A stretch of 64,000 bases of DNA from Ignavibacteria bacterium (GTDB lineage: Bacteria > Bacteroidota > Ignavibacteria > Kapaibacteriales > UBA2268), in NCBI GenBank assembly GCA_016844745.1, contig JAERMQ010000013.1, positions 72,530-136,529 of the forward strand, written 5' to 3'. Each line of letters starts with the position of its first letter. Within the stretch, counting starts at the first letter, position 1. The notes below the pieces were generated by a model. It saw nothing but the letters and a program-made list of their open reading frames with translations, did no database searches and had not been told where the DNA came from. Positions 1 through 64,000 of this stretch are shown here, piece after piece. The translations under genes and the position numbers were made by a program.

Positions 1-253
1 CTTTACCATTCAAAATTGTAAATGAAGAATCGATTAAAATACCCAAATTCTCTAGATTTTCTGTATCAATAACATGGGAAGCAGTTACCATAAAAAAACG
101 ATCTGATAATTGGACTAGAACACCTGATGCGTATGGCTCTAATGCAATTGGTTCAATGATCGTGATCCTTTTAAAAATTTGAACAGTACACTTCAAAATT
201 TTTTTTGCAGCTTCATCAGATAATTCGTTATAGTAATCCATTAAATTTATCAT
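1..253 (-). CDS. Partial ORF (N-terminal 84 aa, runs off the window edge). Start MINLMDYYNEL...ASGVLVQ...FMVTASHVID resembles the N-terminus of a trypsin-like (S1) serine peptidase domain. Hypothetical.
   Basis: Reverse complement of 1-253 reads as an open frame from an ATG at 253 with no stop before the window edge. A GxGxLV...TAxHV pattern resembles the catalytic-His region of chymotrypsin-fold peptidases. Lies immediately 3' of the tmRNA gene. Confidence 0.3.
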   Translation of the reverse strand, partial: MINLMDYYNELSDEAAKKILKCTVQIFKRITIIEPIALEPYASGVLVQLSDRFFMVTASHVIDTENLENLGILIDSSFTILNGK

Positions 254-378
254 AGAATAACTCAACCTAAAATTTCTTGTTCATTTTTTTTACTTAATGA
301 GGAGAAAAATGTTTTCATCAAAATAACAAAATGCAAATAATTTGGCACGCATTTGACACAAATTTCAGCTCTTAAAAA

Positions 379-402
379 TAAAACCCTGACTAAATCAGGG
401 TT
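379..402 (-). terminator. Rho-independent terminator of ssrA: hairpin aaaccctga/tcagggttt followed by a T-run on the minus strand
   Basis: Perfect 9-bp stem with a 5-nt loop directly after the tmRNA 3' end, followed by TATTTTTAA on the transcribed strand. Confidence 0.6.
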
Positions 403-417
403 TCCATAAATCATTTG

Positions 418-778
418 TGGAGATGGCGGGAGTCGAACCCGCGTCCGAAGCGCTTCTTTCTGGGCATCTACATGTTTAGCCGGTTTATCATTTTAGTAGT
501 TTCGCTTACCAAACGGCAGGTGCGAATCTCCGAGCTCCCTGTTTTCTCACCTGCAACCCGGGAACGATGCGGCAAGCCAGCCCGACTCTTGTTTGACACC
601 CCCGAAAATACCATCAGGCGAGCTTTTCGGTCGATGTGGCTACCTTTTTTTAATTAGGCTGCCATTGCATAGCTATTGTTAGCATTTTTTGTTTGCCAGT
701 TGTATTTACGTGCTCCACCAGCATAGCACGACATGCAGCCTTCGACATCATTCACCCCGTCGAAGCCATTTCATCCCC
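418..778 (-). ncRNA. ssrA: Transfer-messenger RNA (tmRNA, SsrA). CCA is not encoded. The tag-peptide reading frame ends ...ANNSYAMAA*.
   Basis: The minus-strand 5' end GGGGAUGAAAUGGCUUCGACGGGG and 3' end CUAAACAUGUAG...UUCGGACGCGGGUUCGACUCCCGCCAUCUCCA closely match canonical tmRNA termini (E. coli GGGGCUGAUUCUGGAUUCGACGGG ... CUAAGCAUGUAG...GGACGCGGGUUCAACUCCCGCCAGCUCCACCA). The acceptor stem GGGGAUG/CAUCUCC pairs. An internal ORF ending GCU AAC AAU AGC UAU GCA AUG GCA GCC UAA matches the ANDENYALAA-type tag. The 80-aa '+' ORF at 415..657 is therefore spurious. Confidence 0.9.
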
Positions 779-880
779 ATGAATTTGCTTCTAACGTTTA
801 TTGAACAATTATATTTTATTATGAAATTAAATGGAATATTTGTAAATTGGATTTAAGGACGATTTAGTTTCAGCAGATTA

Positions 881-2641
881 TTGCAAGAGGTCTTTATGAA
901 TTATAGGATTTTAGTTTTGTTTCTTGTTGCGTTATCATTTTTTTTTCATTGTAATACTCTAAGTTCTCAAGATAAGCAAATCAAATTCTTTCTGAATGAT
1001 AACACCTTCAAGGCTTATAATATCAATGACATAGATAGTATAAATCTAATCAAATCAACTAACAATTATGTAATGAAGATTTTCTATCGTGATTCTTTGG
1101 AAGCATATTATCCAACAGAAGTAATCACCAAGATTCAATTCAATACTGATAGCATAAACAACCAACTTTTAAATGTTTACGTGTACGGTTATCCCAAAGG
1201 CTATAAATTATTTGAAGTGGATAGTATATATTTTTATATTGATATTTACCAGCCGCTGACAATCGGTACTCAGGTTTGGATGTTGAAGAATCTTGATGTT
1301 TATTACTATCGAAACGAGGATTCAATACCGGAAGTTAGAGATTCGAGCCAATGGTCAAATTTAAAAACCGGAGCTTGTTGCTTTTATAATAATAATGACT
1401 CATTAGGAAAAATATATGGAAAACTTTACAATTGGTATGCTGTTAATCACTCTCGTGGTTTGGCTCCCTATGGTTGGCATATTGCAACTGATGATGAATG
1501 GAATATATTATTTAACTATCTTGGAGGACCAGGTATAGCTGGTGGTAAAATGAAAGAAACAGGAATTTCACACTGGCAAAGCCCTAATGAAGGAGCTACA
1601 AACGAATCCGGTTTTACAGCTCTTCCGGGTGGCTGTCGTTTCAACTTTGGTTCTTATGGTAGTTTTTTTGTAAGCATTGGAAATGGAAGCCATTGGTGGT
1701 CTTCAACAGAGAAATCTGCTAATTTAGGAAGGTACTGGCGACTTAGGTCAGATGGCAGCCATGTCAACTATAGCTTTGAAGATAAAGTGAATGGTTTTTC
1801 AGTTCGGTGTATTAAGGATAATGTATCTACTATTCCAATAATTACCATTATTTCCCCTGACTCTGCTGCAATTGGAGATACAGTTACCATTTACGGTACT
1901 GGTTTTGGTTCTATTCAAAGTACAAGTTTTGTTTCATTCAATAGAGTAACAGCAAATGAATACACAAGCTGGAACTACACTCAAATAAAAGTAAAAGTAC
2001 CTAAAGGAGCAAAAAGTGGGAAATTATCAATTACTGTCAATGGAATTATGAGCAATGAAGTTGATTTTAAAATCATAAAATATTTTGATACAGTAAAGAT
2101 TTGTACTCAAGTTTGGATGCTTAAAAACCTTGATGTTGACCATTATAGAAATGGAGATTCTATACCTGAAGTAAGGGACGCTACCAAATGGGCAAAATTG
2201 ACAACCGGGGCATGGTGCAACTATAATAATGATTTACCAAAGGGAGAAATCTATGGCAAACTATACAATTGGTATGCTGTAAACGACCCTCGTGGTTTGG
2301 CGCCGGCTGGGTGGCATGTGCCATCAGATGGAGAATGGTCAACACTAACAAATTTTCCTGGCAGTTCACCAGGTGGTAAATTGAAAGAAACAGGAACTGC
2401 CCATTGGTGGAGTCCAAACGCAGGAGCAACAAATGAGACAGGCTTTACTGCTCTTCCGGGTGGTACCCTCTCTAACAATACAGTTTATGCTATTGGAAGC
2501 AATGGCCGTTGGTGGACATCTACAGAGTTCTCTGCATCGGATGCATGGTACAGGGACATACCCTACGATTTCCCTTCTGTCTATAGGCAAATTTACGTAA
2601 AGACAAAAGGGTTATCGGTTCGTTGCGTTAGGGATAAGTAG
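881..2641 (+). CDS. Secreted protein with two Fibrobacter-succinogenes-major-paralogous (FISUMP, TIGR02145-like) domains flanking an IPT/TIG-like Ig domain
   Basis: N-terminal signal peptide. A ~140-aa module (TQVWMLKNLDV..YRN.DSIPEVRD...GKLYNWYAVN..RGLAP.GWH.P.D.EW..L....GG.GGK.KETG..HW.SPN.GATNE.GFTALPGG) occurs twice (aa ~125-300 and ~405-580) and matches the FISUMP pattern. The TIG-like segment is ISPDSAAIGDTVTIYGTGFG. The start could be the internal MNYRIL (896). Confidence 0.6.
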   Translation: MQEVFMNYRILVLFLVALSFFFHCNTLSSQDKQIKFFLNDNTFKAYNINDIDSINLIKSTNNYVMKIFYRDSLEAYYPTEVITKIQFNTDSINNQLLNVYVYGYPKGYKLFEVDSIYFYIDIYQPLTIGTQVWMLKNLDVYYYRNEDSIPEVRDSSQWSNLKTGACCFYNNNDSLGKIYGKLYNWYAVNHSRGLAPYGWHIATDDEWNILFNYLGGPGIAGGKMKETGISHWQSPNEGATNESGFTALPGGCRFNFGSYGSFFVSIGNGSHWWSSTEKSANLGRYWRLRSDGSHVNYSFEDKVNGFSVRCIKDNVSTIPIITIISPDSAAIGDTVTIYGTGFGSIQSTSFVSFNRVTANEYTSWNYTQIKVKVPKGAKSGKLSITVNGIMSNEVDFKIIKYFDTVKICTQVWMLKNLDVDHYRNGDSIPEVRDATKWAKLTTGAWCNYNNDLPKGEIYGKLYNWYAVNDPRGLAPAGWHVPSDGEWSTLTNFPGSSPGGKLKETGTAHWWSPNAGATNETGFTALPGGTLSNNTVYAIGSNGRWWTSTEFSASDAWYRDIPYDFPSVYRQIYVKTKGLSVRCVRDK

Positions 2642-2674
2642 AATAATTCATTCAAATTTTCGTTATATGATTTT

Positions 2675-3013
2675 ATGGAAAATAGAATACAAAACGATTA
2701 TTCAGCATATTTGCTTGGAAGAATCAAAAAAGCAATATTGAATGTAGAACCTTCTGCTGAAGTATATCTTTTTGGTTCCAGAGCGCGGGATGATTTTAAG
2801 GAAGATTCTGATTGGGATTTACTGATTTTATTATCTGCCGTTATAAATATGGATATTAAAAAAAGGATTGTTCACAATTTGCTGGAAATTGAAATTTCGG
2901 AAAATCAGACCTTCAATAGAATTTATTATAATTATGATGAATGGCACTCCAGCAAGTTAATTCAAGCAACCCCTTTCTACCAGAGTGTATCGAAGGATGC
3001 TATAAAATTATGA
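2675..3013 (+). CDS. Nucleotidyltransferase-domain protein (MNT-type; antitoxin partner of a HEPN protein)
   Basis: GS-x9-D-x-D minimal nucleotidyltransferase motif (LFGSRARDDFKEDSDWDLLILL). 112 aa. Stop overlaps the start of the following HEPN ORF (ATGA). Confidence 0.7.
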   Translation: MENRIQNDYSAYLLGRIKKAILNVEPSAEVYLFGSRARDDFKEDSDWDLLILLSAVINMDIKKRIVHNLLEIEISENQTFNRIYYNYDEWHSSKLIQATPFYQSVSKDAIKL

Positions 3014-3420
3014 ACGAAGATGTTAAAATAATCATAAACTATAGGATCGAAAAAGCCATTAAATCTTTAGATGAAGCTGAATATTTAATAAATGGAAATA
3101 TGTGGAATCTCACCGTTAATCGTTTATATTATTCCTGCTATTATTCCATAATTGCTTTGCTTCTCTGTATTGAACAATCGCCAAAAACTCATAAAGGAGC
3201 AAGGAATTTATTTCATCAGCATTTTATTGCCACTGGAATATTTAAATACGAATTTGGTGAATTATTAACAATTCTTTTTGATGCAAGACAAGAAGGTGAT
3301 TATAAAGATTTTGTTGAATTTGATTCATCCGATGTTTTACCTTGGATTAATCTAACAAAAGAATTTGTCAAAAGTATCTCGCAATTTATTTATTCTAATT
3401 ATTTCAATATTGATAAATAA
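3010..3420 (+). CDS. HEPN-domain protein (HepT-like putative RNase toxin)
   Basis: Small all-helical protein with an R-x4-6-H motif (ARNLFHQH). It immediately follows the MNT-like gene with a 4-bp overlap. Start set to the ATG at 3010 (MNEDVKII) rather than the longer listed ORF. Confidence 0.6.
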   Translation: MNEDVKIIINYRIEKAIKSLDEAEYLINGNMWNLTVNRLYYSCYYSIIALLLCIEQSPKTHKGARNLFHQHFIATGIFKYEFGELLTILFDARQEGDYKDFVEFDSSDVLPWINLTKEFVKSISQFIYSNYFNIDK

Positions 3421-3589
3421 TAAAATTGAAAATTATGGAAATAATTCATCCTCTCATCTAACTTCATTCATCCCTATCATTATCATTTTGATAATGAATC
3501 ATCAAGTTCTTTGAGTAATTCCTATAATCAATGTAACTAAATTTCTATTGAAGTGTTATTTTTGCTGAAAGACAATAAAGGAAGAAATT

Positions 3590-5797
3590 ATGAGAATTTT
3601 TTATACTATCTTTTTAGCAATTTCATTTTTAAGTATAAGCGTACTTGCCGAACAAAATACACCATATAACCTCAAGGAAGGTACCCCGGATTCCGGAGTA
3701 AAACTTGCAACCCTTGAGCCTCCAAACGGAAGAGTGTATCACGGTGTAGGTCAGGCAGGTCAGGGTGTAAATGAATATTGCACTGCACTTGGCGATTCCA
3801 CAATCCAACCTGCTGTGGTAAAATATTATTATGATATTCCCGGAACTCGAGGAAATAAATTTATCGAATTACGGCAGACATTAGCCAATGAAAAGAAAAT
3901 CGGTCGCATTCCCGAACTCAGCATTGCAATGACAGACGGTAAAGTATGGACGGACAGCATAATCGCAACCAGCAGTCTATATGATAAAATCATCGATACA
4001 TTAGCTCTAATCTGCAAAGATTACGGATTGAAGATGTTCATTCGCCCCGGATTCGAGTTCAATGGCTCATGGAATCCATATCATCCGTATTTGTATCCGA
4101 AAGCATTCCAAAAGATAGTTAATCGATTTCGCACAATTGCCAATAAAGATTCCCTTGCTTTCGAATGGTGCTATTATGCCGGCGGTAATGCCCCGAATGA
4201 TTTTGATTCTATTGATTCCCGCGGCTACCGTTGGTATCCGGGTGATACCGCTGTGGATTGGTTTTCTTTGGATGTATTCAATGTAACTGATTTTCATCCT
4301 GATTCTGCTGCAATGCTTAGGGGTAAATTAACAACTAAAGGTAAATCCGAAAGGTTTTTATCGATGGCACGCGCGAAAGGAAAACCGGTTTATTTATCCG
4401 AAACAACTGCCCAGGGGATTAATATTTCCTCGAATCAATCCGACAGCCAGAATGACTGGAATAAATGGTTTGTTCCGTTTTTTAAATTTATTTCAGATCA
4501 TCCTGAAATTAAGGGATTCAATTATATCAATTGGGATTGGAGTAAGTACCCGACCTGGGCTGCATGGGGCGATGCCCGAATAGAGAACAGTCCTTATATT
4601 ATTTCAAAATATAAAGAAGAGATGAAGAACCCGAAGTATATTCATCTTCCTTTCAAAACAACCGTAAAAGATACATTCAATCTGACTCCGATAACCGAAT
4701 TAGGAACGAATTTATATAAAACATTTCCGGGAGGACTTTATCCCGAAGGCTCAAATACACGCCCTACGAACCATAACGATGCCGGGAAAAAGAAATCTAT
4801 CGAAATTATACCACTCGATACAACAGGGGAATCGAACGAGCAACAAGGCAAAATAGTTCTTTTATCTGTTGGAATGTCGAACTGTACCCAGGAATTCTCG
4901 ACTTTCAAACCAATAGCAGATACTTTAAAAGCAAAAAATCCGAAACTCGTGATTGTCGATGGCGCTCAGGGCGGTCAGACAGCATCAGTAATCCAAAATC
5001 CAAATGCGAATTTCTGGAGTGAAATCAATAGAAGATTAGGTTTAGCCAAAGTATCTGCCCAACAAGTCCAGATTGTCTGGCTCAAAGAAGCAGATGCCGG
5101 ACCCAAGAATGACTTTCCGGTTCATGCACAAACATTGACAAAGGAATTGAAGATAATCTGTCAAATATTGAAAGCCAAATATCCGAATATAAAAATATGT
5201 TATTTTTCAAGTCGGACTTATGGAGGCTATGCCACTACTACACTCAATCCCGAGCCTATGGCTTATGAAACCGGCTTCTCTGTGAAATGGTTAATCGAAT
5301 CTCAAATCAACGGCGATACTACTCTGAGTTATGAAGGCAATAATGTCCGCTCTCCGTGGTTATCGTGGGGACCATATCTTTGGGGAAACGGCACGAAACC
5401 GCGTTTGGATGACGGATTAGTATGGCTCGAAACTGATTTTGTAACTTCGGACTACACTCATCCTTCGCCATCCGGTCGGCTCAAAGTAGCTCAATTACTG
5501 CTTAAATTCTTCACGAATGATGAAACTGCAACTCCTTGGTTCTTAAAGAGTGGGAGCACTTTAGTTGAAGAAAATGAAATTTCTGATATAATTGAAGTAA
5601 ATCCTAATCCTGCTTATGATTATATTTATTTAAATAATATGAATGAACAATTAGAAAAAACAATTACCATATATTCCATTGAAGGATTTGAAGTTTTAAC
5701 TACAAAAAATATTTCGCAAATCTATATTGGCAGCCTAGCCGCGGGAGTTTATATCATAAAAGTAGCGGGGAAGAGTTTCAAATTTGTGAAGATGTAG
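3590..5797 (+). CDS. Secreted multidomain carbohydrate-active enzyme: GH26-like glycoside hydrolase domain + SGNH/GDSL-type esterase-like domain + T9SS (Por) C-terminal sorting domain
   Basis: Signal peptide. IRPGFEFNGSW resembles the GH26 acid/base motif (RFGHEMNG-W) and YLSETT is a candidate nucleophile region. The central LLSVGMSN...DGAQGG segment looks like an SGNH hydrolase block. The C-terminal ~80 aa (IYSIEG...GVYIIKV...FKFVKM) has the pattern of a T9SS CTD. Confidence 0.5.
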   Translation: MRIFYTIFLAISFLSISVLAEQNTPYNLKEGTPDSGVKLATLEPPNGRVYHGVGQAGQGVNEYCTALGDSTIQPAVVKYYYDIPGTRGNKFIELRQTLANEKKIGRIPELSIAMTDGKVWTDSIIATSSLYDKIIDTLALICKDYGLKMFIRPGFEFNGSWNPYHPYLYPKAFQKIVNRFRTIANKDSLAFEWCYYAGGNAPNDFDSIDSRGYRWYPGDTAVDWFSLDVFNVTDFHPDSAAMLRGKLTTKGKSERFLSMARAKGKPVYLSETTAQGINISSNQSDSQNDWNKWFVPFFKFISDHPEIKGFNYINWDWSKYPTWAAWGDARIENSPYIISKYKEEMKNPKYIHLPFKTTVKDTFNLTPITELGTNLYKTFPGGLYPEGSNTRPTNHNDAGKKKSIEIIPLDTTGESNEQQGKIVLLSVGMSNCTQEFSTFKPIADTLKAKNPKLVIVDGAQGGQTASVIQNPNANFWSEINRRLGLAKVSAQQVQIVWLKEADAGPKNDFPVHAQTLTKELKIICQILKAKYPNIKICYFSSRTYGGYATTTLNPEPMAYETGFSVKWLIESQINGDTTLSYEGNNVRSPWLSWGPYLWGNGTKPRLDDGLVWLETDFVTSDYTHPSPSGRLKVAQLLLKFFTNDETATPWFLKSGSTLVEENEISDIIEVNPNPAYDYIYLNNMNEQLEKTITIYSIEGFEVLTTKNISQIYIGSLAAGVYIIKVAGKSFKFVKM

Positions 5798-5875
5798 GGA
5801 ATTAATATGAATATAAAATATTTTTCTTATTTTTGTAAACTAAGAATACTTTAACAAACGTTTGATTTCATCAGA

Positions 5876-6433
5876 ATGACTGGCATTATTGACCTAAAAT
5901 CAGAATTAAAACCTTATTTAAACTCTTATGAAAATATTCTCTGGGTTGGACAACCTAAGAAAGGAATAATAATTCAAAGTTCTGAGTTAATTATGATTCT
6001 ACAAGGTATTTTCTTTTGTGGATTTGGAATTCTTTTGTTTTCGATTGTTATAAAAGCTGAAGTTCCTATCATTATCAAAATCTTTGTCTTTGTTATTATG
6101 ATAATGGGTTTGTATTTTTTATTTGGTAGAATGATGTATGATGCAATACGAAGAGGAAAAACAATTTATGGAGTAACCGATGAAAGAATTATTATGAAAG
6201 AAGGAATAATATTTAAAAAAGTAAAATCTCTAAATATCAGAACTATTTCTGATATTGGATTTGAAGAAAAATCAGATGGAAGCGGGACAATTTTTTTTGG
6301 AACAAAGAACATTTTTAATTTTTTGACTGGCTTGAATTGGCGGTCAAGTATGAAACCAACTCCATCAATAGATAAAATTCAAGAAGTTAGAAAAGTATAT
6401 AATCAAATTATTGAACTTCAGAAGAAAAAATAG
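5876..6433 (+). CDS. Membrane protein with a bacterial PH (bPH_2/YdbS-like) domain
   Basis: Two predicted TM helices followed by a GVTDERIIMKEG...KSLNIRTISDI pattern typical of the membrane-anchored PH-like DUF304 family. Confidence 0.4.
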   Translation: MTGIIDLKSELKPYLNSYENILWVGQPKKGIIIQSSELIMILQGIFFCGFGILLFSIVIKAEVPIIIKIFVFVIMIMGLYFLFGRMMYDAIRRGKTIYGVTDERIIMKEGIIFKKVKSLNIRTISDIGFEEKSDGSGTIFFGTKNIFNFLTGLNWRSSMKPTPSIDKIQEVRKVYNQIIELQKKK

Positions 6434-6543
6434 AAATCATTAACCAAAAGGATTAGTTTTTTTGAAAGGAAGACTCTCCTCCAACTGATTAGCCAGTAAA
6501 ATCCCTTTCAACTATTACTTGAATATATATTTATTTACATTCC

Positions 6544-7122
6544 TTATCTTTTACGAAAAATTATCTTTTCTTCTACCTGTTTGAACTCAATATCAAATTC
6601 ATCAAAAACAACCTCCCTGCCGATTATCATATCATCAATTTCTTCATCCTGAATCCATGCAAAACGATTTTTGATTCTATAACCATCGATTTCAATTTCA
6701 TTCTCCCTCATAAGAAAATTAATTTTACTACCAAAACCTTCGGCAAAACCCATTATTTCATGCTCATCCCTTTTGAATCCAAGTTCTTCACCGAAATTAT
6801 AGTTAATTATTGAAATATCAGCTCCACTATCAATCAACATTCTTTCTTGTTTAATATTCCCATCAGGTAAAATAAAATCTACAGGATAAATTGGCTTCCA
6901 TTCATGTTTTGAAATATTTTTTATTTTAAATGTTAGAATACGGTATGCATCATATTGTTTTGGAACTTTAAAAGTAGAAAATGTCAAATTCTTTTGCATC
7001 ATTTTCTCATCAATTTCATTGTATGAATCAGCGTATTCAACAATTTTTTCATCTACAATTGCTATTACTTTTCCCCAATATTTAGAATTGTGGAAAATTT
7101 CTCTTTGCCAATCATCTTTCAT
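6544..7122 (-). CDS. Fusion protein: N-terminal small domain (resembles DUF5678 by eye, unverified) + retropepsin-like (clan AA) aspartic protease domain. Paralogue of 47539..48129.
   Basis: DSGAD (D-S/T-G-A) aspartic protease motif (LIDSGADISI) and a C-terminal IIGREVVFD flap/dimerisation-like region. ~50% identical over its full length to the protein at 47539..48129. Confidence 0.55.
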   Translation of the reverse strand: MKDDWQREIFHNSKYWGKVIAIVDEKIVEYADSYNEIDEKMMQKNLTFSTFKVPKQYDAYRILTFKIKNISKHEWKPIYPVDFILPDGNIKQERMLIDSGADISIINYNFGEELGFKRDEHEIMGFAEGFGSKINFLMRENEIEIDGYRIKNRFAWIQDEEIDDMIIGREVVFDEFDIEFKQVEEKIIFRKR

Positions 7123-7302
7123 TTTATCACCTTATAATTTATAGTAAAATTTCTTTGAAGAATTAATGTTCATTTTATTTTATTCATACTTATCAACCAA
7201 AGCAAATTACTTCCGTTAATACTCTATAATGCTTCCTTCGAAAATTTTTAATGATAACAGTGATTGTTGAAAAGTTTGTTAATATGTATAAAATCAATTA
7301 TT

Positions 7303-7524
7303 TTATAGAGAATTAAATTCCTCAACAGTTAATCCCGCTTGAATTATTAATTTTTTCAATATTCCAATTCCAAGTTCTTTATGTTGAGGAACAGAAAGTG
7401 TGTATATATAATTTTCTTTAACCATCATAACATGAGAACCAACTTGTCTATCAATTATCCATCCGACATTTATAAATTTTTTGACAGCTTGAGAACCGGA
7501 AACAAGTATAAGTTTGTGGCTCAA
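7303..7524 (-). CDS. hicA: HicA-family mRNA interferase toxin
   Basis: 73 aa, pattern KK...GW...RQ.GSH.......IYTLSVP.H.KELG.G.LK.I..QAGL matches the YcfA/HicA family. 4-bp overlap with the upstream hicB. Confidence 0.75.
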   Translation of the reverse strand: MSHKLILVSGSQAVKKFINVGWIIDRQVGSHVMMVKENYIYTLSVPQHKELGIGILKKLIIQAGLTVEEFNSL

Positions 7525-7721
7525 ACCATAACCTCAACTGTTAGCATTTCAGATTTTTTTGCTTTATCATTCATGACAGCTAACCAGCCTACAATCGCTT
7601 CTTTAATATTTTCCGTTGCTTCGGATATAGTTTTTCCTTGAGAAAAGCATCCTGGCAAAGCAGGCACTTCGGCTACATAATAACCTGATTCGTCCAATTC
7701 AATATTTACTTGGAAATTCAT
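7521..7721 (-). CDS. hicB: HicB-family antitoxin (UPF0150)
   Basis: 66 aa, YYVAEVPALPGCFSQGKTISEATENIKEAI matches the HicB N-terminal RNase-H-like fold signature. Translationally coupled to hicA. Confidence 0.7.
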   Translation of the reverse strand: MNFQVNIELDESGYYVAEVPALPGCFSQGKTISEATENIKEAIVGWLAVMNDKAKKSEMLTVEVMV

Positions 7722-7814
7722 TTATTTATCCTCTTATCGTTTTTCATTTTTTAAATCCATTTTAAGTCAAAATTTAATTGAAGATTAATTAATAATTTTA
7801 TTTTATTCCAATAT

Positions 7815-10800
7815 TCATCTTACTACAGCAAATTTCCTGCGTTCATACTCAACTGTGCTGCCGTCTGCTTTGGTTTCGCGAACATAAAATAAATAAATAC
7901 CCGGGTCGATTAGATTGCCGTTTCTATTATGCAAATCCCAATCGACACCGCCATTACCGTCAATCTCTTTCAAGCGAGCAATTAATTCACCCTGAATTGT
8001 AATGACCACAACTTCACATTTTGAGGGTATTTGTGCAAAAGTTAAATGATTTGCATCTCCTAATTTAATAGGATTAGGATAGGCAAATGCATCATCTCCA
8101 TTCGGTGAAGTAAATAAAAAAGATAGAGAATTGCCCGCTCCTGTGGTCATCAGATGTTCCGAATTAGATTTTACATTTTTGACAGTTAAAGTATATGTTT
8201 TACCAAGAGCAGCAATTAACTCACTCGGTTCCAATTCAATTGATACTTGAGCAGGATTGCTTTGCTTTTGATTTACTTTGATGATTTTACCATAAGGCGA
8301 AATCATATAATTACTAATTTGTTCGGCAGTCTGCTGCTCAGTTGGTTCGGAAAATTCGACTAATAATTGAGTTCTGGAAATTACTTCGAGGCTTTTCAGA
8401 TAAAGGAATATTTCTTTTTGTTGTTTACTTAATTCCAGTGGTAAATAGTTTTCTTTTGTAGGCATACGCCACATATCCCTGAACGATTTACATCGAAGGA
8501 TATATTGACCTTCTGTTATAAAATCCGGTAAGGTAACAATTAAACTCGAATCGTTACCAAAGACAACACTTTTAGCTATTGTAAGGAATTCTTTTTTTAC
8601 ATCCAATAATTCAAATAAAGCAGGCTCGAGAGTTTTATTACCGAGCTTACCTGTGTATTTGACCAACAGACGATTACCATTTTGAAATTCTGCCGATTGT
8701 GCAAATAACGGATTATGTGTATAAATTTTAACAATATTTGTATCCAATAATGAAAATTGACTGTAGAAGTCAGTCATGTTACTATTATATGAACGTATTA
8801 CAAAAGAATAGAATTTATTTTTTCCTAAATTTTCAATGTTGATTGTATTGGAGGTAGTCTGCCCAACCGGGTCTGCAAATACGGATTTACCTTCGAACCG
8901 CAGCGAATCAATTTCGTATCCTTCTGCATCAGGTGAAGGATACCATTGAAAGAAAGCAGTCGAATCGCTCGTTGCCCAGCCATCGAATGATGTAGGTGCC
9001 GATGGTCCCTGGAATTGTGCATTAAATTCATAGAACACTGTCTCATTGCCGGTATTGAAGCCTATTTCATTCACTCCGTTGTTATTGAAATCATAAATTA
9101 CCGCGCTATTCGAAAATGCATTATTATTCCAGTAAAGTGGTTTCATATTCTGGTTTTTTTTATCCCATTTCAAAATATACAAATTCGGAAAAGGCATAAG
9201 CACTATCTCATCACCCGGTTCTTTATCCAAATTCCCTGCAGACACACCATTTCGGTAATCAATACCGCTCCGAACTCCGTAAACATAATCTGTCCAAATT
9301 GATTTATATGAATTTGTTCCAATCTTCTGAAAAATTCTATATTTCCATATAATTACTCCGTTATCATTTTCATTTGGAAGAAGACTACTATCAATGGAGC
9401 CAATAAGTATTTCAGGAATACCGTTACCATCAATATCAACGGTAGAAATATAAAAATTCTCATCAGAGTTGCCGCTTGAATCAATAAATTCAAGATTCAA
9501 AGCGCCCTTCGAAAATTCATAAAACATAATATCTCCACTCCGGTTTCCAAAACACAATTCAATATTTCCATCACCGTCGAAATCACCAATAGCAAGTCCC
9601 GGTAGTGTGCCGATATGCTTCCTTTCTCTGTTTGAATCTAATGCCATTGTCATTAGTTCATAACGATTGTTCATAAAAGTATAAATCAAATATGATGTGT
9701 CGCTGGATGCAATCAGTTCTGGATTACCGTTTCGGTCGAAGTCATACATTCCGGCAGCCCAGAAATTATGATATACTGTATCGGAAAAAATTTTGTTAGA
9801 AAAAGGATTTCCCGATTGGATTGATGCCTGAAAAAGTACTGATTTGCCTGAAGATTTTGCAAATACTTCCATAATTCCGTCACCGTTGGAATCGCCCATG
9901 CCAACCGGTATCCAAAGATTTGGAGTAGAATCCCTTTGAATGAATTTATTATCCTTGAATTGATATATTTTTGTGGGTCCCCAAAGTGCTGAAGCCATCT
10001 CATTAACAGCAATGCAAGGATAGCCGTCGTGATAAAAATCCGATACTTTATTTAGAAGATTCTCAGGTGGCAGGGAATAACCCTGCTGTATGAATTTATC
10101 CGAGGGCATTCCTTCCTGTGGAAGAGTGAAATTGAATTTGTTAATTACGGAATCACAACCTGTGCGAACAGCTACAGCCTCGGCTTCGTAAACGATTCCG
10201 GGCTGAAGGTCGTATGCTGTAATGGAATGAAACCTGCCGCTGGTTTCATATTCGCTTATTTCTTTAAATTCGGAATTGGAATTTAAAGGACGGAATCTTA
10301 CCGAAAATAGGCATTGACTCGAGGTTTGCGCCGCTGCCAGCAGAATTCTTTTACCGTTAAATATTGGATAAAGAATAATCAGTGAATCTATTTTTATTCT
10401 CGTCTTTTCAGAAGCAATCTCAATATATTTGCGAAATTCGATTGTATGAAAATTCTTCAAATTGACGATTACTCTTATAGTATAAACGCTGTCGGAATAG
10501 TTATCAACAGGGATTTCCGCTAATTTACCATCTATGATTTGCGAGTTTGTTTTAATATTCAATGTATCCCAGGGTTTAAGATTAAAGTATTGTTTAATTG
10601 TATCGGGTAAATCCCTTTTCGGGACATATACCGGGTCGATTCCTTTGCCGATAAGAACAAGATAATTATTGAATAAAGGAGTTGCTATCGAGCCGGTTAC
10701 AGGAATGGTTGTTTGATTTTTCCTGTTGAAAACCTGATTATTTTTTGGCGTTGAAATGTATAGGTGAGTTCCTCCAATAATATTTAAGGCTGCTTCGGCA

Positions 10801-12413
10801 TTGAGGATACCGGCTCCGGCTTCAATATTCCAGCCTCCATCACCGAAACCGGTTGCGCTTGCTTCCAGTATCCCTTTTATGTCCTCAGGAGAAGCTAATG
10901 GATTAAGCTGACGTATCATTGCTGAAACTGCAGAAATATGTGGAGCAGCTAATGAAGTGCCTGCCGTTTCTTTGTATGCTCCTCCCATAGCGGTTGTTTT
11001 GATTTCTGAACCGGGAGCAAGTAATGCAAGCCGTGAATTGAAATTGCTGAATGATGCACGTTGATTTTTAATCGTTGAAGCGCCAACTCCAATAACTTCA
11101 TCATAATCGGATGGATAATGCGGTTTGCTTGCGCCGTCGTTGCCGGAAGAACCAATAATTACGCAACCGGATGCATAAGCAAATTTAACTGCTTCATGCA
11201 AAATCGGGGAATCCGAATATTCACCAAAACTACAGTTCAATATTTTAATTCCGTTTAATGCAGCATAAATTATTGCCGATGCTATATCACTCGACTGTCC
11301 GCCGCCAACTGCATCGAGGGCACGAAGTGTGACTATCTTAGCATCGAAAGCTATACCCGTTATTCCAATACCATTATTATTTTGGGCTGCAATAACTCCC
11401 GAAACAATAGTTCCGTGTCCATGATTATCAGTTGGAACAGCATCCCTCTGCCTGTCATCACCAACATTTGCAATCGACTCATCGACGAAATCATAACCAA
11501 TAACATCGTCAGAATATCCATTTCCGTCATCATCTTTTCCGTTGAGGTCGCCGGTTATCCCTTTCAATGTATCAGTAGATGTCCAAGGTTCGAATGTACC
11601 GTTTTGATTCAAATCTTCTTTAGGATTAATCCATAGGCTTTTTTTCAAATCGGGATGGTCGTATTCTATACCCGTATCTATTACTCCAACTAAAACATCT
11701 TTACCGGTGGAAAGTAGCCAGGCTTTATCTGCACCTATGGCTTTGATAGCCCATTGGTCTTTGTAATAAGTGTCATTGGGAGTTACTGATGTAGTATCAA
11801 TATGATAAATTACATTCTTATCAATTCGAATAATATCAGGATTGCTTCTCAATTTTTCCCATGCAGCAGGTATGGAAGCCTCATCGGTGAAATTCAAAAC
11901 AAAATACTTTCTTAATTCATTATAATCTTTGTTTTGTTCACTGGATAGTAGGGAATTACCGTTTTTGTCAGAATTAATCTTGGGAAAAATTTGCTTAAAC
12001 TTTGAATTTTTTAATCCAAGATGAATGAGAACATTGCCGATACTCGATGCTGAACGTAATTTTATAATAATAGAATTATTTCCGCTTTTACAGAATAGGT
12101 TATTTGATGAAAATAAAATTACAATTGATGAAAATAAAACTATAAATAACAGAATAGATGTCCTACATCTGCCAGATGTAGGACATCTTCGTTCCTTCAA
12201 TTGATAGATGTCATTAACAGCAATACGAAGTATTGTATAGAATCTATACAACGCATGAATACTGGATTCTTCACTTCGTTCAGAATGACAATCCTGTAAA
12301 TTTGAAAAATTTCCATGTGTATTTATACAAATTGGAAAGTGGATGGAACGGACATTTTTCATGGATATGCTTACAAACTTTCTACATAATTCAAATATAT
12401 AAAAAGCAATCAA
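7815..12413 (-). CDS. Very large secreted subtilisin-like (S8) serine peptidase with FG-GAP/VCBS-type repeats and a C-terminal T9SS/FlgD-Ig-like sorting domain. The 5' end is uncertain.
   Basis: S8 catalytic triad blocks: VIDTGIEYDHPDL (Asp), HGHGTIVSGVIAA (His), GTSLAAPHISAVSAMI (Ser). Multiple DxDGDG repeat motifs (GDFDGDGNIE, DIDGNGIPE). The C-terminal LTFAQIP...IQGELI...IYLFYV segment resembles a T9SS CTD. The listed N-terminus translates through two REP-like palindromes (12157-12187, 12265-12293) before the hydrophobic signal-like segment (ILLFIVLFSSIVILF). No in-frame ATG lies near that segment, so the true start may be a non-ATG codon around 12170 or the long leader may be real. Confidence 0.75.
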   Translation of the reverse strand: MIAFYIFELCRKFVSISMKNVRSIHFPICINTHGNFSNLQDCHSERSEESSIHALYRFYTILRIAVNDIYQLKERRCPTSGRCRTSILLFIVLFSSIVILFSSNNLFCKSGNNSIIIKLRSASSIGNVLIHLGLKNSKFKQIFPKINSDKNGNSLLSSEQNKDYNELRKYFVLNFTDEASIPAAWEKLRSNPDIIRIDKNVIYHIDTTSVTPNDTYYKDQWAIKAIGADKAWLLSTGKDVLVGVIDTGIEYDHPDLKKSLWINPKEDLNQNGTFEPWTSTDTLKGITGDLNGKDDDGNGYSDDVIGYDFVDESIANVGDDRQRDAVPTDNHGHGTIVSGVIAAQNNNGIGITGIAFDAKIVTLRALDAVGGGQSSDIASAIIYAALNGIKILNCSFGEYSDSPILHEAVKFAYASGCVIIGSSGNDGASKPHYPSDYDEVIGVGASTIKNQRASFSNFNSRLALLAPGSEIKTTAMGGAYKETAGTSLAAPHISAVSAMIRQLNPLASPEDIKGILEASATGFGDGGWNIEAGAGILNAEAALNIIGGTHLYISTPKNNQVFNRKNQTTIPVTGSIATPLFNNYLVLIGKGIDPVYVPKRDLPDTIKQYFNLKPWDTLNIKTNSQIIDGKLAEIPVDNYSDSVYTIRVIVNLKNFHTIEFRKYIEIASEKTRIKIDSLIILYPIFNGKRILLAAAQTSSQCLFSVRFRPLNSNSEFKEISEYETSGRFHSITAYDLQPGIVYEAEAVAVRTGCDSVINKFNFTLPQEGMPSDKFIQQGYSLPPENLLNKVSDFYHDGYPCIAVNEMASALWGPTKIYQFKDNKFIQRDSTPNLWIPVGMGDSNGDGIMEVFAKSSGKSVLFQASIQSGNPFSNKIFSDTVYHNFWAAGMYDFDRNGNPELIASSDTSYLIYTFMNNRYELMTMALDSNRERKHIGTLPGLAIGDFDGDGNIELCFGNRSGDIMFYEFSKGALNLEFIDSSGNSDENFYISTVDIDGNGIPEILIGSIDSSLLPNENDNGVIIWKYRIFQKIGTNSYKSIWTDYVYGVRSGIDYRNGVSAGNLDKEPGDEIVLMPFPNLYILKWDKKNQNMKPLYWNNNAFSNSAVIYDFNNNGVNEIGFNTGNETVFYEFNAQFQGPSAPTSFDGWATSDSTAFFQWYPSPDAEGYEIDSLRFEGKSVFADPVGQTTSNTINIENLGKNKFYSFVIRSYNSNMTDFYSQFSLLDTNIVKIYTHNPLFAQSAEFQNGNRLLVKYTGKLGNKTLEPALFELLDVKKEFLTIAKSVVFGNDSSLIVTLPDFITEGQYILRCKSFRDMWRMPTKENYLPLELSKQQKEIFLYLKSLEVISRTQLLVEFSEPTEQQTAEQISNYMISPYGKIIKVNQKQSNPAQVSIELEPSELIAALGKTYTLTVKNVKSNSEHLMTTGAGNSLSFLFTSPNGDDAFAYPNPIKLGDANHLTFAQIPSKCEVVVITIQGELIARLKEIDGNGGVDWDLHNRNGNLIDPGIYLFYVRETKADGSTVEYERRKFAVVR

Positions 12414-13396
12414 CGTTCATTAAAAATTCTATTCAGTGCATCGATTGCTTTCTTTACTATGCTTTTATCTACAAGATTTGACGAAATCAATTCCGGCATA
12501 TTGTATAATTTATAAGCAGAATCAAAATCCTTCATGTCCAAATATGCTGCCGCCTGAATGAATAATTTTAATCCTTCGTTATCGGAATTAGAGCATTTGA
12601 AATTTAGTAGAGCAAGAACAGCACGGGAATCTCCCTTTTTCAATTTGATTTGGGAAAGTCTTATTGCGGCTTTTTCTCTTTGTTCGACGGAAAGCTGCTG
12701 GGATTGATAAATTGCTGAGAATAATTCTTCGGCACGTGGAAAATTATTCATTGAAAATTCCGTTTCGCCCAAATGATACTTCAGCCACACATCACTTTGA
12801 TTTTGGCTTAATTCCTGTTCTAACAATTCCTTATTTCGGCTTTTTTTGGATTCGGAAGTATTCAAATACCCGTAATGGTGGATTAAGATATCGGATTCAG
12901 CTATTTGTAATCCGTTTCCGGTGATTGTTTCGGCAATTTGTTCGTGGATAGAGCCTTCATAGCGAATTAGCGGATGACGGCGGAATATTCGCGTATATCG
13001 GTGGGTTGACTTTTGTGAAATATCATTCTCATTTAAGAAATTATCAATTATAACGCTGATACCACCAATATCATTATTTAGAAATAAACCGGAATTTCTT
13101 TCAAGCGATTTCGAATCAAGTTCTTCGTCTGTATCGAGCGATATAATCCAATCTGTTCGCATTAGCGAAAGAGCATAGTTACGGGCTTCGGCGAAATTAT
13201 TATTCCACTTTAAAAAAAATACATCAGCACCCAGGAGTGAGGCAATATTCGGGGAATTATCAATAGAGCCGGTATCCACAACTACTATCTGATTGCAATA
13301 CGGTTTTAAAGATTCGATTGCCCGTCTGATAGTTGTCGAGGAATCACGGGAAATGAACGATGCTCCCAGCCGTTCTTTATAATTTGGCATATTCAT
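12410..13396 (-). CDS. Family 2 glycosyltransferase with C-terminal TPR-like repeats
   Basis: GT2 N-terminal motif (IVVVDTGSIDNS...) and DxD (LDTDEEL). The C-terminal half is helical repeats. Confidence 0.6.
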   Translation of the reverse strand: MNMPNYKERLGASFISRDSSTTIRRAIESLKPYCNQIVVVDTGSIDNSPNIASLLGADVFFLKWNNNFAEARNYALSLMRTDWIISLDTDEELDSKSLERNSGLFLNNDIGGISVIIDNFLNENDISQKSTHRYTRIFRRHPLIRYEGSIHEQIAETITGNGLQIAESDILIHHYGYLNTSESKKSRNKELLEQELSQNQSDVWLKYHLGETEFSMNNFPRAEELFSAIYQSQQLSVEQREKAAIRLSQIKLKKGDSRAVLALLNFKCSNSDNEGLKLFIQAAAYLDMKDFDSAYKLYNMPELISSNLVDKSIVKKAIDALNRIFNER

Positions 13397-14747
13397 TCAG
13401 GAACAAAGCCGATGTTTTAATTCCACCAAAGAAATTATTCAAATCCATATTTTCGTTAGGAGAATGGATATTATCTGTGGGCAATCCGAATCCCATTAGT
13501 ACAGTTGGGGCTTTCAATATTTGCTCGAAAAGCGCTAAAACCGGAATTGAGCCACCATCCCGCATATATACGACTTCCTTATCAAATGCAATGTTGAATG
13601 CGTTTTTAGCAGCCTGCATACCTTTAATGTCCCGTGGAACAAGTACAGGACTACCGCCAGGTGAAAATTTCACTTCTGCTTTTACGGTCGGTGGAATCAG
13701 GGATTTGATAAATTCTTCTGTTTTCCGTGCAATTTCAGAAGGATTTTGATTCGGTACCAAACGAAGCGATATCTTTGCAGTTGCATTCGAAGGGATAATA
13801 GTTTTTGAGCCTTCTTCGGTATATCCTCCGAAAATTCCGTTTAATTCAAAGGTTGGACGGGCCCAGACACGTTCGAGAGTTGAGTAACCTTCTTCACCGT
13901 AAGTTTGGGAAATTCCCAAATCTTTGCAATATTCTTCTTCGTCGAAAGGCAATTTCCGGAATTGAACTTTTTCTTCTTCGGTCAATTCCAAAACATCATC
14001 GTAAAATCCGGGGATATTGATTTTCCCTTTTTCGTTTTTCATTTTGGAGATAATATTGCAAAGGGCAATCAATGGATTTTCAATACCTCCACCGAATGAA
14101 CCTGAATGAACATCCCTATTGGGTCCGAAAACGGTGATTTCACCTATAGTAATACCACGTAATGAATAACAAATCGTTGGAATACCATCGGCAAACCATT
14201 CCGTATCCGAAACCAAAACCGTATCACAAGCAAGTAGCTCTGCATTATTTTCAACGAATTCATCCAAGTGGGAGACCGATGCTTCTTCTTCGCCTTCGAA
14301 AATCAGTTTGACATTTACAGGTAGTTTACCTTCAACGGCTAAATATGCTTCTATTGCTTTTAAATGAGTAAATAACTGACCTTTATCATCGGCGGTTCCC
14401 CGGGCAAATATTTTTCCATTGGAAATTTTGGGTTCGAATGGTGGGGAATTCCACAACTTCATTGGGTCAACAGGCTGGACGTCGTAATGCCCGTAAATTA
14501 ATACAGTTTCTGAATCAGTACCGGCACCAAGCCATTCAGCATAAACGATAGGTGAACCTGCTGTTGGGATTATTCTTGTTTGTTTCAATCCGATTTGTTT
14601 TAAATGATTTTCTAACCAAACTGTACATTTTTCTATATCGGGTTTATGCTTTGCCTGGCTGCTTATGCTTGGAATACGAAGGAATTCAATTAATTGATTC
14701 AGGAAGATTTCTTTTTTCTCTTCGATATAAGCGAGGATTTTTTCCAT
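13377..14747 (-). CDS. M20-family dipeptidase / peptidase (ArgE/DapE/PepV-like)
   Basis: YGHYDVQP, GRGTADDKG and FEGEEE metal-binding blocks typical of M20A. Confidence 0.8.
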   Translation of the reverse strand: MEKILAYIEEKKEIFLNQLIEFLRIPSISSQAKHKPDIEKCTVWLENHLKQIGLKQTRIIPTAGSPIVYAEWLGAGTDSETVLIYGHYDVQPVDPMKLWNSPPFEPKISNGKIFARGTADDKGQLFTHLKAIEAYLAVEGKLPVNVKLIFEGEEEASVSHLDEFVENNAELLACDTVLVSDTEWFADGIPTICYSLRGITIGEITVFGPNRDVHSGSFGGGIENPLIALCNIISKMKNEKGKINIPGFYDDVLELTEEEKVQFRKLPFDEEEYCKDLGISQTYGEEGYSTLERVWARPTFELNGIFGGYTEEGSKTIIPSNATAKISLRLVPNQNPSEIARKTEEFIKSLIPPTVKAEVKFSPGGSPVLVPRDIKGMQAAKNAFNIAFDKEVVYMRDGGSIPVLALFEQILKAPTVLMGFGLPTDNIHSPNENMDLNNFFGGIKTSALFLNEYAKL

Positions 14748-14836
14748 ATCTGATTATAATTATTTTATTAAATATTTGTTAATTGTAGTCAAAAAAAGTC
14801 TTTCCTGCGAATGCAGGAATCCCCTCCCAGAGTGTA

Positions 14837-15652
14837 TCAGGAAATTCCAGCACTCCCAGGAATGAAATTTTTTTGATTAATAGAATTACTCTTAAGCAAT
14901 TTAATGATTTTCTCAGGGAAATTGGTTACAAGCGCTTTAATATTGTATCTCAAAAATTTCTTCAAATGCTCCTCCGTATCTATACTATAGACGCCTATGT
15001 AAAGACCGGATTTTTCGGCATCATCCGATATCGTTTGATTTATTTCATTAAGTGAGCAAACAAAAGCTTCACAGCCGATTTCGGAGGCAATTTCCGATGA
15101 CAATCGTTTATCGGCAGGTAATTTTATTGCTGCGGTATGAATATTATTATTACTTATTTTGATTTTTTTAAGTATATCGTAATTAAACGATGCTAAAAGT
15201 GTGTAATCCTCAAGTTCTGCATCCATGATTTTGCCTAATAAATATTCTGCTTCTTCCAAAGTATTGAATTTTCCGGAACTTTTTATTTCTATATTGAGAT
15301 AAACTTTTCCGGCTACTAATTTCAAAACATCATCCATCAATGGAATTTTAGTTCCTGAAAATTCGGATGAAAACCAAGAGCCTGCATCATAAGATTGTAG
15401 TTGTTTATAATCGAAATCTTTCACTTTTCCTTTACCATTTGTGGTGCGCTCCAAAGTCGGGTCATGGAAAGTAATAATCCTGTTATCGGCTGTGGTTTGA
15501 ATATCTATTTCGAGCATCTCGCAGCCGCTTTCAATGGCTTTGATGTACGATGGTAAAGTATTTTCCGGTGCAGTTCCGGAAGAACCTCTGTGACCTACTA
15601 CAAAAAATTTTTCCTCGAGAGCAAACTCCCTCAACGGTTTTAGTTTCTTCAT
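14837..15652 (-). CDS. Glycerophosphodiester phosphodiesterase
   Basis: VVGHRGSSGTAPENTLPSY ... EIDIQTTADNRIITFHDPTLERTT are GDPD catalytic motifs (HR...E.D...HD). Confidence 0.8.
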   Translation of the reverse strand: MKKLKPLREFALEEKFFVVGHRGSSGTAPENTLPSYIKAIESGCEMLEIDIQTTADNRIITFHDPTLERTTNGKGKVKDFDYKQLQSYDAGSWFSSEFSGTKIPLMDDVLKLVAGKVYLNIEIKSSGKFNTLEEAEYLLGKIMDAELEDYTLLASFNYDILKKIKISNNNIHTAAIKLPADKRLSSEIASEIGCEAFVCSLNEINQTISDDAEKSGLYIGVYSIDTEEHLKKFLRYNIKALVTNFPEKIIKLLKSNSINQKNFIPGSAGIS

Positions 15653-15827
15653 ATTCTCCGTATCATATCAAAAAATTTCAAAAATAATCAAAACTTCTCT
15701 TATTAAATAATTTGGATTTCAAATTATCAATAGAAAGATAAAACGATATTCTTTAAAAAGTATTTGGAATTATAAAAAAATTATACGAAATTAACAGAAA
15801 ATTTTTTACAATTGAAAGGGAAGGAAC

Positions 15828-16268
15828 ATGCCGCAAACAGTAACTGTCCAGAAAATAATGACAAAGGATGTCTTTACAATTGGTTTGGAAGACACCGTTC
15901 ATAGAGCAGATGAAATTATGAAAGAAGAAAATGTACGCCATGTTCCGGTCGTCGACGGTGGTAAATTAGTAGGGCTTATTACCGAACGCAGCCTTAGGGA
16001 ATACACACTCAGGAATCTTTATGAATTCGATGAATCAAATGAAACGGAAGGTCGGAATAAAATTTCTGATTTTCATGATATCATGACCGAAGTTCTGCAT
16101 ATTGTTTATCCTGATGATAGCGTTGAAAAGGCTGTTAAGCTTATGACGAAGTATAAAGTCGAATGTTTACCGGTAGTGGATTGGAATAATAACCTGGTTG
16201 GCATATTGACAACTTATGATGCCTTGTTGTTTCTACATAATAAACTCGCTGAAGGTAAGGTCTTATAA
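15828..16268 (+). CDS. CBS-domain pair protein
   Basis: Two CBS repeats (IMTKDVFTI...HVPVVDGGKLVGLITERSL and IMTEVLHIV...LPVVD.NNNLVGILTTYD). Confidence 0.75.
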   Translation: MPQTVTVQKIMTKDVFTIGLEDTVHRADEIMKEENVRHVPVVDGGKLVGLITERSLREYTLRNLYEFDESNETEGRNKISDFHDIMTEVLHIVYPDDSVEKAVKLMTKYKVECLPVVDWNNNLVGILTTYDALLFLHNKLAEGKVL

Positions 16269-16321
16269 CAAGACTTCGGATTGATAATTTTGTTTAGGTG
16301 GGTTCTAAAAATTCAATTTAG

Positions 16322-16402
16322 ACTGTCATTCTGAGCGAAGCGAAGAATCTATCTTGTTGATTTTAAAGAAGACTGGATTCTTCGCTTCGCTTCAGAATGA
16401 CA
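16322..16402. repeat. Hairpin element, family A (arms tgtcattctgagcgaagcgaagaatc / gattcttcgcttcgcttcagaatgaca)
   Basis: ~26-bp inverted arms separated by ~24 bp. Related copies at 39299-39372 and 42442-42521; half-copies at 12265-12293 and ~46447-46466. Confidence 0.8.
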
Positions 16403-16953
16403 ATTTTTAGAAGCCCCCTTTATTCAATTCAACCTATTTTGTTATTTGGTAATAATTTAAAAGATTGATTATAATATTAAAATAAATATACTTTTACATT
16501 CTCTTTATTCGAATAGAATTTAGAGTAACGTATCTTTAAAATTAGTATTTCTTACCTTAATTAGTGATACTAATTAATTTATTATTTCTAAAATATTATA
16601 TTAAATTTAAATTGTTTTGAGGAAATATTGGCTAAATATTAATATAAACATTTAATTACATTATAATAATAATAAAATACTACAAATAATATCATTAATT
16701 TATTGATAATTATATATATTGAAAAAAAAAATTCCATTATAACATATCCCGGAAGAAATAATTGAAAATCAAATAAGTAAAATTTCTTTGAAAAGAACAT
16801 CCTACTTAATTTTTAGGCAGGATGTTCTTTTTTGTAACATTTACGATATAAAAAAATAAATTTCTTTGTTAGAGGTCTGAACTATAAATAAATTTGCTTA
16901 TTAGTAATATTATAAAAATTTGTTTATTATTTGATAACATAAAGGTAGTATTT

Positions 16954-19545
16954 ATGAAAAGTATGAAGCTTAAAACCAAATTAATCATTTCATTCGGAGC
17001 AATTATATTTTTTGCTGTATTAATAGCTGTTGTAGGTTTATTCAGTGTTAATACTATTACAGAGAATTTCCGGCATGTAGCCGGTATCGACCAACCAGCA
17101 ATTATCTCTTTAGGAAATATCAAAACATCGCAGGAAGCCATAAAAGGGTATGAGCGAACGTTGAATATCATTAAATTAAATAACGATACAAAATTCAGCA
17201 GTTCCCAAATTATAAAAATGGAAATGCATTTCAAATTGCTGGATAGTAATTTTAAAATATTAGAAAAACTGAACTTAGATTCCGAAGAAAAAAAATTACT
17301 TGAAGAAACTTTATTAGAGTACAATGTTTGGAAAGAAAATGAAATCCAAACAATTGGACTTTTTAAAAAGAAAATTATTATCCTTGAAAATTATGGAAAA
17401 CCGGATGTTCCTGTGATTGATGCTTTGAATGTTCAAAATTTGGAACAACTTCAAAATAACATTGCTGCATTTGATAATTCCAATAAATTATTGATTAAAT
17501 TAATTGAAAAAATCCATAAAAATACCACAGTAGACCAGGAAACTTCATTTTCCAATACTTACTTATATAAGTTATTAATGACAATCCAGGCAATAGTTTT
17601 CGTTGTTTTGTCATTCGGATTTATGATATATCTGATTATGAACATAATGAAGCAACTTGGCGGCGACCCGCTTATGTGCATGGAAATAGCAAATAAAGTT
17701 TCCATGGGTGATTTGTCAATGAAAATAATTATTAGAGAAAAAGATAATTCAAGTTTATTGGCATCTATGAAAAAGATGTCCGATAATATAAAAAACCTGG
17801 TGTTGGATGCACACGAGCTTTCCAAAGCTGAAATCGACGGGAATCTGAATACAAGAGCAGATACAACAAGACATCAAGGTGAATACTCGGCTATAATGGA
17901 TGGAGTGAATCGCACATTGGATGCGGTAATAAATCCGTTGAAAATGTCTGCCGATTATATTGCACTGATATCAAATGGTCGTATTCCACAGCCTATTACA
18001 GATGAATATAAAGGTGATTTCAATATTATTAAAAATAATCTCAATACATGCATCCGAACGCTGAATACTATGGATTCGGAAACGGATGGATTAATAAATG
18101 CCGCTAAAGCAGGAATATTAGATAAACGTGGCGATGCATCGGAGTTGCACGGTGTTTATAAAAAAATTCTTAAGGGATTCAATGAAGCTCTCGATGCGAT
18201 TGTATTTCCTTTAAAAGTGGCTGCCGATTATATAGATAGAATATCCAAAGGAGATGTCCCACCTCGTATCAATGAAATTTATAATGGTGATTTCAACGAA
18301 ATCAAAAATAACCTGAATACTTGTATTGATGCAATAAATCTGCTTGTATCAGATTCGGCTGCTCTTGTAAATGCCGCAACTAAAGGTGAACTTAATGTAC
18401 GGGCAAGTATAGAACAGCACCAAGGTGATTTCCGCAGGATTATCGATGGACTTAATCGCACTTTCGATGCCGTTGTCGAACCGCTCAACGATGCCAACGA
18501 AGTTCTAAGTATAATGGCAACTGGGGATTTATCCGTTCGAATGGAAAAAGACTATGCCGGCGATTTGCAGAAATTGAAGATGGATGTAAATTCACTTGGT
18601 GATTCATTAATAAATTTAATCATTCAGGTAACTGATACCGTTCATGTTACTGCAAGCTCATCTCATCAAATTTCAGCTACTGCGGACTCATTAGCTGCAT
18701 CGACTCAGCAGCAAAGCGCCCAGGCAGATGAAGTTGCAACTGCCGTCGAAGAAATGTCGCGTACAATAGCCGAGAATGCATCGAATGCCGGCAGGACATC
18801 GACAGAAGCTGAAAAGAATGGCGGAATTGCACGGGATGGCGGAGAAGTAGTCCGGCAAACCGTTATTAAAATGAGGGAAATTGCTAATACCGTTAAAATA
18901 TCTGCTGATAATATACAAAAATTAGGCGAATCGAGTAAGGAAATAGGGGAGATTATTTCGGTTATTAATGATATTGCCGACCAAACGAATTTACTTGCCT
19001 TGAATGCTGCAATCGAAGCGGCTCGTGCAGGCGAGCAGGGGAGAGGCTTTGCCGTCGTTGCCGATGAAGTGAGGAAATTGGCAGAGCGTACTACGGATGC
19101 CACAAAGAAAATAGCGAAAATGATTAAAGCAATCCAGAAAGAAACGGAAGAAGCGGTAAAGATGATGAATAAAGGCACGGCAGAAGTGCAATCCGGAATT
19201 GAATTTGCCGACCGGGCGGGTATATCATTGAATGAAATCGTTAGCAGCAGTCAGGAAGTTATGTATATGATTTCGCAGATAGCTGCTGCCTGCGAAGAGC
19301 AATCCGCAACGAGCGAAGAAATTTCGAAGAATGTAGTTTCTATCTCAAAAGTATCTGCCGACTCAGCCCGGCGTGTGGAAGATGTAGCGCACACAGCCGA
19401 GGATTTAACTAAGATGACGGAGCATTTGAAAGAATTGATGGAGCAATTTAAAATCGAAGGCGATGATAAATATCATGCTATTAGTTCAGGGCATGGAATG
19501 CGGCAAATTACCGGTGGAAGCAGGCAATTGAGGGGGAGGTATTAA
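16954..19545 (+). CDS. Methyl-accepting chemotaxis protein (N-terminal TM sensor region, three tandem ~90-aa repeats, C-terminal MCP signalling domain)
   Basis: The C-terminal [33 protein letters not shown] is the highly conserved MCP signalling hairpin. Three repeats each contain a ...[14 protein letters not shown]... block (aa ~330-620). Start set to MKSMKLKTK (16954) rather than the ORF-track start at 16894. Confidence 0.85.
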
Positions 19546-19902
19546 AAGTCTAGTTTTATTCATTTTATATAGTTTAATAGAAAGAAAATAATCGCCTTGC
19601 AAACAGCATTTTGATGATACTCAGCAAGCCGGAATGGATAAGATGATGATTAAGAAAAATCACAATAATCAAATGAATCATGAAAATCAAAGTTCAGACA
19701 ATTTCATAATATTTTTTTCATTTATGCAAAATATTCATTAATTTAGTAATCGTCTTTTACTATTTTCTTCAATGAAATTATGGAACATTACGTAAATACC
19801 ATAATACAGAACCAATGCGGAAGAAGAGCATTTTTTACAATTTATAATTAAAGCTTGGAAGTAATTGAAGTTAAAGTTATTAACTAATTTATTTCAAAAA
19901 AA

Positions 19903-20619
19903 ATGAATTTAAAACAAAAAATATCACAATGTTTCTTATTTTCATTATTATTACTTTTAATCGGTAACAAACTACTTGCAGATGGTCCCCCTGTTGATAA
20001 TCAAACGGGCAAAGTAAGCATGAAATCCTTAGTAATTATACTTGATTCTTTACAACTTGTACAAGTTAACCGCGCATGGATATTTGAATTGAAAGATGAG
20101 CAGTTATTACAGATTCAAAAATATAATAAGAGATTTAAAACAAAGATTCTTGATGTTATAAGTTTTCCATATTACGACTGTACATGTGGTATGTTTGTTT
20201 ATGCTATATGGAACAAAGAAAATAGTGTTTCACTTCCAATTGAATTTATCAAAGATTATAATAATATGTTGAAAGATAGAAAGGAAAACGACTGGGGAGA
20301 TCATAAATACTTGAAAAACAGAACTTTTAATGATGTAATAAAAAGACTAAGCAGTCATCATATTTATATTGATTTTGAAGGCAGAACATTTATAAAAAAC
20401 AAAAAAGTAACTGAAAAAGAAATACATAGACTCATAGATAAAATTTCAAAATATAATAAATTACAGAAGGAATATCAAGATAAGAAAAATATATTCTTTT
20501 CAACAGCCCCGTTTATTAATAAAAAAATTAAAAAAATTATTCTTGGTAAAATCAAGAGAATTAAAAAGTATTCAAATAAAATGGATGTAAAATGTGGGGA
20601 TTTGGTGACCCGAGGATAG
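19903..20619 (+). CDS. Hypothetical secreted protein (signal peptide, Lys-rich C-terminus)
   Basis: ORF with an N-terminal hydrophobic signal-like segment and no recognisable motifs. Very AT-rich. Lies directly upstream of the RAYT/REP region. Confidence 0.35.
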   Translation: MNLKQKISQCFLFSLLLLLIGNKLLADGPPVDNQTGKVSMKSLVIILDSLQLVQVNRAWIFELKDEQLLQIQKYNKRFKTKILDVISFPYYDCTCGMFVYAIWNKENSVSLPIEFIKDYNNMLKDRKENDWGDHKYLKNRTFNDVIKRLSSHHIYIDFEGRTFIKNKKVTEKEIHRLIDKISKYNKLQKEYQDKKNIFFSTAPFINKKIKKIILGKIKRIKKYSNKMDVKCGDLVTRG

Positions 20620-20890
20620 TAGGTATCAATACTCAAAATTAAAAACTGGTACCCGCAAGATAGCAGTTAAAGGATTTAAAAATTATATTGAAAAGTGTAT
20701 TCGATAAATAACAATAATCCCATCGGGATGAAATATTTATAGAAAAATACATGACAAAATAACCAAAACCCCATAGGGGTGAAATCACGACTTTATGCCG
20801 AATTCATTTACAAAAATCTATCTTCACGTTATTTTTTCCGTTCAACGTCGCAAAAATCTTATCGGCAATAATTGGAAGGTCGAATAAAAA

Positions 20891-21763
20891 ATGACCGGAA
20901 AAGTAGCAATGACACTTCAGCTTAATCAAGAAAAGGTAGCACAGACGCCCCCGTCTGTGCATAAACCAATTAAAGAAGAGGTATCACAAGTACCTCCGTC
21001 AGTGGATAATCTCATCCAAGAAAAGGTAGCACAGACGCCCCCGACTGTACATAATCCGATTAAAGAAGAGGTATCACAAGTACCTCCGTCAGTGGATAAT
21101 CTCATGCAAGAAAAAGTAGCACAGACGCCCCCGTCTGTACAGCATGAAAATGAACCAAAAAACTCAATGTCTTTAAATAATCTAATTCAAAACAAAGAGG
21201 CACAGACGGGGGCGTCTGTGCTACCAAGTGCAGATAATACTTCATCATTTCAACCAATAATAGATTTTACTTTTCATCAAAGAAACCTCCCACACTGGCA
21301 AAATCCAGGAAGTATATATTTTATTACATTTAGAACCTATAAAAATTTAATTCTTGATGATATTTCAAAACAAATAATTTATGAAAATATCATTTATTAT
21401 GGTAAACTTTTTTATAAGTTATTGTCATTTGTAATAATGCCGGACCATATTCATATTATTCTTCAACCCAATGAAATAGAAAAAAATATTTACGTAAACC
21501 TTTCCAAAATTATGCAAGCGATTAAAGGATATGCAGCCAAACAAATAATTAAGCATCTATCTCAACAGACAGAACAGACCTCACAAATTCAAGAGATTGC
21601 ACAGACGGGGGCGTCTGTGCTACTAAATTCCAATTTTCAAATAAAGAATGAGAATACATCGCAGAAAATTGCTTTCTTATTTTATCCATTTTCATATCTT
21701 TTTAAAATCGTTTTAATACTGTTCCTTTTGCGCATATTATATTTGCAAAGCTGTGTTCTTTGA
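20891..21763 (+). CDS. REP-associated tyrosine transposase (RAYT / IS200-like Y1 HuH transposase). The N-terminal ~90 aa as listed are translated from a REP tandem array and may not all be coding.
   Basis: Core FHQRNLPHW...IYFITFRT...MPDHIHIIL (HuH) ...KGYAAKQI (catalytic Tyr helix) matches the Y1_Tnp/RAYT family. The first clear in-frame Met before the core is MSLNNL (~21163). A 91-bp unit is repeated 3x in 20915-21150. Confidence 0.8.
   Translation: MTGKVAMTLQLNQEKVAQTPPSVHKPIKEEVSQVPPSVDNLIQEKVAQTPPTVHNPIKEEVSQVPPSVDNLMQEKVAQTPPSVQHENEPKNSMSLNNLIQNKEAQTGASVLPSADNTSSFQPIIDFTFHQRNLPHWQNPGSIYFITFRTYKNLILDDISKQIIYENIIYYGKLFYKLLSFVIMPDHIHIILQPNEIEKNIYVNLSKIMQAIKGYAAKQIIKHLSQQTEQTSQIQEIAQTGASVLLNSNFQIKNENTSQKIAFLFYPFSYLFKIVLILFLLRILYLQSCVL
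20939..21140. repeat. Array of three 22-bp palindromic REP copies (gcacagacgcccccgtctgtgc, 'CCCCC' orientation) embedded in ~91-bp tandem repeat units
   Basis: Copies at 20939-20960, 21029-21050 and 21119-21140, each within a repeated QEKVAQTPPSV...IKEEVSQVPPSVDNL unit. Confidence 0.85.
21200..21221. repeat. REP copy in inverted orientation (gcacagacgggggcgtctgtgc)
   Basis: Same palindrome with the central GGGGG instead of CCCCC. Lies just upstream of the RAYT catalytic core. Confidence 0.85.
21599..21620. repeat. REP copy (GGGGG orientation) within the 3' end of the RAYT ORF
   Basis: Exact 22-bp match to the copy at 21200. Confidence 0.85.
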
Positions 21764-21867
21764 AAAAGCCGGGATGAAATCCTTCGTGTCCATTGAGAGT
21801 GCCTTTGCGCCCTTTGTGTTAAAATCAGTTCATAAAGTTGAAAGTGAAGGGCGAACTGATAAACACT

Positions 21868-21990
21868 TTCAGAAAGTTTCCCTACTTTCGGAAAGTTGAA
21901 CAAAAAAAATGCAATAAATCCTATTCAATAGTATTCATTCGTACCTTATGAAAAAAACTTTCTGAAAGTAGGGAAACTTTCCGAAAGTAA
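21868..21990. repeat. 33-bp inverted repeat pair (ctttcagaaagtttccctactttcggaaagtt / aactttctgaaagtagggaaactttccgaaagt) separated by ~55 bp
   Basis: Near-perfect reverse-complementary arms between the RAYT gene and the 3' end of the convergent activase gene. Probably a large hairpin element or bidirectional terminator. Confidence 0.6.
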
Positions 21991-22129
21991 AAAATCGAAA
22001 ATACGTAGTAAAAAGTAGTAAAAAGCAGTAATTTGAAAATGTATCAATTTGAAAATGAATTGAAGAAAAGATGTCCAACATCTTCCAGATGTTGGACATC
22101 TAAAATCTTTGGAAAATTTAGAGTTAATT

Positions 22130-25100
22130 CTATTCCTTCTGCACTTTTTCGCTTTTAAAGAAATTGAATTTCTTATCGTCATGCTTGGCTTTGCCGTTTT
22201 TCTGTTTGGCTAATTTCATAAGGCGTGCAGCGCGTTCTGCCTGCAAAGTGAATGTCTCTAACCTTGCCTCGATAATCTGGGGATAAACATTTCCATCCGA
22301 TTCGATTGTTAAGAACGGAATGCTCAGGTTGCCGTTGAAGACTTCTGAAATTTCATAATCAGGGTCGTTTAATCTTTTTGCAAGAATCTTATGCTCTACC
22401 TTCATTTCCGGGATTGCAACTGCCTCTGTGAAACGGGTTGGCATACATCCGAAAGGTCCAAGATTAATTATACCGCAATATTCCTCGAATCCTTCATGAA
22501 GTGCAGTACCGAGAGTTAAACCGGGTTCGCCCTTGATTTCGAGAGGTATAATATGCTTGGAATGGCTGAGCAGCGCCTCGATATTAATTTTAGTAAAATA
22601 ACCTGATTTAGCTAACGCCTTCTTGATTTTCTTTTCGGCATTGTGCATATACATGCTTCGGATATAGCGCTCGGAGCGGTTTTTGATGGAATTGTCAGCT
22701 TCGATTAATCCAATGCTGATTAGATAATCAATATAATATATCCATTCGGTGATATGAGCGATTTTCAGGACAAATCCCTTTTTAGCAAAGACACGATTCA
22801 AATACTTATGTGCAAAATTATCACGGCGGACGAATATTTCACCGGTAAGGGCAACATACTTAGCTTCTTCAATCGGCACTCTGACAGGGACTTCTGCTCG
22901 AATTACTTCAGAGAAATCCTCCAGATAATCGTAAATTTTTTCTGGTTTCAAAGTGTATAATGCTACAACCTTTTTGAATTCCCTGTCAAATACTTCCTCT
23001 CCTTTGATAGGGTCAAGGGAATAAGCTAAAATTGCAGAACGTATATCATCCAAAACATCTGCTGCCATCAAAGCAAGAATGCCGTATTTCGAGAAATTAT
23101 CTCCGATTCCGGCATAACCGTTATCCGTAGAAAGGAAGAACTGGGCGACATTATCTAATCTTTTACGCTTGATAATATCATTCAATAAAACCGGATATTG
23201 ACCAATCCTGCAGCTACCGGAACTTGATATATTGAAGAATGCTATATAATCTTTGCCATTCCATTTGTTTTCAATATAATTCACTAATCCTCCGGCAAGC
23301 AGAATAAGCGGCAGGCATTCTTTTCCGGTAAGATAGGCTCTGCCGTAATGCAGAATTTCCGAATCGCTGTCGGGAAGTTTCTCGGCATTATATCCGATAG
23401 CCCGGAATGCAGCGGCGAAGAACTCGGAAGTTAAATCACCCATAGGAGGAATCAGGATTTTGACTCGTGGGTCTTTCAAGGGAAGTATTTCACCATTCGA
23501 TGTATGGAAGTAACCGCTAACATCATCGAAAGTCACCTGCGACATAACATAACCAGTATAATCAGGGTCATGGATGTTTTCGCTGACCTTGCGATAATTT
23601 TTAATAATATCCAATGCTGCATCTATACGGGTATTTATACCTGCATCGGCAGTATGTCCGTCTAATTCGAGTGTAAGTGAAGGCTTGGTTCCCATGATAT
23701 TCCTGAATGTAGTGATAATCATGGAATCCGGTCCGCATGAGAAATTCGATATATATGTTGCGAATAACTGAGGATGGCGCTTAATTATCTTAGCGATTTT
23801 AAGAATCTTCTTACCTCCCTCCCAAAACATATCTACATCAACTATTTCTTTGCGGTAATCGAACATGTCATAGGGGAGAACATAAATACCACGCGAAGCA
23901 AACTTGCGGGGAATTCCTTTGTTTGCATGTTCGGTAAATGAGTTGTAAGGACGACCGACAATCACCATAGCATAGTCTTCTGGATGTTCTTCCAGATATT
24001 TAAGGAATTCAGCTCCGGTATCGAACATTTCCGTTTCATAAGCGCTCTGCATATCGACGGCAAACCGGTAAGCTTCGCGAGCCTTGTTAACGTCTTCGAT
24101 TCCGAGCTTTTGTGCAATTTCAATAAATTTATCTTCTTCGGCATCGAACCCTGACGCAAAATTGAGTGGTGGTGCGAACAACCGGTCGGCGATTTTGTAT
24201 TCTTTATATGCCTGCTGCAGGAAGAAGGGTTCAGTGATTACGAATACACAAGTAGCATTGTAATCTATATGATAATGTTCTTCATCTTCGACATACATTT
24301 CCAATAAGTTTGGTACGAAAAGATAATCCGGATTCTTGTTTAGTAGGTTCTGGAATAATCCGAGGGATAACTGCCCAGGGAAACAGAAGGATGTCATTTC
24401 ACGTTCCAATCCTTCATCCTCGACGGCATCCGGCATAACGATATTGAATCCAAGCCTGGTAAAGAAGTTATGATAAAGTGGATAGACTGTATGAGTATGG
24501 AAAGAAGCATTGATACCGATTGATTTGGCATCTTCGGGTAATTCAACCATGGGCGCATATTTCTCGAAGCAAAGCCGGCGCCTTAGCTCGACGAAATCGA
24601 AGTGAACAGGGTCAATTTTACTTCTGCTTCGCAGGTTATAATATTTATTACAGGCTCCACCGAAAGTGTAATTTTTACCTTGAACTTCGATTAGGTTTAT
24701 TGAACAGGAACGGTCGCATTTTTCTTTGCCGCCAACGCAGATGAAAGGTTTCTTGTATCTTACGTCGCGTCCTGCAAGTTCAGCCAAGTCATATAGCTGT
24801 TCTTCCATGAACCCAAGTTTGATTTTCTCTTTAACTTCCAATGCTACACCGAAGGCTCCCATTAATCCGGGTTCGGGTGGAACGATAATTTCCTTACCTG
24901 TGAGGGCTGCCATTGCAATCGGAATTGCCTTATTATAACATACTCCGCCTTGCATGAATATTTTCTTGCCAACTGGGCGGTTGCCTTTTACGCGGTTAAC
25001 ATAGTTAAGACAGATAGAATAAACCAGACCGGCAATGATATCTTCTTTAGAAAGATTTTCCTGAAGCGCTGTTTTAATATCAGAACTGATAAATGCGGCA

Positions 25101-26503
25101 CATTGGTCGGAGAAATTCGGCGGAGTTGAGCCACGCATTGCAATTTGCTCGATTTCCTTTACTTTAATTCCTAAGGATTCCCAAGCGGATTCCTCTATGA
25201 ATGAACCTGTGCCGGCTGAGCAGGCTTCGTTCATAGCATAATCAGCAGGTACTTTATTTACGATATATGTGTATTTGGCATCCTGTCCGCCGATTTCGAA
25301 AATAGTATCAACTTCGCTATCGAAATAAACTGCTGCTGTAGCATGAGCTATAATTTCGTTTATTACACCATCGGTCAGGGCATGTAATCCGGCAATTTGC
25401 CTGCCGGAGCCTGTTGTGCCAATTCCTATTATCTGTATAATTTCAGGGATTTGAACTAAAAGCTCACTATAACATTTTCTTGAAGCAGCAATAGGGTCGC
25501 CATTAGTATATAGATAGATTGACCCTAATATCTCATTATCGGATTCCCGGATGATAACCGCTTTTGTTGTTGTTGAACCAACATCCAAGCCTAAAATGCA
25601 TCTGTCTCCATCTCGGGCTTTACTTTGTTTCACATTTTTAAAAGTAACTTTTTCCTGGAATTCTCTCAATGGCTTATGGAAGGGAAAAGAGCTATCTCTG
25701 AATGTAAATAATTCTTCGAAAGATTTGAATTGCTGTACATTATTTTTCAGGCAAAAAAGAGCGGCTCCGAATGCTTCGAAATAGGTTGCCTGTTCAGGAA
25801 TTTCAATCGAAGGATTACTCTTTCTTACAAATTCCATAACTGCCTTATTCTGTGTAACTCCACCAAGAAGTAAAAATTTACCCTCCCGGGTTTTTTTCAG
25901 CAGTTCTTCAACTTTTTCACTAATCATTTGAGCTAAGCCTGAAGTAACCTCTCCTTTTGGAATTCCTTTATTGAGTGCGTGAGTGCAATCGGATTTGCAG
26001 AATACCGAGCATCGTCCGGATACTTTATACGGGTCTGCAGAAACCGATATATCTACCGCTTCATCAACATTGAGATTCATTCTTTTTATTTGCTGTAAAA
26101 AGAATTCCCCTGTTCCTGATGCGCATTGATTTTTTGTTATAACTTCTGTAATTTTGCCTGAATAGTCCAAAGTATAAACCATAAAGGTTTCACCACCAAG
26201 GGTTGCCACGGCAGAAAATTCCCTGCCGGACTCATCGATATATTCCAACCCATGTTCAATTGCTTCCGGTTCGGATATTGTAGTAAGATTTATCAGGTTC
26301 CTGAATTTTCTTCCTGTTACCACAACCGGATTCATTTCCGGATTGAATTCTCTTAATTGGTCAAGAAATACTCCTTTCGGATTGCCGTTATGAACAACCG
26401 AAAGGATATCCGAAACATTAGCTTTACCGTTGCCATTCGATTCTACTCTTACGAATGATATGGTAGAAGCCCCCATACATACGCCAACTGCTATATTTGC
26501 CAT
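22130..26503 (-). CDS. CoA-substrate-specific enzyme activase fusion protein (two BadF/BadG/BcrA/BcrD-type ATPase domains + 2-hydroxyacyl-CoA dehydratase HgdB-like domain)
   Basis: 1457 aa. Two ASKHA ATPase modules (GLDVGSTTTKAVI..., IGIGTTGSGR) with cysteine-cluster regions, and a C-terminal DUF2229/HgdB-like region. Matches the architecture of the ~1400-aa activase-related fusion proteins in anaerobes. Confidence 0.7.
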   Translation of the reverse strand: MANIAVGVCMGASTISFVRVESNGNGKANVSDILSVVHNGNPKGVFLDQLREFNPEMNPVVVTGRKFRNLINLTTISEPEAIEHGLEYIDESGREFSAVATLGGETFMVYTLDYSGKITEVITKNQCASGTGEFFLQQIKRMNLNVDEAVDISVSADPYKVSGRCSVFCKSDCTHALNKGIPKGEVTSGLAQMISEKVEELLKKTREGKFLLLGGVTQNKAVMEFVRKSNPSIEIPEQATYFEAFGAALFCLKNNVQQFKSFEELFTFRDSSFPFHKPLREFQEKVTFKNVKQSKARDGDRCILGLDVGSTTTKAVIIRESDNEILGSIYLYTNGDPIAASRKCYSELLVQIPEIIQIIGIGTTGSGRQIAGLHALTDGVINEIIAHATAAVYFDSEVDTIFEIGGQDAKYTYIVNKVPADYAMNEACSAGTGSFIEESAWESLGIKVKEIEQIAMRGSTPPNFSDQCAAFISSDIKTALQENLSKEDIIAGLVYSICLNYVNRVKGNRPVGKKIFMQGGVCYNKAIPIAMAALTGKEIIVPPEPGLMGAFGVALEVKEKIKLGFMEEQLYDLAELAGRDVRYKKPFICVGGKEKCDRSCSINLIEVQGKNYTFGGACNKYYNLRSRSKIDPVHFDFVELRRRLCFEKYAPMVELPEDAKSIGINASFHTHTVYPLYHNFFTRLGFNIVMPDAVEDEGLEREMTSFCFPGQLSLGLFQNLLNKNPDYLFVPNLLEMYVEDEEHYHIDYNATCVFVITEPFFLQQAYKEYKIADRLFAPPLNFASGFDAEEDKFIEIAQKLGIEDVNKAREAYRFAVDMQSAYETEMFDTGAEFLKYLEEHPEDYAMVIVGRPYNSFTEHANKGIPRKFASRGIYVLPYDMFDYRKEIVDVDMFWEGGKKILKIAKIIKRHPQLFATYISNFSCGPDSMIITTFRNIMGTKPSLTLELDGHTADAGINTRIDAALDIIKNYRKVSENIHDPDYTGYVMSQVTFDDVSGYFHTSNGEILPLKDPRVKILIPPMGDLTSEFFAAAFRAIGYNAEKLPDSDSEILHYGRAYLTGKECLPLILLAGGLVNYIENKWNGKDYIAFFNISSSGSCRIGQYPVLLNDIIKRKRLDNVAQFFLSTDNGYAGIGDNFSKYGILALMAADVLDDIRSAILAYSLDPIKGEEVFDREFKKVVALYTLKPEKIYDYLEDFSEVIRAEVPVRVPIEEAKYVALTGEIFVRRDNFAHKYLNRVFAKKGFVLKIAHITEWIYYIDYLISIGLIEADNSIKNRSERYIRSMYMHNAEKKIKKALAKSGYFTKINIEALLSHSKHIIPLEIKGEPGLTLGTALHEGFEEYCGIINLGPFGCMPTRFTEAVAIPEMKVEHKILAKRLNDPDYEISEVFNGNLSIPFLTIESDGNVYPQIIEARLETFTLQAERAARLMKLAKQKNGKAKHDDKKFNFFKSEKVQKE

Positions 26504-26934
26504 TTTTTTCTATTTTATTATTGATACTAATTTTCTAATCATTCAATTACAAATCCTTCTTAATTCGAATTTATAAAATGTTGTACAAAAATAATCCTTA
26601 CATTTTTCAGAGGTCTCTTTATATCAATTTTGTATGACATTAAGTATATTAAGGTCAATTTAATTTTCTCCGAAATTGAATCGGAGTTGTAATTCTTGTT
26701 CAAACAAATATAAGAAAAATTATTTAAACCTAAAAAATAATTTAGGTTTGTATAATATTGTTGCTTTCATTTTGGTTGATTCCATATTTTCAAGCTTAAT
26801 AAAGATTACAAATTTAATCAATTTTCATTAAAAATGTAACAAAAATGTAACATAATGTATATTGTATATCGAAAAAAATGAGAAATGGAATTTGAACGTC
26901 ACTGAATTTTTGTAAAATTAATATTGGAAAAATC

Positions 26935-27414
26935 ATGAGAAAAATTACTTGCATATCTGCATTCATACTATTATTAATGTTTTTCGGTTCTGCTACAGCA
27001 CAGGAACTGACGGAAAGGGATAGTATTAATAGAGACAACATCTTAAGACTGATAAAAATATTCAAGACAGTTGAACCAGCCTCAGTTGCAAAGGAAGGTA
27101 TGTTATCCACCTTCATGATGTACCATCCGGAAGCTCCGGCAAAGTTCTGGGCAGATATCGACCTCGAAATCAATTATAATGATATTATCGAAGAACAAAT
27201 CAGGATATTCGAATCATTCTTTACATGGGACGAATTAAACGACCTTCGTAAATTCTATGATAGTCCAATTGGTCAGAAACTGCTTACAGTGCAACCTCAA
27301 TTAATAGGTGATTGTTTAAGGGTAGCAAATGAGATGACAATGAGAATCACGAAAAAAATTACCGACAAGCTAATCGAAGCAGGTTTTATTCAAAAGCCCG
27401 AAGAAAGGCGATAA
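26935..27414 (+). CDS. Periplasmic DUF2059-like protein
   Basis: Signal peptide plus the FTWDELNDLRKFYDSPIGQKL motif characteristic of DUF2059. Confidence 0.45.
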   Translation: MRKITCISAFILLLMFFGSATAQELTERDSINRDNILRLIKIFKTVEPASVAKEGMLSTFMMYHPEAPAKFWADIDLEINYNDIIEEQIRIFESFFTWDELNDLRKFYDSPIGQKLLTVQPQLIGDCLRVANEMTMRITKKITDKLIEAGFIQKPEERR

Positions 27415-27480
27415 TTATATTAGTAAGTATAGGTAAACTTTAATCTGGTAAAAACAAACAACTGAAACTATATCAGATTA

Positions 27481-29550
27481 TTACTTATTTTTTTCCGCAA
27501 ATTCCTTAAGAACTTTCTGTTGCAATTCGCTGTTTAAGGGAACATAGTTAAAGAATTCCATCGAGTAATTTGCGCGTCCACTCGATAAACTACGGAGGGA
27601 AGTTGCATACCCGAACATTTCCTTCAATGGAACAAATCCGTTCAATTTCTGAGCGCCTTTACGAAAACGTCTCATCGATTCAATTCGTCCTCTGCGACGA
27701 TTTAAATCGCCTGATACAGCGCCAATAAAATCATCGGGCGTGTTAATTTCAATTTTCATCAATGGCTCAAGTAATATTGGATTTGCTTTCATAAATGCAT
27801 TCTTAAAGCAAATCGATGCACAGATACGGAATGCCATATCCGATGAGTCAACCTCATGGAAGCTGCCGTCAAGAAGCACAACTTTTACATCAACTATTGG
27901 GAAATCAGCCAAAATTCCTTTTTCAATTGTTGCTTCGATACCTTTCCGCACCGATGGGATATATTCAGTTGGAATAGCGCCACCTTTGATAATATCGGTA
28001 AACTCGAATCCTTTTCCTGGATTTGGCTCAAGACGTAATATTGTATGAGCAAATTGTCCCTTACCACCGGATTGTTTAACGTACCGGTAATCTGATTCCA
28101 TTGGTCGAGTTACAGTTTCACGGTATGCAATAGATGGTTCACCAATATTTGCATTTACTCCGAATTCAGTCTTCAATCTATCGATTAATATTTCTAAATG
28201 TAGTTCACCCATACCCGAAATAATAGTTTCTTCAGTTTCATCATTAAACCTGATTTTAAATGAAGGGTCTTCATTTGCTAATTTCCTGAGGGATTCACCA
28301 AGTTTTCTTTCTTCGGCTTTACTCGGAGGAGTAACTTTCAAATCAATTACTGCCGGTGGTATAAAAATATTTTCAAGAAGAAGCGGATATGCCGGGTCGC
28401 AAATTGAATCGCCGGTTTTAGTATTCTTTATTCCGATTAAAGCAACAATATCGCCGGCGCCTGCTGTTTCCAATTCTTCCCTGTCTTTCGCATGAATTCG
28501 CAAAATACGCCCAACTCTTTCATAGGTTTTCTTAGTTGAATTGAAAATCTGCATTCCGCTTTTCACCTGACCTGAATATATACGAACAAAAGTTTGCTGT
28601 CCGACAAACGGGTCATTTATAATCTTGAATGCAAGAGCGCAGAAATGCTCGGAAAGAGAAGGTTTGCGGCTGTGTGTCTTTTCAATATCGTCTATATCAA
28701 GACCAACAATTGCGCCAATATCTAAAGGAGATGGAAGAAAATCGACAACTGCATCGAGCAGGTTCTGGATACCTTTATTCTTATATGCTGAACCGCAAAA
28801 CACGGGTGTAATCAACATTTTCAAAGATGCAGCACGTGTTTCCCTCTTTAATAATTCAGTGGAAGCTTCCTTTCCTTCTATGTATAGTTCCATTATTTCA
28901 TCGCTGAAATCGGCAAGCTTTTCGGTCAGAAAATGGCGGGCGTGATTTGCTTTTTCAATATAACTTTCAGGTATATCAGATTCAATTACTTCGGCATCTT
29001 CATAAGTGAATGCTTTCATTTTAAGAACATCAATTACACCAATAAAGGAATCTTCCGCACCCATTGGAATATGTATTGGAACAGGGTTTGCATCCAAATA
29101 CTTATCCATTGAATCGACTGCTTCTTCGAAATCAGCGCCGGTTCTGTCCATTTTATTAATGAATGCGATTCTCGGTACTTTATATCTATCGGCTTGGTTC
29201 CATACTGTTTCACTTTGCGGCTGGACGCCTGCAACGCCGCAGAAGACAGCTATCATACCGTCGATTACCCGAAGTGAGCGCTCAACTTCGACAGTAAAAT
29301 CAACATGACCGGGAGTATCGATTATATTTACGGTTTTATCCTTCCATGTACAGGAAATTGCTGCCGATGCAATTGTAATGCCACGCTCCTGTTCCTGTTT
29401 CATAAAATCCATCGTAGCCTGACCATCATGCACTTCACCCATTTTGCGGGTAGTACCGGTGAAGAACAACATTCTTTCAGTGACGGTTGTTTTTCCGGCA
29501 TCGATATGGGCAGCTATACCTATATTTCGTAACTTAGTTAATCCCATTTT
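27481..29550 (-). CDS. fusA: Elongation factor G paralogue (stand-alone, not in a str operon context)
   Basis: [23 protein letters not shown]1 motif, [12 protein letters not shown], and EF-G domains II-V throughout. Start set to [11 protein letters not shown] (29550). Confidence 0.85.
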
Positions 29551-29649
29551 AATTTCCTGTTTGATAAAAACATATATAGACAAATTGATTTATGATTTAT
29601 TTTAAATTATTTTTATTTTTCTTTAAAATAATCCTTTATTTATTATATT

Positions 29650-29775
29650 TTTCTTTTACTTTGTGCCCTTTGTGCTAACCCTTTGAGTCCTTTGTGGTAA
29701 AAATAACATCAAAATAAAGGATGAAAATTTTAACACAAAGAACACTAAGGAAATGCACAAAGGGCACAAAGTATG
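29650..29775. repeat. ~125-bp inverted-repeat element (arms actttgtgccctttgtgc...aaaaat / attttaacacaaag...gcacaaagggcacaaagt)
   Basis: Terminal inverted repeats of ~17 bp plus internal complementary segments. A related fragment (cctttgcgccctttgtgttaaaat) lies at 21795-21830. MITE-like. Confidence 0.6.
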
Positions 29776-29872
29776 AAATTCAGAGTTATTTATTATTTGG
29801 AAAAACAAAAAAATAATATCTTATTTCTTTAATCGTTTTATAATCTTTTATTAATCAATTTTTAGAATCATT

Positions 29873-30538
29873 TTGAAACTTTTATCAATTGAAACATCCG
29901 GCTCTGTATGTGCAATAGCATTATCGGAGAACGAATCGATATTAGCTACATATAGCGTTAATGGTCATAATATGCATGACCGCTTATTAGCAGAATTGAC
30001 AAAGCGAATCTTAGCTGACAACAAATTATCTTTCGACGACATTGATGCAATTGCCGTATCTTCAGGTCCAGGTTCATTTACTGGTTTACGTATCGGCGCA
30101 GCATTTGCAAAAGGGATATGCTTTTCCGAAACACCTAAACTAATTTCCGTTCCAACGCTTTCTGCTTTTGCTTATGCCGCTAAAGAATTTTCGGCTTTAT
30201 TAGGAAATTACCAAATTTGTGTTGTCGTTCCATCGCATAAAGACTTAGTCTATTACCAATTCTTTAATATTAATGCCGAAGCACTTTCTGAAATATTTCA
30301 GGGTACAATCGAAGAACTTTTGAAAGCCTCAACCGGACAAACATTCTATTGCGGTCCAGGAGCACACAACCTACCTTATGGAATGAAGAACTACCCATAT
30401 TGGCTCTTAAATGCTGAGTTTATAGCACACTTGGGATATATGTATTATCTTGAAGGGCACTTCGTTACGGCTGCCGAATTTGTTCCTTTATATATCCAGG
30501 AATTTGTTCCGAAGTATGAAGTAGGGGAATTCAAATAA
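29873..30538 (+). CDS. tsaB: tRNA threonylcarbamoyladenosine biosynthesis protein TsaB (YeaZ)
   Basis: MKLLSIETSGSVCAIAL...IDAIAVSSGPGSFTGLRIGAAFAKG is the hallmark of the inactive Kae1 homologue TsaB. TTG start. Confidence 0.8.
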   Translation: MKLLSIETSGSVCAIALSENESILATYSVNGHNMHDRLLAELTKRILADNKLSFDDIDAIAVSSGPGSFTGLRIGAAFAKGICFSETPKLISVPTLSAFAYAAKEFSALLGNYQICVVVPSHKDLVYYQFFNINAEALSEIFQGTIEELLKASTGQTFYCGPGAHNLPYGMKNYPYWLLNAEFIAHLGYMYYLEGHFVTAAEFVPLYIQEFVPKYEVGEFK

Positions 30539-30613
30539 ATTTGGAGTTATCTATTTTTTCATTACAATTAAAAGAAGTAATTTTGAGTTTTTTTACTATT
30601 CGTAAGGTTCGAA

Positions 30614-31909
30614 ATGATAGCTCGTTATACACGCCCGGAAATGGGGACTATATGGTCGGAAGAAAATAAATATTCAATCTGGCTGGAAATTGAAATATTA
30701 GCCTGCGAAGCCCATGCAAACTTAGGACTAATGCCGCAAGAGGATGCGAAAATTATTCGCGAAAAAGCCCGTGTGGATGTCCGGCGAATTGAAGAAATCG
30801 AAGAAACTACGAAGCATGATGTAATTGCGTTCCTAACAAATGTCGAGGAATATGTTGGTGAACCCTCCCGGTATATACATCTCGGCATGACTTCGAGCGA
30901 TGTTTTAGATACTTGCTTTTCAGTGCAGTGCAAACAGGCTGGCGAGCTTATCCTAAAAGACATGGAAGAATTGAGTTCCGTACTTGCCAGCAGGGCTAAA
31001 GAATTCAAATATACAATACAAATCGGGCGTTCGCACGGTATGCACGCTGAGCCGGTCACATTCGGACTGAAATTAGCTCTTTGGTTGGATGAATGTGTAA
31101 GGAACATTGCACGCATGAAAGCCGCAGTAGCGGAAATCTCAGTTGGGAAAATTAATGGAGCAGTCGGCACTTTCGAGCATTTATCTACAGAAGTTGAGAA
31201 GCATGTTTGCGAGAAACTTGGTTTGCAGCCTGCTGCAATCACAACCCAAGTAATCAGCCGTGACCGTTATGCTAATTTCATGTCCGCAATTGCGCTTGTA
31301 GGTTCGCTTATCGAGAAAATTGGTACTGAAATACGCCATCTTCAGCGAACCGAAGTGCGCGAAGCAGAAGAATTTTTCTCGAAAGGGCAGAAGGGGAGTT
31401 CTGCTATGCCGCATAAGCGAAATCCTATTTCCTCGGAGAATATCTGCGGTCAGGCGAGGCTTCTGCGCTCGAATTTAATTGCTGCAATCGAGAATAATGC
31501 GTTATGGCACGAGCGTGATATATCCCATAGCAGCGTGGAGCGCGTGATTTTCCCGGATTCCACAATTTCCTTGGATTATATTTTGCAGCGTACGATTAGA
31601 CTTATCGATAAATTAGTTGTTTATCCGGAACGCATGAAAGAGAATTTGGAATCTTCCAAAGGATTGATATTCTCTCAGAAGGTACTGTTGGAGCTTGCTA
31701 AGAAAGGCATTAAACGTCAATTAGCTTATGAATTGGTGCAGGCATCGGCTATGCGAACAATCAATGAAGGCAATGGCTTTTTGCAGAGCTTGCTTGATAA
31801 TGCAGAATTGATGCAGCATTTCAAGGAAGATGAGGTTCGTATTTTATTCAATTACGACCAGTTATTCAAAAATGTTGACTTCATTTTTGATAGGTGCGGA
31901 ATTAAATAA
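30614..31909 (+). CDS. purB: Adenylosuccinate lyase
   Basis: Fumarate-lyase superfamily signature GSSAMPHKRNP and full-length similarity in pattern to PurB (431 aa). Confidence 0.85.
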   Translation: MIARYTRPEMGTIWSEENKYSIWLEIEILACEAHANLGLMPQEDAKIIREKARVDVRRIEEIEETTKHDVIAFLTNVEEYVGEPSRYIHLGMTSSDVLDTCFSVQCKQAGELILKDMEELSSVLASRAKEFKYTIQIGRSHGMHAEPVTFGLKLALWLDECVRNIARMKAAVAEISVGKINGAVGTFEHLSTEVEKHVCEKLGLQPAAITTQVISRDRYANFMSAIALVGSLIEKIGTEIRHLQRTEVREAEEFFSKGQKGSSAMPHKRNPISSENICGQARLLRSNLIAAIENNALWHERDISHSSVERVIFPDSTISLDYILQRTIRLIDKLVVYPERMKENLESSKGLIFSQKVLLELAKKGIKRQLAYELVQASAMRTINEGNGFLQSLLDNAELMQHFKEDEVRILFNYDQLFKNVDFIFDRCGIK

Positions 31910-31910
31910 T

Positions 31911-31962
31911 GGTCAATGGTTAATTGTTAATTGTTAATTGATAATTGTTAATGGAGTCTTAT
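31911..31962. repeat. Heptamer microsatellite (ttaattg/ttaatgg units), reverse-complement of the array at 41340-41432
   Basis: aatggtcaatggttaattgttaattgttaattgataattgttaatgg. Confidence 0.7.
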
Positions 31963-32025
31963 CTATCTCAAATTCCGATTTGGGAGAGCAGGTAAAGTAA
32001 CATAGATGAAGTGTTATCTCCTTAC

Positions 32026-32520
32026 TTATTCATTATCTATAGAAGAATTCTTGCGAAGATAAATTAGCAGTTTATACCTAAATATTATTATATAAATCAC
32101 AAAAGGCAGGTAGATATTGAATAATAGGAAATATAATATACCAATTCCATAAATAAAAAGAAAAGAAAAAATCACCATTCCGCAATAAATGTAAAGTGTC
32201 AGAAGCAGGGACTGTATTCGGATGGAGCTAATCTCTACCAATGAGGCTTCGTTGTTTTGCTCGACTTTTTCTTTGGAAAGAGCAATAAAAAACAAACCTG
32301 CAAATGAGAAGATTCCGGCTAATTCTTCAGTGATATTATTATCAATTATAGCAAAAAATTTAGTCTCGAAATACTTCGAATACACTGCGAATACATGGAT
32401 ATCGAGTATTTTCAGTTTATAATCGAAAAAAAGCCTTATAACAGCTAAAATTATCCCGGGAATCAATAAGCAATAACCAACTATTTTCCATTTGTATGAG
32501 AGCAAATCAAGTTTAGGCAT
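32026..32520 (-). CDS. Hypothetical integral membrane protein
   Basis: 164 aa with ~4 hydrophobic helices. No motifs recognised. Confidence 0.35.
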   Translation of the reverse strand: MPKLDLLSYKWKIVGYCLLIPGIILAVIRLFFDYKLKILDIHVFAVYSKYFETKFFAIIDNNITEELAGIFSFAGLFFIALSKEKVEQNNEASLVEISSIRIQSLLLTLYIYCGMVIFSFLFIYGIGILYFLLFNIYLPFVIYIIIFRYKLLIYLRKNSSIDNE

Positions 32521-32549
32521 GATTGGATTTGTTTACATTTTTAAATATA

Positions 32550-32580
32550 GATGTCCTACATCTGCCAGATTTAGGACATC
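32550..32580. repeat. REP-like palindrome, family B (gatgtcctacatctgccagatttaggacatc)
   Basis: 31-bp near-perfect palindrome. Copies at 12157-12187 (perfect) and 22070-22100 (variant gatgtccaacatcttccagatgttggacatc). Confidence 0.8.
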
Positions 32581-32589
32581 TCCAGTCAA

Positions 32590-33258
32590 TTAATTTTTCG
32601 AAAATATATACATACTACCGTTCGAGCCGTCCTCCATTACTAACTGAACGAATACCAATCCATATTTATGGTTGGTTTTGTAAATCACTTTTTTCACTCC
32701 CGGCAGGCTCGTATTGCGCTCGGTAGTTATTGTTTTGAGTAATAACATACCATAAGGAAATTCATCGGTTGAAGACTTGGCTGTGATTTCCCTTGTGATT
32801 GTTTTACCGTCGGAGCGCGTCAATACATACTTATCACCGACACTACAATTATATTTAGCAATGGTATGCGGTTTGTCGTCGGGATTAAGGAAATCCTGAA
32901 TGCCTTCCGAAGTGACTTTGAATTTAATGTCGGAATTGATATTCCCTGCACTATCCTTATACTTTGCAGGGAAGAGGTCGATGATATCTTTCAAATCGGT
33001 ACTAAGTTTTGCAGTATTGACAATGGCTTTAACTGTTACTATACCATTATCATTATTGGTTACCTTTAACGAACCGTCAAAATTAACAGCCCGACCTGCA
33101 ACTGTTATTGACGGAGTAAAAACATTACCTACTTTGGCAAGCGCTACATCGGTACTTCCACCCAAAGTGTTTGGGTCTTCATTCGAGGAATCAACACTAC
33201 ATGAAGCTACAAAAATTATGGAAAAAATAACGAGGAAGAAGTTGTAAATTGCTTTCAT
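32590..33258 (-). CDS. Hypothetical lipoprotein
   Basis: Signal peptide with lipobox (IFVASCS). No other motifs. Start set at MKAIYNFF. Confidence 0.4.
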   Translation of the reverse strand: MKAIYNFFLVIFSIIFVASCSVDSSNEDPNTLGGSTDVALAKVGNVFTPSITVAGRAVNFDGSLKVTNNDNGIVTVKAIVNTAKLSTDLKDIIDLFPAKYKDSAGNINSDIKFKVTSEGIQDFLNPDDKPHTIAKYNCSVGDKYVLTRSDGKTITREITAKSSTDEFPYGMLLLKTITTERNTSLPGVKKVIYKTNHKYGLVFVQLVMEDGSNGSMYIFSKN

Positions 33259-33360
33259 TTGCGCTCTCTCCAAAGTGAACAAATTTGTTAATTGACAATT
33301 ACAACTTAGTTATTTTTAAGATGAAAAACAAGAAAAAGTGGATTGTAAATTTATTTTAAA

Positions 33361-33425
33361 AGGACAGACAGGGATGTCTGTCCTACCATATTAAAAAAAG
33401 TAGAATAGACATCCTTGTCTGTTCA
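33361..33425. repeat. Two CAGAC-core palindromes (aggacagacagggatgtctgtcct; gaatagacatccttgtctgttc), probable terminator hairpins
   Basis: Located at the 3' end of the DUF4337 gene and followed by A/T-rich sequence. The core resembles the RAYT-associated REP (acagacg...cgtctgt). Confidence 0.55.
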
Positions 33426-33974
33426 TCAAAAAAAGATAAAAAAGCCGTTAAAGAAATATAAAATACCGAATGCACCTAATGCCAGGCTTATATACCAAAC
33501 GAATTTCTTTTTCGTTAATGCTGAAATTGATGATAGTAAAATGGAAACCTGAAGGTATATAACGGCTATTCCAAATACTTCCGAGTGAATTTTAGCATCT
33601 TCGGAAATCTGCTCGAAAGCCCGTGCATCTTTTTTAATTTGTTCTTTTTCTTCATCGTATTTTTTTATTTTCTTCGAGTAGGCTTCTATTTTCTTTTCAT
33701 AATCTGTGATTTGTACAGTATTTTTAGAAGTATGTTGGATATCCTGAAGCTCCATTTCGAGCTTATCTTTTTGCATTTCGAAGATATACCCTTTGACACT
33801 TTTGGATTGATAGAAAGCCCATTGGTCTGAGGCTTTTGTTTGGTTCATTAGAGCCCGTGTAGAATATCCTCCTCCTTTGAAAGTAGAGAGAGTAGCGCAT
33901 ACGGCAATCAGGACGGTTGTGATTGCCAAAAATGTAGTCCAGGTTTCTTTTTTTTCGGTTGTTGGTTCGGTCAT
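33426..33974 (-). CDS. DUF4337-family membrane protein (N- and C-terminal TM helices flanking a coiled coil)
   Basis: ASDQWAFYQSK motif and overall architecture typical of DUF4337. Confidence 0.5.
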   Translation of the reverse strand: MTEPTTEKKETWTTFLAITTVLIAVCATLSTFKGGGYSTRALMNQTKASDQWAFYQSKSVKGYIFEMQKDKLEMELQDIQHTSKNTVQITDYEKKIEAYSKKIKKYDEEKEQIKKDARAFEQISEDAKIHSEVFGIAVIYLQVSILLSSISALTKKKFVWYISLALGAFGILYFFNGFFIFF

Positions 33975-33983
33975 TTGTGATTC

Positions 33984-34709
33984 CTATGTTTTGATTTGAG
34001 GGGGTATCCATTTAATAAAATCTTCTCGTTTTGGTGGGTTTTTCATCCATGAAGTATCAGGTATTGGATAAGAGAAGCATTCATTAACAGTTTTTATGTC
34101 TTCCATAATCACAAATTGAATCTTACCGTTTTTACTTGTCCATTTAATTCTTTTGGTTTCTATGATTTTTTTAATTAATAATAATGGCTGCCTAACATCT
34201 TCTTTTAAATATTCCAAAACAGCATCATATTCCCCTTTTGCCCAAAATGATGGTGCTTTAGCGCCATCCATATTATAAATAACAGTGCCGTTTTTTAAAG
34301 TAACTTCCTTTTTCTTCCCTTTTAGCTTACTGCCTTCTAAAGCTGTCTGTAAGCTAAGATAATAACCCACTTGAAATGTGACCCAAAGCATCATATCAAA
34401 ATGATTTAAAGCAAGTTGTCCACAAATATCATAGAGTCCTGATTCTTGGGCAAGAACATGAAAATCAAACGATGTTCCGTTCCATGTCACTATTTTATAT
34501 CCTCCATTGTGAAATTCTAGGAGCATATTAACTAAATCAACGGTTTCATCTTTTGATAATTGGGGAATCCCTTTCCAGATTTTTATTTCATCATTATCAC
34601 TAAAAGCAAGAGCAGCACAAGTGATTCCAAGAGGGGAATACTTTTCCCAAGAGCCGAAATTATTTGGAAATTCTTTTGCAATTTCCAAATCAAAGCAAGC
34701 AAATTTCAT
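33984..34709 (-). CDS. DEDDy-type 3'-5' exonuclease (PolB-exonuclease-like / DnaQ superfamily)
   Basis: Exo I (MKFACFDLE), Exo II (WNGTSFDFHVL) and Exo III (YLKEDV, Y-x3-D) motifs in the correct order and spacing. Confidence 0.55.
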   Translation of the reverse strand: MKFACFDLEIAKEFPNNFGSWEKYSPLGITCAALAFSDNDEIKIWKGIPQLSKDETVDLVNMLLEFHNGGYKIVTWNGTSFDFHVLAQESGLYDICGQLALNHFDMMLWVTFQVGYYLSLQTALEGSKLKGKKKEVTLKNGTVIYNMDGAKAPSFWAKGEYDAVLEYLKEDVRQPLLLIKKIIETKRIKWTSKNGKIQFVIMEDIKTVNECFSYPIPDTSWMKNPPKREDFIKWIPPQIKT

Positions 34710-34933
34710 AAATCACCTATAATAGACATTTTTTTTTTACTATTGATACTGAATTATAAAGGCAATTGAAAAACTAAGAAATAACCGTTAAAATGATTTT
34801 GACTTTGAACATTTCAAAATCCCTTTGTTCTTTTTTCGAAAAGACAGCATTAAACTTATCAAGAATATTTTCTTCATCATCACCTTTGTATGGACTAACG
34901 ATTTGAAAAAATGATAGATTGAATACATATTTT

Positions 34934-35812
34934 TTATACTTCGAATAAACTAACTTCTTGTTCTTTTTTATAGCTTTTTATAATAGCCTGGTTATCAATA
35001 TCCCATATCCTTTTCAAATTATCAGTGTGAATGTAATCGTTATAGTACTTTTCGATAATATCGGATTTACGTATAGTATTAAGTCTATCGTGAATTGTCA
35101 TTACATTTTCCGGGTCTATTTCAATACCGATATAATTTCTTTGTAATTGTTTTGCAACTACCAAAGTTGTTCCGGTTCCTGCAAATGGGTCAAGGATTGT
35201 TTCATAAGGATTTGAGGAAGATAATATCACTCTTAATAATAATGATATCGGAGATTGTTGTTTATGAAATCTATCTCCATTTTCAGTACGAATGGCTTCA
35301 TCCCCAGCGTAATAACCGGATGTCAACTCGCGTATATCATCCCAAACATCAGTTACGAAAACACCGTTTTCATAAGCGTTTTTATAATTAGGTGGCAAGG
35401 GCGGAGAGATTCTTAATTTATTAAATATCCTTGCCTTTTCTCCTTTACAAGCAAAAGCAATTATTTGATAATGTTTGCCAAATTTATTTGAATTGGGGAC
35501 TGCAGAGGTTTTTTTCTTCCAAATAATCAAATTTTGCAATGACCATCCGGTTGTTCTCAAACAATTCAGTACATTCTCAGTATTTTTATCCCTTTGCATA
35601 AAATAAATCGCACCTCCGCTTGAAGTAATATTAAATATTTTAGAACAGACTTCCTTCATCATACTCCAATACTCTAAATCAGAAAGGTTATCATTATGAA
35701 ATCTATAATCCTTGTTTTGATTGAAGGGAGGGTCAAGAAATGTTAAATCAATTTTATCTTCGATTGAAGGTAAAATTTCCAAACAATTGCCATTATATAT
35801 TTTATTTTCCAA
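34934..35812 (-). CDS. DNA methyltransferase, beta-class amino-MTase (N6-adenine or N4-cytosine). No adjacent restriction endonuclease recognised.
   Basis: Motif IV DPPF (IDLTFLDPPFNQ) precedes motif I (ILDPFAGTGTT), the circularly permuted order defining beta-class MTases. Confidence 0.7.
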   Translation of the reverse strand: MENKIYNGNCLEILPSIEDKIDLTFLDPPFNQNKDYRFHNDNLSDLEYWSMMKEVCSKIFNITSSGGAIYFMQRDKNTENVLNCLRTTGWSLQNLIIWKKKTSAVPNSNKFGKHYQIIAFACKGEKARIFNKLRISPPLPPNYKNAYENGVFVTDVWDDIRELTSGYYAGDEAIRTENGDRFHKQQSPISLLLRVILSSSNPYETILDPFAGTGTTLVVAKQLQRNYIGIEIDPENVMTIHDRLNTIRKSDIIEKYYNDYIHTDNLKRIWDIDNQAIIKSYKKEQEVSLFEV

Positions 35813-35864
35813 ATATATCTCTATATAAAAATTATAACCAATATCATATAAATAATTTTATTCA

Positions 35865-36611
35865 TCATTTTAACATTGAAATTGATTTTGGTAATAAATC
35901 TAACTGATTATAATCAAATAATGTTTGATTTATATAAATACTTTGATTTTGAAGCATCAAAAAATTATAAATTTTCGATAATGTTGAGTCTCCAATACCA
36001 CTTACCTTCCTTAATTCAATTATTGTAGAAATATCATTGATATCTAAAGCTTTTTGAATTTTTGAAATAACTCTCGTATCTAAATCAATTTCTTTTTTAA
36101 TATCATTGATTCTTTTTCTCAGCAAATATGCTTTGAAAGTTTCGATTAAATCATCCTTGGAAAACTTATCATATTCATAAATTTCGACGGGTATTTCGCA
36201 TTTGCTTAAATATTCGAACATGATTTCTTTAACAGTTTTAGGGTCTAATCCTCCATTCTGCGCACCTAAAAGAGGAAAAGCAATTGATTCTATTTTTTGC
36301 TCATTATAAGTATCTAAAAATTTTTGAAGACCTTTCGTTAAAAATTCTATTTTGGAAGGAAATCTCCAATGTTTTTTCGTTGGAAAATTTAAAATCCATT
36401 TTTTGTCAGTTTTATAAATCCATAATTTTCCTATTTCAATTTGTTTTGCATCACAAAATTTTACATACTTTTCGTACATATCAGGATATCTATACCTGTA
36501 TTCTAAAGCAATACCGGCTCCCATTTCACCATAACAGTTAACGGTATTAACTAAAGTCTGGTAACCCGATGTGAATAGATTCCCTTTAATGATTTTTATA
36601 TTATTTTTCAT
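35865..36611 (-). CDS. darG: Macro-domain protein, DarG-like antitoxin (ADP-ribosyl hydrolase) with C-terminal HhH-like extension
   Basis: The N-terminal IIKGNLFTSGYQTLVNTVNCYGEMGAGIALEYRYRYP matches the macro-domain ADP-ribose-binding loop (G-D/N-I...VNAAN...GGGV). Sits immediately downstream of darT in the canonical toxin-then-antitoxin order. The C-terminus contains VSGIGDSTLSKI (HhH-like). Confidence 0.6.
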   Translation of the reverse strand: MKNNIKIIKGNLFTSGYQTLVNTVNCYGEMGAGIALEYRYRYPDMYEKYVKFCDAKQIEIGKLWIYKTDKKWILNFPTKKHWRFPSKIEFLTKGLQKFLDTYNEQKIESIAFPLLGAQNGGLDPKTVKEIMFEYLSKCEIPVEIYEYDKFSKDDLIETFKAYLLRKRINDIKKEIDLDTRVISKIQKALDINDISTIIELRKVSGIGDSTLSKIYNFLMLQNQSIYINQTLFDYNQLDLLPKSISMLK

Positions 36612-36613
36612 AT

Positions 36614-37351
36614 TTAATTAAGAGTATTGAAAAAATATTTTTTATTAGTATCAATTACAACCTCAATTTTAGACGAAAAATTCATGAATTCATTTTTCAA
36701 AAATATTTCGGATATAAAATATTTTGAACTTTCATTTGGACAAATAATTTGTGTAATATATTTTATATCAATAGATGGAAATACTAAAACTTCAGCACAC
36801 CTTTTCCTTCTCGTTTCAGCTTGAATGATTTTCACTTCTTCAGATCCTAAATAAGGTTCGTTAACAGCCCAAGTTTTCTGTTTTAATATTAACTCCAAGT
36901 CAAGAAAAAATAAATTATCAATTTCTTTATAAAACCTAGTTTTATCAGCACCAGCATTACCATCCGTAAAATAAACATTAGGTTGATAAATAACTTCTGG
37001 ATTTACAAACAGGACAACTAAATCATCTTGAATATCTTTTCTTTTAAATAACATAGGATTTTTTACCTGAAAATATAAGGAAGCGCAATCATGGAGTTTG
37101 ATATTTGTATCTTTTATATATTTAAATTCTCTTCTATCCTGAATTTCTTTCATAGAAATATCTTGCTTTATTAGCCCTCGTTTGTATGCTTCATTATGTG
37201 ATAGAATGCCATATCTGAGTATATTTTCTACATTATTTTTATGAAGCAAATGTTGAAAATTATGAATATAATAGTTCTTTTTATTAAATCGAATTTTAAT
37301 ACAATTTTGATTTTGATCCGAATCATTTTTATAAAAGAAAATATCATCCAT
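36614..37351 (-). CDS. darT: DarT (DUF4433) ssDNA thymidine ADP-ribosyltransferase toxin
   Basis: N-terminal YYIHNFQHLLHKNNVENILRYGILSHN (cf. DarT YHITHIDNL..IL..G.L.HN), central FTDGNAG (cf. FTDRHAA) and C-terminal RRKRCAEVLVFP (cf. RRRMAEVLVWP with the catalytic Glu) match the DarT family. Confidence 0.7.
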   Translation of the reverse strand: MDDIFFYKNDSDQNQNCIKIRFNKKNYYIHNFQHLLHKNNVENILRYGILSHNEAYKRGLIKQDISMKEIQDRREFKYIKDTNIKLHDCASLYFQVKNPMLFKRKDIQDDLVVLFVNPEVIYQPNVYFTDGNAGADKTRFYKEIDNLFFLDLELILKQKTWAVNEPYLGSEEVKIIQAETRRKRCAEVLVFPSIDIKYITQIICPNESSKYFISEIFLKNEFMNFSSKIEVVIDTNKKYFFNTLN

Positions 37352-37354
37352 TTC

Positions 37355-39223
37355 CTATTTCCCACCCTTCTCCAAAAAGCTTTTGAATTTTTCGATATCG
37401 GCATTGTAAACCTCCGTTGCAATGGTTTTATCATTATTTGAAATGATGGCATATAAAGGTAGCTCTGTTGTTCCGAAGCGGTCTAACTGAAATGAGCGAT
37501 TGCCTAAGTATGGTTGTTCCTTGACATCGGTAATCAATTTCACTTTAACCATTTTATTCATCATCGCTTTGATTTCAGGCTTAACAAAAACCGTTCGCTC
37601 CATTTTCTTGCAATTAGTACAATGTACACCTGTAAAATCAACAAAAATCGATTTTCCCTCGGCTTTTGCCTTTTTAAGAGCTTCCATATAATCCGTTAAC
37701 CAGACATCATCAGGACTTTGAGCTGAAGCTGCTGCCAATGCTTCGGATTGTGGAATAAATGTTTCTAATTCTCCAAGATTTCTTCCGAATAAACCCGATA
37801 GGAAGAAGAATGTCATAGCCGCGAAAATTATCGCAAAGAATAAGCGCATTATTCCAATCCGGTCGATCGGGGAGTCGTGCATTAATTTGAATATGCCTAA
37901 TACATATAGTACCATGAGAAATCCAATACCAGACCATATCGACAGGAATAATTCACGGGAAATACCACTTCCCCATGTGATTAATGCATCATTGAAGAAT
38001 TTGAGCGAAACTGCAACGATTATAAATCCCATGACTCCTTTTATATTATTCATCCAGCCGCCGGCTCTGGGCATTTTATTTAATGCTGCGGGGAAGAGCG
38101 CAAGGAGGAAAAAAGGGAAAGCTAAAACCGATGAAAAAGCTAACATACTAATGGTCGGAGCGAACCAATCACCACTTGCAGCAGCACCTAATGCAGCAGC
38201 TACATGAGGTCCGACACAGGAAAAAGATGCCATCGAAAATGTCAATGCCATAAGAATAACGCTGAATATCCCCTGTCCTTCCTGGGACTTCGCATTTAAT
38301 TTATTCATTATTCCGGTTGGAAGCTGAATTTCAAACATCCCGAATAGGTTCAAACCGAAAAAGATGCAGATTGCTCCAATGAAAAAGTAAACATAAGGAT
38401 TGGTTGCAAAGTCCTGTACACCTGTCTTACCGAAGAGTAAAGAAAATACAACACCTATAAAGGTAAAAGTAACGATAATACCGATGGCATAAACCAAAGC
38501 ATCACGCAAACCTTTACCTTTGGATTTCTCTGCACGATTAGTGAAAAATGAAATTGTAATCGGTACCATTGGATACACGCAAGGCATGAGTAAAGCCAAA
38601 GCGCCCATAGTTAGCGATATCCATATATAATCGAATATACTTTCTTTTTCTTCGATGGGTTTTTCTTCCTTTTTCATGGATTCTACTTGCTGAGGTGTTG
38701 CCTCCGAGATTGATGCAGTTTCAGATGGTTGATAAACTTCGGCTGAAATAGCGGTTTTGAAATCTTCAGGCGGCAGGCAGGTAGTGCCTGTACACAATTG
38801 AAGATATGTAACGACAAATACACAATCCCTAACAAAATTTATATTTTTTAAAGCTTTGGAGGGTATCTCAAAAACCTGGTTTCCCTCATAGAATTTAACA
38901 TCCATTTCGAAACCTTCATCGCGTTCTTTTTTAGGCTTTGGGGCTCTTATATTGCCGTTTAAGGAAACCATTTCCTTAGGCTCCAAAGAAATTTCGGTTT
39001 GTAATGGACCTATTCCTTCTTTATTCAATTGCTCATCGAGTGAGTATGTATGATAATCCTTGTCAAGCATCATTGAAAGTTTAATTGAAAACGCTTCACC
39101 TTCTTTCACCTCTGATTTCGAAGGCTGAGCCTTGAATTTGACAAATTTTTGCTGACCAAAAGAATTACCGCTAAATATAAAAAACAATGCTGATATAATG
39201 CTCAAAACAAATAGCTTTCTCAT
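37355..39223 (-). CDS. dsbD: Thiol:disulfide interchange protein DsbD (N-terminal periplasmic domain + cytochrome-c-biogenesis transmembrane core + C-terminal thioredoxin domain)
   Basis: Multi-pass TM core, C-terminal thioredoxin CxxC (VHCTNCKKME), N-terminal signal peptide. 622 aa. Confidence 0.75.
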   Translation of the reverse strand: MRKLFVLSIISALFFIFSGNSFGQQKFVKFKAQPSKSEVKEGEAFSIKLSMMLDKDYHTYSLDEQLNKEGIGPLQTEISLEPKEMVSLNGNIRAPKPKKERDEGFEMDVKFYEGNQVFEIPSKALKNINFVRDCVFVVTYLQLCTGTTCLPPEDFKTAISAEVYQPSETASISEATPQQVESMKKEEKPIEEKESIFDYIWISLTMGALALLMPCVYPMVPITISFFTNRAEKSKGKGLRDALVYAIGIIVTFTFIGVVFSLLFGKTGVQDFATNPYVYFFIGAICIFFGLNLFGMFEIQLPTGIMNKLNAKSQEGQGIFSVILMALTFSMASFSCVGPHVAAALGAAASGDWFAPTISMLAFSSVLAFPFFLLALFPAALNKMPRAGGWMNNIKGVMGFIIVAVSLKFFNDALITWGSGISRELFLSIWSGIGFLMVLYVLGIFKLMHDSPIDRIGIMRLFFAIIFAAMTFFFLSGLFGRNLGELETFIPQSEALAAASAQSPDDVWLTDYMEALKKAKAEGKSIFVDFTGVHCTNCKKMERTVFVKPEIKAMMNKMVKVKLITDVKEQPYLGNRSFQLDRFGTTELPLYAIISNNDKTIATEVYNADIEKFKSFLEKGGK

Positions 39224-39298
39224 AAATATCCTTTATTATTTTTATAATTTATAATTATTTTCAAAATACTATTTCTGTAAAAAGTTTGATTAATCTGG

Positions 39299-39372
39299 AA
39301 TGTCATTCTGAACAAAGTGAAGAATCCAGAAGCAGTATTGGGACTGGATTCTTCACTTCGTTACCAATGACA
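39299..39372. repeat. Hairpin element, family A (aatgtcattctgaacaaagtgaagaatcc / ggattcttcacttcgttaccaatgacag)
   Basis: Inverted arms around a 17-bp spacer, between dsbD and hprK. Both are minus-strand genes, so a terminator role is possible. Confidence 0.75.
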
Positions 39373-39472
39373 GATTTTTCTTATGATTCACACAGCCTCA
39401 TTCGCAGAAATGACATCTTTAATTTTTAAACCTCATGCAAAATTATTAATTAGTAATTATTAATTAGTAATG

Positions 39473-40495
39473 TTATTCCTTATCGCTTTGCAGCCAGGTA
39501 ATATTTCTCTGACCATGAAATGTAGCTTTAGGACCTGACCGTTTCGATATAGAATCGGTTAATTTATCGGAAAATACCTTAGCTGCATTATATCCGTAAG
39601 TTCTCAAAAGGTAATTTATTGCAATAACCTCAGCTATAACAGTAATGTTTTTTCCAGGTAATATCGGCAAACGAACTGATTGAATTTCAACGCCCATAAT
39701 TGCAGCAGGTTCCTCGTCCAGACCGGTTCGATTGTAGTCTGCTTTATCATCCCATTCCTCTAAACGGACTATTATCTCGAGGCGCTTCTGATAACGAATC
39801 GAACGAATCCCGAACATTTGGCGTATATCAATAATACCTAATCCGCGAATTTCCATGAAATGCTGCACCATACTTGTTCCGGTGCCCATAATAATTGCTT
39901 CGCCTTTTTTAATTAACATTACAATATCATCGGCAACAAGACGGTGACCACGCTCAACCAAGTCGAGCGCTACCTCGCTTTTTCCTATGCCGCTCTTACC
40001 AATGAATAAAATTCCTACTCCATAAACATCAACGAATGAACCGTGAACAACAACCTGGCTTGCGAACTGGTCTTCCAAAAAATCAGACATCAAATACATT
40101 GCCTTTGTAGTGTCGTAGGGTGTTGTGAGTACGGCAACATTGTTTGCTGATGCAAGTTTTATTAATTCAGGTTCCAGTGTTCTGCCGTTTGTCAGAACAA
40201 TGCAGGGAATTGGGAACTGCAGTATCGTCTTGAATGCTTTGATTCTTTGTTTGTTATTCAAAGAACGCAAAAAGAAATGCTCTGTATTTCCAATAATCTG
40301 TACCCGGTCGAAACTGAAAAGTCCTACCCATCCGGCTAAAGCAAGCTGTGGGCGTGATAAATTTTTATTTGTAATTTTATTTTTCATACCAACATCTAGA
40401 AGCGGTTTTAGTTGGCACGGCGATTTCATCAGTTCTTCAACTAAAATTTTATCCGATTGAAGGACCTGGAGATTATCGAATTTGTCAAATTTCAT
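39473..40495 (-). CDS. hprK: HPr kinase/phosphorylase
   Basis: Walker A GKSGIGKSE and signature LVADD...IRG.G.ID. Confidence 0.85.
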   Translation of the reverse strand: MKFDKFDNLQVLQSDKILVEELMKSPCQLKPLLDVGMKNKITNKNLSRPQLALAGWVGLFSFDRVQIIGNTEHFFLRSLNNKQRIKAFKTILQFPIPCIVLTNGRTLEPELIKLASANNVAVLTTPYDTTKAMYLMSDFLEDQFASQVVVHGSFVDVYGVGILFIGKSGIGKSEVALDLVERGHRLVADDIVMLIKKGEAIIMGTGTSMVQHFMEIRGLGIIDIRQMFGIRSIRYQKRLEIIVRLEEWDDKADYNRTGLDEEPAAIMGVEIQSVRLPILPGKNITVIAEVIAINYLLRTYGYNAAKVFSDKLTDSISKRSGPKATFHGQRNITWLQSDKE

Positions 40496-40884
40496 GTTTT
40501 CTTATCATTTGTATAATAAATTATTACAAAAATAAACGAATTAGGATTAATTAAATTTGAAAATTTGTAACTTCTCAGCAATTAAGTATATAAAAAAATG
40601 ATTTAAGAACGAGGATTAACGATTTATGATTTATGATTTCGTACATGGCTTTTGAACACCCTTCTGTGCAGTTACGATGATTTCTACTATCTATACCGCA
40701 AAATTAATTAATCGTTTTTCCAGATTGTGTTTATTCATATAATTACTTTTTATTCCTGTTTGCTTTCTTCTAAAATCTTAAATCGTAAATCCTTGTTTGA
40801 TATTCATTCCTGCTGAGTAGTTACAAAAATGTTAATAATTTGGTTTTGACATAAAAAAAGGGGCTTTTAAAAGCCCCTTTGGAT

Positions 40885-41182
40885 TTATGATGTTAATACT
40901 TTACTGTGTTTCGTTTTTAATTTGTTTAATTGGCGAACCATCTTATCTGTTGCCCCGTTTAAGCTTTTGTGAAAGTCATCGGAACTATGTTTTGAAGCAA
41001 GGGTAGAGCCTTGTACATGGACGGTAAACTCAACGGTTTTTTCCGAGTCATTGATAAACTCCACATTAGATGAAATTATATCATCGTAGTACTTGGAAAA
41101 ACCCGATGATGATTCGATAGCTGCCTCGTGTAAGTCCGGGTGCTGTGATTTGAAATGTCTGAATGTTACATTAGTTTTCATA
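40885..41182 (-). CDS. hpf: Ribosome hibernation-promoting factor / ribosome-associated inhibitor (HPF/RaiA family)
   Basis: MKTNVTFRHFKS...LHEAAIE...VEFTVHVQG pattern of the sigma-54-modulation/YfiA family. Start set to the internal MKTNV. Confidence 0.8.
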
Positions 41183-41278
41183 ACAACCTCTGCATATCTA
41201 ATAAAATTAATAAAATATACCTGGTGAAACACTGATATTCTCAATATTTCTACCACTTCCATTTAATAATTACGGATT

Positions 41279-41336
41279 ATGAATTAGGGTCTTGGTTTTG
41301 GGGTATAGGGTTTAGGGTTTGGGGTATAGGATATAA
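41279..41336. repeat. G-rich telomere-like tandem repeat (TTAGGGT / TTTGGGGT units)
   Basis: attagggtcttggttttggggtatagggtttagggtttggggtatagg contains ≥5 G3-4 tracts (G-quadruplex-capable) on the plus strand, i.e. the non-template side upstream of hpf. Confidence 0.7.
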
Positions 41337-41339
41337 TTT

Positions 41340-41432
41340 AAACCAGTAACCATTAACCATTGACCATTAACCATTACCTTTAACAATTAACCATTAATAA
41401 TTAACCATTAAAAATTAACCATTAACAATTGA
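41340..41432. repeat. Heptamer microsatellite (aaccatt/aacaatt/aaccatt...), ~12 units
   Basis: aaccagtaaccattaaccattgaccattaaccattacctttaacaattaaccattaataattaaccattaaaaattaaccattaacaattg is the reverse complement of the short array at 31911-31962. Confidence 0.8.
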
Positions 41433-41536
41433 GTTTCATAATCCGGATTTTCCGTATTATTTCAAAGAACACTTTTTTATCTTTTAATAATTATCGTTAA
41501 TATATAAAAATAATTTATCTAAGTCAAGAAATTTTT

Positions 41537-42346
41537 TTATTTTGGCTGTTGACTATAATCAATTTGCGAACCCAACACACTATGTGGAATAAGGAAAATT
41601 GCTATTTGTACCACTGCTGCAGCAATAATCCAACCTTTTGCTGGAGGATTTTTCCTCATTCGCCAAAGTGCTATAAACCACATTGCAAGTGAAATAAATG
41701 TTTTATTATCCGTTAAATCGTGACCAAAGGGCCAACCCGTCCAATAAGCTCCGAAGGCATATTTCTGCATAATGGGACCAAAGACCATACCACCCAGAAT
41801 AAGGAAACCTAAAGTCCAAAGCAACAATTTAAATGAATTATTTCGATTAAGCATGGCTTCAATACCGGTTCTGGTTGAAAGTACCATTGAAAAGAAAATA
41901 AAGAATACGTGTAATACGAGAATACCTGTGGGAACGGCTCCTTTATAACGAAGAATTGCCGGGGTTTCATTTATTATAACTTCTTTTCCTGTTTCAGGTT
42001 TCAATATCACATGATACATAATTTTACCGGCAGCATCAAGCTGAGGAAGGGAAAAGGTGAGTGAATCGACCTTGCGAACCATATCAACAGTTTGAAAGGG
42101 GTCTTGACTCGGATGCCTTTTGAATTTCACAAATCCATTTACACTTTTATCAGGTACGAAAATCGAGACCGGAGCCGGTGAACCGGTGTTATAGGTTCTT
42201 AAAAGAATAAAATCTATATTTTGAGAATTTATCGTTACTGAACCGGAAATCGGATAGGTTGGTCCGGTCATGCGTTGATAAATTCCGAAAGCAGCCATAA
42301 GTATTATACATATAGTCCAAATGCCTATTGTTTTAAATTTATTCAT
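41537..42346 (-). CDS. Hypothetical integral membrane protein (N-terminal TM, periplasmic-like domain, 4-5 C-terminal TM helices)
   Basis: Hydrophobicity pattern only. No recognisable catalytic motifs. Confidence 0.35.
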   Translation of the reverse strand: MNKFKTIGIWTICIILMAAFGIYQRMTGPTYPISGSVTINSQNIDFILLRTYNTGSPAPVSIFVPDKSVNGFVKFKRHPSQDPFQTVDMVRKVDSLTFSLPQLDAAGKIMYHVILKPETGKEVIINETPAILRYKGAVPTGILVLHVFFIFFSMVLSTRTGIEAMLNRNNSFKLLLWTLGFLILGGMVFGPIMQKYAFGAYWTGWPFGHDLTDNKTFISLAMWFIALWRMRKNPPAKGWIIAAAVVQIAIFLIPHSVLGSQIDYSQQPK

Positions 42347-42441
42347 TCATTTCCTTTATATATGGTTAGAAATTCAATATTAATAATATTTCAACTTTGA
42401 GATTCTAAATTAAAAATTGAAATTGTCTCAATAGTCAAGAA

Positions 42442-42521
42442 GAATGTCATTCGTAAGCGAAGTGAAGAATCCAGAAATAGCATTGGGAATGGATTCTTCA
42501 CTTCGCTTACGAATGACATTC
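42442..42521. repeat. Hairpin element, family A (gaatgtcattcgtaagcgaagtgaagaatcc / ggattcttcacttcgcttacgaatgacattc)
   Basis: 31-bp perfect inverted arms separated by an 18-bp loop. Lies 3' of the membrane-protein gene / 5' region of metH. Confidence 0.85.
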
Positions 42522-42596
42522 TTCCATTTTTTAGATTAATAAAACAAAATAATTTTTTTTTATAATAATTCATAACTTATAATTCATAACTCATAA

Positions 42597-45500
42597 TTAC
42601 TTATAACTAATAAGGTGATTTAAAAACTTTTCAGCCACTTCCAAACTAATCCCTTTACGCCTGCGGTAATCGTTGGTTTGTGCAAAATCAATTTTGCCGA
42701 CAGGAAAATACTTCGATTCCGGATTAGCGAAATAAAATCCGCTGACTGATGCAGCAGGTTGCATCATAAAGTTTTCTGTCAATTCTATTCCAACATTCTT
42801 CCGGATATTAAGCAAATCAAATATAACAGCATTTACAGATTGGTCGGGAAGTGATGGATAACCCGCTGCCGGTCTTATACCGGAATATTTCCCTGACAGT
42901 AAATCATCTATAGATTGCTCTTTTTCAATGGAATATCCCCAGATTTCATTCCGAACTTTTTTATGCAGTAATTCGGCAAAAGCTTCAGCCAGGCGGTCAG
43001 CTAATGCTTGTGATATTATACTTCTATAATCGTCGCCTTCAGCTCTATATTTTTCGGATAGAGCAGCAGAGCCAATTCCTGCTGTCAATGCAAATGCACC
43101 GATATAGTCATCTATTTCAATTCCGGCAGTAGCTATGAAATCCGCTAAAGAAAGATACGGACTATTTTCCGATGTTTTTAATTCTTGTTGTCGGAGTGTA
43201 TGCAGAACTTTCGAAATTCCATGTCGAGTATCATCTGAATATATTTCAATATCATCGTCGGATACAGTATTTGCTGGGAATATACCAACTGCTGCATTGG
43301 CTTTCAGAAGCTTTCCGGAGATAATTTCATCCAGAAGCAAGTTAGCTTCAAAGAATAATTTCCTTGCTTCTTCTCCTTTTTCAGGATGTTCGAATACAGC
43401 CGGATACCGGCCTTTAATATCCCAAAGAAGAAAAAATTGAGTCCAGTTGATATATTTCCTGATTTCCTCTAACGGATAATCATGAAAAAGGGTAATTCCT
43501 GTTTTTATTGGTTTTTTTATATCTGAGTTTGACCAATCAATTCTCTTTTTCTTTTTCCTGGCATCCAGTAGGCTTACCAGCTTTTTCTTTGCCGTATTGT
43601 TCAGGTAATTTTCCCTCAACTCGGTGTATTCTTTACGTTTTGAATCAACGAATGTCTGCTTGCCTGTTTCTGATAATAAACTACTGACGACAGGTACACT
43701 CTTTCCTGCATCAGTTACATGTACAACAGGCTGTGAATATGCCGGAGCTATTTTAACCGCCGTATGCATTCTCGATGTAGTTGCTCCGCCAATTAAAAGT
43801 GGTAGTTTGACGTTGTTTTTCTCAAGCATTGCTGCTACATTAATCATCTCTTCGAGCGATGGAGTAATAAGCCCTGATAAACCAATAACATCAACCTGGT
43901 TTGCCTGTGCTTGCTGAATGATTTTTTCGGCAGGAACCATTACGCCGAGGTCAATTACTTCATAATTATTGCATGCAAGCACAACTCCAACAATATTTTT
44001 ACCAATATCATGTACGTCGCCTTTGACGGTTGCTAACAGCACTTTGCCTGCTTTTTGTTTTCCGGATACAGTAAGTTCCTCTGTTAAGAATGGAGTTAAA
44101 TAAGCAACCGATTTCTTCATTACACGAGCACTTTTGACAACCTGTGGCAAAAACATCTTTCCTGAACCGAATAATTCGCCAACCTGCTCCATTCCTTTCA
44201 TCAAGGTACCTTCAATAACGGCTAATGAGTTGCTCGATTCTTTGCGGAGTTCTTCGGTATCAGCTTCAATATAAGTATCATTACCTTTAATCATGGAATA
44301 AATCAACCGTTCGGTAGGGGGGAGGCTTCGCCATTCTTCCTGTTTTACCGCATCCTGAACCGTAGCAGTAAGTCCGGTCGAATATTCTGTTAATCGCTCT
44401 GTTGCATCATTCCGACGATTGAAAATTACATCTTCGATTAAATCGCGTAACTCTTTAGGAACTGCTTCATAAACATCCAATTGAGCAGGATTAACTATTC
44501 CCATATCCAAACCGGCTTGTACGGCATGATATAGAAATACAGAATGAAATGCTTCACGAACGGGATTATTGCCTCTGAATGAAAATGAAATATTGCTTAT
44601 GCCGCCGCTGGTCGATACTCCCGGCAAATTTGTTTTGACCCACCTGACTGCTTCCAAATAATTTACAGCATATTCTGAGTGTTCTTCTATACCTGTAGCT
44701 ACGGTTAAAATATTGGGGTCGAAAATTATGTCCTGTGGCGGAAATCCGATTTCATCGACTAAAATATTATATGAACGTTGAATTATATCAATTTTATTCT
44801 TAGTAGTTACTGCCTGACCTGTTTCATCGAATGCCATAACGACAACGGCAGCGCCTAATTTGCGAATGATTTTCGCTTTTTCTTTGAATTTCTCTTCGCC
44901 TTCTTTCAGGGAAATTGAGTTAACGATACCCTTTCCTTGAATACACTTTAAGCCTGCTTCCAGAATATCCCAATTGGAGGAATCAATCATAACGGGCACG
45001 CGGCTTATATCGGGTTCGGCAGCAATTAAATTGAGGAATTTCTTCATAGATTCGATGCCGTCTAACATAGCTTCGTCCATACTTACATCTATTATCTGAG
45101 CGCCGCCTTCTACCTGCTGACGAGCAACACTTAAGGCTTCATCGAATTTTCCGTCAATAATTAATTTTTTGAATTTGATGGAACCCGCTACATTTGTACG
45201 TTCACCGATATTTACAAAATTAATTTCCTGACGGAAGACAAGGGGCTCCAATCCGCTTAATCTCAAATATTTCGGAACATCGGGAATAATGCGAGGTTTG
45301 TATCGTGCCGCTGTTTCGCTGATGAGTTGAATATGTTCGGGAGTTGTGCCACAGCAGCCGCCTAAAATATTTACTAATCCATCGCCGGCATATTCTTCGA
45401 TGATTTTTGCCATTATGTCGGGTGTTTCGTCGTATCCACCAAAGGAATTAGGCAATCCGGCATTGGGATAGAGACTTGTAAAGTGAGGTGTAATTTTTGA

Positions 45501-46277
45501 TAACTCCTCGATATATGGTTTCATTTGTTCGGTGCCAAGCGCACAATTCAATCCGACGCTTAATAAATACGGTGTATGGGCAATAGAAATAAGGAATGCT
45601 TCCAAAGTCTGACCTGATAATGTCCTGCCACTCTGGTCGGTTATAGTACCGGAAATCATTATCGGCAATGAATTTCCGCTTTGCTCAAAGTATTGGGAAG
45701 CAGCGTTAATAGCAGCTTTGCAATTAAGTGTATCGAAGATAGTTTCTATAAGTAGAATATCAGCACCGCCTTCAGCCAAACCTCGGATTTGTTCATAATA
45801 TGCAGTCACGAAATCATCAAAATAAAAGCGTCGAAAGCCCGGACGCTCTACATCGGGCGACATCGAAGCAGATTGATTTGTCGGACCGATAGCGCCGGCT
45901 ACGAATCTGGGTTTGTCGTTAAATTCATTTGCAACCTGCCGGGCTATTTTAGCAGATTCGTAGTTAATTTGAAAAACTAAGCTTTCAAACTTATAATCCA
46001 ACTGTGAGAGTCCATTGGCATTGAATGTATTTGTTTCGATAATATCAGCGCCGGCTTGCAGGTATTTGCGATGAATTTCCTTTATAGCTTCGGGTTGTGT
46101 CAGTGATAAAATATCGTTATTGCCTTTGATGTCGTAATCGAGATTACGGAATTGTTCACCGCGGAAGTCCTGTTCTGTCAAGCCGAGCCTTTGAATCATC
46201 GTGCCCATAGCGCCGTCGAGGACTAATATTCTTTCTTGAAGTATTTTATATAAAGTGTTGAATTTATTATTAAGCAT
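42597..46277 (-). CDS. metH: Cobalamin-dependent methionine synthase
   Basis: 1226 aa with the Hcy-binding (S-methyltransferase) domain, pterin-binding domain, B12-binding [10 protein letters not shown] motif, and C-terminal AdoMet-activation domain. Confidence 0.9.
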
Positions 46278-46467
46278 TTATTTCAAAATCAATCTTTATT
46301 TTTTTAAGTTCACAAAATCCGAACCACTCACGGTTTCAATAACGAAATAATTGTCAAAGAATTTTATTCAAATATGTTTTGAGAAAATATCTGATATAAA
46401 GGTTAAGAAGTAATTTATAAAAAGACATATATTTGGTATTTGTAAATTGAAGTGAAGAATCAGGTTA

Positions 46468-46776
46468 TCATGCGATTATCATGGATAAATCAACGTTATC
46501 AAAGAGCCTTGCAGAATGAAATACTGTCAGGATTCTAACATTATCGTCAATTAAATGATAGATAATTCTGTAATTACCATATATTAATTCCCTGATATCT
46601 TCCTTCTTAAGTTCAGGGATAATTCTTCCCGAAAAAGGAAAAATTTCTAACTTTTCGGTTACTTCAATAATGTTATCTATGGTAATATCAGCATATTTGG
46701 GAGAGTCTCTAAAAATGTATTCATATATTAATTTTAAGTCATCTCTTGCCTGCTCAGACCAGATTATCTTTTCCAT
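46468..46776 (-). CDS. RelE/ParE-family type II toxin
   Basis: 102 aa. IIWSEQARDDLKLIYEYI ... RILTVFHSAR pattern of ParE/RelE toxins. Overlaps the upstream small antitoxin gene by 13 bp. Confidence 0.65.
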   Translation of the reverse strand: MEKIIWSEQARDDLKLIYEYIFRDSPKYADITIDNIIEVTEKLEIFPFSGRIIPELKKEDIRELIYGNYRIIYHLIDDNVRILTVFHSARLFDNVDLSMIIA

Positions 46777-46955
46777 TCCAAAACCTGATTTTTTAATTCT
46801 GAATGCGAAATTGATTGACCAGCATTGACTTGTTGCAATCCTTTTTCAATTTTATAAATTAAAAACATTCTTTCCATAATATCATCAAATGTCGTTTCAG
46901 AATTGATATTTTCAGTTACTTCGATGAGTTTATCTTTTATTGATAATAATTCCAT
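46764..46955 (-). CDS. Putative antitoxin partner of the ParE/RelE-like toxin (small addiction-module component)
   Basis: ~63-aa acidic helical protein immediately upstream of and overlapping the toxin gene. Start taken at MELLSIKDK. Confidence 0.45.
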   Translation of the reverse strand: MELLSIKDKLIEVTENINSETTFDDIMERMFLIYKIEKGLQQVNAGQSISHSELKNQVLEWKR

Positions 46956-47048
46956 TTTAAAAAGCCTCCAAAAGTTAATAGAACTCAAATAACAGGTTTA
47001 ATATTATTTTTTACATAAAGATTCGATAAAGAATTTTATTAGACCTCT

Positions 47049-47489
47049 TTAATACATATCTACAACCCATTTACCATCATTGATTGGATTACCGATAATT
47101 CCCTGACTTTTAGGGTCAACCACCCAGTCCATTGTTTTGAGTACCAAATATCCGATTAAAGCCGGAACATTGTCATCTTTATTTTCCATTACTTGCATTT
47201 GAATAGTCCGCTCTTTTATTGTTATTTTTGCACCATCGAATATCCTAAGTTCAAGGCTGCCATTCCCAGTCTTTACAGGTGTTGATTTCGCAAAACGAAG
47301 ACCAAGTTCCTTAATAACTTTCGGAGGCAGGCAAAGATAGGCAGCACCGGTATCAACCAAAGCATCAATTTCTAAGCTCCGGATTTGATTAGGTTTGATG
47401 TAACCTTTATCAGATAACACAATATCATCATAGTTAGTTATCACTACTTTTTCTGACGTTCTACCCCTTTTATTTTCCCTTAGTTTCAT
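47049..47489 (-). CDS. Stand-alone retropepsin-like (clan AA) aspartic protease
   Basis: DTGAAY active-site motif (ALVDTGAAYLCLP) and C-terminal LIGYLVLKTMDWVVD flap/dimer region. 146 aa. Compare the AF_0612 / Asp_protease_2 families. Confidence 0.6.
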   Translation of the reverse strand: MKLRENKRGRTSEKVVITNYDDIVLSDKGYIKPNQIRSLEIDALVDTGAAYLCLPPKVIKELGLRFAKSTPVKTGNGSLELRIFDGAKITIKERTIQMQVMENKDDNVPALIGYLVLKTMDWVVDPKSQGIIGNPINDGKWVVDMY

Positions 47490-47538
47490 TTATTAGAACT
47501 ATTTAATTATAAAAATTCTATACGATGAAAATTATTAA

Positions 47539-48129
47539 TTATTGCATATTGTCCCTTTTTTTAAATATTATTTCTTCGTCTGCTTGTTTGAATTCGATAT
47601 CGAATAGGTCGAATACTGTTTCGCGTCCAATAATCAAATCGTTAATATCTTCATCCTGAAGCCATGCTACACGAATTTTAAAACGGTAGCTGTCAATTTC
47701 AATTTCCGTCTCTCTAATTAGGTATTCGACTGAACCGCCAATCCCTATAACGATAGAAACTGATTCATGTTTGCCTTTAGTAAATCCAAGTTTTTCACCA
47801 AATTTTTTGCCGACTGCTGTAATATCGGCTCCACTATCAATCAATACATTTTCAGAAATATTACTGCCATCGTCAAGAAAAAACATTATCGGATATTCAG
47901 GATACCACTCATGCAATTTCATACTTTTAAGTCTCAAAGGTAAAATTCGGTACAAATCAGGTCTTTTAGGAACAGCAAAACATGAAAATTTTTGAGTGAT
48001 TATTTTTGCCTTTTTTTCTATTTCATCATAATCATCAGCGACTGCAATTATTTTATCATCTGCAATAGCTATGATCCTTCCCCAATATTCCCGGTTGTTG
48101 AACATTTCCTTTTGCCATTCGTTTTTCAT
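47539..48129 (-). CDS. Fusion protein: N-terminal small domain (resembles DUF5678 by eye, unverified) + retropepsin-like aspartic protease. Paralogue of 6544..7122.
   Basis: LIDSGADITAVG active site. ~50% identity to 6544..7122 including the N-terminal EYWGRIIAIADDKIIAVADDYDEI segment and the C-terminal IIGRETVFDLFDIEFKQ. Confidence 0.55.
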   Translation of the reverse strand: MKNEWQKEMFNNREYWGRIIAIADDKIIAVADDYDEIEKKAKIITQKFSCFAVPKRPDLYRILPLRLKSMKLHEWYPEYPIMFFLDDGSNISENVLIDSGADITAVGKKFGEKLGFTKGKHESVSIVIGIGGSVEYLIRETEIEIDSYRFKIRVAWLQDEDINDLIIGRETVFDLFDIEFKQADEEIIFKKRDNMQ

Positions 48130-48243
48130 AAAATACTCCTTGATAAATTTTTTGCAAATATACTAAAAACCGTTATTAAAAAATTCCTGAGAAATATTCT
48201 TATTTTATCAAAAAGAACAACGTATTGAGAGTAATTATATTTA

Positions 48244-49284
48244 CTATTCCTGCTTCATCAATTCGGATAATTTTTCAATTTGCTCCGCAGTACCAACTGT
48301 TATCAACTGGTCTGCTCTCTTCAACTTGAAATCCGAAGGAGGATTCAAATGCGGTATTCCATGACGGTAAACACCTAAAACAGTAGCCCCGGTATGCTTT
48401 CTTATATTAATTTCCTTCATTGTCTTATCAATCCATACCGAACCATCGGGAAGTATAATATTTTTAAAATTCAAATTATTTTCGCCGGGGGAAAAGCTCT
48501 GGTCGAAAAAATCATACATGTTAGGATTCATTGCTTCTCCAGCTAAACGCTGCCCACCAATGGAATATGGATTTACAATCCTGTCTGCTCCGGCACGCTT
48601 CAACTTTTCGACGGAAGTATCGTCATCGCAGCGGGCAATAATAAATATTTTTGGATTCAACACACGGGCAGAAAGAACAACGTAAAGCGTAATTGCATGG
48701 TCCCCGGTAGCTACTATTACTGCTTTGGCTCTGTCGATACCGGCTTTAAGTAGTACTTTATCTTCGGTAGCATCACCTTCGATGGCTATATAATCACATT
48801 CGTCAATAATTGAAGTTCTATCTTCTAATGATGTTTCAATAATAACAAAGGGAACATTTGCATCTGATAGTTCCGAAGCGGCTAAGCTGCCAACGCGACC
48901 GAAGCCGACTAAAATAATATGGTTCGTTAATTCCGAGATTTTTTTCATTGCTTTTTTTTCCGATTTTACGTTTGATAATTGAATAATCACTAAGTTTTCC
49001 ATAATAATACTAAGCAGGTAGAATAGGCTGCCAATGCCCGAAACGGCTATTATTATAGTAAAAATCCTGCCCGTAGTATCTAATGGATGAATTTCCTGAA
49101 AACCAATAGTTGTAATCGTTATAAATGTCATATACAATTGGTCAATGAAAGTAGGATTTGAGGAATGCCAGATAATACCATAGCCAACGGTACCGACAAT
49201 TAATACCACAAGCAAAATAATTGCAGGAAGAACCGGTTTTCTGGTATCCGGTTTAGCTCTGTGTTGTCTTAATTTAACAATCAT
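48244..49284 (-). CDS. Potassium channel protein with RCK (TrkA-N/TrkA-C) domains
   Basis: 2-TM pore module with a selectivity-filter-like TTIGFQE segment, then a Rossmann GxGxxG (ILVGFGRVG) TrkA-N domain and a TrkA-C domain. Confidence 0.65.
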   Translation of the reverse strand: MIVKLRQHRAKPDTRKPVLPAIILLVVLIVGTVGYGIIWHSSNPTFIDQLYMTFITITTIGFQEIHPLDTTGRIFTIIIAVSGIGSLFYLLSIIMENLVIIQLSNVKSEKKAMKKISELTNHIILVGFGRVGSLAASELSDANVPFVIIETSLEDRTSIIDECDYIAIEGDATEDKVLLKAGIDRAKAVIVATGDHAITLYVVLSARVLNPKIFIIARCDDDTSVEKLKRAGADRIVNPYSIGGQRLAGEAMNPNMYDFFDQSFSPGENNLNFKNIILPDGSVWIDKTMKEINIRKHTGATVLGVYRHGIPHLNPPSDFKLKRADQLITVGTAEQIEKLSELMKQE

Positions 49285-49408
49285 TAATTTCTACTGATAA
49301 ATCAACAATTCTACAAAAATAAATTAAATAATTCATTCAAAATATGATTTAATGCAAAGTAGTCGTATTTTTGTGTTTTTGTTTTTTGCATAAATAATAG
49401 TTGGTTGA

Positions 49409-50350
49409 ATGAGAATAAGCGTGATTATAATTACCCGGAACAGGAAAGATGATGTAAAGCAAACGATTGAAGGTTATTTGTCACAGACTTATTCAGATAA
49501 GGAAATAGTAGTAATTGACAACGAATCGCGAGATGGTACAAGGGAAATGATGGAAGTTGATTATCCGGATATTAAATATTTATGGCTGCCGGATAACTTC
49601 GATATTCGTTCGATTAACTTAGGAGTTGAATTATCAACCGGTGATATTATTTGGCGCACAGATAGCGATTCGCATCCCGAATCGCCTGATACATTCGAGA
49701 GAGTAGCCGGGATATTTAAAAACCATCCGGATATAGATATTGTCTGCTCGGAAAACATTGAAGTCAAGAAGGCTTATACGGTTTGGGAATGGTATCCCTT
49801 TCAAGTGGATAAAACAAAGGAGCCGCCAGACGGCTTTCCGGCTAATATTTTTGCAGGAACAGGCGCAGGAATCCGGCGCAATGTATTTGATAAAATAGGC
49901 GGTTTTTGGGAATTTGGTTTCGAAGAACTGGATTTCTGTACTCGTGCCATTTTGGCTGGGTGCAAAGTCAGGTACTTCCCATCTGTTAGAACTTTACACT
50001 TTTCCTCGCCCTTCGATAGAAATAATAATAACCGATGGATACAAATCTTAAAGCAAAATGTCCGGTATTCATGGCGGTATTTCCCATTTTTTCAGGCAAT
50101 AGGACGAGTCATACAATTCTATTCAACACATCTGTTTTTCGGAGTATTGAAAGGAGTAAGTATTGGGGCAGTTTTCGAAAGCTTTTTCACGGTTTTGGCA
50201 GTATCTTTTTCAACATTTCGAAATGAAAGAAAAGTAGTAACTACTGCTCAATTGAAGGAAATAACAATGGGAGTGAGTGTTTTCAGGACTCAGGTTAATT
50301 ACTTTAGGGAAATTATAAAAAGAAATATTAAAAAATGGCGGAACCATTGA
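49409..50350 (+). CDS. Family 2 glycosyltransferase
   Basis: ISVIIITRNRKDDV...IVVIDNESRDGT. Confidence 0.7.
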   Translation: MRISVIIITRNRKDDVKQTIEGYLSQTYSDKEIVVIDNESRDGTREMMEVDYPDIKYLWLPDNFDIRSINLGVELSTGDIIWRTDSDSHPESPDTFERVAGIFKNHPDIDIVCSENIEVKKAYTVWEWYPFQVDKTKEPPDGFPANIFAGTGAGIRRNVFDKIGGFWEFGFEELDFCTRAILAGCKVRYFPSVRTLHFSSPFDRNNNNRWIQILKQNVRYSWRYFPFFQAIGRVIQFYSTHLFFGVLKGVSIGAVFESFFTVLAVSFSTFRNERKVVTTAQLKEITMGVSVFRTQVNYFREIIKRNIKKWRNH

Positions 50351-51552
50351 GAATATTACAGCTTGTACCACAATTCCCATTTCCGATGATTGACGGAGGA
50401 AAAATCGGGATTGCCAGTATATTGAGGGAATTTTCGCGCCAGGGAGCCGAAGTAACTTTATTTTATCTTTCCCAGAACGAACCAAGTGAAGAAGCTTTAA
50501 AAGAAGCAAGGCAATATTGCGAGCCGATTATGTGCAAGTATTCCACAAAGAATACCGCAAGAAGAATTATAGCCTCGGTGCTTTACGACAGACCAATTTA
50601 TGTTGCTAAGCATGAAAATGATTTCGTTTTCGATACATTAAAGAAAAATATTGAGAACCGCCATTTCGATATAATCCATGCAGACCATTCTTCAATGGCT
50701 CCATTGGGATTCTTTGCTAAACAGCTACTGAAAAAACCTGTCGGATTGCGTCTCCATAATGTTGAATGGTTGATATGGAAAAGATATTCAGATAGTATAG
50801 CCTCATGGAATCCTAAGAAATTATATTTGAGACGTCAGGCACATTTGCTTCGAAAAGAAGAAGTCAACTTTTATTCGAGCATGGATATTTGCTTTGCAAT
50901 CACCGATAAAGACCGTGATAAAGCAATCAGTATGGCACCAAATGCAAAAATTGTAATTGCTTCCGCCGGAGTGGATACCGAAGACTGGAAGCCGAAAGAT
51001 TATATTCGCCGTAATCCTTACGAATTGGTGTTGGCAGCATATTATAAGTGGGTACATAATGTAGATGCCGTTCGTTGGTTTGTCGATGAAGTATTGCCGA
51101 TAGTAAAGGAACGTTTTCCTGAAACGACGGTTTTTCTGATAGGTAAAGATGGTCCTTCATGGTTTAAGCATATAAGGAGTAAGGGTGTGTTCTATATTGG
51201 ATTTGTTCCAAAGGTTCAACCTTACTTAAACAGGGCAGCGGCTTATGTGGCTCCACTGTTCGTAGGGAGTGGAATACGAATAAAAATATTGGAAGCAATG
51301 GCTATGGAATTACCGGTAGTGTCCACACCGATAGGCGCTGAAGGAATTAATTGCACCGAAAATGAGGGATTATTTATAGCCCGTGATGCCCAGGGATTTG
51401 CTAATCAAATCATAAAAATACTTGCCAACAGGGAATTTTCTTTAAAGGCTGGAAAATCAGCACGGGAGTTTATCGTCAATAATTATTCATGGAATCGCAA
51501 TGTTGGCATAATGCTTGAAGAATATGAAAAACTTGCTAATAAACAACAATAA
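50335..51552 (+). CDS. Family 4 (GT-B) glycosyltransferase
   Basis: C-terminal E-x7-E-type motif region (EAMAMELPVVSTPIGAEG). Confidence 0.7.
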   Translation: MAEPLRILQLVPQFPFPMIDGGKIGIASILREFSRQGAEVTLFYLSQNEPSEEALKEARQYCEPIMCKYSTKNTARRIIASVLYDRPIYVAKHENDFVFDTLKKNIENRHFDIIHADHSSMAPLGFFAKQLLKKPVGLRLHNVEWLIWKRYSDSIASWNPKKLYLRRQAHLLRKEEVNFYSSMDICFAITDKDRDKAISMAPNAKIVIASAGVDTEDWKPKDYIRRNPYELVLAAYYKWVHNVDAVRWFVDEVLPIVKERFPETTVFLIGKDGPSWFKHIRSKGVFYIGFVPKVQPYLNRAAAYVAPLFVGSGIRIKILEAMAMELPVVSTPIGAEGINCTENEGLFIARDAQGFANQIIKILANREFSLKAGKSAREFIVNNYSWNRNVGIMLEEYEKLANKQQ

Positions 51553-51560
51553 ATATTAAT

Positions 51561-53306
51561 ATGAAAAGAAAAATCACAAAAATAATAACATTTCTATTTT
51601 TCCTCACTTCATCAATAACTTTTGGTCAGATGAAAGGGGGTTATTCCATCGATACAAAAGAACTATTGATACCCTCGACTGATAAAATTTCTTCTCAAAA
51701 CGACCTGATAAGAAAAGAATCAAATCCTGTTGGCAATCCGGTTATTGCGGAATATTACTTAATTGGACCCGGTGATGTTCTATCGTTTTTGGTAACCAGT
51801 TTATCTCCGGTTGAACAACCTATAATAGTTTCTCCTGAAAATTTATTAATGATACCACGCATAGGTCTCATCAATACGGCAGGAAAAACCCTTTATCAGG
51901 TAAAAAAAGAAATCTACGATTCAATTAAAAGCAGAATCCCGGATGCGATTGTGAGCATTTCACTTAGCAAGCCAAGAGATATTATTGTTACTATAACCGG
52001 AGATGTTACTTTTCCGGGAACATATATTTTTCCTGCTTCTTATAGATTATCAACCGGAATTAAAATAGTTAATCAAAAAAAGATAGGCGCTGAAGTTTAC
52101 AACCAACAGGCATACTCACTTTATAAACTTCGGGAAAAGGAATCCGAAGCCGAGAAACCTTATTCCGAATCCGGTCTTGCCGGTTCATTCACTAAGATAT
52201 ATCGAAATATAATAATTCATCATTCAGATGGTTCTTCTACAACAGCCGATATGGAAAAAGCATCTGTTATAATGGATGCACAATCCGACCCATATCTACG
52301 GGAAGGTGATGTAATTAATATTCCTTATGAAAATTACTCAGCGCCCCAGATAACTATTAGCGGAGCTGTTTATCGCCCATGTCAAATTCCATTCAAAACG
52401 AGTGATAAAGCATCCTTCCTTCTTAAAGCCGGATATTCATTCAGGGATGGTGCCGATTTAAGTAATATAATTCTTCTTTTCCCTGAAGAAGGTAAGAGTA
52501 TAAAACTTCGCTCCGATTCATTAATGAATTTGATCGGAAGCGATATTAAGCTTACTGCCGGTTGTGCAATTATTGTAGGTGAAAAAAAGATAACAAACAC
52601 TAATCCTTTTGGTTTGGTTGCCGTTAAGGGAAATGTAAATTCTCCGGGTGTTTATCCCATCAAATCAGGACAGACAAAACTCAAAGATGTAATCGATATG
52701 GCAGGGGGTTTTACTCTTGAAGCATATCTTCCTGCTTCTTATATTTTAAGACGGGAGACAAATGGTATGTCAACGATTAATCCCAGGTTGAATGCAATGA
52801 AATTATTTCAATATAGCGACCTGACCTTAGATGATACCTCCCGTTATAATCTACATTCAGATTATATGTCATCCATGGTTTCATGTGATTTTGATAAATT
52901 ATTTAACTCTAATTCCGGCACTGAAAATGTAAGACTCGATGATGGAGACCTAATTGTAGTACCTTCAACTCCAAAGCGTGTATATGTTTTCGGGCAGGTA
53001 AATCAACCTGGTTATATTGAATTTGTGCCTAATAAAACCCTATCATATTATGTAGAAAAGGCAGGAGGCTATGCTCAAGGCGCAGAGAAAGGACGTTCCA
53101 GAATTATCAGGGCTAAAACAAAGGTATGGATTGAAGGCACTGATGATGTTATGGTAATGGCAGGTGATAATATTTATGTGCCGCCTCCGCCTGATATTTC
53201 CACAGCTTTGAAATTACAAACTTATAGCGTTTACGCAAGTTTAATGGCGACAACCGTCGGAATAATCGCATTTATTTTATCTACATATCAGGCTTATAAT
53301 AAATAG
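51561..53306 (+). CDS. Polysaccharide export protein (Wza-like; Poly_export + SLBB domains, C-terminal TM helix)
   Basis: YLIGPGDVLSFLV Poly_export motif, repeated SLBB-like segments, C-terminal hydrophobic helix. Confidence 0.65.
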   Translation: MKRKITKIITFLFFLTSSITFGQMKGGYSIDTKELLIPSTDKISSQNDLIRKESNPVGNPVIAEYYLIGPGDVLSFLVTSLSPVEQPIIVSPENLLMIPRIGLINTAGKTLYQVKKEIYDSIKSRIPDAIVSISLSKPRDIIVTITGDVTFPGTYIFPASYRLSTGIKIVNQKKIGAEVYNQQAYSLYKLREKESEAEKPYSESGLAGSFTKIYRNIIIHHSDGSSTTADMEKASVIMDAQSDPYLREGDVINIPYENYSAPQITISGAVYRPCQIPFKTSDKASFLLKAGYSFRDGADLSNIILLFPEEGKSIKLRSDSLMNLIGSDIKLTAGCAIIVGEKKITNTNPFGLVAVKGNVNSPGVYPIKSGQTKLKDVIDMAGGFTLEAYLPASYILRRETNGMSTINPRLNAMKLFQYSDLTLDDTSRYNLHSDYMSSMVSCDFDKLFNSNSGTENVRLDDGDLIVVPSTPKRVYVFGQVNQPGYIEFVPNKTLSYYVEKAGGYAQGAEKGRSRIIRAKTKVWIEGTDDVMVMAGDNIYVPPPPDISTALKLQTYSVYASLMATTVGIIAFILSTYQAYNK

Positions 53307-53324
53307 TTCAAATCTTTTTATCGA

Positions 53325-54980
53325 ATGAAAAAACCGGAAAAAAAAATTGTATTAATTTTGTTGATGTTGGTAGGTATTCTATTTATCCGTAATGATATGT
53401 TTGCCCAGATTGAAGATGTACCTGTAACACATCCTGTTTATAATTTTTTGCAACGGATGCAAACACGTGGATTCTTACCTCATTTTTCTTTATCTCAATT
53501 GCCCCTGCAACGTAAGGATGTATTAACTGCTCTCAACAAAATTAAATTGAATAATCAAAGTCTCGAAGAGAATGAATTGAACTCACAATTGCATTTTGAG
53601 AAAGAATTTGGAATTAGCACTTCTGAAAAAGCAGTTGTATTCTATAGCTCATCGGATTCCACCCAGGTTTTCTCAAAAAAAATGTTCCAGGAAACCGACA
53701 AGTTTATATATAGATTATTAGATTCTGCCAAATCGGTTTTTGTAAGACCATTAGGTTCAATTGATTATTTCTTTAAAGACTCATCCTTCAATCAATCCAA
53801 TTCCACACTCGCCACTCTTGGTGTAAGGTTATATGGCAGTCTCGGCTCTCATTTCGGTTATTATTTCCAGGCTACAAACGGCAGGCTGTTCGGTGGTAGC
53901 AGGTCTCTTGCCTTGGAGGATAATCATTTAAATAGAAATATAAAATTTACATATTTGAATAGCGATGTTGATTTCTCTGAGTCGCATATACGATATGAGT
54001 ATGACTGGTTCTATGCAAAAATCGGAAGGGAAACCCAGCTTATTGGTTCGGGACTGAATCATCATTTAGTCGTATCTGATAACTCCAATCCTTTCGATGC
54101 AATAACATTGGGCTGCAAATTTCAAGGATTTGAATACCGTTATATTTATGGAAGCTTATTGGGACTCCCAAACAGCACTAACCAGACCGGAGCCGGATTG
54201 CAAATTCCTCCGAAATATTTTGTTTTCCATAGGTTTGCACTTCGCCCCGAATGGGGTGAGATTTCATTCTGGGAGAATATTATTTATTCCGAACGCAGCT
54301 TCGATTTGGGATATTTGAACCCGTTAAGTTTCTTTAAATCAATTGAACATGCTCTTCATGACAGGGATAATGCATCTATGGGTCTTGATTGGACGGTTGT
54401 GCCATTTAGTGGCTTGGCTGTTAAAGGGACTTTTTATCTTGACGATATCATCTTCGAGAAAATCGGCAAAGGATTCTGGGCAAATAAAATGGCATGGAAT
54501 ATCGCTTTAATTGCTGCTTTGCCATATTCTATTGATTTAGCAGCAGAATATGCCAGAGTAGAGCCATATACATTTTCACATTTCAATCCCCAGAATGCTT
54601 ATTCCAATGATAAAATCAGCATTGGTTCTTATCTTCCGCCAAATTCCGATGAGTTCCTTATGAAAACTCAATGGTGGTTCGGAGGACGCTATCCATTATA
54701 TGCTGTCTATTCATATAACAGGCATGGGGATAATATCTATAACAATTATGGTGTGTTGACCAAAAATGTTGGCGGCAGAATTGACCAGACAAAACGTGAT
54801 ATTGATTCGATGAGTGTCACATTTCTGGAAGGAAATCTAATTAAAAAATCTGCGCTTGAAATCGGTGGAGGGATAGAACTCATCAAGGGATTCAGCTTTC
54901 ATGCATCACTCAATTATACAAAAATGAATAATGGTTCAAGCATTGGCGGACATCTCAATTTAAGATTTGAGGATTTTTAA
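53325..54980 (+). CDS. Outer-membrane beta-barrel protein, possibly Wzi-like capsule assembly protein
   Basis: Signal peptide, alternating beta-strand pattern, ends in an aromatic residue (F). Position in the EPS locus next to Wza. Confidence 0.35.
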   Translation: MKKPEKKIVLILLMLVGILFIRNDMFAQIEDVPVTHPVYNFLQRMQTRGFLPHFSLSQLPLQRKDVLTALNKIKLNNQSLEENELNSQLHFEKEFGISTSEKAVVFYSSSDSTQVFSKKMFQETDKFIYRLLDSAKSVFVRPLGSIDYFFKDSSFNQSNSTLATLGVRLYGSLGSHFGYYFQATNGRLFGGSRSLALEDNHLNRNIKFTYLNSDVDFSESHIRYEYDWFYAKIGRETQLIGSGLNHHLVVSDNSNPFDAITLGCKFQGFEYRYIYGSLLGLPNSTNQTGAGLQIPPKYFVFHRFALRPEWGEISFWENIIYSERSFDLGYLNPLSFFKSIEHALHDRDNASMGLDWTVVPFSGLAVKGTFYLDDIIFEKIGKGFWANKMAWNIALIAALPYSIDLAAEYARVEPYTFSHFNPQNAYSNDKISIGSYLPPNSDEFLMKTQWWFGGRYPLYAVYSYNRHGDNIYNNYGVLTKNVGGRIDQTKRDIDSMSVTFLEGNLIKKSALEIGGGIELIKGFSFHASLNYTKMNNGSSIGGHLNLRFEDF

Positions 54981-54983
54981 TTA

Positions 54984-56171
54984 ATGGAAATCAACATTCT
55001 ACCTGAAATTGTCTGCTTATTAGCTTTCCTCATAATGCTATATACTTTCTTATGTTATCCTGTTTTATTAAAATTATTAGCAAAACTTAAACAAACACCA
55101 ATAAAGTTAAATAAACCTTATGAGCCTGAAGTTACTGTGCTTATAGCTGCATATAACGAAGAGAAATATATCAGGGACGCAATTGAATCAATCAATAATT
55201 CCAATTACCCGATTAATAAAATAAAAATAATTGTCGGTTCGGACGGCTCGACAGATAATACTTCAGGTTTTGTCAGGGAATTAGCCGCTAAATATTCAAA
55301 TATCCAAATATTCGAATTTGCTCGTTTAGGTAAAAACAGGTTATTAAATGAATTATTATCGAAATTCAATACTGAATTAACTTTTTTCCTGGATGCAGAT
55401 TGCCGAATAAATGCAGATGCATTAGGTTTGTTAGTTGAAAAATTTTCAGACCCGGACGTTGGTGCATCCCTTGCAAGTCTCGATATTCTTACTTCAAAAG
55501 ATAACGATAATACGGGCAGATTCGGTGAAATGATGTATCAAAAATATGAAGCATCCATTCGTCATTACGAAACTATAATCCAAAGTACGGTTAATAGTTT
55601 AGGTACCCTCTATGGTGTTCGAAGTAATTTAATTGATAAATTGCCGAACGACCTCGTATGCGATGACATGTTCATGCTAATGATTACAAATCTAAAAAAG
55701 AAAAGAGTTGTTTACGAACATAGAGCCAAGGTATATGAAGTCAGGGAAAAATCACTTCCGGATGAAAGGAAACGACGTGTAAGATTGATTGCAGGCGGTT
55801 TGGAAACAATTCTGCAAGTAAAAAAACTACTTCTTCCGGGTTATGGATGGGTGTCATTTTTTCTTTGGTCACATAAGGTATTAAGGTGGCTTTCACCAAT
55901 TTATTTGATTGTTATTGCAATTTGCACATTTTATATGCAAGTTTTCTCTATAATGTGGTATTTTTTCGTTATCGGACAAATCTTATTCTATCTTAGTGGA
56001 ATTTTTGGCTGGCTTTGTGAAAAAACCGGAATAAAGATTTTCATATTCCGGGCAGCCTTATTTTTTATTTCAATGAATGTAGCCTTTTTACAAGGTTTAA
56101 CCCGTTTTGCGGTACGAGGACAAAATGCTAAATGGGAGAGAATAGATACCGAAACTGCTTTAAAAAATTAG
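54984..56171 (+). CDS. Membrane-bound family 2 glycosyltransferase
   Basis: VLIAAYNEEKYI...IIVGSDGSTDNT, DAD motif (FLDADCR), C-terminal TM helices. Confidence 0.65.
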   Translation: MEINILPEIVCLLAFLIMLYTFLCYPVLLKLLAKLKQTPIKLNKPYEPEVTVLIAAYNEEKYIRDAIESINNSNYPINKIKIIVGSDGSTDNTSGFVRELAAKYSNIQIFEFARLGKNRLLNELLSKFNTELTFFLDADCRINADALGLLVEKFSDPDVGASLASLDILTSKDNDNTGRFGEMMYQKYEASIRHYETIIQSTVNSLGTLYGVRSNLIDKLPNDLVCDDMFMLMITNLKKKRVVYEHRAKVYEVREKSLPDERKRRVRLIAGGLETILQVKKLLLPGYGWVSFFLWSHKVLRWLSPIYLIVIAICTFYMQVFSIMWYFFVIGQILFYLSGIFGWLCEKTGIKIFIFRAALFFISMNVAFLQGLTRFAVRGQNAKWERIDTETALKN

Positions 56172-56189
56172 GGAAGTATTTAAACTGAT

Positions 56190-57614
56190 ATGAGAAGAAC
56201 GTTCAATAGTAAGAATTCACCAGTATTTACACAAATGATTGCCGATTTCTCTGCAATTTGGTTCACAAATATTTTACATTATTTAATACGTTTCGAGTCT
56301 GGTCTGGTTCAACCATACATAAGAATAGAACTGATGGATATATTTCGTTCCGGTTTTGTTCTGGCAATTTATTGGATGTTTTTGTTCTTCCTTTCCGGGC
56401 TTTATAAAAATTGGTATGAAAGACCAAGATTTGATGAGATAACAACAATTTTAAAGGTTACTTTTGTCGGCAGTTTGATTATAGGTTTCCTGGTTATTTC
56501 GGACAGTACCCAATCGCCGAGAATGATGTTTATTTTATACTTTACAATTTTATTCTTTTCGGTTTCGATAGGCAGAAGTATTGCAAGGCGTCTGCAGGTA
56601 AAATTCCGGACCAAAGGATATATTTCCGTACCGGCTCTGATTATTGGTTCGGAAGAGATGGCTCTCAATCTTTATAAAGAAATATTAAAATCACCTGCAT
56701 GGGGTTATAAAATCGTTGGTTTTGTTATCCTGAAGGACAAGGCTCAGTCTATTGAAAATCATTCGCAGTTAATTAACGGAATACCCGTATTTAGCGGTGA
56801 AGAAAATTTAAAAGATATAATTGTTCATAACAGACCATCCGAAGTATTGATTGCTGCAGATAATCACCAGCATCTTTTATTGCTCGATATTGTGGGTATA
56901 TGTTCGGAAGCAAATATCAGGGTAAAAATACGTCCGGATTTGTTCGATATTTTCTCCGGTCAAACAAGGGCTTTTCATATATATGGAATACCTCTTATTG
57001 AGATAAGCCCTCAGCTTATGAAACCCTGGCAGGAATTTATGAAAAGAGTTTTTGATTTTTTATTTAGTTTATCGGTTTTACTAATTGGCATGCCAATCTG
57101 GCTTTTAATTGCACTTCTAATCAAACTCGAATCAAAAGGTCCTATTTTCTATCAACAGGAGAGAGTTGGAAAAGACGGCAAAATATTCCGGATTCATAAA
57201 TTCCGCTCGATGGTTACAAATGCTGATAAAATAGGAGAGAAATGGACTTTGATTAATGACCCGCGTGTTACTAAATTCGGGAAATTCTTAAGGAAAAGCC
57301 ATCTGGATGAAATACCCCAATTCTGGGATGTGCTTCGGGGAGTAATGAGTATAGTCGGACCAAGACCCGAACAGCCTCACTACGTTGAGGAATTTGCCCA
57401 GAATATACCTTATTATAAGCGTAGGTTAAAAGTAAGACCCGGGATTACCGGTTGGTGGCAAGTAAAATACCAGCCTCACGTCCTTACCATGGAGGAAATT
57501 GAAAACCGGTTGAAGGATGATTTTTATTACATTGAGAATTTTTCTTTGCAACTTGATTTCGAGATTATTCTTCGAACAGTTTGGTGTGTTGTAACAGGAC
57601 ATGGTCAGGCATGA
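56190..57614 (+). CDS. Undecaprenyl-phosphate sugar phosphotransferase (WbaP/EPS priming glycosyltransferase; bacterial sugar transferase domain)
   Basis: C-terminal VGPRPE...RLKVRPGITGWWQV signature of PF02397, N-terminal TM helices and a central CoA-binding-like domain. Confidence 0.8.
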   Translation: MRRTFNSKNSPVFTQMIADFSAIWFTNILHYLIRFESGLVQPYIRIELMDIFRSGFVLAIYWMFLFFLSGLYKNWYERPRFDEITTILKVTFVGSLIIGFLVISDSTQSPRMMFILYFTILFFSVSIGRSIARRLQVKFRTKGYISVPALIIGSEEMALNLYKEILKSPAWGYKIVGFVILKDKAQSIENHSQLINGIPVFSGEENLKDIIVHNRPSEVLIAADNHQHLLLLDIVGICSEANIRVKIRPDLFDIFSGQTRAFHIYGIPLIEISPQLMKPWQEFMKRVFDFLFSLSVLLIGMPIWLLIALLIKLESKGPIFYQQERVGKDGKIFRIHKFRSMVTNADKIGEKWTLINDPRVTKFGKFLRKSHLDEIPQFWDVLRGVMSIVGPRPEQPHYVEEFAQNIPYYKRRLKVRPGITGWWQVKYQPHVLTMEEIENRLKDDFYYIENFSLQLDFEIILRTVWCVVTGHGQA

Positions 57615-57744
57615 TGAAATAATTAAGGTAGTTCTTAGAATTAATTCTTTTTATATATATATTAAAATAACTTTTGCAATAAAACGATATTCAAAATTTA
57701 TATTTTTAATTTAAATAAATGATTTAAGCACAAATAAAAACAAT

Positions 57745-58452
57745 ATGAAATCAATTGTTGTAATCCCGACATATAACGAAAAAGAAAATATTTCCAGAAT
57801 GATTCATACCATTTTTAGTGTTCAGCCGGACATAGAAATACTTATCGTTGATGATAATTCTCCGGACGGAACATCTAAAGATGTGAAGGAAATTATGTTA
57901 AACGAACCAAGGGTTCATTTAATCGAACGTACCGGGAAAATGGGGCTTGGAACTGCTTATTGCGAAGGATTTGCGTATGCTCTTGAAAGGGGATTCGAAG
58001 CAATATTTGAAATGGATGCGGATTTTTCACATGACCCCAAAGAAATACCAAACTTTCTTGAAGAAATCAAGAATTATGATTTGGTTATCGGTTCACGTTA
58101 TATAACCGGGGTAAATGTAGTTAACTGGCCCCTTGGAAGATTGATATTAAGTTATTTTGCAAGTGTTTATACAAGAGTAATTACCCGGTTACCTGTGCGC
58201 GATACAACCGGCGGATTCAAATGTTTTCGAGCTGAAATGCTCCGAAAAATCGACCTTACGAAAATTCACTCCAATGGTTATGGATTCCAAATAGAAATGA
58301 ACTACCTTATGTGGAAAAACGGAGCCAGAATTAAAGAAATCCCGATTATTTTTATCGACCGGATAAATGGTGTTTCGAAAATGAACAGGAAGATAATTTA
58401 TGAAGCTATCTTTTTAGTTTGGAAACTGAGAATATTTTCAATATTTAAATAA
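57745..58452 (+). CDS. GT2 polyprenol-phosphate glycosyltransferase (dolichol-phosphate-mannose-synthase-like)
   Basis: IVVIPTYNEKENI...LIVDDNSPDGT, soluble ~235 aa. Confidence 0.7.
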   Translation: MKSIVVIPTYNEKENISRMIHTIFSVQPDIEILIVDDNSPDGTSKDVKEIMLNEPRVHLIERTGKMGLGTAYCEGFAYALERGFEAIFEMDADFSHDPKEIPNFLEEIKNYDLVIGSRYITGVNVVNWPLGRLILSYFASVYTRVITRLPVRDTTGGFKCFRAEMLRKIDLTKIHSNGYGFQIEMNYLMWKNGARIKEIPIIFIDRINGVSKMNRKIIYEAIFLVWKLRIFSIFK

Positions 58453-58457
58453 TTGAA

Positions 58458-60407
58458 TTGAACACTAAACCCGATATATCAATTATCATAGTCAATTATA
58501 ACGTTAAGGAGTTCCTATACGATTGTATTCGTTCAATTGAAAAAGCAAAGAAAGACTTACAAATTGAAATAATCGTTGTTGATAATAATTCTTCCGACGC
58601 TTCAGTACAGTTTTTACAACCAATTTTCCCATATATTCGTTTTATTTCCCTTGATGAAAATATTGGTTTCGGAAGAGCTAATAATATAGCCATTGAGCAG
58701 TCTACCGGAAAATTTGTACTTATTCTTAATCCTGATACGATTTTAAATGAAGATACTCTATCAGATATAAATAATTATATGCAGGCTCATCCTGAAGCAG
58801 GGATTGCCGGAGTAAAAATTTTGAATAAGGATGGTAGTTTTCAGCTTGCATGTAGGCGTGGCTTTCCAACTCCCTGGGCTGCTTTCTGCAAATTATACGG
58901 GTTGCAGAAACTATTCCCAAAATCTCCTTTCTTTGCCAGGTACAACCAGACTTTCAGGGATATTGACCAAACTTATGAAGTCGATGCAGTTATGGGAGCC
59001 TTTATGTTTTGCCGAAGAGAAGTTCTACAGGAATTAAATGGCTTCGACCCGGAATTTTTCATGTACGGTGAAGACCTCGATTTATGCTACCGCGCCAAAA
59101 AAATAGGGTGGAAGGTTGTATATGTTCATTCAACTTCAATCGTACATTTCAAAGGGGAGAGTACCCGAAGAAGTTCTTTGAATGATGTAAAAATTTTCTA
59201 TGATGCTATGGCAATATTTGCCCGAAAGCATACCGGTTCTTCAATTTTCCTGATTTTTATAAAGATTGGTATTTTTCTAAGAACACTTATAGCTCATTTT
59301 ATCAAACATAAATCAGACTTTCTCCTTATTCTGTACGATATTATATCTGTTAACTTTTCGCTGATTTTAGCTACAAAAATCCGTAAGGGAGAATTTTTCA
59401 ATTTCCCCGATTATGCTTATCCTACTGTATTCATTGTTGCATCTTTGGTTATATTTTCTTCAATGTTTTTTATCGGTGAGTATTTTGAATCGAAGCCATC
59501 TGTCAGGCGTTCATTTACAGGTATGATGTCGAGTTTTTTTATATTATCCTCGCTAACTTATTTCTTTAATGAATATGCATTTAGTCGTGGAATTTTGTTG
59601 ATGACCATTGGTTTTTCAATCATTCTGACATCTGCATTACGATTGGTTTTGGATATATATGATAAAAATTTCGGCAGAACATCTGTCAAACGAGTAGCAT
59701 TCATTGGAATAAATGAGTTAACCGACAGGATTATTCAATCGATAACATCTGAAAATCTACATAAAATAGATATTGCAGGATTGATTATATTTAAAGATAA
59801 CCTACAACATCAAAAATATCCGATTATCGGTCATGCTGATTATATACAAAAAATTATCGATGATTATAGATTAGATGAGGTAATAATTACCGATTCAAAA
59901 TTCTCCGGAACAAATCTGATACGCATTTTGGAAAATTCACATAATCCTTCTGTCCGTTTTCATATAGCCCATCGATACGAAGAATTTATTATATCAAATC
60001 TTATTGAAAATATAGTCGGATTGGGATCAACCGCAGCCCGTTACAACTTAACTTTACCGCGTTACCGCTTTGCAAAGCGAACAATCGATATAATTTTTTC
60101 TTTTATACTATTAACAATTTGTTTACCTTTGCTTTTTGTAACCGTTGAAAATAGAAAAAAAACGATAAGGGATATTTATTACGTTTTAATCGGGAAATAT
60201 TCATTAATAGGTTTATTTCATCTGAATAAAGATAAAATCGAAACAGGTAAAATAGGATTGACCGGATTAGCTCATTTAAGCAGACCGGAAAACCTGTCCC
60301 CTGAAGCAATTAATGACCTTAATAATTATTACTTGCAGAATTACAAATACTCTTTGGATATTGATATATTTTTCAAATTTATATTCAGGAAAAAACGTGG
60401 CTTCTAA
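58458..60407 (+). CDS. Family 2 glycosyltransferase fused to a C-terminal membrane/sugar-transferase-like region
   Basis: [14 protein letters not shown]...[14 protein letters not shown]2 N-terminal domain, central TM helices, C-terminal segment with weak similarity to polyprenyl glycosylphosphotransferase. Confidence 0.55.
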
Positions 60408-61356
60408 ATTTACTCTTGAATTCGAAAAACCGATTTTCGAATTGGAAAAGAAAATCGACGAAATGCGGCAGTTGTCTGTCGATTCGCTCGATTTAACTGA
60501 AGAAATCAGCGTTTTGGAAAAAAAAGTGGAAGAACTACGTCTTTCTATTTATAAGAACTTAACACGTTGGCAAAGAGTTCAAATTGCTCGTCATCCGGAA
60601 CGTCCTTTAACATCAGATTATATTGAAAATATTTTTACCGATTTCGTTGAATTATTCGGTGACCGTAATGTGCGGGACGACCCTGCCATAATAGGTGGAA
60701 TGGCTCAATTCAACGGAGAATCGGTTATGGTAATCGGGCATCAAAAAGGCAGGGATACAAAAGGCAATATTCATAGAAATTTCGGTATGCCTCATCCCGA
60801 AGGTTATAGAAAAGCGTTGCGTTTAGTTAAATTAGCCGAAAAATTCCGAAAACCTGTATTTACTTTCATTGATACACCTGGCGCTTTCCCGGGTATTGAA
60901 GCTGAGGAACGTGGTCAAGCCGAAGCAATTGCCCGGAATCTGTTTTCTTTTTCGAGCCTGAAAGTTCCGATTATTGTAATTATTATAGGTGAGGGAGCCT
61001 CTGGTGGCGCTATTGGTATTGCAGTTGGTGACAGGATACTTATGCTGGAAAATGCATGGTATTCGGTTATATCGCCTGAATCATGCTCTTCGATTTTATG
61101 GCGAAGCTGGGATTACAAGGAAACAGCAGCCGAAGCTTTGCAATTAACAGCGCCGGATTTGAAGCATCAGGGAATAATAGATACCATTGTTCCGGAACCG
61201 GTAGGTGGCGCTCATCGAAATCCAAATGAAATGTTCTCCATTCTTAAGGACGTTTTAACTGTGGAATTGAATAGTCTCAGGAAAATTGCACCTGAGGAAT
61301 TGGTAAAACAACGTCGGGAGAAGTTCTATTCGATGGGTGTGTATAATGAGATTTGA
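60397..61356 (+). CDS. accA: Acetyl-CoA carboxylase carboxyltransferase alpha subunit
   Basis: [15 protein letters not shown]...[26 protein letters not shown] probable GTG start at 60397 ([11 protein letters not shown]) would overlap the upstream gene by 11 nt. The ORF-track start at 60313 adds an implausible leader. Confidence 0.85.
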
Positions 61357-61367
61357 GAATATAAAAA

Positions 61368-61442
61368 TTAAGAGAAACCCCCTAACCCCCTTTGAAAAAG
61401 GGGGAATTTATTATTCCACCTTTTTCAAAGGGGGTTAGGGGG
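61368..61442 (+). terminator. Strong rho-independent terminator / long palindrome after accA
   Basis: aaaccccctaaccccctttgaaaaaggggg ... cctttttcaaagggggttagggggttt forms a ~28-bp stem followed by ttttcttt. Confidence 0.7.
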
Positions 61443-61497
61443 TTTTTCTTTGTATATTGAATTAAATTGACAATTTTATTAACTAAACAAGAAAAAT

Positions 61498-62166
61498 ATG
61501 CAATCAGGGGAATTTGATTTATTTAAAAATGTTATCGATGTCTTTTTACATTTAGATAAGTATCTGGACAAGATTATTTCTCAATATGGCATGTTAACTT
61601 ATGCCATTCTTTTTTTCATTATATTTTGCGAAACAGGATTGGTTATAGCGCCCTTCCTTCCGGGTGATTCACTTTTATTTGCCGCCGGCTCGATAGCAGC
61701 TCTCGGTAGCATTAATCCCTGGATATTATTCATTCTGTTAAGTATTGCCGCAATTATCGGTGATACTGTCAATTATTGGATAGGGCATTATATCGGACCA
61801 AGGGTATTCAAGGAAAATGTAAGATTTCTGAAAAAGGAATATTTAGACAGAACACATGCATTTTATGAAAAACACGGAGGGAAGACTATTATCATAGCTC
61901 GCTTCGTGCCTATTATCCGCACATTTGCACCATTTGTAGCCGGAATCGGAGCTATGACTTATAGTAAATTTATTTTATACAACATAGTTGGTGGCATTGC
62001 CTGGACCGGCATATTCATTTTTGCAGGCTATTTATTCGGAAGTCATCCTTATGTAAAAAAGAATTTCAGTATTGTAATTATTGTTATTATATTAATATCC
62101 GTATTGCCGATTGTTATAGAATTTTTGAAAAGCAGAGCGAGAAAGCAGAAGATTTCGCAGGAGTAG
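61498..62166 (+). CDS. DedA-family (SNARE-associated) membrane protein
   Basis: [16 protein letters not shown] signature. Confidence 0.8.
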
Positions 62167-62176
62167 ATAGTAAAGA

Positions 62177-63337
62177 GTGGCAAAGATAATATATGTGTGG
62201 AAGGGAGTTTACCCCTGGGACGTTCGGGTCGAAAAAATATGCAAAGCGCTCGTTAAGCAAGGGCATCAGGTGCACCTGTTGGCGCGCTGCGATTATAACC
62301 AATATCCTCGTGAATATATCGATGATTACGAAGTAATCCGGGTTGGTTCGAATCATAAACGTTTTATTTCCACACCGATATCCAATAATCCCATGTGGCG
62401 TAATGCTATTAAAATGGCAATCGAGGAAATAAAGCCTGACCTGATTATACCCCGGGAGGTTATGTTGGCGGAAGTATGTTCTGAGTTTGCCCATAGAAAA
62501 GGAATCCCTGTCGTTATGGACATGGCAGAAAATTATCCGGAAGTTATGCGTGGTTGGAAGCAATATCAGAGCAAAATGTATTTGCGTTTATTAGTGCATT
62601 ATCTTCGTTATCCTGATTTTGTCGAGCGCAGGAGCGTTGGGATGATGGATGGGATTATTACAGTCTGCAGTGAACAAAGGGACCGCTTGAATAAACGATT
62701 TGGCTTCCCTTATGAAAAGATGCAAATTGTCCATAATACCCCTGAACTTTCATGGTTCGAAGGAGCGCGAAGAGGCTCATCAAATCCCCCGACAGTTTTT
62801 GCCTATCATGGATTTATTAATTATGAGCGAAATTTAAGTAATCTTATTAAAGGATTTGTCCGTGCATGTAAATCGGTTGATAATATCAAGTTGGTCATTG
62901 CAGGAAAAGGGGAAGAGTATAACGAGCTTTTAAATCAGGCAAAAAGCTCGACGGCAAGCGAGCATATTCATTTCAAAGGCGAATACGACCAAAGCGATAT
63001 GAAGCACCTTGTAGGAGAGATGGATATCGGAATTCTGCCATACAGGATTAATGCACATATCAATAATACGATTTCAAATAAGTTATTTGATTATTTAGCT
63101 GTCGGGAAACCGGTTATAGTATCTCAATCTCCACCCATGATAAGAATTATGGAAGAAACGAAAAGCGGAATTGTTGTGGATTGCACTTCGGAAAAATCAA
63201 TTGCAGAAGGCATTATTTCCGTAATGAATATGAATCTTGATGCAATGTCACGTAACGGATTGAAAGCTGCCCAGGAAAAATATAATTGGGAAGTTGACAG
63301 CCAGGTTATGGTAGGATTTCTGAATAGATTTTTGTAG
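62177..63337 (+). CDS. Family 4 (GT-B) glycosyltransferase
   Basis: GT-B two-domain pattern. C-terminal KLFDYLAVGKPVIVS motif region. Confidence 0.65.
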   Translation: MAKIIYVWKGVYPWDVRVEKICKALVKQGHQVHLLARCDYNQYPREYIDDYEVIRVGSNHKRFISTPISNNPMWRNAIKMAIEEIKPDLIIPREVMLAEVCSEFAHRKGIPVVMDMAENYPEVMRGWKQYQSKMYLRLLVHYLRYPDFVERRSVGMMDGIITVCSEQRDRLNKRFGFPYEKMQIVHNTPELSWFEGARRGSSNPPTVFAYHGFINYERNLSNLIKGFVRACKSVDNIKLVIAGKGEEYNELLNQAKSSTASEHIHFKGEYDQSDMKHLVGEMDIGILPYRINAHINNTISNKLFDYLAVGKPVIVSQSPPMIRIMEETKSGIVVDCTSEKSIAEGIISVMNMNLDAMSRNGLKAAQEKYNWEVDSQVMVGFLNRFL

Positions 63338-63390
63338 TTTCGGATAAATATTGTATCTTATCAATTTAAATAATATTAGTAATAAAATAT

Positions 63391-63855
63391 ATGCCAGAAT
63401 TTATATCCAACTCCGTTCAGGTGCATGTAGCGGCATTTGATGATACAACAGGCGATTTATCATTTCTGTTGCTTCAACGCTCTGAATCTGTTAATCCTTA
63501 TCCAATGCTCTGGCAAACCATTACCGGTTGGATTGAAGATGGTGAAACGGCACTTGAAGCTGCTATCCGGGAACTTAAAGAAGAAGTATCACTTGAGCCG
63601 CTAAAAATCTGGACATTACCTTATGTAGCCAATTTTTTTGATGCCGATAATGATTTAGTACATTCTTCCCCGGTTTTCGGCATTCTTGTCGATTTTAAGA
63701 AAGATATTACTATATCAGATGAGCATCAGGAATTTCTTTGGTTGAGATACAAACCTGCTTTGAAAAAATTAATGCTCCCTTCTCATAGAGATGGTCTTAA
63801 GATATTTAAAAAATTTATACTTACAAATATTAATGAAAATTATTTCTTAAGTTAA
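63391..63855 (+). CDS. NUDIX hydrolase
   Basis: Nudix box GETALEAAIRELKEEVSL (G-x5-E-x7-REuxEExGu). Confidence 0.8.
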   Translation: MPEFISNSVQVHVAAFDDTTGDLSFLLLQRSESVNPYPMLWQTITGWIEDGETALEAAIRELKEEVSLEPLKIWTLPYVANFFDADNDLVHSSPVFGILVDFKKDITISDEHQEFLWLRYKPALKKLMLPSHRDGLKIFKKFILTNINENYFLS

Positions 63856-63912
63856 TATTATAATTATATGTATTATCAATTTATTATAGCGTTTATATAA
63901 AGAACTTTAAAT

Positions 63913-64000
63913 TATGCTGAAAATAGCTTCAATTGTAGTTACTTACAATCGTTTAGAACTGTTAAAAAAGGTTATATCATCATTAAAAAGTCAGACCAGA
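63913..64000 (+). CDS. Partial family 2 glycosyltransferase (N-terminus; continues beyond window)
   Basis: MLKIASIVVTYNRLELLKKVISSLKSQT is the classic GT2 N-terminal beta-alpha motif. Confidence 0.5.

Follow-up and report, generated by a model that had tools for sequence, protein, structure and literature searches.

The 64,000-nt stretch of Ignavibacteria DNA analysed here (the window) most probably contains, next to dsbD, a DarTG2-type toxin-antitoxin pair and a decayed restriction-modification (R-M) system, two independent modules lying beside two unrelated genes and not forming one system with them. The genes concerned and their surroundings, all on the minus strand, are as follows.

37355-39223, minus strand: dsbD, upstream flanking host gene, with DsbD_TM, DsbD_N and Thioredoxin_7 domains (GC 0.386, GC3 0.361)
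36614-37351, minus strand: darT, predicted DarT2-like ssDNA ADP-ribosyltransferase toxin, 245 aa (Pfam PF14487, PADLOC DarT and PDB profile matches)
35865-36611, minus strand: darG, short form, predicted macrodomain ADP-ribosylglycohydrolase antitoxin, 248 aa (Macro, PADLOC DarG, 5m31)
35868-36164, minus strand: C-terminal tail of the short DarG, residues 150-248, ComEA-like helix-hairpin-helix (HhH) by tail profile
34934-35812, minus strand: beta-class N6/N4 DNA methyltransferase (MTase), 292 aa, intact (N6_N4_Mtase 7.9e-42; PADLOC MTase_II 1.6e-39)
34754-34928, minus strand: pseudogene remnant, 175 bp, of the 276-aa partner of the MTase, a putative PD-ExK Type II restriction endonuclease (tblastn)
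33984-34709, minus strand: stand-alone DEDDy 3'-5' exonuclease, 241 aa, presumed adjacent host gene (DNA_pol_B_exo2, RNase_H_2)
33426-33974, minus strand: DUF4337 membrane protein, 182 aa, presumed adjacent host gene (PF14235 5e-53)
33366-33383, minus strand: weak terminator-like hairpin past the DUF4337 gene, the only one on this strand 3' of the block (consensus scan)

ORF calling in the window recovered all five minus-strand ORFs of the block at these coordinates, with gaps of 3, 2, 52, 224 and 9 nt from dsbD through darT, darG, the MTase and the exonuclease to DUF4337; the end of dsbD lies 3 nt before the darT ATG, and the darT stop 2 nt before the darG start. The same-strand packing behind dsbD described in an earlier note on this DNA was thus confirmed, and the HMM searches suggested there matched the DarT, Macro, N6_N4_Mtase, DNA_pol_B_exo2 and DUF4337 domains, the last of these (PF14235) upholding the DUF4337 assignment. 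The ORFs given there also stood, but the 224-nt gap between the MTase and the exonuclease was found not to be empty, as it holds the 175-bp pseudogene remnant. The order dsbD-darT-darG-MTase, with an identical copy of darTG, was repeated in an independent assembly. Since no intrinsic terminator was predicted between dsbD and DUF4337, co-transcription of the block is possible; it is, however, not evidence of joint function. Terminator-like hairpins were no more numerous than in shuffled sequence, so that the evidence for the one at 33366-33383 is weak, and a sigma-70 promoter scan returned 41 sites against 36 +/- 7 in shuffled sequence, with the reservation that this host group may use other promoters.

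The GC3 values of darT, darG and the MTase gene were 0.17, 0.21 and 0.26, respectively, as compared with 0.325 +/- 0.046 for the long ORFs of the window; darT was particularly AT-rich (GC 0.248, GC3 0.167), and the GC3 of the exonuclease gene was also lowish (0.25). Inspection for traces of mobility revealed no integrase or transposase ORF within the block, no tRNA within 10 kb, no Rfam family, and no flanking direct repeats beyond AT-rich matches at chance level. The boundaries of the putative island rest on composition and on the contexts of homologues. By these, the interval 34754-37351, about 2.6 kb in length, would be foreign DNA inserted between the host dsbD and the host exonuclease/DUF4337 pair and comprising the DarTG2-type pair and the decayed Type II R-M system as two independent defence-type modules, and the whole block may be read through from dsbD without acting as one system.

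The 245-aa protein matched Pfam PF14487 (DUF4433) with 129.4 bits (cutoff 22.5, E 1.8e-37) over profile positions 2-195 of 201, and the PADLOC DarT profile at 2.6e-31. Comparison with PDB profiles gave 138 bits for the T. africanus DarTG, 108 for Thermus DarT, 73 for Mtb DarT and 55 for E. coli DarT1, the best solved match being the T. africanus DarT-macro fusion (PDB 7OMU). Residues R74, H87, Y93, M100 and E187 were invariant among 13 aligned homologues and correspond to R51, H65, Y71, M78 and E160 of Thermus DarT (7OMV, crystallised as the E160A mutant and thus showing Ala at the last position), whose catalytic roles, together with those of Taq DarG K80 and W83, have been described (PMC9967889). 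The closest known system is DarTG2, as in Thermus, M. tuberculosis and EPEC; the catalytic R, H, Y, M and E are equivalent to those of Thermus DarT, and at the position of H119 the protein has N132, a replacement also found in the enzymes of T. africanus and Mtb. The earlier note had named absence of the catalytic residues from the alignment as what would speak against its DarT assignment; all those of Thermus DarT2 are kept, and the assignment holds. The closest DarT among 5.8 billion proteins was only 46% identical, and no relatives were found in the phage collection.

The 248-aa partner, likewise a downstream co-oriented macrodomain protein adjoining R-M genes as in known DarTG2 loci, matched Macro at 1.9e-17, the Thermus (Taq) DarG macrodomain 5m31 at 1.8e-34, and PADLOC DarG at 6e-55, the last over profile positions 2-152 of 329 only. 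It keeps the motif PTKKHW, in which K79 and W82 are equivalent to Taq K80 and W83, K79 being the catalytic Lys of the DarG/TARG1 type. Retention of the catalytic residues of DarT and of the catalytic Lys/Trp of DarG identifies the pair as DarTG2-type, and the scores of 96.1 bits for DarT (NCBIfam toxin_DarT, equivalog cutoff 150) and 177 bits for DarG (antitoxin_DarG, cutoff 250) place it in a divergent subfamily rather than among the equivalogs. DarTG1, in which DarT1 ADP-ribosylates guanosine and is paired with a NADAR antitoxin, belongs to the same DarT superfamily and follows the same toxin-antitoxin logic, but the partner here is a macrodomain and the match to E. coli C7 DarT1 (55 bits) falls below those to DarT2-type structures (108-138 bits). 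By sequence criteria, then, this DarTG is a real but divergent DarTG2-type toxin-antitoxin pair, the antitoxin of which is unusually short. From the catalytic residues and the published mechanism, we infer that DarT would use NAD+ to ADP-ribosylate thymidine in ssDNA, blocking replication, and that the co-translated DarG would strip the adduct through its TARG1-like macrodomain with K79 as the catalytic residue.

The beta-class MTase was also as described before, motif IV (DPPF, residues 27-30) preceding motif I (FAGTG, about 209-213) in the PF01555 domain. Its full-length homologues, 67-77% identical, were found in bacteria and archaea, and in 4 of 5 homologous contexts (L094, L098, L099 and L181) the MTase was followed by a conserved 276-aa partner with a PD..ExK motif, located 2-4 nt 3' of the MTase in three of the four loci and about 210 nt away in L181; the fifth context, L182, contained a solitary MTase orthologue without the partner. 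The MTase-partner pair is common to Bacteria and one archaeon at 63-77% identity, and sharing between bacteria and archaea at this level is typical of mobile R-M systems. By inspection, the partner has the invariant motif PD44...E63-L-K65, although it gave no significant match in Pfam, NCBIfam, PADLOC, PHROGs, the PDB or the plasmid collection. Based on gene order, co-transfer with the MTase and the PD..ExK-like motif, it is a putative restriction endonuclease, and the homologous loci have the arrangement of Type II R-M systems in which a beta-class MTase is followed by a PD-(D/E)XK endonuclease; in the window just 175 bp of this gene are left, of a family that is unannotated and whose endonuclease role is putative.

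When the partners from L094, L098 and L099 were compared with the window by tblastn, aa 1-15 were located at 34928-34884 (80% identity), aa 232-262 at 34890-34798 and aa 262-276 at 34801-34757 (E about 1e-6), i.e. at the position and in the order expected from the homologous loci. The remnant reads MYSIYHFFKSLVHTK, then out of frame GDDEENILDKFNAVFSKKEQRDFEMFKVK, and after a second frameshift HFNGYFLVFQLPL ending in a stop. It thus keeps the first 15 and the last 45 or so codons of the partner, frameshifted, and has lost about 216 codons including PD44...E63-L-K65. Loss of the endonuclease with retention of the methyltransferase is a classic route of R-M decay. The claim that the MTase lacks a restriction endonuclease was right in that no intact cognate gene is present in the window, but the term "solitary" needs correction, the MTase being, as far as the sequence tells, the surviving member of a Type II R-M system that has decayed; it stands alone through an in situ deletion of the partner gene, and not through working with DarT. 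What looks like an orphan MTase thus finds its explanation in a pseudogene within sequence that had passed for "intergenic". With the putative endonuclease gene lacking about 216 internal codons and frameshifted, only methylation could remain of the module.

Association of DarTG with R-M genes is a known pattern, published DarTG2 examples being embedded in Type I R-M systems. In the loci examined here, the neighbours of DarTG were chiefly genes of Type I and Type IIG R-M systems, and R-M domains were enriched among 107 neighbouring ORFs (Methylase_S 6, ResIII 6, N6_Mtase 4, HsdM_N 4, Eco57I 2). These observations, as well as the intact state of the MTase despite the destroyed endonuclease gene and the solitary orthologue in L182, are consistent with a loose defence island, in which DarTG and the R-M pair were acquired jointly or at a shared hot spot, DarTG stabilising the locus as an addiction module and the MTase being kept after loss of the endonuclease for an epigenetic or anti-restriction function, with no biochemical cooperation between them. 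We consider such an origin unlikely, as the GC3 of the darTG genes (0.17-0.21) and that of the MTase gene (0.26) suggest separate origins, and neither a mobility gene nor a tRNA nor flanking repeats point to a shared element. It was noticed that this account overlaps the explanation by independent modules and does not contradict it.

The earlier note had raised instead the possibility that DarTG, the MTase, the exonuclease and the DUF4337 protein work against phages as a single composite system, ADP-ribosylation being aided by methylation or by 3'-5' processing, and had asked for a linkage survey of DarT homologues, the refuting outcome being absence of linkage together with an independent promoter and terminator for each gene. 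For metagenomes, the query was a 7-sequence subset of the DarT alignment, the full set of 13 being too diverse; for the exonuclease, a single-protein query gave 0 matches in the genome collection and an alignment was used in its place. Neither tblastn nor HMM searches of 85 DarT loci (546 kb) revealed this MTase or this exonuclease family (0/85), no DarT, DarG, DUF4337, DsbD or MTase of this type was encoded within 8 kb in 87 exonuclease loci (0/87), and none of the 5 MTase contexts included a DarT or Macro gene. DUF4337 was absent from 80 metagenome DarT loci as it was from the 87 exonuclease loci, and the exonuclease loci of Ignavibacteria were without dsbD and without DUF4337. The survey therefore showed no conserved linkage of DarT to MTase or exonuclease, and leaves the composite module largely refuted.

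The exonuclease itself is as the earlier note assigned it. The 241-aa protein matched DNA_pol_B_exo2 (1.8e-6) and RNase_H_2 (7e-6), with Exo I as D7-x-E9, Exo II as N77..F81-D82 and Exo III as Y167-x3-D171, and D7, E9, D82, Y167 and D171 were invariant in 30 homologues. Its AF2 model (pLDDT 95) is predicted to adopt a DnaQ-like fold, T7 Pol and Pol epsilon giving the best Foldseek matches through their exonuclease domains (probability 1.0), with TREX1 and ExoI also among the nearest solved folds, although TM-scores to solved structures were only 0.3-0.5. The Exo I/II/III motifs and, in the model, the proofreading-domain fold are thus shared with known DEDDy exonucleases, but the protein is a stand-alone member, 240 aa in size, of a distinct uncharacterised family without a link to defence genes, widespread across phyla at 50-60% identity and found in housekeeping contexts. 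From this stand-alone distribution elsewhere we infer that it is a host gene, and the exonuclease and DUF4337 genes would be unrelated neighbours of the foreign DNA.

Same-strand arrangement, short gaps and the lack of a predicted internal terminator are what the composite system has in its favour, together with a crosstalk of methylation and ADP-ribosylation that has been raised as a possibility for Type I R-M (PMC5179494). Against it stand the missing linkage, the assignment of the MTase to a separate decayed R-M pair, the solitary nature of the exonuclease family, the absence of any PADLOC match for the exonuclease or DUF4337, and a DarTG composition differing from that of its neighbours, which together make it highly improbable. 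Tight packing past a housekeeping gene on the same strand had here mimicked a five-gene defence operon, a caution for annotation.

Within the preferred reading of independent modules, the least usual part is the antitoxin. It has 248 aa as compared with about 350 in DarTG2 systems, and the PADLOC and NCBIfam DarG profiles cover only its N-terminal part (positions within 1-158). It lacks the canonical DarT-sequestering domain of about 190 aa (7YK3 chain B), which is typical of the family yet also absent from the T. africanus fusion, and carries a ComEA-type HhH tail of about 95 aa in its place. This tail was conserved across 16 aligned DarG-like proteins with G205, G207 and T210 invariant, and its profile matched the Hel308 HhH (7.4e-6), the ComEA-related 2duy (1e-4) and ComEA 8dss (2.4e-4), so that the HhH-like tail suspected in the earlier note found support at the profile level (E 1e-4 to 7e-6). 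The tail profile did not match the Mtb DarG C-terminal domain 7yk3_B, whereas a canonical C-terminal profile matched it at 1.6e-26, and hhalign of the tail with the canonical DarG C-terminal domain gave a probability of 0.4%, compared with 0.1% for unrelated alignments. A first hhalign value of 96.5% was rejected as an artefact because the "canonical" alignment had included four close-clade long DarGs that carry the HhH tail themselves; the value of 0.4% was obtained after cleaning. The tail alone gave only 15 weak matches, mostly multi-stretch, among 1.84 billion representatives, and residues 168-248 had a pLDDT below 50 in a single-sequence AlphaFold model, unreliable in that region and kept out of the fold search.

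Short DarGs of 221-251 aa were found in 15/22 loci with the closest DarT relatives and canonical DarGs of about 350 aa in 34/37 loci with distant ones, i.e. DarG length tracks the DarT clade. It is hardly tenable, therefore, that DarTG is a decaying or domesticated remnant with a truncated DarG and an inactive or attenuated DarT, as might be thought from an antitoxin about 100 aa shorter than canonical, from scores of both proteins below the NCBIfam equivalog cutoffs (96 vs 150; 177 vs 250), and from the non-conserved N-terminal extension and unique 9-aa insertion of DarT, because DarGs of this length with the same tail in 15 independent loci show that shortness characterises the family and does not stem from truncation, and the catalytic residues of both enzymes are all intact, neither ORF is interrupted, their coupling is tight, and an identical copy is present in the independent assembly.

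The HhH tail most likely would hold the hydrolase on DNA or contact this DarT clade. A search of the available literature found no description of a DarG with HhH architecture, and the macro-HhH DarG subtype and the unannotated putative restriction enzyme family may be new elements. Tentatively, and with more doubt than confidence, the macro-HhH DarG co-varying with a distinct DarT clade could be proposed as an undescribed DarTG2 subtype, in which the antitoxin is tethered to DNA by a ComEA-like HhH and neutralises purely by adduct repair, with no sequestration through the canonical ssDNA-mimicking C-terminal domain, and the 276-aa partner of the MTase as a new Type II restriction endonuclease family common to Bacteria and Archaea. 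A recurrent short antitoxin of this kind, tied to a particular DarT clade, is useful for DarTG biology: current models explain the neutralisation of DarT through the canonical C-terminal domain, and an antitoxin lacking it is therefore a natural case in which to see if enzymatic reversal by itself, perhaps targeted to DNA, suffices for control of DarT. It was also noticed that some of the relatives carry an added gene for an Xre-type HTH or a Cas3-like HD-domain protein.

The six-frame ORF list showed that dsbD is followed by a run of five minus-strand ORFs, at exactly the coordinates proposed in the earlier note, and HMM searches bore out all the domain calls made there:

37355-39223, minus strand: dsbD, with DsbD_TM, DsbD_N and thioredoxin domains
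36614-37351, minus strand: darT, 245 aa, DarT domain (1.8e-37)
35865-36611, minus strand: darG, the macrodomain gene, 248 aa, Macro (1.9e-17)
34934-35812, minus strand: methyltransferase (methylase) gene, 292 aa, N6_N4_Mtase (7.9e-42)
33984-34709, minus strand: exonuclease ORF, 241 aa, DNA_pol_B_exo2 (1.8e-6) and RNase_H_2 (7e-6)
33426-33974, minus strand: DUF4337 gene, DUF4337 (5e-53)

From dsbD down to the DUF4337 gene, the intergenic gaps were 3, 2, 52, 224 and 9 nt. The order dsbD-darT-darG-methylase recurred in an independent read-set assembly, which, together with the ORFs and domains, confirmed the arrangement.

Alignment of the window DarT with 12 homologues revealed that R74, H87, Y93, N98-P99-M100, D130, N132 and E187-V-L-V were invariant. 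The catalytic residues of Thermus DarT, R51, H65, Y71, M78, H119 and E160 (review PMC9967889), aligned with R74, H87, Y93, M100, N132 and E187 of the window protein, respectively; the catalytic residues on which the identification of DarT had depended (R74, H87, Y93, M100 and E187) are thus present. DarT of T. africanus and of Mtb likewise has Asn at the position of H119, and the window Glu lies opposite the Ala of crystallised E160A-type mutants. The DarT profile scored 138 bits against the Thermosipho africanus DarT-macro fusion (7OMU), 108 bits against Thermus DarT (7OMV), 73 bits against M. tuberculosis DarT (7YK3) and 55 bits against E. coli DarT1 (8BAQ). Because the partner is a macrodomain protein and the scores were higher for DarT2 than for DarT1, the pair is assigned, on sequence grounds, to the DarTG2 class, which carries out reversible ADP-ribosylation of thymidine in ssDNA (PMC11543638); the window pair would be expected to have this activity. 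It was also noticed that darT begins 3 nt after the dsbD stop, which extends the protein N-terminally by about 17 residues (residues 1-17), and that a 9-residue insertion (LGSEEVKI region) lies at about residues 166-176; both were missing from the 12 homologues.

The window macro protein matched the Thermus DarG macrodomain (1.8e-34) and retained PTKKHW, with K79 and W82 corresponding to Taq K80 and W83, while the DarG profiles of PADLOC and NCBIfam covered it over only their first ~155 positions. Scanning metagenome contigs with a DarT alignment yielded 80 DarT loci, 69 of which had an adjoining DarG-like gene. The 59 complete DarG genes fell into two length groups, 221-251 aa and about 347-376 aa, and their length followed the DarT clade: a short DarG was found in 15 of the 22 loci whose DarT scored at least 77 bits against that of the window, and 2 more of these 22 combined it with an Xre-type HTH, whereas the canonical long form was present at 34 of the 37 loci whose DarTs are distant. 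This correspondence indicates that the short form is a family trait rather than a truncation. The tail was conserved, with G205, G207 and T210 invariant, and its profile matched the HhH domains of Hel308 (7.4e-6), a ComEA-related protein (1e-4) and ComEA (2.4e-4). No match was obtained to the C-terminal domain of Mtb DarG (7YK3_B), which a profile of the canonical DarG C-terminus, used as a control, matched at 1.6e-26. An hhalign match of the tail to the canonical C-terminal domain (96.5%) proved spurious, because four members of the "canonical" set themselves bore the tail; upon their removal, the probability was 0.4% (controls, 0.1%). The single-sequence structure model was unreliable over the tail. 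The short DarG with an HhH-like tail described in the earlier note was thus upheld: judging from the profiles, the window antitoxin is without the known DarT-binding domain and carries a ComEA-like HhH tail instead. A three-gene DarTG variant was observed on a metagenome contig (L001:8001-10264, contig of L101; Ga0272446_1003557), in which the gene after DarT is a 217-aa ORF weakly similar to HD/Cas3-HD (PADLOC Cas3, 1.3e-5; Pfam HD, 0.003) and the third gene encodes a 316-aa DarG consisting of macrodomain, HhH tail and C-terminal Xre-type HTH (HTH_26, 1.3e-6); an MmeI-like Type IIG R-M gene adjoins it.

Homologues of the methylase were 67-77% identical and spanned Bacteria and Archaea. In 4 of 5 distinct genomic contexts, a conserved ORF of 276-280 aa was located downstream of the methylase:

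L094:5915-6745: groundwater contigs L094-L097, 2-4 nt from methylase stop to ORF start
L098:5914-6756: L098, 2-4 nt
L099:5882-6712: Bacteroidota MAG (L099/L100), 2-4 nt
L181:1683-2510: Altiarchaeales archaeon, about 210 nt

These partner ORFs were 63-75% identical to each other across Bacteria and the archaeon, with an invariant PD44...E63-L-K65 motif, and had no match in Pfam, NCBIfam, PADLOC, PHROGs, PDB or the plasmid collection. Their position, co-mobility and motif point to an endonuclease, and the ORFs probably represent a family of Type II restriction endonucleases that lacks annotation. When the partner was searched against the window by tblastn, three ordered fragments were found inside the 224-nt methylase-exonuclease "gap":

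34928-34884: partner aa 1-15
34890-34798: partner aa 232-262
34801-34757: partner aa 262-276

The remnant reads as an ATG 5 nt past the methylase stop, followed by MYSIYHFFKSLVHTK, an out-of-frame continuation GDDEENILDKFNAVFSKKEQRDFEMFKVK, and, after a second frameshift, HFNGYFLVFQLPL and a stop; some 216 codons have been lost and, with them, the PD..ExK motif. Given this remnant, the window methylase is what survives of a Type II R-M pair that has decayed, with M intact and R deleted. Of the earlier description as a solitary methylase without a recognisable restriction enzyme, the lack of an intact partner stood, but a partner remnant does exist. An Anaerolineales orthologue (L182:3001-3882, 69% identical) stood alone, and no remains of the partner gene were seen at that locus, showing that the methylase has been orphaned by R loss more than once. 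The surroundings of this orthologue are a sugar cluster of the sialic-acid type, with CMP-NeuAc synthetase-like and NeuB genes.

The earlier call of a DEDDy exonuclease held, as D7, E9, D82, Y167 and D171 were invariant in the family, and the solved folds nearest to an AlphaFold model built from 30 sequences (pLDDT 95) were the proofreading domains of T7 polymerase and polymerase epsilon, TREX1 and ExoI, all distant (TM only 0.3-0.5). The family is widespread, its members in Chloroflexota, Brocadiaceae, Acidobacteriota, Ignavibacteria and others sharing 50-60% identity; in 3 inspected contexts it was a lone gene amid housekeeping genes. Within 8 kb of the 87 exonuclease loci (L007-L093), no DarT, DarG, window-type methylase, DUF4337 or DsbD was found. 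In the window, the exonuclease and DUF4337 genes are spaced by 9 nt (33974-33984), yet DUF4337 was missing from these 87 loci, so the tight pairing is specific to the window's lineage.

Conversely, tblastn and family HMMs detected neither the methylase nor the exonuclease family in 85 DarT loci (546 kb). Linkage of DarT to the methylase or exonuclease was therefore conserved in 0/85 DarT loci and 0/87 exonuclease loci, and the specific gene combination is unique to the window. A Pfam census of the DarTG surroundings at 40 loci (107 ORFs, none further than 1.8 kb away) showed Type I and IIG R-M components to be the commonest neighbours (Methylase_S, 6; ResIII, 6; N6_Mtase, 4; HsdM_N, 4; HSDR_N, 3; Eco57I, 2); DarTG adjoining R-M genes is a known defence-island pattern. 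With no linkage elsewhere and a methylase left from a decayed R-M, the composite anti-phage module of DarTG, methylase and exonuclease proposed earlier is not supported, although the identifications of its genes were right. The locus combines a DarTG2-type pair, which is divergent and has an antitoxin of macro-HhH form, with a Type II R-M that has decayed and two unrelated host genes; the subtype with a short DarG and the putative restriction enzyme family, which is unannotated, are the most useful leads.

GC and GC3 were 0.25 and 0.17 for DarT, 0.27 and 0.21 for DarG, and 0.32 and 0.26 for the methylase, compared with 0.373 +/- 0.034 and 0.325 +/- 0.046 for the 27 long ORFs of the window. These values suggest a foreign origin of DarTG and the methylase, and possibly separate origins of the DarTG and R-M modules. 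Searches around the block turned up neither a tRNA nor an Rfam element, and no mobility gene or flanking repeat that was convincing. The terminator scan predicted one hairpin downstream of DUF4337 and no intrinsic terminator between dsbD and DUF4337, so that read-through transcription across the block from dsbD may occur. The 52-nt AT-rich darG-methylase spacer (35813-35864) contained a TATAAT without mismatches, about 20 nt ahead of the methylase TTG start; it was missed by the consensus promoter scan for want of an acceptable -35 element, and would fit a separate promoter for the R-M module.

Follow-up and report, generated by a model that had tools for sequence, protein, structure and literature searches.

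Since 1990, tandem arrays of 7-nt units have posed an unsolved puzzle in the architecture of bacterial genomes, where a few lineages have them in abundance and strictly in non-coding DNA. Two such arrays, one of G-rich units and one of AACCATT-type units, lie upstream of hpf, the gene of a ribosome hibernation factor, in the genome of an Ignavibacteria bacterium, which raises the question of whether they form a device dedicated to the control of this gene, as an earlier note on this DNA had supposed, or belong to a wider population of repeats. In this study, we have addressed the question in the window, i.e. the whole 64-kb stretch of DNA that was analysed, in related genomes, and in a collection of species-representative genomes. 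We find that the arrays are members of the known class of heptanucleotide simple-sequence repeats (STRR/LSSR), and that nothing indicates a dedicated hpf switch; they are probably lineage-specific spacer DNA that was generated by slippage and has now decayed, and any effect that they have on hpf would be incidental.

The genes and sequence elements of the locus are collected in Table 1. Pfam identities agree for hpf, hprK, dsbD and purB, and the labels that the earlier note had given to hpf and purB are correct. The membrane protein encoded on the 5' side of hpf is 100% identical to HW421_1233, and its nearest homolog is 56% identical; the stop codon of its gene lies 106 nt ahead of the AACCATT array. 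In the public annotation hpf is a 125-aa ORF that starts at 41262. We have placed the start at the ATG at 41181, which is preceded by GAGG; since the homologs of hpf are 92-117 aa long (mostly 94-107 aa), and the N-termini of the relatives' proteins align with MKTNVTF, the spacer on the 5' side of hpf is 355 nt long (41182-41536).

Table 1. Genes, heptamer arrays and other sequence elements around hpf and purB (positions in the window)
Feature	Position	Strand	Evidence or remark
purB	30614-31909	+	Pfam
TAATGGT/TAATTGT array, 7 units, AACCATT family (reverse complement)	31907-31955	+	direct reading, Tandem Repeats Finder (TRF), period scan
dsbD	37355-39223	-	
AATTATT/AATTAGT array	39441-39471	+	period-14 identity 1.0; 1 nt after hprK stop codon (39473-39475, - strand)
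hprK	39473-40495	-	
Short ATGATTT-type array, hpf-hprK spacer	40614-40639	+	TRF; partly complementary to the AAATCGT array
Short AAATCGT array, hpf-hprK spacer	40773-40791		partly complementary to the array at 40614-40639
Intrinsic terminator-like hairpin with T-run, strong	40857-40880	-	terminator scan; directly 3' of hpf
hpf (HPF/RaiA, 98 aa)	40885-41181	-	Pfam Ribosomal_S30AE, E = 3.6e-13
Inverted repeat, left arm, perfect 11 nt, CGGATTATGAA	41273-41283	+	abuts the array block
G-rich heptamer array, 7 units	41284-41332	+	direct reading, TRF
Canonical G-quadruplex (G4) motif, GGGGTATAGGGTTTAGGGTTTGGGG	41300-41324	+	four G3+ tracts, loops of 1-7 nt; G4Hunter 2.0
AACCATT/AACAATT heptamer array, 13 units	41341-41430	+	TRF, 13.0 copies, 78% matches
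Inverted repeat, right arm, TTCATAATCCG on the + strand	41435-41445	-	4 nt past the last heptamer
Candidate sigma-70-like site, TTGACT-17-TATATT	41499-41527	-	10 of 12 positions match; upstream of both arrays
269-aa membrane protein, co-directional 5' neighbour of hpf	41537-42346	-	without a Pfam family
ATAATTC/ATAACTY array	42565-42596	+	period-14 identity 0.94; abuts metH stop codon (42597-42599, - strand)
metH	42597-46277	-	

Both arrays upstream of hpf have been confirmed by direct reading and by TRF. The seven G-rich units read, in order, TTAGGGT, CTTGGTT, TTGGGGT, ATAGGGT, TTAGGGT, TTGGGGT and ATAGGAT; TRF describes them with a period of 7 (6.7 copies, 70% matches) or of 21 (2.2 copies, 88% matches), and the array has a 21-nt higher-order unit, with an identity of 0.82 at period 21 vs 0.69 at period 7. 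The AACCATT array, for which the earlier note had given about 12 heptamers, contains 13 units, including six exact AACCATT, two AACAATT and one unit of 6 nt; its sense (-) strand reads AATGGTT/AATTGTT, and it lies ~160 nt from the hpf start codon. The right half of this array is a 14-nt superunit, (AACCATTAANAATT)x3, with an identity of 0.91 at period 14 vs 0.76 at period 7. The higher identity at 14 and 21 nt than at 7 nt is as expected if point mutations had diversified the units before blocks of two or three of them were duplicated by later slippage or unequal exchange.

In tandem, TTAGGGT spells out the plant-type telomere repeat, (TTTAGGG)n, and the array had been called telomere-like. 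The likeness is one of units only: unlike a telomere, the array is internal, has only two exact TTTAGGG units, is flanked by bacterial genes, lies beside an unrelated heptamer array and is at no linear end, and we have rejected a telomere or eukaryotic contamination on these grounds.

Arrays of period 7 are not confined to the spacer of hpf. The window contains five period-7 runs, vs 0-1 for the other periods among 4-12, whereas 200 block shuffles that preserve its composition average 0.085 such runs; likewise, the pattern (AAHMATT)x4 has four matches in the window vs none in 100 shuffles. Arrays are borne by five of the 35 spacers that measure 40 nt or more, all of them located at 31.9-42.6 kb, and the maximal period-7 score reaches 9 within ORFs vs 10-26 in these five spacers. 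All the arrays in the window are non-coding, three of them adjoin stop codons (those of purB, hprK and metH), and several unrelated units coexist, namely AACCATT, TTAGGGT, AATTAGT, ATAACTC and ATGATTT. We have asked whether the arrays cluster in this region because a replication origin is nearby, and have dropped the idea, as there is no dnaA or dnaN near the GC-skew minimum. The reverse-complement array reported after purB exists and has seven units, with its borders at 31907-31955 instead of 31911-31962; it overlaps the end of the gene, the purB stop codon being inside its first unit. On the sense strand of purB this array reads AATKGTT, and the arrays of purB and hpf thus have the same sense orientation (AATGGTT/AATTGTT), so that they are mirrored, as had been stated, in plus-strand coordinates only.

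In most prokaryotic genomes, the commonest of the long simple-sequence repeats (LSSR) were found to be heptanucleotide ones, for which polymerase slippage has been proposed (Mrazek et al. 2007, as related in PMC4679880). In heterocystous cyanobacteria, such repeats have been described under the name STRR. TAACTGA repeats have been described in the Beggiatoaceae, fifteen Cyanobacteria and five Bacteroidetes, where they are intergenic, strain-specific and often share a spacer with other heptamers (MacGregor 2015, PMC4679880); 7-nt indels distinguish such arrays in Cyanothece strains, and an RNA-level role has been proposed for the TAACTGA repeats (PMC4679880). Like this STRR/LSSR/TAACTGA class, the arrays studied here consist of head-to-tail 7-nt units in 3 to more than 10 copies, are strictly intergenic and often touch start or stop codons, come with several units per genome that are mixed within one spacer, make period 7 predominant at several loci (within the 64-kb window), and have a sporadic distribution centred on Cyanobacteria and Bacteroidota. 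They differ from the published reports in their host, an Ignavibacteria metagenome-assembled genome (MAG) from a lineage that those papers do not list, and in their units, which are AACCATT/AACAATT and TTAGGGT in the window vs CCCCAGT, TTGGTCA and TAACTGA in the class. Furthermore, the hpf arrays are degenerate and distal to the start codon, whereas the TAACTGA sets of the Beggiatoaceae are start-proximal. The claim of a feature special to the hpf promoter does not hold, since heptamer arrays occur in five spacers of the window and the class is widespread and has already been described.

The reach of the AACCATT family was assessed by scanning the species-representative genome collection for AACMATT-N7-AACMATT-N7-AACMATT, which matched at least 120 loci; the window's own genome is absent among the matches listed, and the taxa were counted by hand from the record titles. 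Among the matches listed, at least 56 loci belong to Bacteroidota, at least 31 to Cyanobacteria, at least five to Gammaproteobacteria (including Thioploca and a Guaymas MAG), at least four each to Planctomycetota, Firmicutes and Patescibacteria, at least three each to Acidobacteriota and Chloroflexota, at least two to Ignavibacteria, at least one each to Calditrichota, Cloacimonadota and Desulfobacterales, and at least five are unclassified. This distribution mirrors that reported in PMC4679880. In the 862 kb around the matches listed there are 340 period-7 runs, vs 7-24 for any other period, which means that each match locus averages nearly two further heptamer arrays, of many units. Of the 130 AACMATT arrays among the matches listed, 96 could be placed between two ORFs, and none of these lay within an ORF. 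A looser pattern, (AAHMATT)x4, was discarded as too unspecific, as it matched AT-rich viral contigs; the stricter AACMATT pattern matched 46 stretches of viral contigs.

We have compared the hpf locus with that of related genomes. The closest homologs of hpf are 64-70% identical. In relative L253 the genes are likewise arranged as hpf-hprK-dsbD, and the spacers measure 120 (5' of hpf), 91 and 35 nt vs 355, 389 and 249 nt in the window; the spacer on the 5' side of hpf measures 133 nt in L255-L257 and 35 nt in L258, and the gene on the 5' side of hpf is not homologous between genomes. Neither heptamer arrays nor the G-rich element was found 5' of hpf in these examined relatives (L253, L255-L258), and the extra spacer length in the window is made up of heptamer arrays and palindromic elements. 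Since hpf works in relatives without the arrays, these are lineage-specific additions; as the relatives are distant, with an hpf that is 68% identical or less, the comparison makes a conserved regulator of ancient origin less likely but does not speak against one acquired recently. Among Ignavibacteria-like genomes the occurrence of heptamer arrays is sporadic: they are present in L205, L223 (CCCTAAT/TCCTAAT units) and L249, with mixed units in L205 and L223, and none was found in L123, L247, L250, L252, L253, L255 and L258.

The HMW adhesin genes of Haemophilus influenzae carry 7-bp repeats, and the earlier note regarded heptamer arrays as classic contingency elements. Changes in heptamer number by slipped-strand events would then switch or grade the expression of hpf. 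There are precedents for such an effect: TTTTGAT heptads grade expression at the ctxAB promoter of Vibrio cholerae (10.1101/2021.05.14.444153), intergenic repeats are found 5' of Haemophilus influenzae genes (PMC12721329), and the Cyanothece strains mentioned above differ by 7-nt indels (PMC4679880). Like these repeats, the hpf arrays are tandem 7-nt units 5' of a gene, the copy number of which could in principle change spacing or binding. The hpf arrays are outside any reading frame, and the candidate sigma-70-like site is upstream of them. However, the arrays of Vibrio and Haemophilus are pure, strain-variable and have known protein or RNase partners, whereas the units at hpf are degenerate (70-78% alike), and both hpf arrays have 15 nt, or about two units, as their longest perfect tandem tract. 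In other genomes, arrays of at least 80 nt have a median perfect tract of 40 nt. Judging from the general behaviour of simple-sequence repeats, tracts as impure as those at hpf should slip rarely. Furthermore, hpf is a housekeeping stress gene, not one of surface or host-interaction function, and the repeat-associated genes in the genomes studied show no bias towards surface functions. The Logan assembly of SRR13434397, which comes from the same single sample, is base-for-base identical at the hpf and purB loci; these independent contigs rule out an assembly artefact, and the Logan contig is unbranched through both hpf arrays, which argues weakly against heterogeneity. With a longest perfect tract of 15 nt and relatives whose hpf lacks the arrays, the description as a classic contingency element fits poorly, and we consider a slipped-strand switch at hpf very improbable.

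The earlier note had also pointed to a possible G-quadruplex in the promoter of hpf, and the sequence of the G-rich array bears out the motif itself. At least five G-tracts had been claimed, and we have counted five runs of three or more G, starting at 41287, 41300, 41308, 41315 and 41321. Four of them form GGGGTATAGGGTTTAGGGTTTGGGG, which is the sole G3+N1-7 motif in the 64 kb when both strands are counted (0.015 expected from shuffles) and passes G4 prediction, its G4Hunter score having been obtained in a 25-nt window; the fifth tract, at 41287-41289, is outside this motif. The G-rich array is 103-151 nt on the 5' side of the hpf start and 22 nt from the long ORF of the public annotation. 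Its G-rich strand is the + strand, i.e. the template strand for hpf, so that any RNA copied from it would be rich in C and incapable of folding as a G4, which leaves only a G4 in the template-strand DNA as a possibility. As predicted from its letters, the block could fold as an intramolecular G4 of the template strand in unwound DNA. The promoter part of the earlier claim is unproven, as the scans placed no promoter.

It is conceivable that this putative G4 is a cis-regulator, which would block read-through or modulate promoter opening and so tune hpf in stationary phase. In addition to the uniqueness of the motif in the window, its five G-tracts and its G4Hunter score, this idea draws on the position of the motif-bearing array on the non-coding strand, 103-151 nt from the start, with no terminator predicted ahead of the gene, and on the finding that the G-rich heptamers GGGAATC and GGGGAYT of Xanthomonas and Nostoc adopt a G4 structure in vitro (Rehm et al. 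2015, PMC4692102). The Xanthomonas and Nostoc heptamers favour the gaps that separate co-directional ORFs, where they occupy either the non-coding strand just 5' of an ORF or the coding strand just past a stop codon; they are mostly transcribed, and have no link to surface genes (PMC4692102). That the block at hpf obeys the G4 rules and is on the non-coding strand 5' of an ORF, as favoured by these heptamers, counts against the explanation that we prefer. The hpf array resembles them in having one G3-4 tract and a spacer of 3-4 nt per unit, at least four tracts, co-directional flanking ORFs with the G-rich non-coding strand 5' of the ORF, and a wider population of heptamers around it. It is built on the same design with another sequence, T(T/A)(A/G)GGGT vs GGGNATC/GGGGA(C/T)T, and it is 103 nt from the start codon vs at most 50 nt for the published type, the favoured distance class of which is 0-50 bp. 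In addition, the G4 at hpf is a predicted one, a single instance in 64 kb of a genome of 35% GC, whereas the published heptamers fold in vitro. On the other hand, the G-rich element is lacking 5' of hpf in the relatives, the authors of PMC4692102 identified no regulatory role, and the hpf promoter was not placed by our scans. The block is, furthermore, a single variant among the products of a heptamer process that acts across the genome: in 967 kb of loci from other genomes and from relatives, 25 of the 56 G4 motifs are G-rich heptamer arrays, with units such as GGGGACA, GGGAATT, GGGCATT and GGGTAAT, and the telomere-like block is thus an ordinary G-rich variant of the class. We therefore hold a regulatory G4 to be unlikely, and note that the sole plausible locus-specific effect of the arrays, which is unproven, is that of a putative G4 braking read-through or modulating promoter opening.

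Whether the arrays might act in RNA depends on the transcription of the spacer. The terminator scan predicted no intrinsic terminator between the gene of the 269-aa protein and hpf, and the arrays are therefore probably transcribed, by read-through or in a long leader. The candidate sigma-70-like site upstream of them would, if used, give a leader of ~310 nt that contains both arrays; the scan found 13 such sites where 11.4 are expected, i.e. matches are no commoner than in shuffles. A consensus scan 5' of hpf found neither a Bacteroidetes-type -7 box (TAnnTTTG) nor a sigma-54 consensus. The putative hpf transcript would probably carry C-rich and AAUGGUU repeats, and on the sense strand of the AACCATT array seven AUGs begin mini-ORFs that are 4-25 codons long. 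Taken as a whole, the leader has a fold modestly better than that of shuffles (z = -2.7), with part of the gain coming from self-pairing of the TTAA-rich array and part from the stem of the inverted repeat described below. A cruciform or hairpin joining the G-rich and AACCATT arrays was discarded, as the DNA folds show no advantage over shuffles (z = +0.88 and +0.42). No Rfam families were detected in the arrays at the gathering or E <= 1 thresholds. A gene remnant suspected in the hpf-hprK spacer was dropped, since it has no NCBIfam match.

The AACMATT arrays of other genomes show a preferred orientation. Among the matches listed, those between co-directional ORFs are in the sense orientation in 43 cases vs 16 antisense (p = 6e-4), and often lie 0-15 nt ahead of a start codon; the direction of the bias is common to Bacteroidota, Cyanobacteria and the rest, the ORFs having been called crudely and the directions of transcription and replication being inseparable. 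The AACCATT array of hpf has the minority orientation. This preference hints at selection on some arrays, or at a bias linked to transcription or replication, and speaks against the explanation that we prefer.

These observations bear on the possibility that the arrays, transcribed in a long leader or an intercistronic RNA, bind a single-strand RNA-binding protein such as S1, Csp or a CsrA-like one, or that the upstream AUGs set the translation of hpf. The lack of a predicted terminator before hpf, the candidate sigma-70-like site 5' of the arrays, the AUGs with their mini-ORFs and the strand bias in other genomes are all consistent with it, as is the proposal of such a role for TAACTGA (PMC4679880) and for the heptamers near recF/recO in Nostoc, where heptamer blocks are reported to affect the expression of recF/recO reporters, with no partner known (preprint 10.1101/2022.06.06.494920). 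However, the array of hpf has the minority orientation at ~160 nt from the start, whereas the arrays elsewhere are start-proximal; it is not conserved in the relatives, and the fold of the leader is only modestly better than that of shuffles. An RNA-level control of hpf by the arrays accordingly appears to us quite unlikely. A bolder reading may be drawn from the recurrence of AACMATT across lineages, its avoidance of ORFs, the 43:16 bias and its adjacency to start codons, which together could mean that a conserved trans-acting factor, either a single-stranded nucleic-acid-binding protein or a shared property of the polymerase, reads or makes AACMATT; the double array of hpf, with its template-strand G4 and its bracketing inverted repeat, would then be a regulatory module that sets the expression of hpf at the entry into stationary phase. 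We give this reading little credence.

One feature of the locus finds no account in slippage, and counts against the explanation that we prefer: the array block at hpf is bracketed by an inverted repeat, the perfect 11-nt arms of which extend to 16 nt at 88% complementarity (left arm 41268-41283). Inverted repeats of at least 11 nt flank 0.7% of 283 array blocks, vs 0.02% of permuted flank pairs, and six of the blocks have one of at least 9 nt; as a general trait of arrays the inverted repeat was rejected, there being a slight excess only among the 283 blocks. It is thus no property of the class, and is unlikely to have arisen by chance. The inverted repeat may be an old hairpin with a loop filled by heptamers, or the remnant of a small element. 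In the latter case 41268-41450 would be a MITE- or REP-like remnant with its interior filled by heptamers, for which the arms at both ends of the block (0.0002 per array by chance) and the presence of other palindromic spacer elements in the genome would speak. However, the window contains no other exact copy of the 11-mer and no target-site duplication is evident, and the rarity of such repeats among the 283 blocks shows that the association is not general, so that we regard a mobile element as a highly improbable source of the block.

The explanation that we prefer, i.e. slippage-generated spacer DNA, can be outlined as follows. Replication slippage or unequal exchange would create the arrays and change their length in multiples of 7 nt, and the arrays would be tolerated solely where they break no reading frame. 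At hpf they would mainly be spacer DNA, which would have extended the upstream region from ~35-133 nt to 355 nt. The newest growth of the arrays was by duplication of 14- or 21-nt blocks, and those at hpf have since diverged to the point where about two perfect units are left.

The hpf locus adds Ignavibacteria to the lineages with heptamer arrays, and in one spacer it joins a G4-capable unit to an AT-rich one that is also present in Bacteroidota and Cyanobacteria. For annotation, it matters that the arrays hold stop codons in all frames, often set the apparent ends of ORFs and inflate spacers. Such arrays should not be taken as gene-specific switches without population data, and for the biology of hpf itself they are of little importance unless an effect on its expression is shown.

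The five spacers of the window that carry arrays all fall within 11 kb (31900-42600), where they make up half of the 10 spacers present, and arrays are found in none of the window's 25 remaining spacers; by a rough estimate, the probability of such clustering by chance is about 1%. The double array upstream of hpf, which consists of G-rich heptamers followed by AACCATT heptamers, is enclosed as a whole by a perfect inverted repeat, and flanking repeats of this kind are not typical of heptamer arrays.

In public annotation, hpf (HW421_1232, "hypothetical protein") encodes 125 aa from a start at 41262. This start is probably 27 codons too early: homologs are mostly 94-107 aa long and begin with MKTNVTF, and the ATG at 41181 has a GAGG in front of it. 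The hairpin predicted in the leader appears in its minimum-free-energy fold only. On the other side of hpf, the hpf-hprK spacer (40496-40884) extends over 389 nt, compared with 91 nt in L253, an Ignavibacteria-like genome that keeps the hpf-hprK-dsbD order. The imperfect inverted repeat within this spacer consists in part of short heptamer arrays placed in inverted orientation (ATGATTT x3 and AAATCGT x3), and a search of the short ORF-like stretch at ~40640-40745 (-) against NCBIfam returned no match.

Sequence features of the window (window positions)
Feature	Position	Strand	Details
tmRNA gene	415-778	-	Rfam RF00023, 172.6 bits
Long palindromic spacer elements, one family	16324-16402; 39301-39372; 42439-42524		common core GTCATTC...AGTGAAGAATCC / GGATTCTTCACT...GAATGAC
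45/90-nt tandem repeat	20926-21141		TRF: 4.7 and 2.4 copies; period 90, 94% matches
Imperfect inverted repeat, 54-nt	40564-40617 / 40774-40827		74% complementary; within hpf-hprK spacer
Predicted hairpin, 14-bp	41222-41255	-	UGGUAGAAAUAUUGA...UCAGUGUUUCACCA; 41-74 nt upstream of hpf start
Perfect 11-nt inverted repeat	41273-41283 and 41435-41445		CGGATTATGAA; both sides of double array
Long hairpin	61364-61456		arms each of two 8-nt direct repeats, (AACCCCCT)x2 ... (AGGGGGTT)x2

Among the matches listed from the genome collection (L127-L246), the AACMATT strand was sense to co-directional flanking ORFs in 43 cases and antisense in 16 (p = 6e-4), a bias whose direction was alike in Bacteroidota, Cyanobacteria and other phyla. 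Many of these listed arrays end 0-15 nt ahead of a start codon, and none lies inside an ORF. A stricter AACMATT pattern was also matched by 46 IMG/VR contig stretches (L261-L301 and others), giant-virus MAGs included. Positions 4127-4435 of L223, which is also an Ignavibacteria MAG, hold a REP-like hairpin flanked by two mutually inverted heptamer arrays, one of AAGAATT/AGGAATT and a longer one of AATTCCT/AATCCCT units. The inverted pairing of heptamer arrays may be a recurring layout. Paired inverted heptamer arrays are also seen in L178, a further locus of the collection.

The long hairpin at the far end of the window lies close to the end of a 1,090-nt spacer without genes (60408-61497). 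The GTCATTC/GAATGAC palindromes constitute a REP-like family, in which the element starting at 42439 forms a perfect stem of 35 bp; the hairpin beside the L223 arrays is similar (GTCATTCCCGC...GCGGGAATCC). Downstream of hprK and metH, two members of the family have heptamer arrays at a distance of 70-100 nt, and the palindromes could serve as terminators or RNA stabilisers.

Follow-up and report, generated by a model that had tools for sequence, protein, structure and literature searches.

What do two paralogous genes do that each join a small N-terminal domain to a retroviral-type aspartic protease, and that each lie beside a classical toxin-antitoxin (TA) pair? Both are encoded in a 64,000-nucleotide stretch of an Ignavibacteria bacterium contig (JAERMQ010000013.1; hereafter, the window), and an original prediction made from the sequence proposed that they form an accessory module that is itself TA-like, abortive-infection-like, or protease activated. 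The open reading frames on which this proposal was built are all present as described, on the minus strand (Table 1); the sequence is AT rich, and promoter and terminator scans were uninformative. To our knowledge, studies of bacterial retropepsins are few (APRc, RimB, RloA, PerP, and SpoIIGA), and none of these proteins has DUF5678, the N-terminal domain described below. A search of full-text literature found no paper on DUF5678 biology, the single mention being in an unrelated plant-pathogen study, and no paper combining retropepsin-like proteases with TA systems or defense modules.

TABLE 1 Features of the two fusion loci, in coordinates of the window
Feature	Position	Strand	Evidence or remark
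HicB-like antitoxin, 66 aa	7521..7721	-	HicB_lk_antitox 1.3e-11; upstream of hicA and fusion 1
HicA toxin, 73 aa	7303..7524	-	HicA_toxin 3.1e-14; 180-bp gap to fusion 1
Fusion 1 (HW421_1207), same architecture as fusion 2	6544..7122	-	192-aa ORF; 54% identity to fusion 2
DUF5678 part of fusion 1	6934-7122	-	Junction YRIL/TFKIKN
Catalytic D98 codon of fusion 1	6829-6831	-	
Fusion 2 (HW421_1238), DUF5678 + conserved junction + retropepsin	47539..48129	-	196-aa ORF; Pfam, AlphaFold, Foldseek
DUF5678 module of fusion 2, aa 1-63	47941..48129	-	Pfam and AlphaFold; tail ...DLYRIL
Junction motif of fusion 2, Y60-R-I-L63 / P64-L-R-L67	47929..47952	-	Inferred domain boundary; candidate autoprocessing site
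Retropepsin module of fusion 2, aa 64-196	47542..47940	-	Invariant columns, Ddi1 loop alignment, fold match
Stand-alone retropepsin (HW421_1237), 146 aa	47049..47489	-	gag-asp_proteas 2e-9; 49 bp downstream of fusion 2
Putative antitoxin of ParE pair, 63 aa from ATG with GGAGG upstream	46764..46955	-	Position and overlap typical
ParE/RelE-family toxin, 102 aa	46468..46776	-	ParE_toxin 2e-18; RelE_StbE 37.8 bits, above the 27.9 cut-off

Fusions 1 and 2 share 103 of 192 residues in an alignment without gaps, slightly above the roughly 50% identity originally estimated, and the associated E value of 1e-76 means that the likeness is not due to chance. Pfam places DUF5678 at residues 13 to 55 of fusion 2 (E = 2.2e-7; 31 bits against a cut-off of 23.2), which bears out a family call first made by eye, and Asp_protease_2 (PF13650) at residues 94 to 170 (3.5e-6; 28.1 bits against a cut-off of 24.3). 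The protease domain of fusion 1 scores higher (37.2 bits; 4.9e-9), while its DUF5678 match (PF18929; 18.3 bits; 0.002) falls below the 23.2-bit cut-off; we assign this domain to DUF5678 because of the identity between the two fusions and because the profile built from the family retrieves bona fide DUF5678 proteins. That profile recovered 916 relatives, among them canonical DUF5678 proteins (stand-alone, tandem, or fused), whose Pfam scores reach 5.5e-32. No signal peptide or transmembrane segment was found in either fusion protein, and the aspartic protease, being of the retropepsin type, is predicted to be cytoplasmic and homodimeric.

An AlphaFold model of fusion 2, predicted as a monomer only, reached a pLDDT of 88, and its best Foldseek matches were the proteases of HIV-2, SIV, and EIAV (E = 6e-7; TM 0.6 to 0.72; 25 to 28% identity). 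Both fusions carry the catalytic loop L-I-D98-S-G-A-D, and alignment of this loop with that of known retropepsins had been named beforehand as a check; it lines up with the catalytic DTGA/DSGA of Ddi1 proteases. Fusion 2 further contains W75 and P77, D98-S99-G100 (47830-47838), a flap G129-x-G131-G, I166-I-G-R169, and a C-terminal FDIEFKQADEEIIFK. Among 173 non-identical family members, W75 is present in all 173, P77 in 172, D98 in 170, and the Ser and Gly that follow it in 172 and 171, respectively, and G129-x-G131-G and I-I-G168-R169 vary little or not at all. Conserved residues and predicted structure thus show the fusions to have an intact catalytic apparatus on a retropepsin fold. The closest solved structures by sequence profile are those of Ddi1/DDI2 (E = 3e-4), with catalytic loop and flap aligned; these proteins, too, place an accessory N-terminal domain before a retropepsin, although they are eukaryotic and their N-terminal domain is a ubiquitin-like (UBL) beta-grasp rather than the helix-hairpin-helix-strand unit of DUF5678. 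With the proteases of HIV-1, HIV-2, SIV, and EIAV, the fusions share a single-lobe clan AA fold, a D-[TS]-G-A loop, a Gly-rich flap, a W-x(1-2)-P motif before the first strand, and a G-R triad (IIGRE in the fusions, IIGRN in HIV). The protease follows another polypeptide in both cases, DUF5678 in the fusions and Gag or p6 in retroviruses. In contrast to the retroviral enzymes, however, each fusion is a chromosomal bacterial gene without retroelement context for which we infer autoprocessing, the spacing from junction to W75 is about 11 residues versus 5 in HIV, and the FDIEFKQADEEIIFK segment is specific to the fusion family.

Fusion proteins of about 200 amino acids were found in filamentous cyanobacteria, giant sulfur bacteria, Bacteroidota, and Ignavibacteria; in GTDB, the Ignavibacteria protein is most similar to those of Thioploca and Thiomargarita, at 47%. 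This metagenome-assembled genome (MAG) holds at least five fusion copies and at least seven solo retropepsins. One further fusion paralogue of the MAG sits on a 1.1-kb contig. Approximately 12% of family loci bear recent, independent nonsense or deletion lesions, and deletion and frameshift remnants are also present. Seven loci have a single in-frame stop, in all seven cases within the protease part and in four at W75/Q76 (P of about 0.009 for the clustering, uncorrected). The protease half has repeatedly been lost and the DUF5678 half kept. Each stop-bearing copy has closer intact relatives (80 to 99% identity, with only distant ones for L064 and L072), from which we take the stops to be independent and recent; programmed readthrough of a stop codon at the domain boundary, as a conserved feature, was rejected on the same grounds. 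Intact copies evolve under purifying selection (omega, 0.06 to 0.17) that is equally strong on both domains.

The retroviral structural matches and the disrupted copies would suit a protease left over from a retroelement or phage, domesticated or in decay, that no longer serves the cell. Such a relic should not, however, show the low omega of the intact copies; moreover, genes for reverse transcriptase, integrase, or capsid are absent from the vicinity of the family loci, and no relatives of the family were found in IMG/VR (2.9 million contigs), PHROGs, or a plasmid collection, which leads us to reject a phage or plasmid origin and to regard the relic reading as extremely improbable. An integron cassette was likewise dismissed, as the 49 bp that follow fusion 2 leave too little room for an attC site. 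Overall, the family behaves as an accessory element rather than a housekeeping one, as had been proposed: it is multicopy, patchy across phyla, and free of conserved synteny or a fixed partner, and it is recurrently and recently inactivated while intact copies remain under purifying selection.

In the model of fusion 2, the DUF5678 part comprises a helix (residues 4 to 11), two strands (19 to 23 and 26 to 31), a second helix (34 to 44), and a final strand (49 to 52), and structure comparison of this helix-hairpin-helix-strand unit returned no fold match. The module ends at the same point as free-standing DUF5678 proteins. Across this end point runs a stretch, predicted to be unstructured and of low pLDDT, that the family conserves as [RK][FI][LY]/P[IV]R[FI][KR][ST] (the slash marks the candidate cut point) and that is more conserved (2.27 bits) than the N-terminal domain (1.84 bits). 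Among the 173 members, residue 63 is most often Leu (102), followed by Tyr (32), Arg (17), and Phe (6), and 129 members have Pro as residue 64; Thr, Ser, or Ala takes the P1' place in about 20%, fusion 1 (RIL/TF) among them. Retroviral proteases cut at Tyr/Phe|Pro sites, which the hydrophobic/Pro junction of the fusions resembles in sequence, although the motif could be merely the N-terminal dimer-interface strand of the protease.

The same boundary recurs between separate genes. Stand-alone DUF5678 genes in metagenomes usually precede an overlapping gene for a retropepsin of the fusion-protease subfamily. A scan of metagenomes with 5 stand-alone DUF5678 sequences as queries yielded only 8 loci. 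Overall, a DUF5678 gene with a retropepsin gene overlapping it or adjacent downstream was seen at L089, L090/L091, L093 (two tandem pairs), and L096/L097, only five independent split examples in all, and solo DUF5678 genes at L092 and L094. The split-form proteases match the fusion-protease HMM (E of about 4e-15) and not that of the 139-aa subfamily to which the stand-alone retropepsin of the window belongs. In this arrangement, a gene of about 70 codons overlaps one of about 130, two adjacent and codirectional genes organized like a type II TA system, and the stop/start junction MYVL*/MIRFPYS aligns on YRIL/PLRLKS, i.e., on L63|P64 of the fusion. Together, these alignments demonstrate that the module also exists as two overlapping genes, split at the position corresponding to L63|P64; the covalent link is therefore dispensable, even though the window copies hold DUF5678 and protease in one polypeptide. 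A domain of unknown function is thereby tied to a protease partner through gene fusion and fission, and the boundary between them is defined to the residue.

Our leading reading, to which we give slightly less than an even chance when its full mechanism is included, is that the window ORFs are single-chain versions of a self-contained two-component module consisting of a DUF5678 partner or regulator and a retropepsin. Both retroviral Gag-Pol and the Rickettsia enzyme APRc have N-terminal extensions that hold the protease poorly active. By analogy, the attached DUF5678 part may keep the protease of the fusions poorly active, and the window module is probably zymogen-like. The enzyme itself would cut the conserved [RK][FI][LY]/P[IV]R[FI] junction, releasing a DUF5678 protein and a protease whose ends match those of the two-gene products; the freed DUF5678 might then act in trans as an inhibitor or antidote, or be lost. 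The role of such a module would most likely be a conflict- or addiction-type accessory function and not core metabolism, and in this sense we infer TA-like toxicity. A bacterial precedent is APRc (RC1339) of Rickettsia conorii, a retropepsin-like protein and structural match (5c9f) that autoprocesses its N-terminal extension in a manner requiring the catalytic Asp, with activity appearing in the processed form (PMC4140852). APRc differs from the window fusions in being membrane embedded and conserved within one genus; the fusions have no hydrophobic segment, carry DUF5678, and are multicopy and patchily distributed.

The junction can also be read without inhibition or self-cleavage, in which case DUF5678 would stay attached as a recruiter of substrates or partners, like the UBL domain of Ddi1, the conserved stretch would be the N-terminal dimerization strand, and the whole would be a dedicated regulatory protease. 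Proteins with two or three DUF5678 repeats in tandem and no protease suggest that the domain is a binding module; by sequence, the protease is nearest in the PDB to Ddi1 proteases, themselves equipped with accessory domains; selection acts equally on both domains; and P1' is not always Pro. This adaptor role is nevertheless rather unlikely in our judgment, given that the split form makes the covalent link dispensable, that the C terminus of free DUF5678 coincides exactly with the junction, and that a costly protease would more readily account for its own recurrent loss with retention of DUF5678.

The TA genes beside the fusions were part of the initial case for a TA-like module. At locus 2, the order is fusion 2, retropepsin, antitoxin, and ParE, and the ParE/RelE toxin and its overlapping antitoxin were found as predicted; the putative antitoxin ORF, which overlaps the ParE start by 13 nt, can be extended to 46988 from a TTG (63 to 74 aa), and a family search with it gave a faint RelB/ParD match only (E = 0.046). 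At locus 1, hicB and hicA overlap by 4 nt and do adjoin fusion 1, yet they lie upstream of it by transcription and not, as first stated, after it. Across 80 genome loci, classical TA families are rare among the 142 immediate neighbors, DUF29 and Uma2 are about equally common five or more genes away as next to the fusion, and no TA enrichment near fusions was detected relative to far controls, a comparison that had been named beforehand as a check. TA islands around the family or its kin occur in the window and in the related contigs L098, L082, and L083; TA adjacency is a trait of Ignavibacteria-type contigs, not of the family as a whole. The proposal of a two-component, TA-like organization does receive real support from free-standing DUF5678 genes followed by overlapping retropepsin genes.

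The stand-alone retropepsin next to fusion 2 was present as described, and a tandem-partner role had been suggested for it. More specifically, it could form a heterodimeric protease with the fusion that acts on, or is controlled by, ParDE/HicAB as a protease-activated TA or abortive-infection system. A fusion and a 139-aa-type retropepsin do adjoin in the window and at L059 and L066, the order retropepsin, antitoxin, and ParE recurs at L083, and a 139-aa-type retropepsin lies on the same contig at three of the five fusion loci of the MAG. Such adjacency is nonetheless limited to 3 of 82 fusion loci, in either order. Over 74 aa, the 146-aa protein and the fusion protease share only 26% identity (E = 0.013), and their termini, from which the dimer interface is built, are unrelated; the 146-aa protein does not match the fusion-protease HMM, its kin being "clan AA" proteins of 138 to 139 aa, and its subfamily has at least seven copies in this genome, usually solo. 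It is related to TIGR03698 but, at 46.9 bits, stays below the curated cut-off of 57.35 for membership. Because it belongs to another subfamily, is usually solo, and so seldom adjoins a fusion, a dedicated heterodimer is unlikely, and the protein is probably not an obligate partner. Each protease family occurs mostly alone, the two TA pairs of the window differ in family (HicAB versus ParDE), and L100 and most other loci have no TA genes, so we consider the combined heterodimer and TA reading very unlikely.

The commonest immediate neighbors of the family are instead sugar-nucleotide epimerases, glycosyltransferases, and methyltransferases. No conserved partner gene was found among the neighbors, which are variable; close genes on the same strand account for 19 of 64 upstream and 12 of 67 downstream genes. 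These surroundings raise a further possibility, namely, that the protease acts in surface-polysaccharide (O-antigen/EPS) biosynthesis, controlling or maturing one of its components, and is an ordinary pathway gene of particular lineages. At least two polysaccharide-cluster genes are present at 35 of 80 loci, among them 11 of 11 in Microcoleus, most Oscillatoriales, several Nostocales, one Pyrinomonadaceae, and one Saprospiraceae, and epimerase/GDP-mannose dehydratase genes make up 14 of 142 immediate neighbors versus 2 to 3 of 142 far away. In Thioploca (L002), gaps of 23 and 12 bp separate the gene from glycosyltransferase and methyltransferase genes, and window locus 2 is 1.3 kb from a GT2/GT1 cluster (49409 to about 60400). 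In Microcoleus, the fusion gene holds a conserved position in polysaccharide clusters under strong purifying selection, a pattern that looks like stable vertical inheritance and not a selfish element. On the other hand, no such genes occur at Synechococcales (0/4), Thiomargarita (0/4), or Bacteroidia (0/3) loci or at window locus 1; the protein is cytoplasmic and tied to no single enzyme family; genomes hold several paralogues, and pseudogenes are frequent; much of the signal comes from related cyanobacteria with shared synteny; and polysaccharide clusters are hypervariable islands that collect transferred genes. An envelope-linked function is accordingly unlikely in our estimation; if the family were tied to these clusters, it would represent a new regulator of envelope biosynthesis.

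The two-component reading was also compared with known partnered systems. Pseudomonas RimB and RloA are small bacterial retropepsins that work with partners from the same operon, and RimB also occurs naturally fused to its partner RimK; unlike DUF5678, however, the partners are the RimK/RimA ATP-grasp proteins and RloB/RloC, the substrates are glutamate rich, and RloA is secreted. Of the window proteins, the NCBIfam RloA model hits the 146-aa protein alone, and no better than chance (E = 0.067). The B components of the PADLOC candidates PDC-M08 and PDC-M52, both themselves unvalidated, are retropepsins of about 120 to 140 aa, which the window proteins and split-form proteases match weakly (E of 1e-5 to 1e-3; best, 1.4e-5). 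The A components differ, as DUF5678/N-domain sequences matched none of the PADLOC models; membership in either candidate was rejected, the B match being generic retropepsin similarity with no A component. The PADLOC "embedded defences" preprint contains no text on retropepsins, and no literature text was found on PDC-M08 or PDC-M52.

As in type II TA systems, the module in its split form has a small gene overlapping a larger one, and the family is multicopy in TA-rich lineages with TA islands in Ignavibacteria-type contigs, and preferentially loses its larger component; unlike them, it has no DNA-binding antitoxin domain and no family-wide TA enrichment. CapRel is an example of a fused TA protein, and we know of no TA toxin that is an aspartic protease. 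A bolder version of the two-component reading would have the fusions be chromosomal "mini-polyproteins," in which a retropepsin checked by a covalent DUF5678 antidote is freed by cutting at a retrovirus-like [LY]/P junction. They would constitute a new TA/abortive-infection class with an aspartic protease effector, occurring both fused and as two genes, passed horizontally among multicellular or giant bacteria, and a prokaryotic counterpart, possibly an evolutionary relative, of retroviral autoprocessing. We consider this extended proposal doubtful. A protease-based addiction or defense system, if real, would bring a new class of effector into the TA and defense repertoire and would help account for part of the unannotated small genes in cyanobacteria, giant sulfur bacteria, and Bacteroidota/Ignavibacteria.

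Finally, the 146-aa retropepsin appears to have shifted its start: the ancestral ATG is now AGG, homologues start with MGRTSEKV, and an upstream ATG adds 7 residues.

The two fusion genes, their paralogy, and their toxin-antitoxin (TA) neighbors were all borne out, while the orientation and gene order originally read for them needed small corrections (table). Fusion 1 and fusion 2 align over their full length without gaps at 54% identity (E = 1e-76), and both consist of DUF5678 plus Asp_protease_2 in Pfam, the DUF5678 match of fusion 1 lying below the gathering score. No confident antitoxin family was found in profile searches for the small ORF upstream of ParE. Both TA/protease islets (window 6001-8000 and 46001-48000) have a GC content of 0.28 to 0.34, compared to about 0.35 to 0.40 in most of the window.

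Features of the two fusion loci and of other regions of the window; locus tags are those of the source Ignavibacteria MAG
Feature	Coordinates	Strand	Remarks
Fusion 2, 196 aa	48129-47539	minus	Locus 2, first gene; HW421_1238
146-aa retropepsin	47489-47049	minus	Locus 2, 49 bp after fusion 2; HW421_1237
Small ORF (putative ParE antitoxin)	46988/46955-46764	minus	Locus 2, 60 bp after 146-aa retropepsin
ParE	46776-46468	minus	Locus 2, 13-nt overlap with small ORF; clear family match
hicB	7721-7521	minus	Locus 1, first gene; clear HicB match
hicA	7524-7303	minus	Locus 1, after hicB; clear HicA match
Fusion 1, 192 aa	7122-6544	minus	Locus 1, 180 bp after hicA; HW421_1207
DarT	36614-37351	minus	PF14487, 1.8e-37
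Macro-domain DarG-like	35865-36611	minus	TA partner of DarT
N6/N4 DNA methylase	34934-35812	minus	After DarT-DarG pair
PolB-like exonuclease/RNase H-fold gene	33984-34709		After methylase gene
tmRNA gene	417-778	minus	Tag ANNSYAMAA; near window start
HEPN-domain protein	2941-3420	plus	2 kb from tmRNA gene
290-aa ORF	20891-21763	plus	IS200-like Y1 transposase domain in C-terminal part, E = 3.4e-6

The DSGAD motif, predicted to be a retropepsin catalytic loop, aligned on the DTGA/DSGA of Ddi1 proteases in a profile search against PDB sequences. An alignment of 38 sequences revealed near-invariant or invariant positions at L96-x-D98-S-G-A-D, G129-x-G131-G (flap), A155-W156, and G168-R169 (fusion 2 numbering) and a strongly conserved C-terminus (FDIEFKQADExIIFK); among 173 non-identical members, the catalytic loop was kept at D98 in 170, S99 in 172, and G100 in 171. 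In the AlphaFold model of fusion 2 (pLDDT 88.3), helix 4-11, a hairpin at 19-31, helix 34-44, and strand 49-52 make up the N-domain; confidence is low from about residue 55 to 77, and a beta-rich domain spans 78-191. The top Foldseek matches of the model in the PDB were the HIV-2, SIV, EIAV, and HIV-1 proteases (E from 6e-7, target TM 0.6 to 0.72, 25 to 28% identity), and Rickettsia APRc was also matched. By every sequence and modeled-fold criterion tried, the domain is a real retropepsin-like clan AA peptidase. The fusion proteins lack a signal peptide and any hydrophobic stretch (maximum KD(19) = 0.9), which predicts that they are soluble and cytoplasmic.

Assignment of the N-domain to DUF5678, first made by eye, was confirmed by Pfam and by the relatives recovered with an N-domain profile from 1.8 billion representatives. 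These numbered 916 (58 at E<=1e-10) and included stand-alone proteins of 60 to 80 aa as well as proteins carrying the domain two or three times in tandem, with Pfam DUF5678 matches of up to 5.5e-32. No fold match was obtained for the DUF5678 unit. Six proteins (P0260, P0280, P0306, P0322, P0333, and P0378) carry two or three tandem DUF5678 copies and no protease; in some of them an additional helical region is present at the N-terminus. This suggests that DUF5678 is a reusable binding module.

Linkage of DUF5678 and retropepsin through gene fusion or fission, with a boundary that sequence alignment places at the level of a single residue, is the new result of this analysis. Most short matches resembling stand-alone DUF5678 genes proved to be pieces of fusion genes. 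Genuine free-standing DUF5678 genes do exist, with a retropepsin gene next to them. The retropepsin gene begins 2 nt after the DUF5678 gene in a different frame at locus L089, the two overlap by 16 nt at L090/L091, and L096/L097 pairs a DUF5678 gene with a retropepsin gene of weaker protease match. At L093 (1217-2698), the split module is duplicated in tandem, with two DUF5678/retropepsin pairs following one another on a 3.2-kb metagenome contig. DUF5678 genes without a protease partner occur at L092 and L094. Counted over these loci, with L095 left out, the split form comprises five independent pairs versus two solos. Split-form proteases match the fusion-protease HMM (E about 4e-15) and have the C-terminus ILGR...F..F.v.F in common with it; the 146-aa window retropepsin gave no match to this HMM. 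When split and fused forms were aligned together, the stop/start boundary in L090 and in the first L093 pair (L093a) came directly after residue L63 of fusion 2, where MYVL*/MIRFPYS of the split form aligns with YRIL|PLRLKS. Free DUF5678 proteins have a hydrophobic tail (...YIL, ...FIL, or ...LIL), generally ending 7 to 9 residues past the last-strand VP, and their C-terminal end lies at the same place as the fusion junction.

The junction consensus over the 173 members is [RK]61-[FI]62-[LY]63 | P64-[IV]65-R66-[FI]67-[KR]68-[ST]69, followed by H73-x-W75-x-P77-x-Y79; residue 64 is most often Pro (129 members), then Thr (16), Ser (11), and Ala (10). Retroviral type-1 sites show the same pattern, a hydrophobic|Pro bond with beta-branched or aromatic residues on either side, and the HIV protease N-terminus is freed at such a site, the mature chain starting PQITLWQRP. 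A fusion cut at the junction would similarly start P-[IV]-R-F-...-W-x-P. In APRc, autoprocessing of an N-terminal extension requires the catalytic Asp, and activity accompanies the processed form (PMC4140852). From this resemblance and the APRc precedent, we infer that the single-chain fusions could be zymogen-like and could cut themselves at L63|P64, which would give the same two products as the split form. Alternatively, this segment may be just an N-terminal dimer-interface strand that is never cut. The junction is unstructured in the AlphaFold model despite its conservation (2.27 bits of information content, above the 1.84 bits of the N-domain). A self-cleaving zymogen with a TA-like role is a possible mechanism that we advance tentatively. 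It would resemble that of self-processing retroviral proteases, and in organization the fusions appear similar to type II TA operons and fused TA proteins.

The 146-aa retropepsin downstream of fusion 2 is a member of a well-conserved 138- to 139-aa subfamily with identities of up to 89% in related metagenomes and 50 to 60% in Nitrospirota, Hydrogenedentota, and Desantisbacteria, at least seven copies in the source MAG, and a relationship to TIGR03698 that scores below the cutoff. Its homologs start MGRTSEKV, while the window reads ...K-R-G-R-T-S-E-K; the ancestral start has mutated from ATG to AGG, and an ATG seven codons upstream is used (47469-47489). The subfamily is usually solo, without a DUF5678 partner; only 3 of 82 loci place it next to a fusion, and both gene orders occur. 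The earlier idea of a dedicated heterodimer with the fusion protease is unlikely, because the two are 26% identical with unrelated termini; the simplest account is that both reside in the same islands.

The fusion family forms 119 clusters in a 5.8-billion-protein set, with 5 in the source MAG alone. GTDB species representatives yielded 130 matches, with two copies in several genomes, mostly from Oscillatoriales and Nostocales cyanobacteria, Thioploca/Thiomargarita/Parabeggiatoa, Saprospiraceae, and other Bacteroidota, and also from Desulfobacterales and Pyrinomonadaceae. The best GTDB matches of the Ignavibacteria fusion were gammaproteobacterial (47%), which suggests transfer of the gene between phyla. 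No relatives were found in IMG/VR, the plasmid collection, or PHROGs.

Both domains show strong purifying selection in intact copies (omega 0.06 to 0.17). Disruption affects about 10 of the 80 loci. Seven otherwise intact ORFs (L049, L064, L065, L070, L072, L073, and L075) carry a single nonsense codon (at about 6180-6235 in L073 and 3648 in L064), always in the protease part and never in DUF5678. Where a close intact relative allowed the ancestor to be inferred, the changes were TGG to TGA/TAG or CAA/CAG to TAA/TAG; the L064 codon is not assignable, its nearest relative being only 43% identical. The nearest relative was intact in all seven cases (at 80 to 99% identity in five), which marks these events, on sequence grounds, as independent and recent. 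Four of the seven strike the neighboring codons W75/Q76, where the protease domain begins (P about 0.009 before post hoc correction). Frameshifts or internal deletions mark L068, L085, L086, and L087/88. The frameshifted L086 gene (4001-4536; 85 aa + 80 aa) lies between nadA and nadC/QRPTase, apparently inserted among clustered housekeeping genes. Four in-frame mini forms of 90 to 115 aa (P0254, P0282, P0289, and P0314) retain DUF5678 and the C-terminal FDIEFKQADEEIIFK strand without the catalytic core; they may have arisen by decay or may represent antidote-only or dominant-negative versions.

The predicted association with TA genes held in this lineage but not family-wide. TA pairs adjoin both window fusions; the 73% identical fusion of L098 is flanked by a DUF2283 gene and a VapBC-like pair; and the 139-aa retropepsins of L082 and L083 sit among DUF2281-PIN, ParE, and PemK pairs, with the order retropepsin, small ORF, ParE repeated in L083. 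L100 and L084 are exceptions with ordinary genes around them. Because the window itself is TA-rich, also holding DarT-DarG and a HEPN gene, we estimate the probability that both copies lie beside TA pairs by chance at roughly 2%. Family-wide, close same-strand neighbors were present upstream in 19 of 64 and downstream in 12 of 67 cases, none constant. The most frequent Pfam families of 142 immediate neighbors were Epimerase/GDP_Man_Dehyd (13-14), DUF29 (6), ABC transporters (5), methyltransferases (5), Uma2 (4), GT1 (3), DUF2281 (3), and MNT-type nucleotidyltransferases (3), versus Uma2 (5), DUF29 (2), GT2 (6), and GT1 (4) among 142 control genes at least 5 positions away. At least two polysaccharide-cluster genes were present in 35 of 80 loci, mostly of Microcoleus and other Oscillatoriales with common synteny, and window locus 2 lies 1.3 kb from a glycosyltransferase cluster. 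We retain a functional link to polysaccharide clusters as a rival explanation, but the association could equally reflect hypervariable surface-polysaccharide islands that collect transferred genes. An NAD-dependent sugar epimerase/dehydratase gene adjoins the fusion in two different paralogue groups (L015, L021, L048, L054, L042, and others in Microcoleus/Oscillatoriales; L016, L027, L050, L061, and L075), 22 bp upstream in one and about 168 bp downstream, followed by glycosyltransferases, in the other.

The fusions are outside every characterized bacterial retropepsin system (APRc, RimB, and RloA); APRc is a membrane protein and RloA is secreted, unlike the predicted soluble fusions. They fit no PADLOC model set, giving only weak generic matches to component B of PDC-M08/M52, and DUF5678 sequences matched no PADLOC model.

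Elsewhere in the window, the DarT-DarG region looks like another defense/TA islet; GC is low (0.27 to 0.31) around the DarT-DarG, methylase, and PolB-like genes. tmRNA genes, such as that near the window start, are common island integration sites. The N-terminal region of the 290-aa ORF appears by eye to contain repeats.
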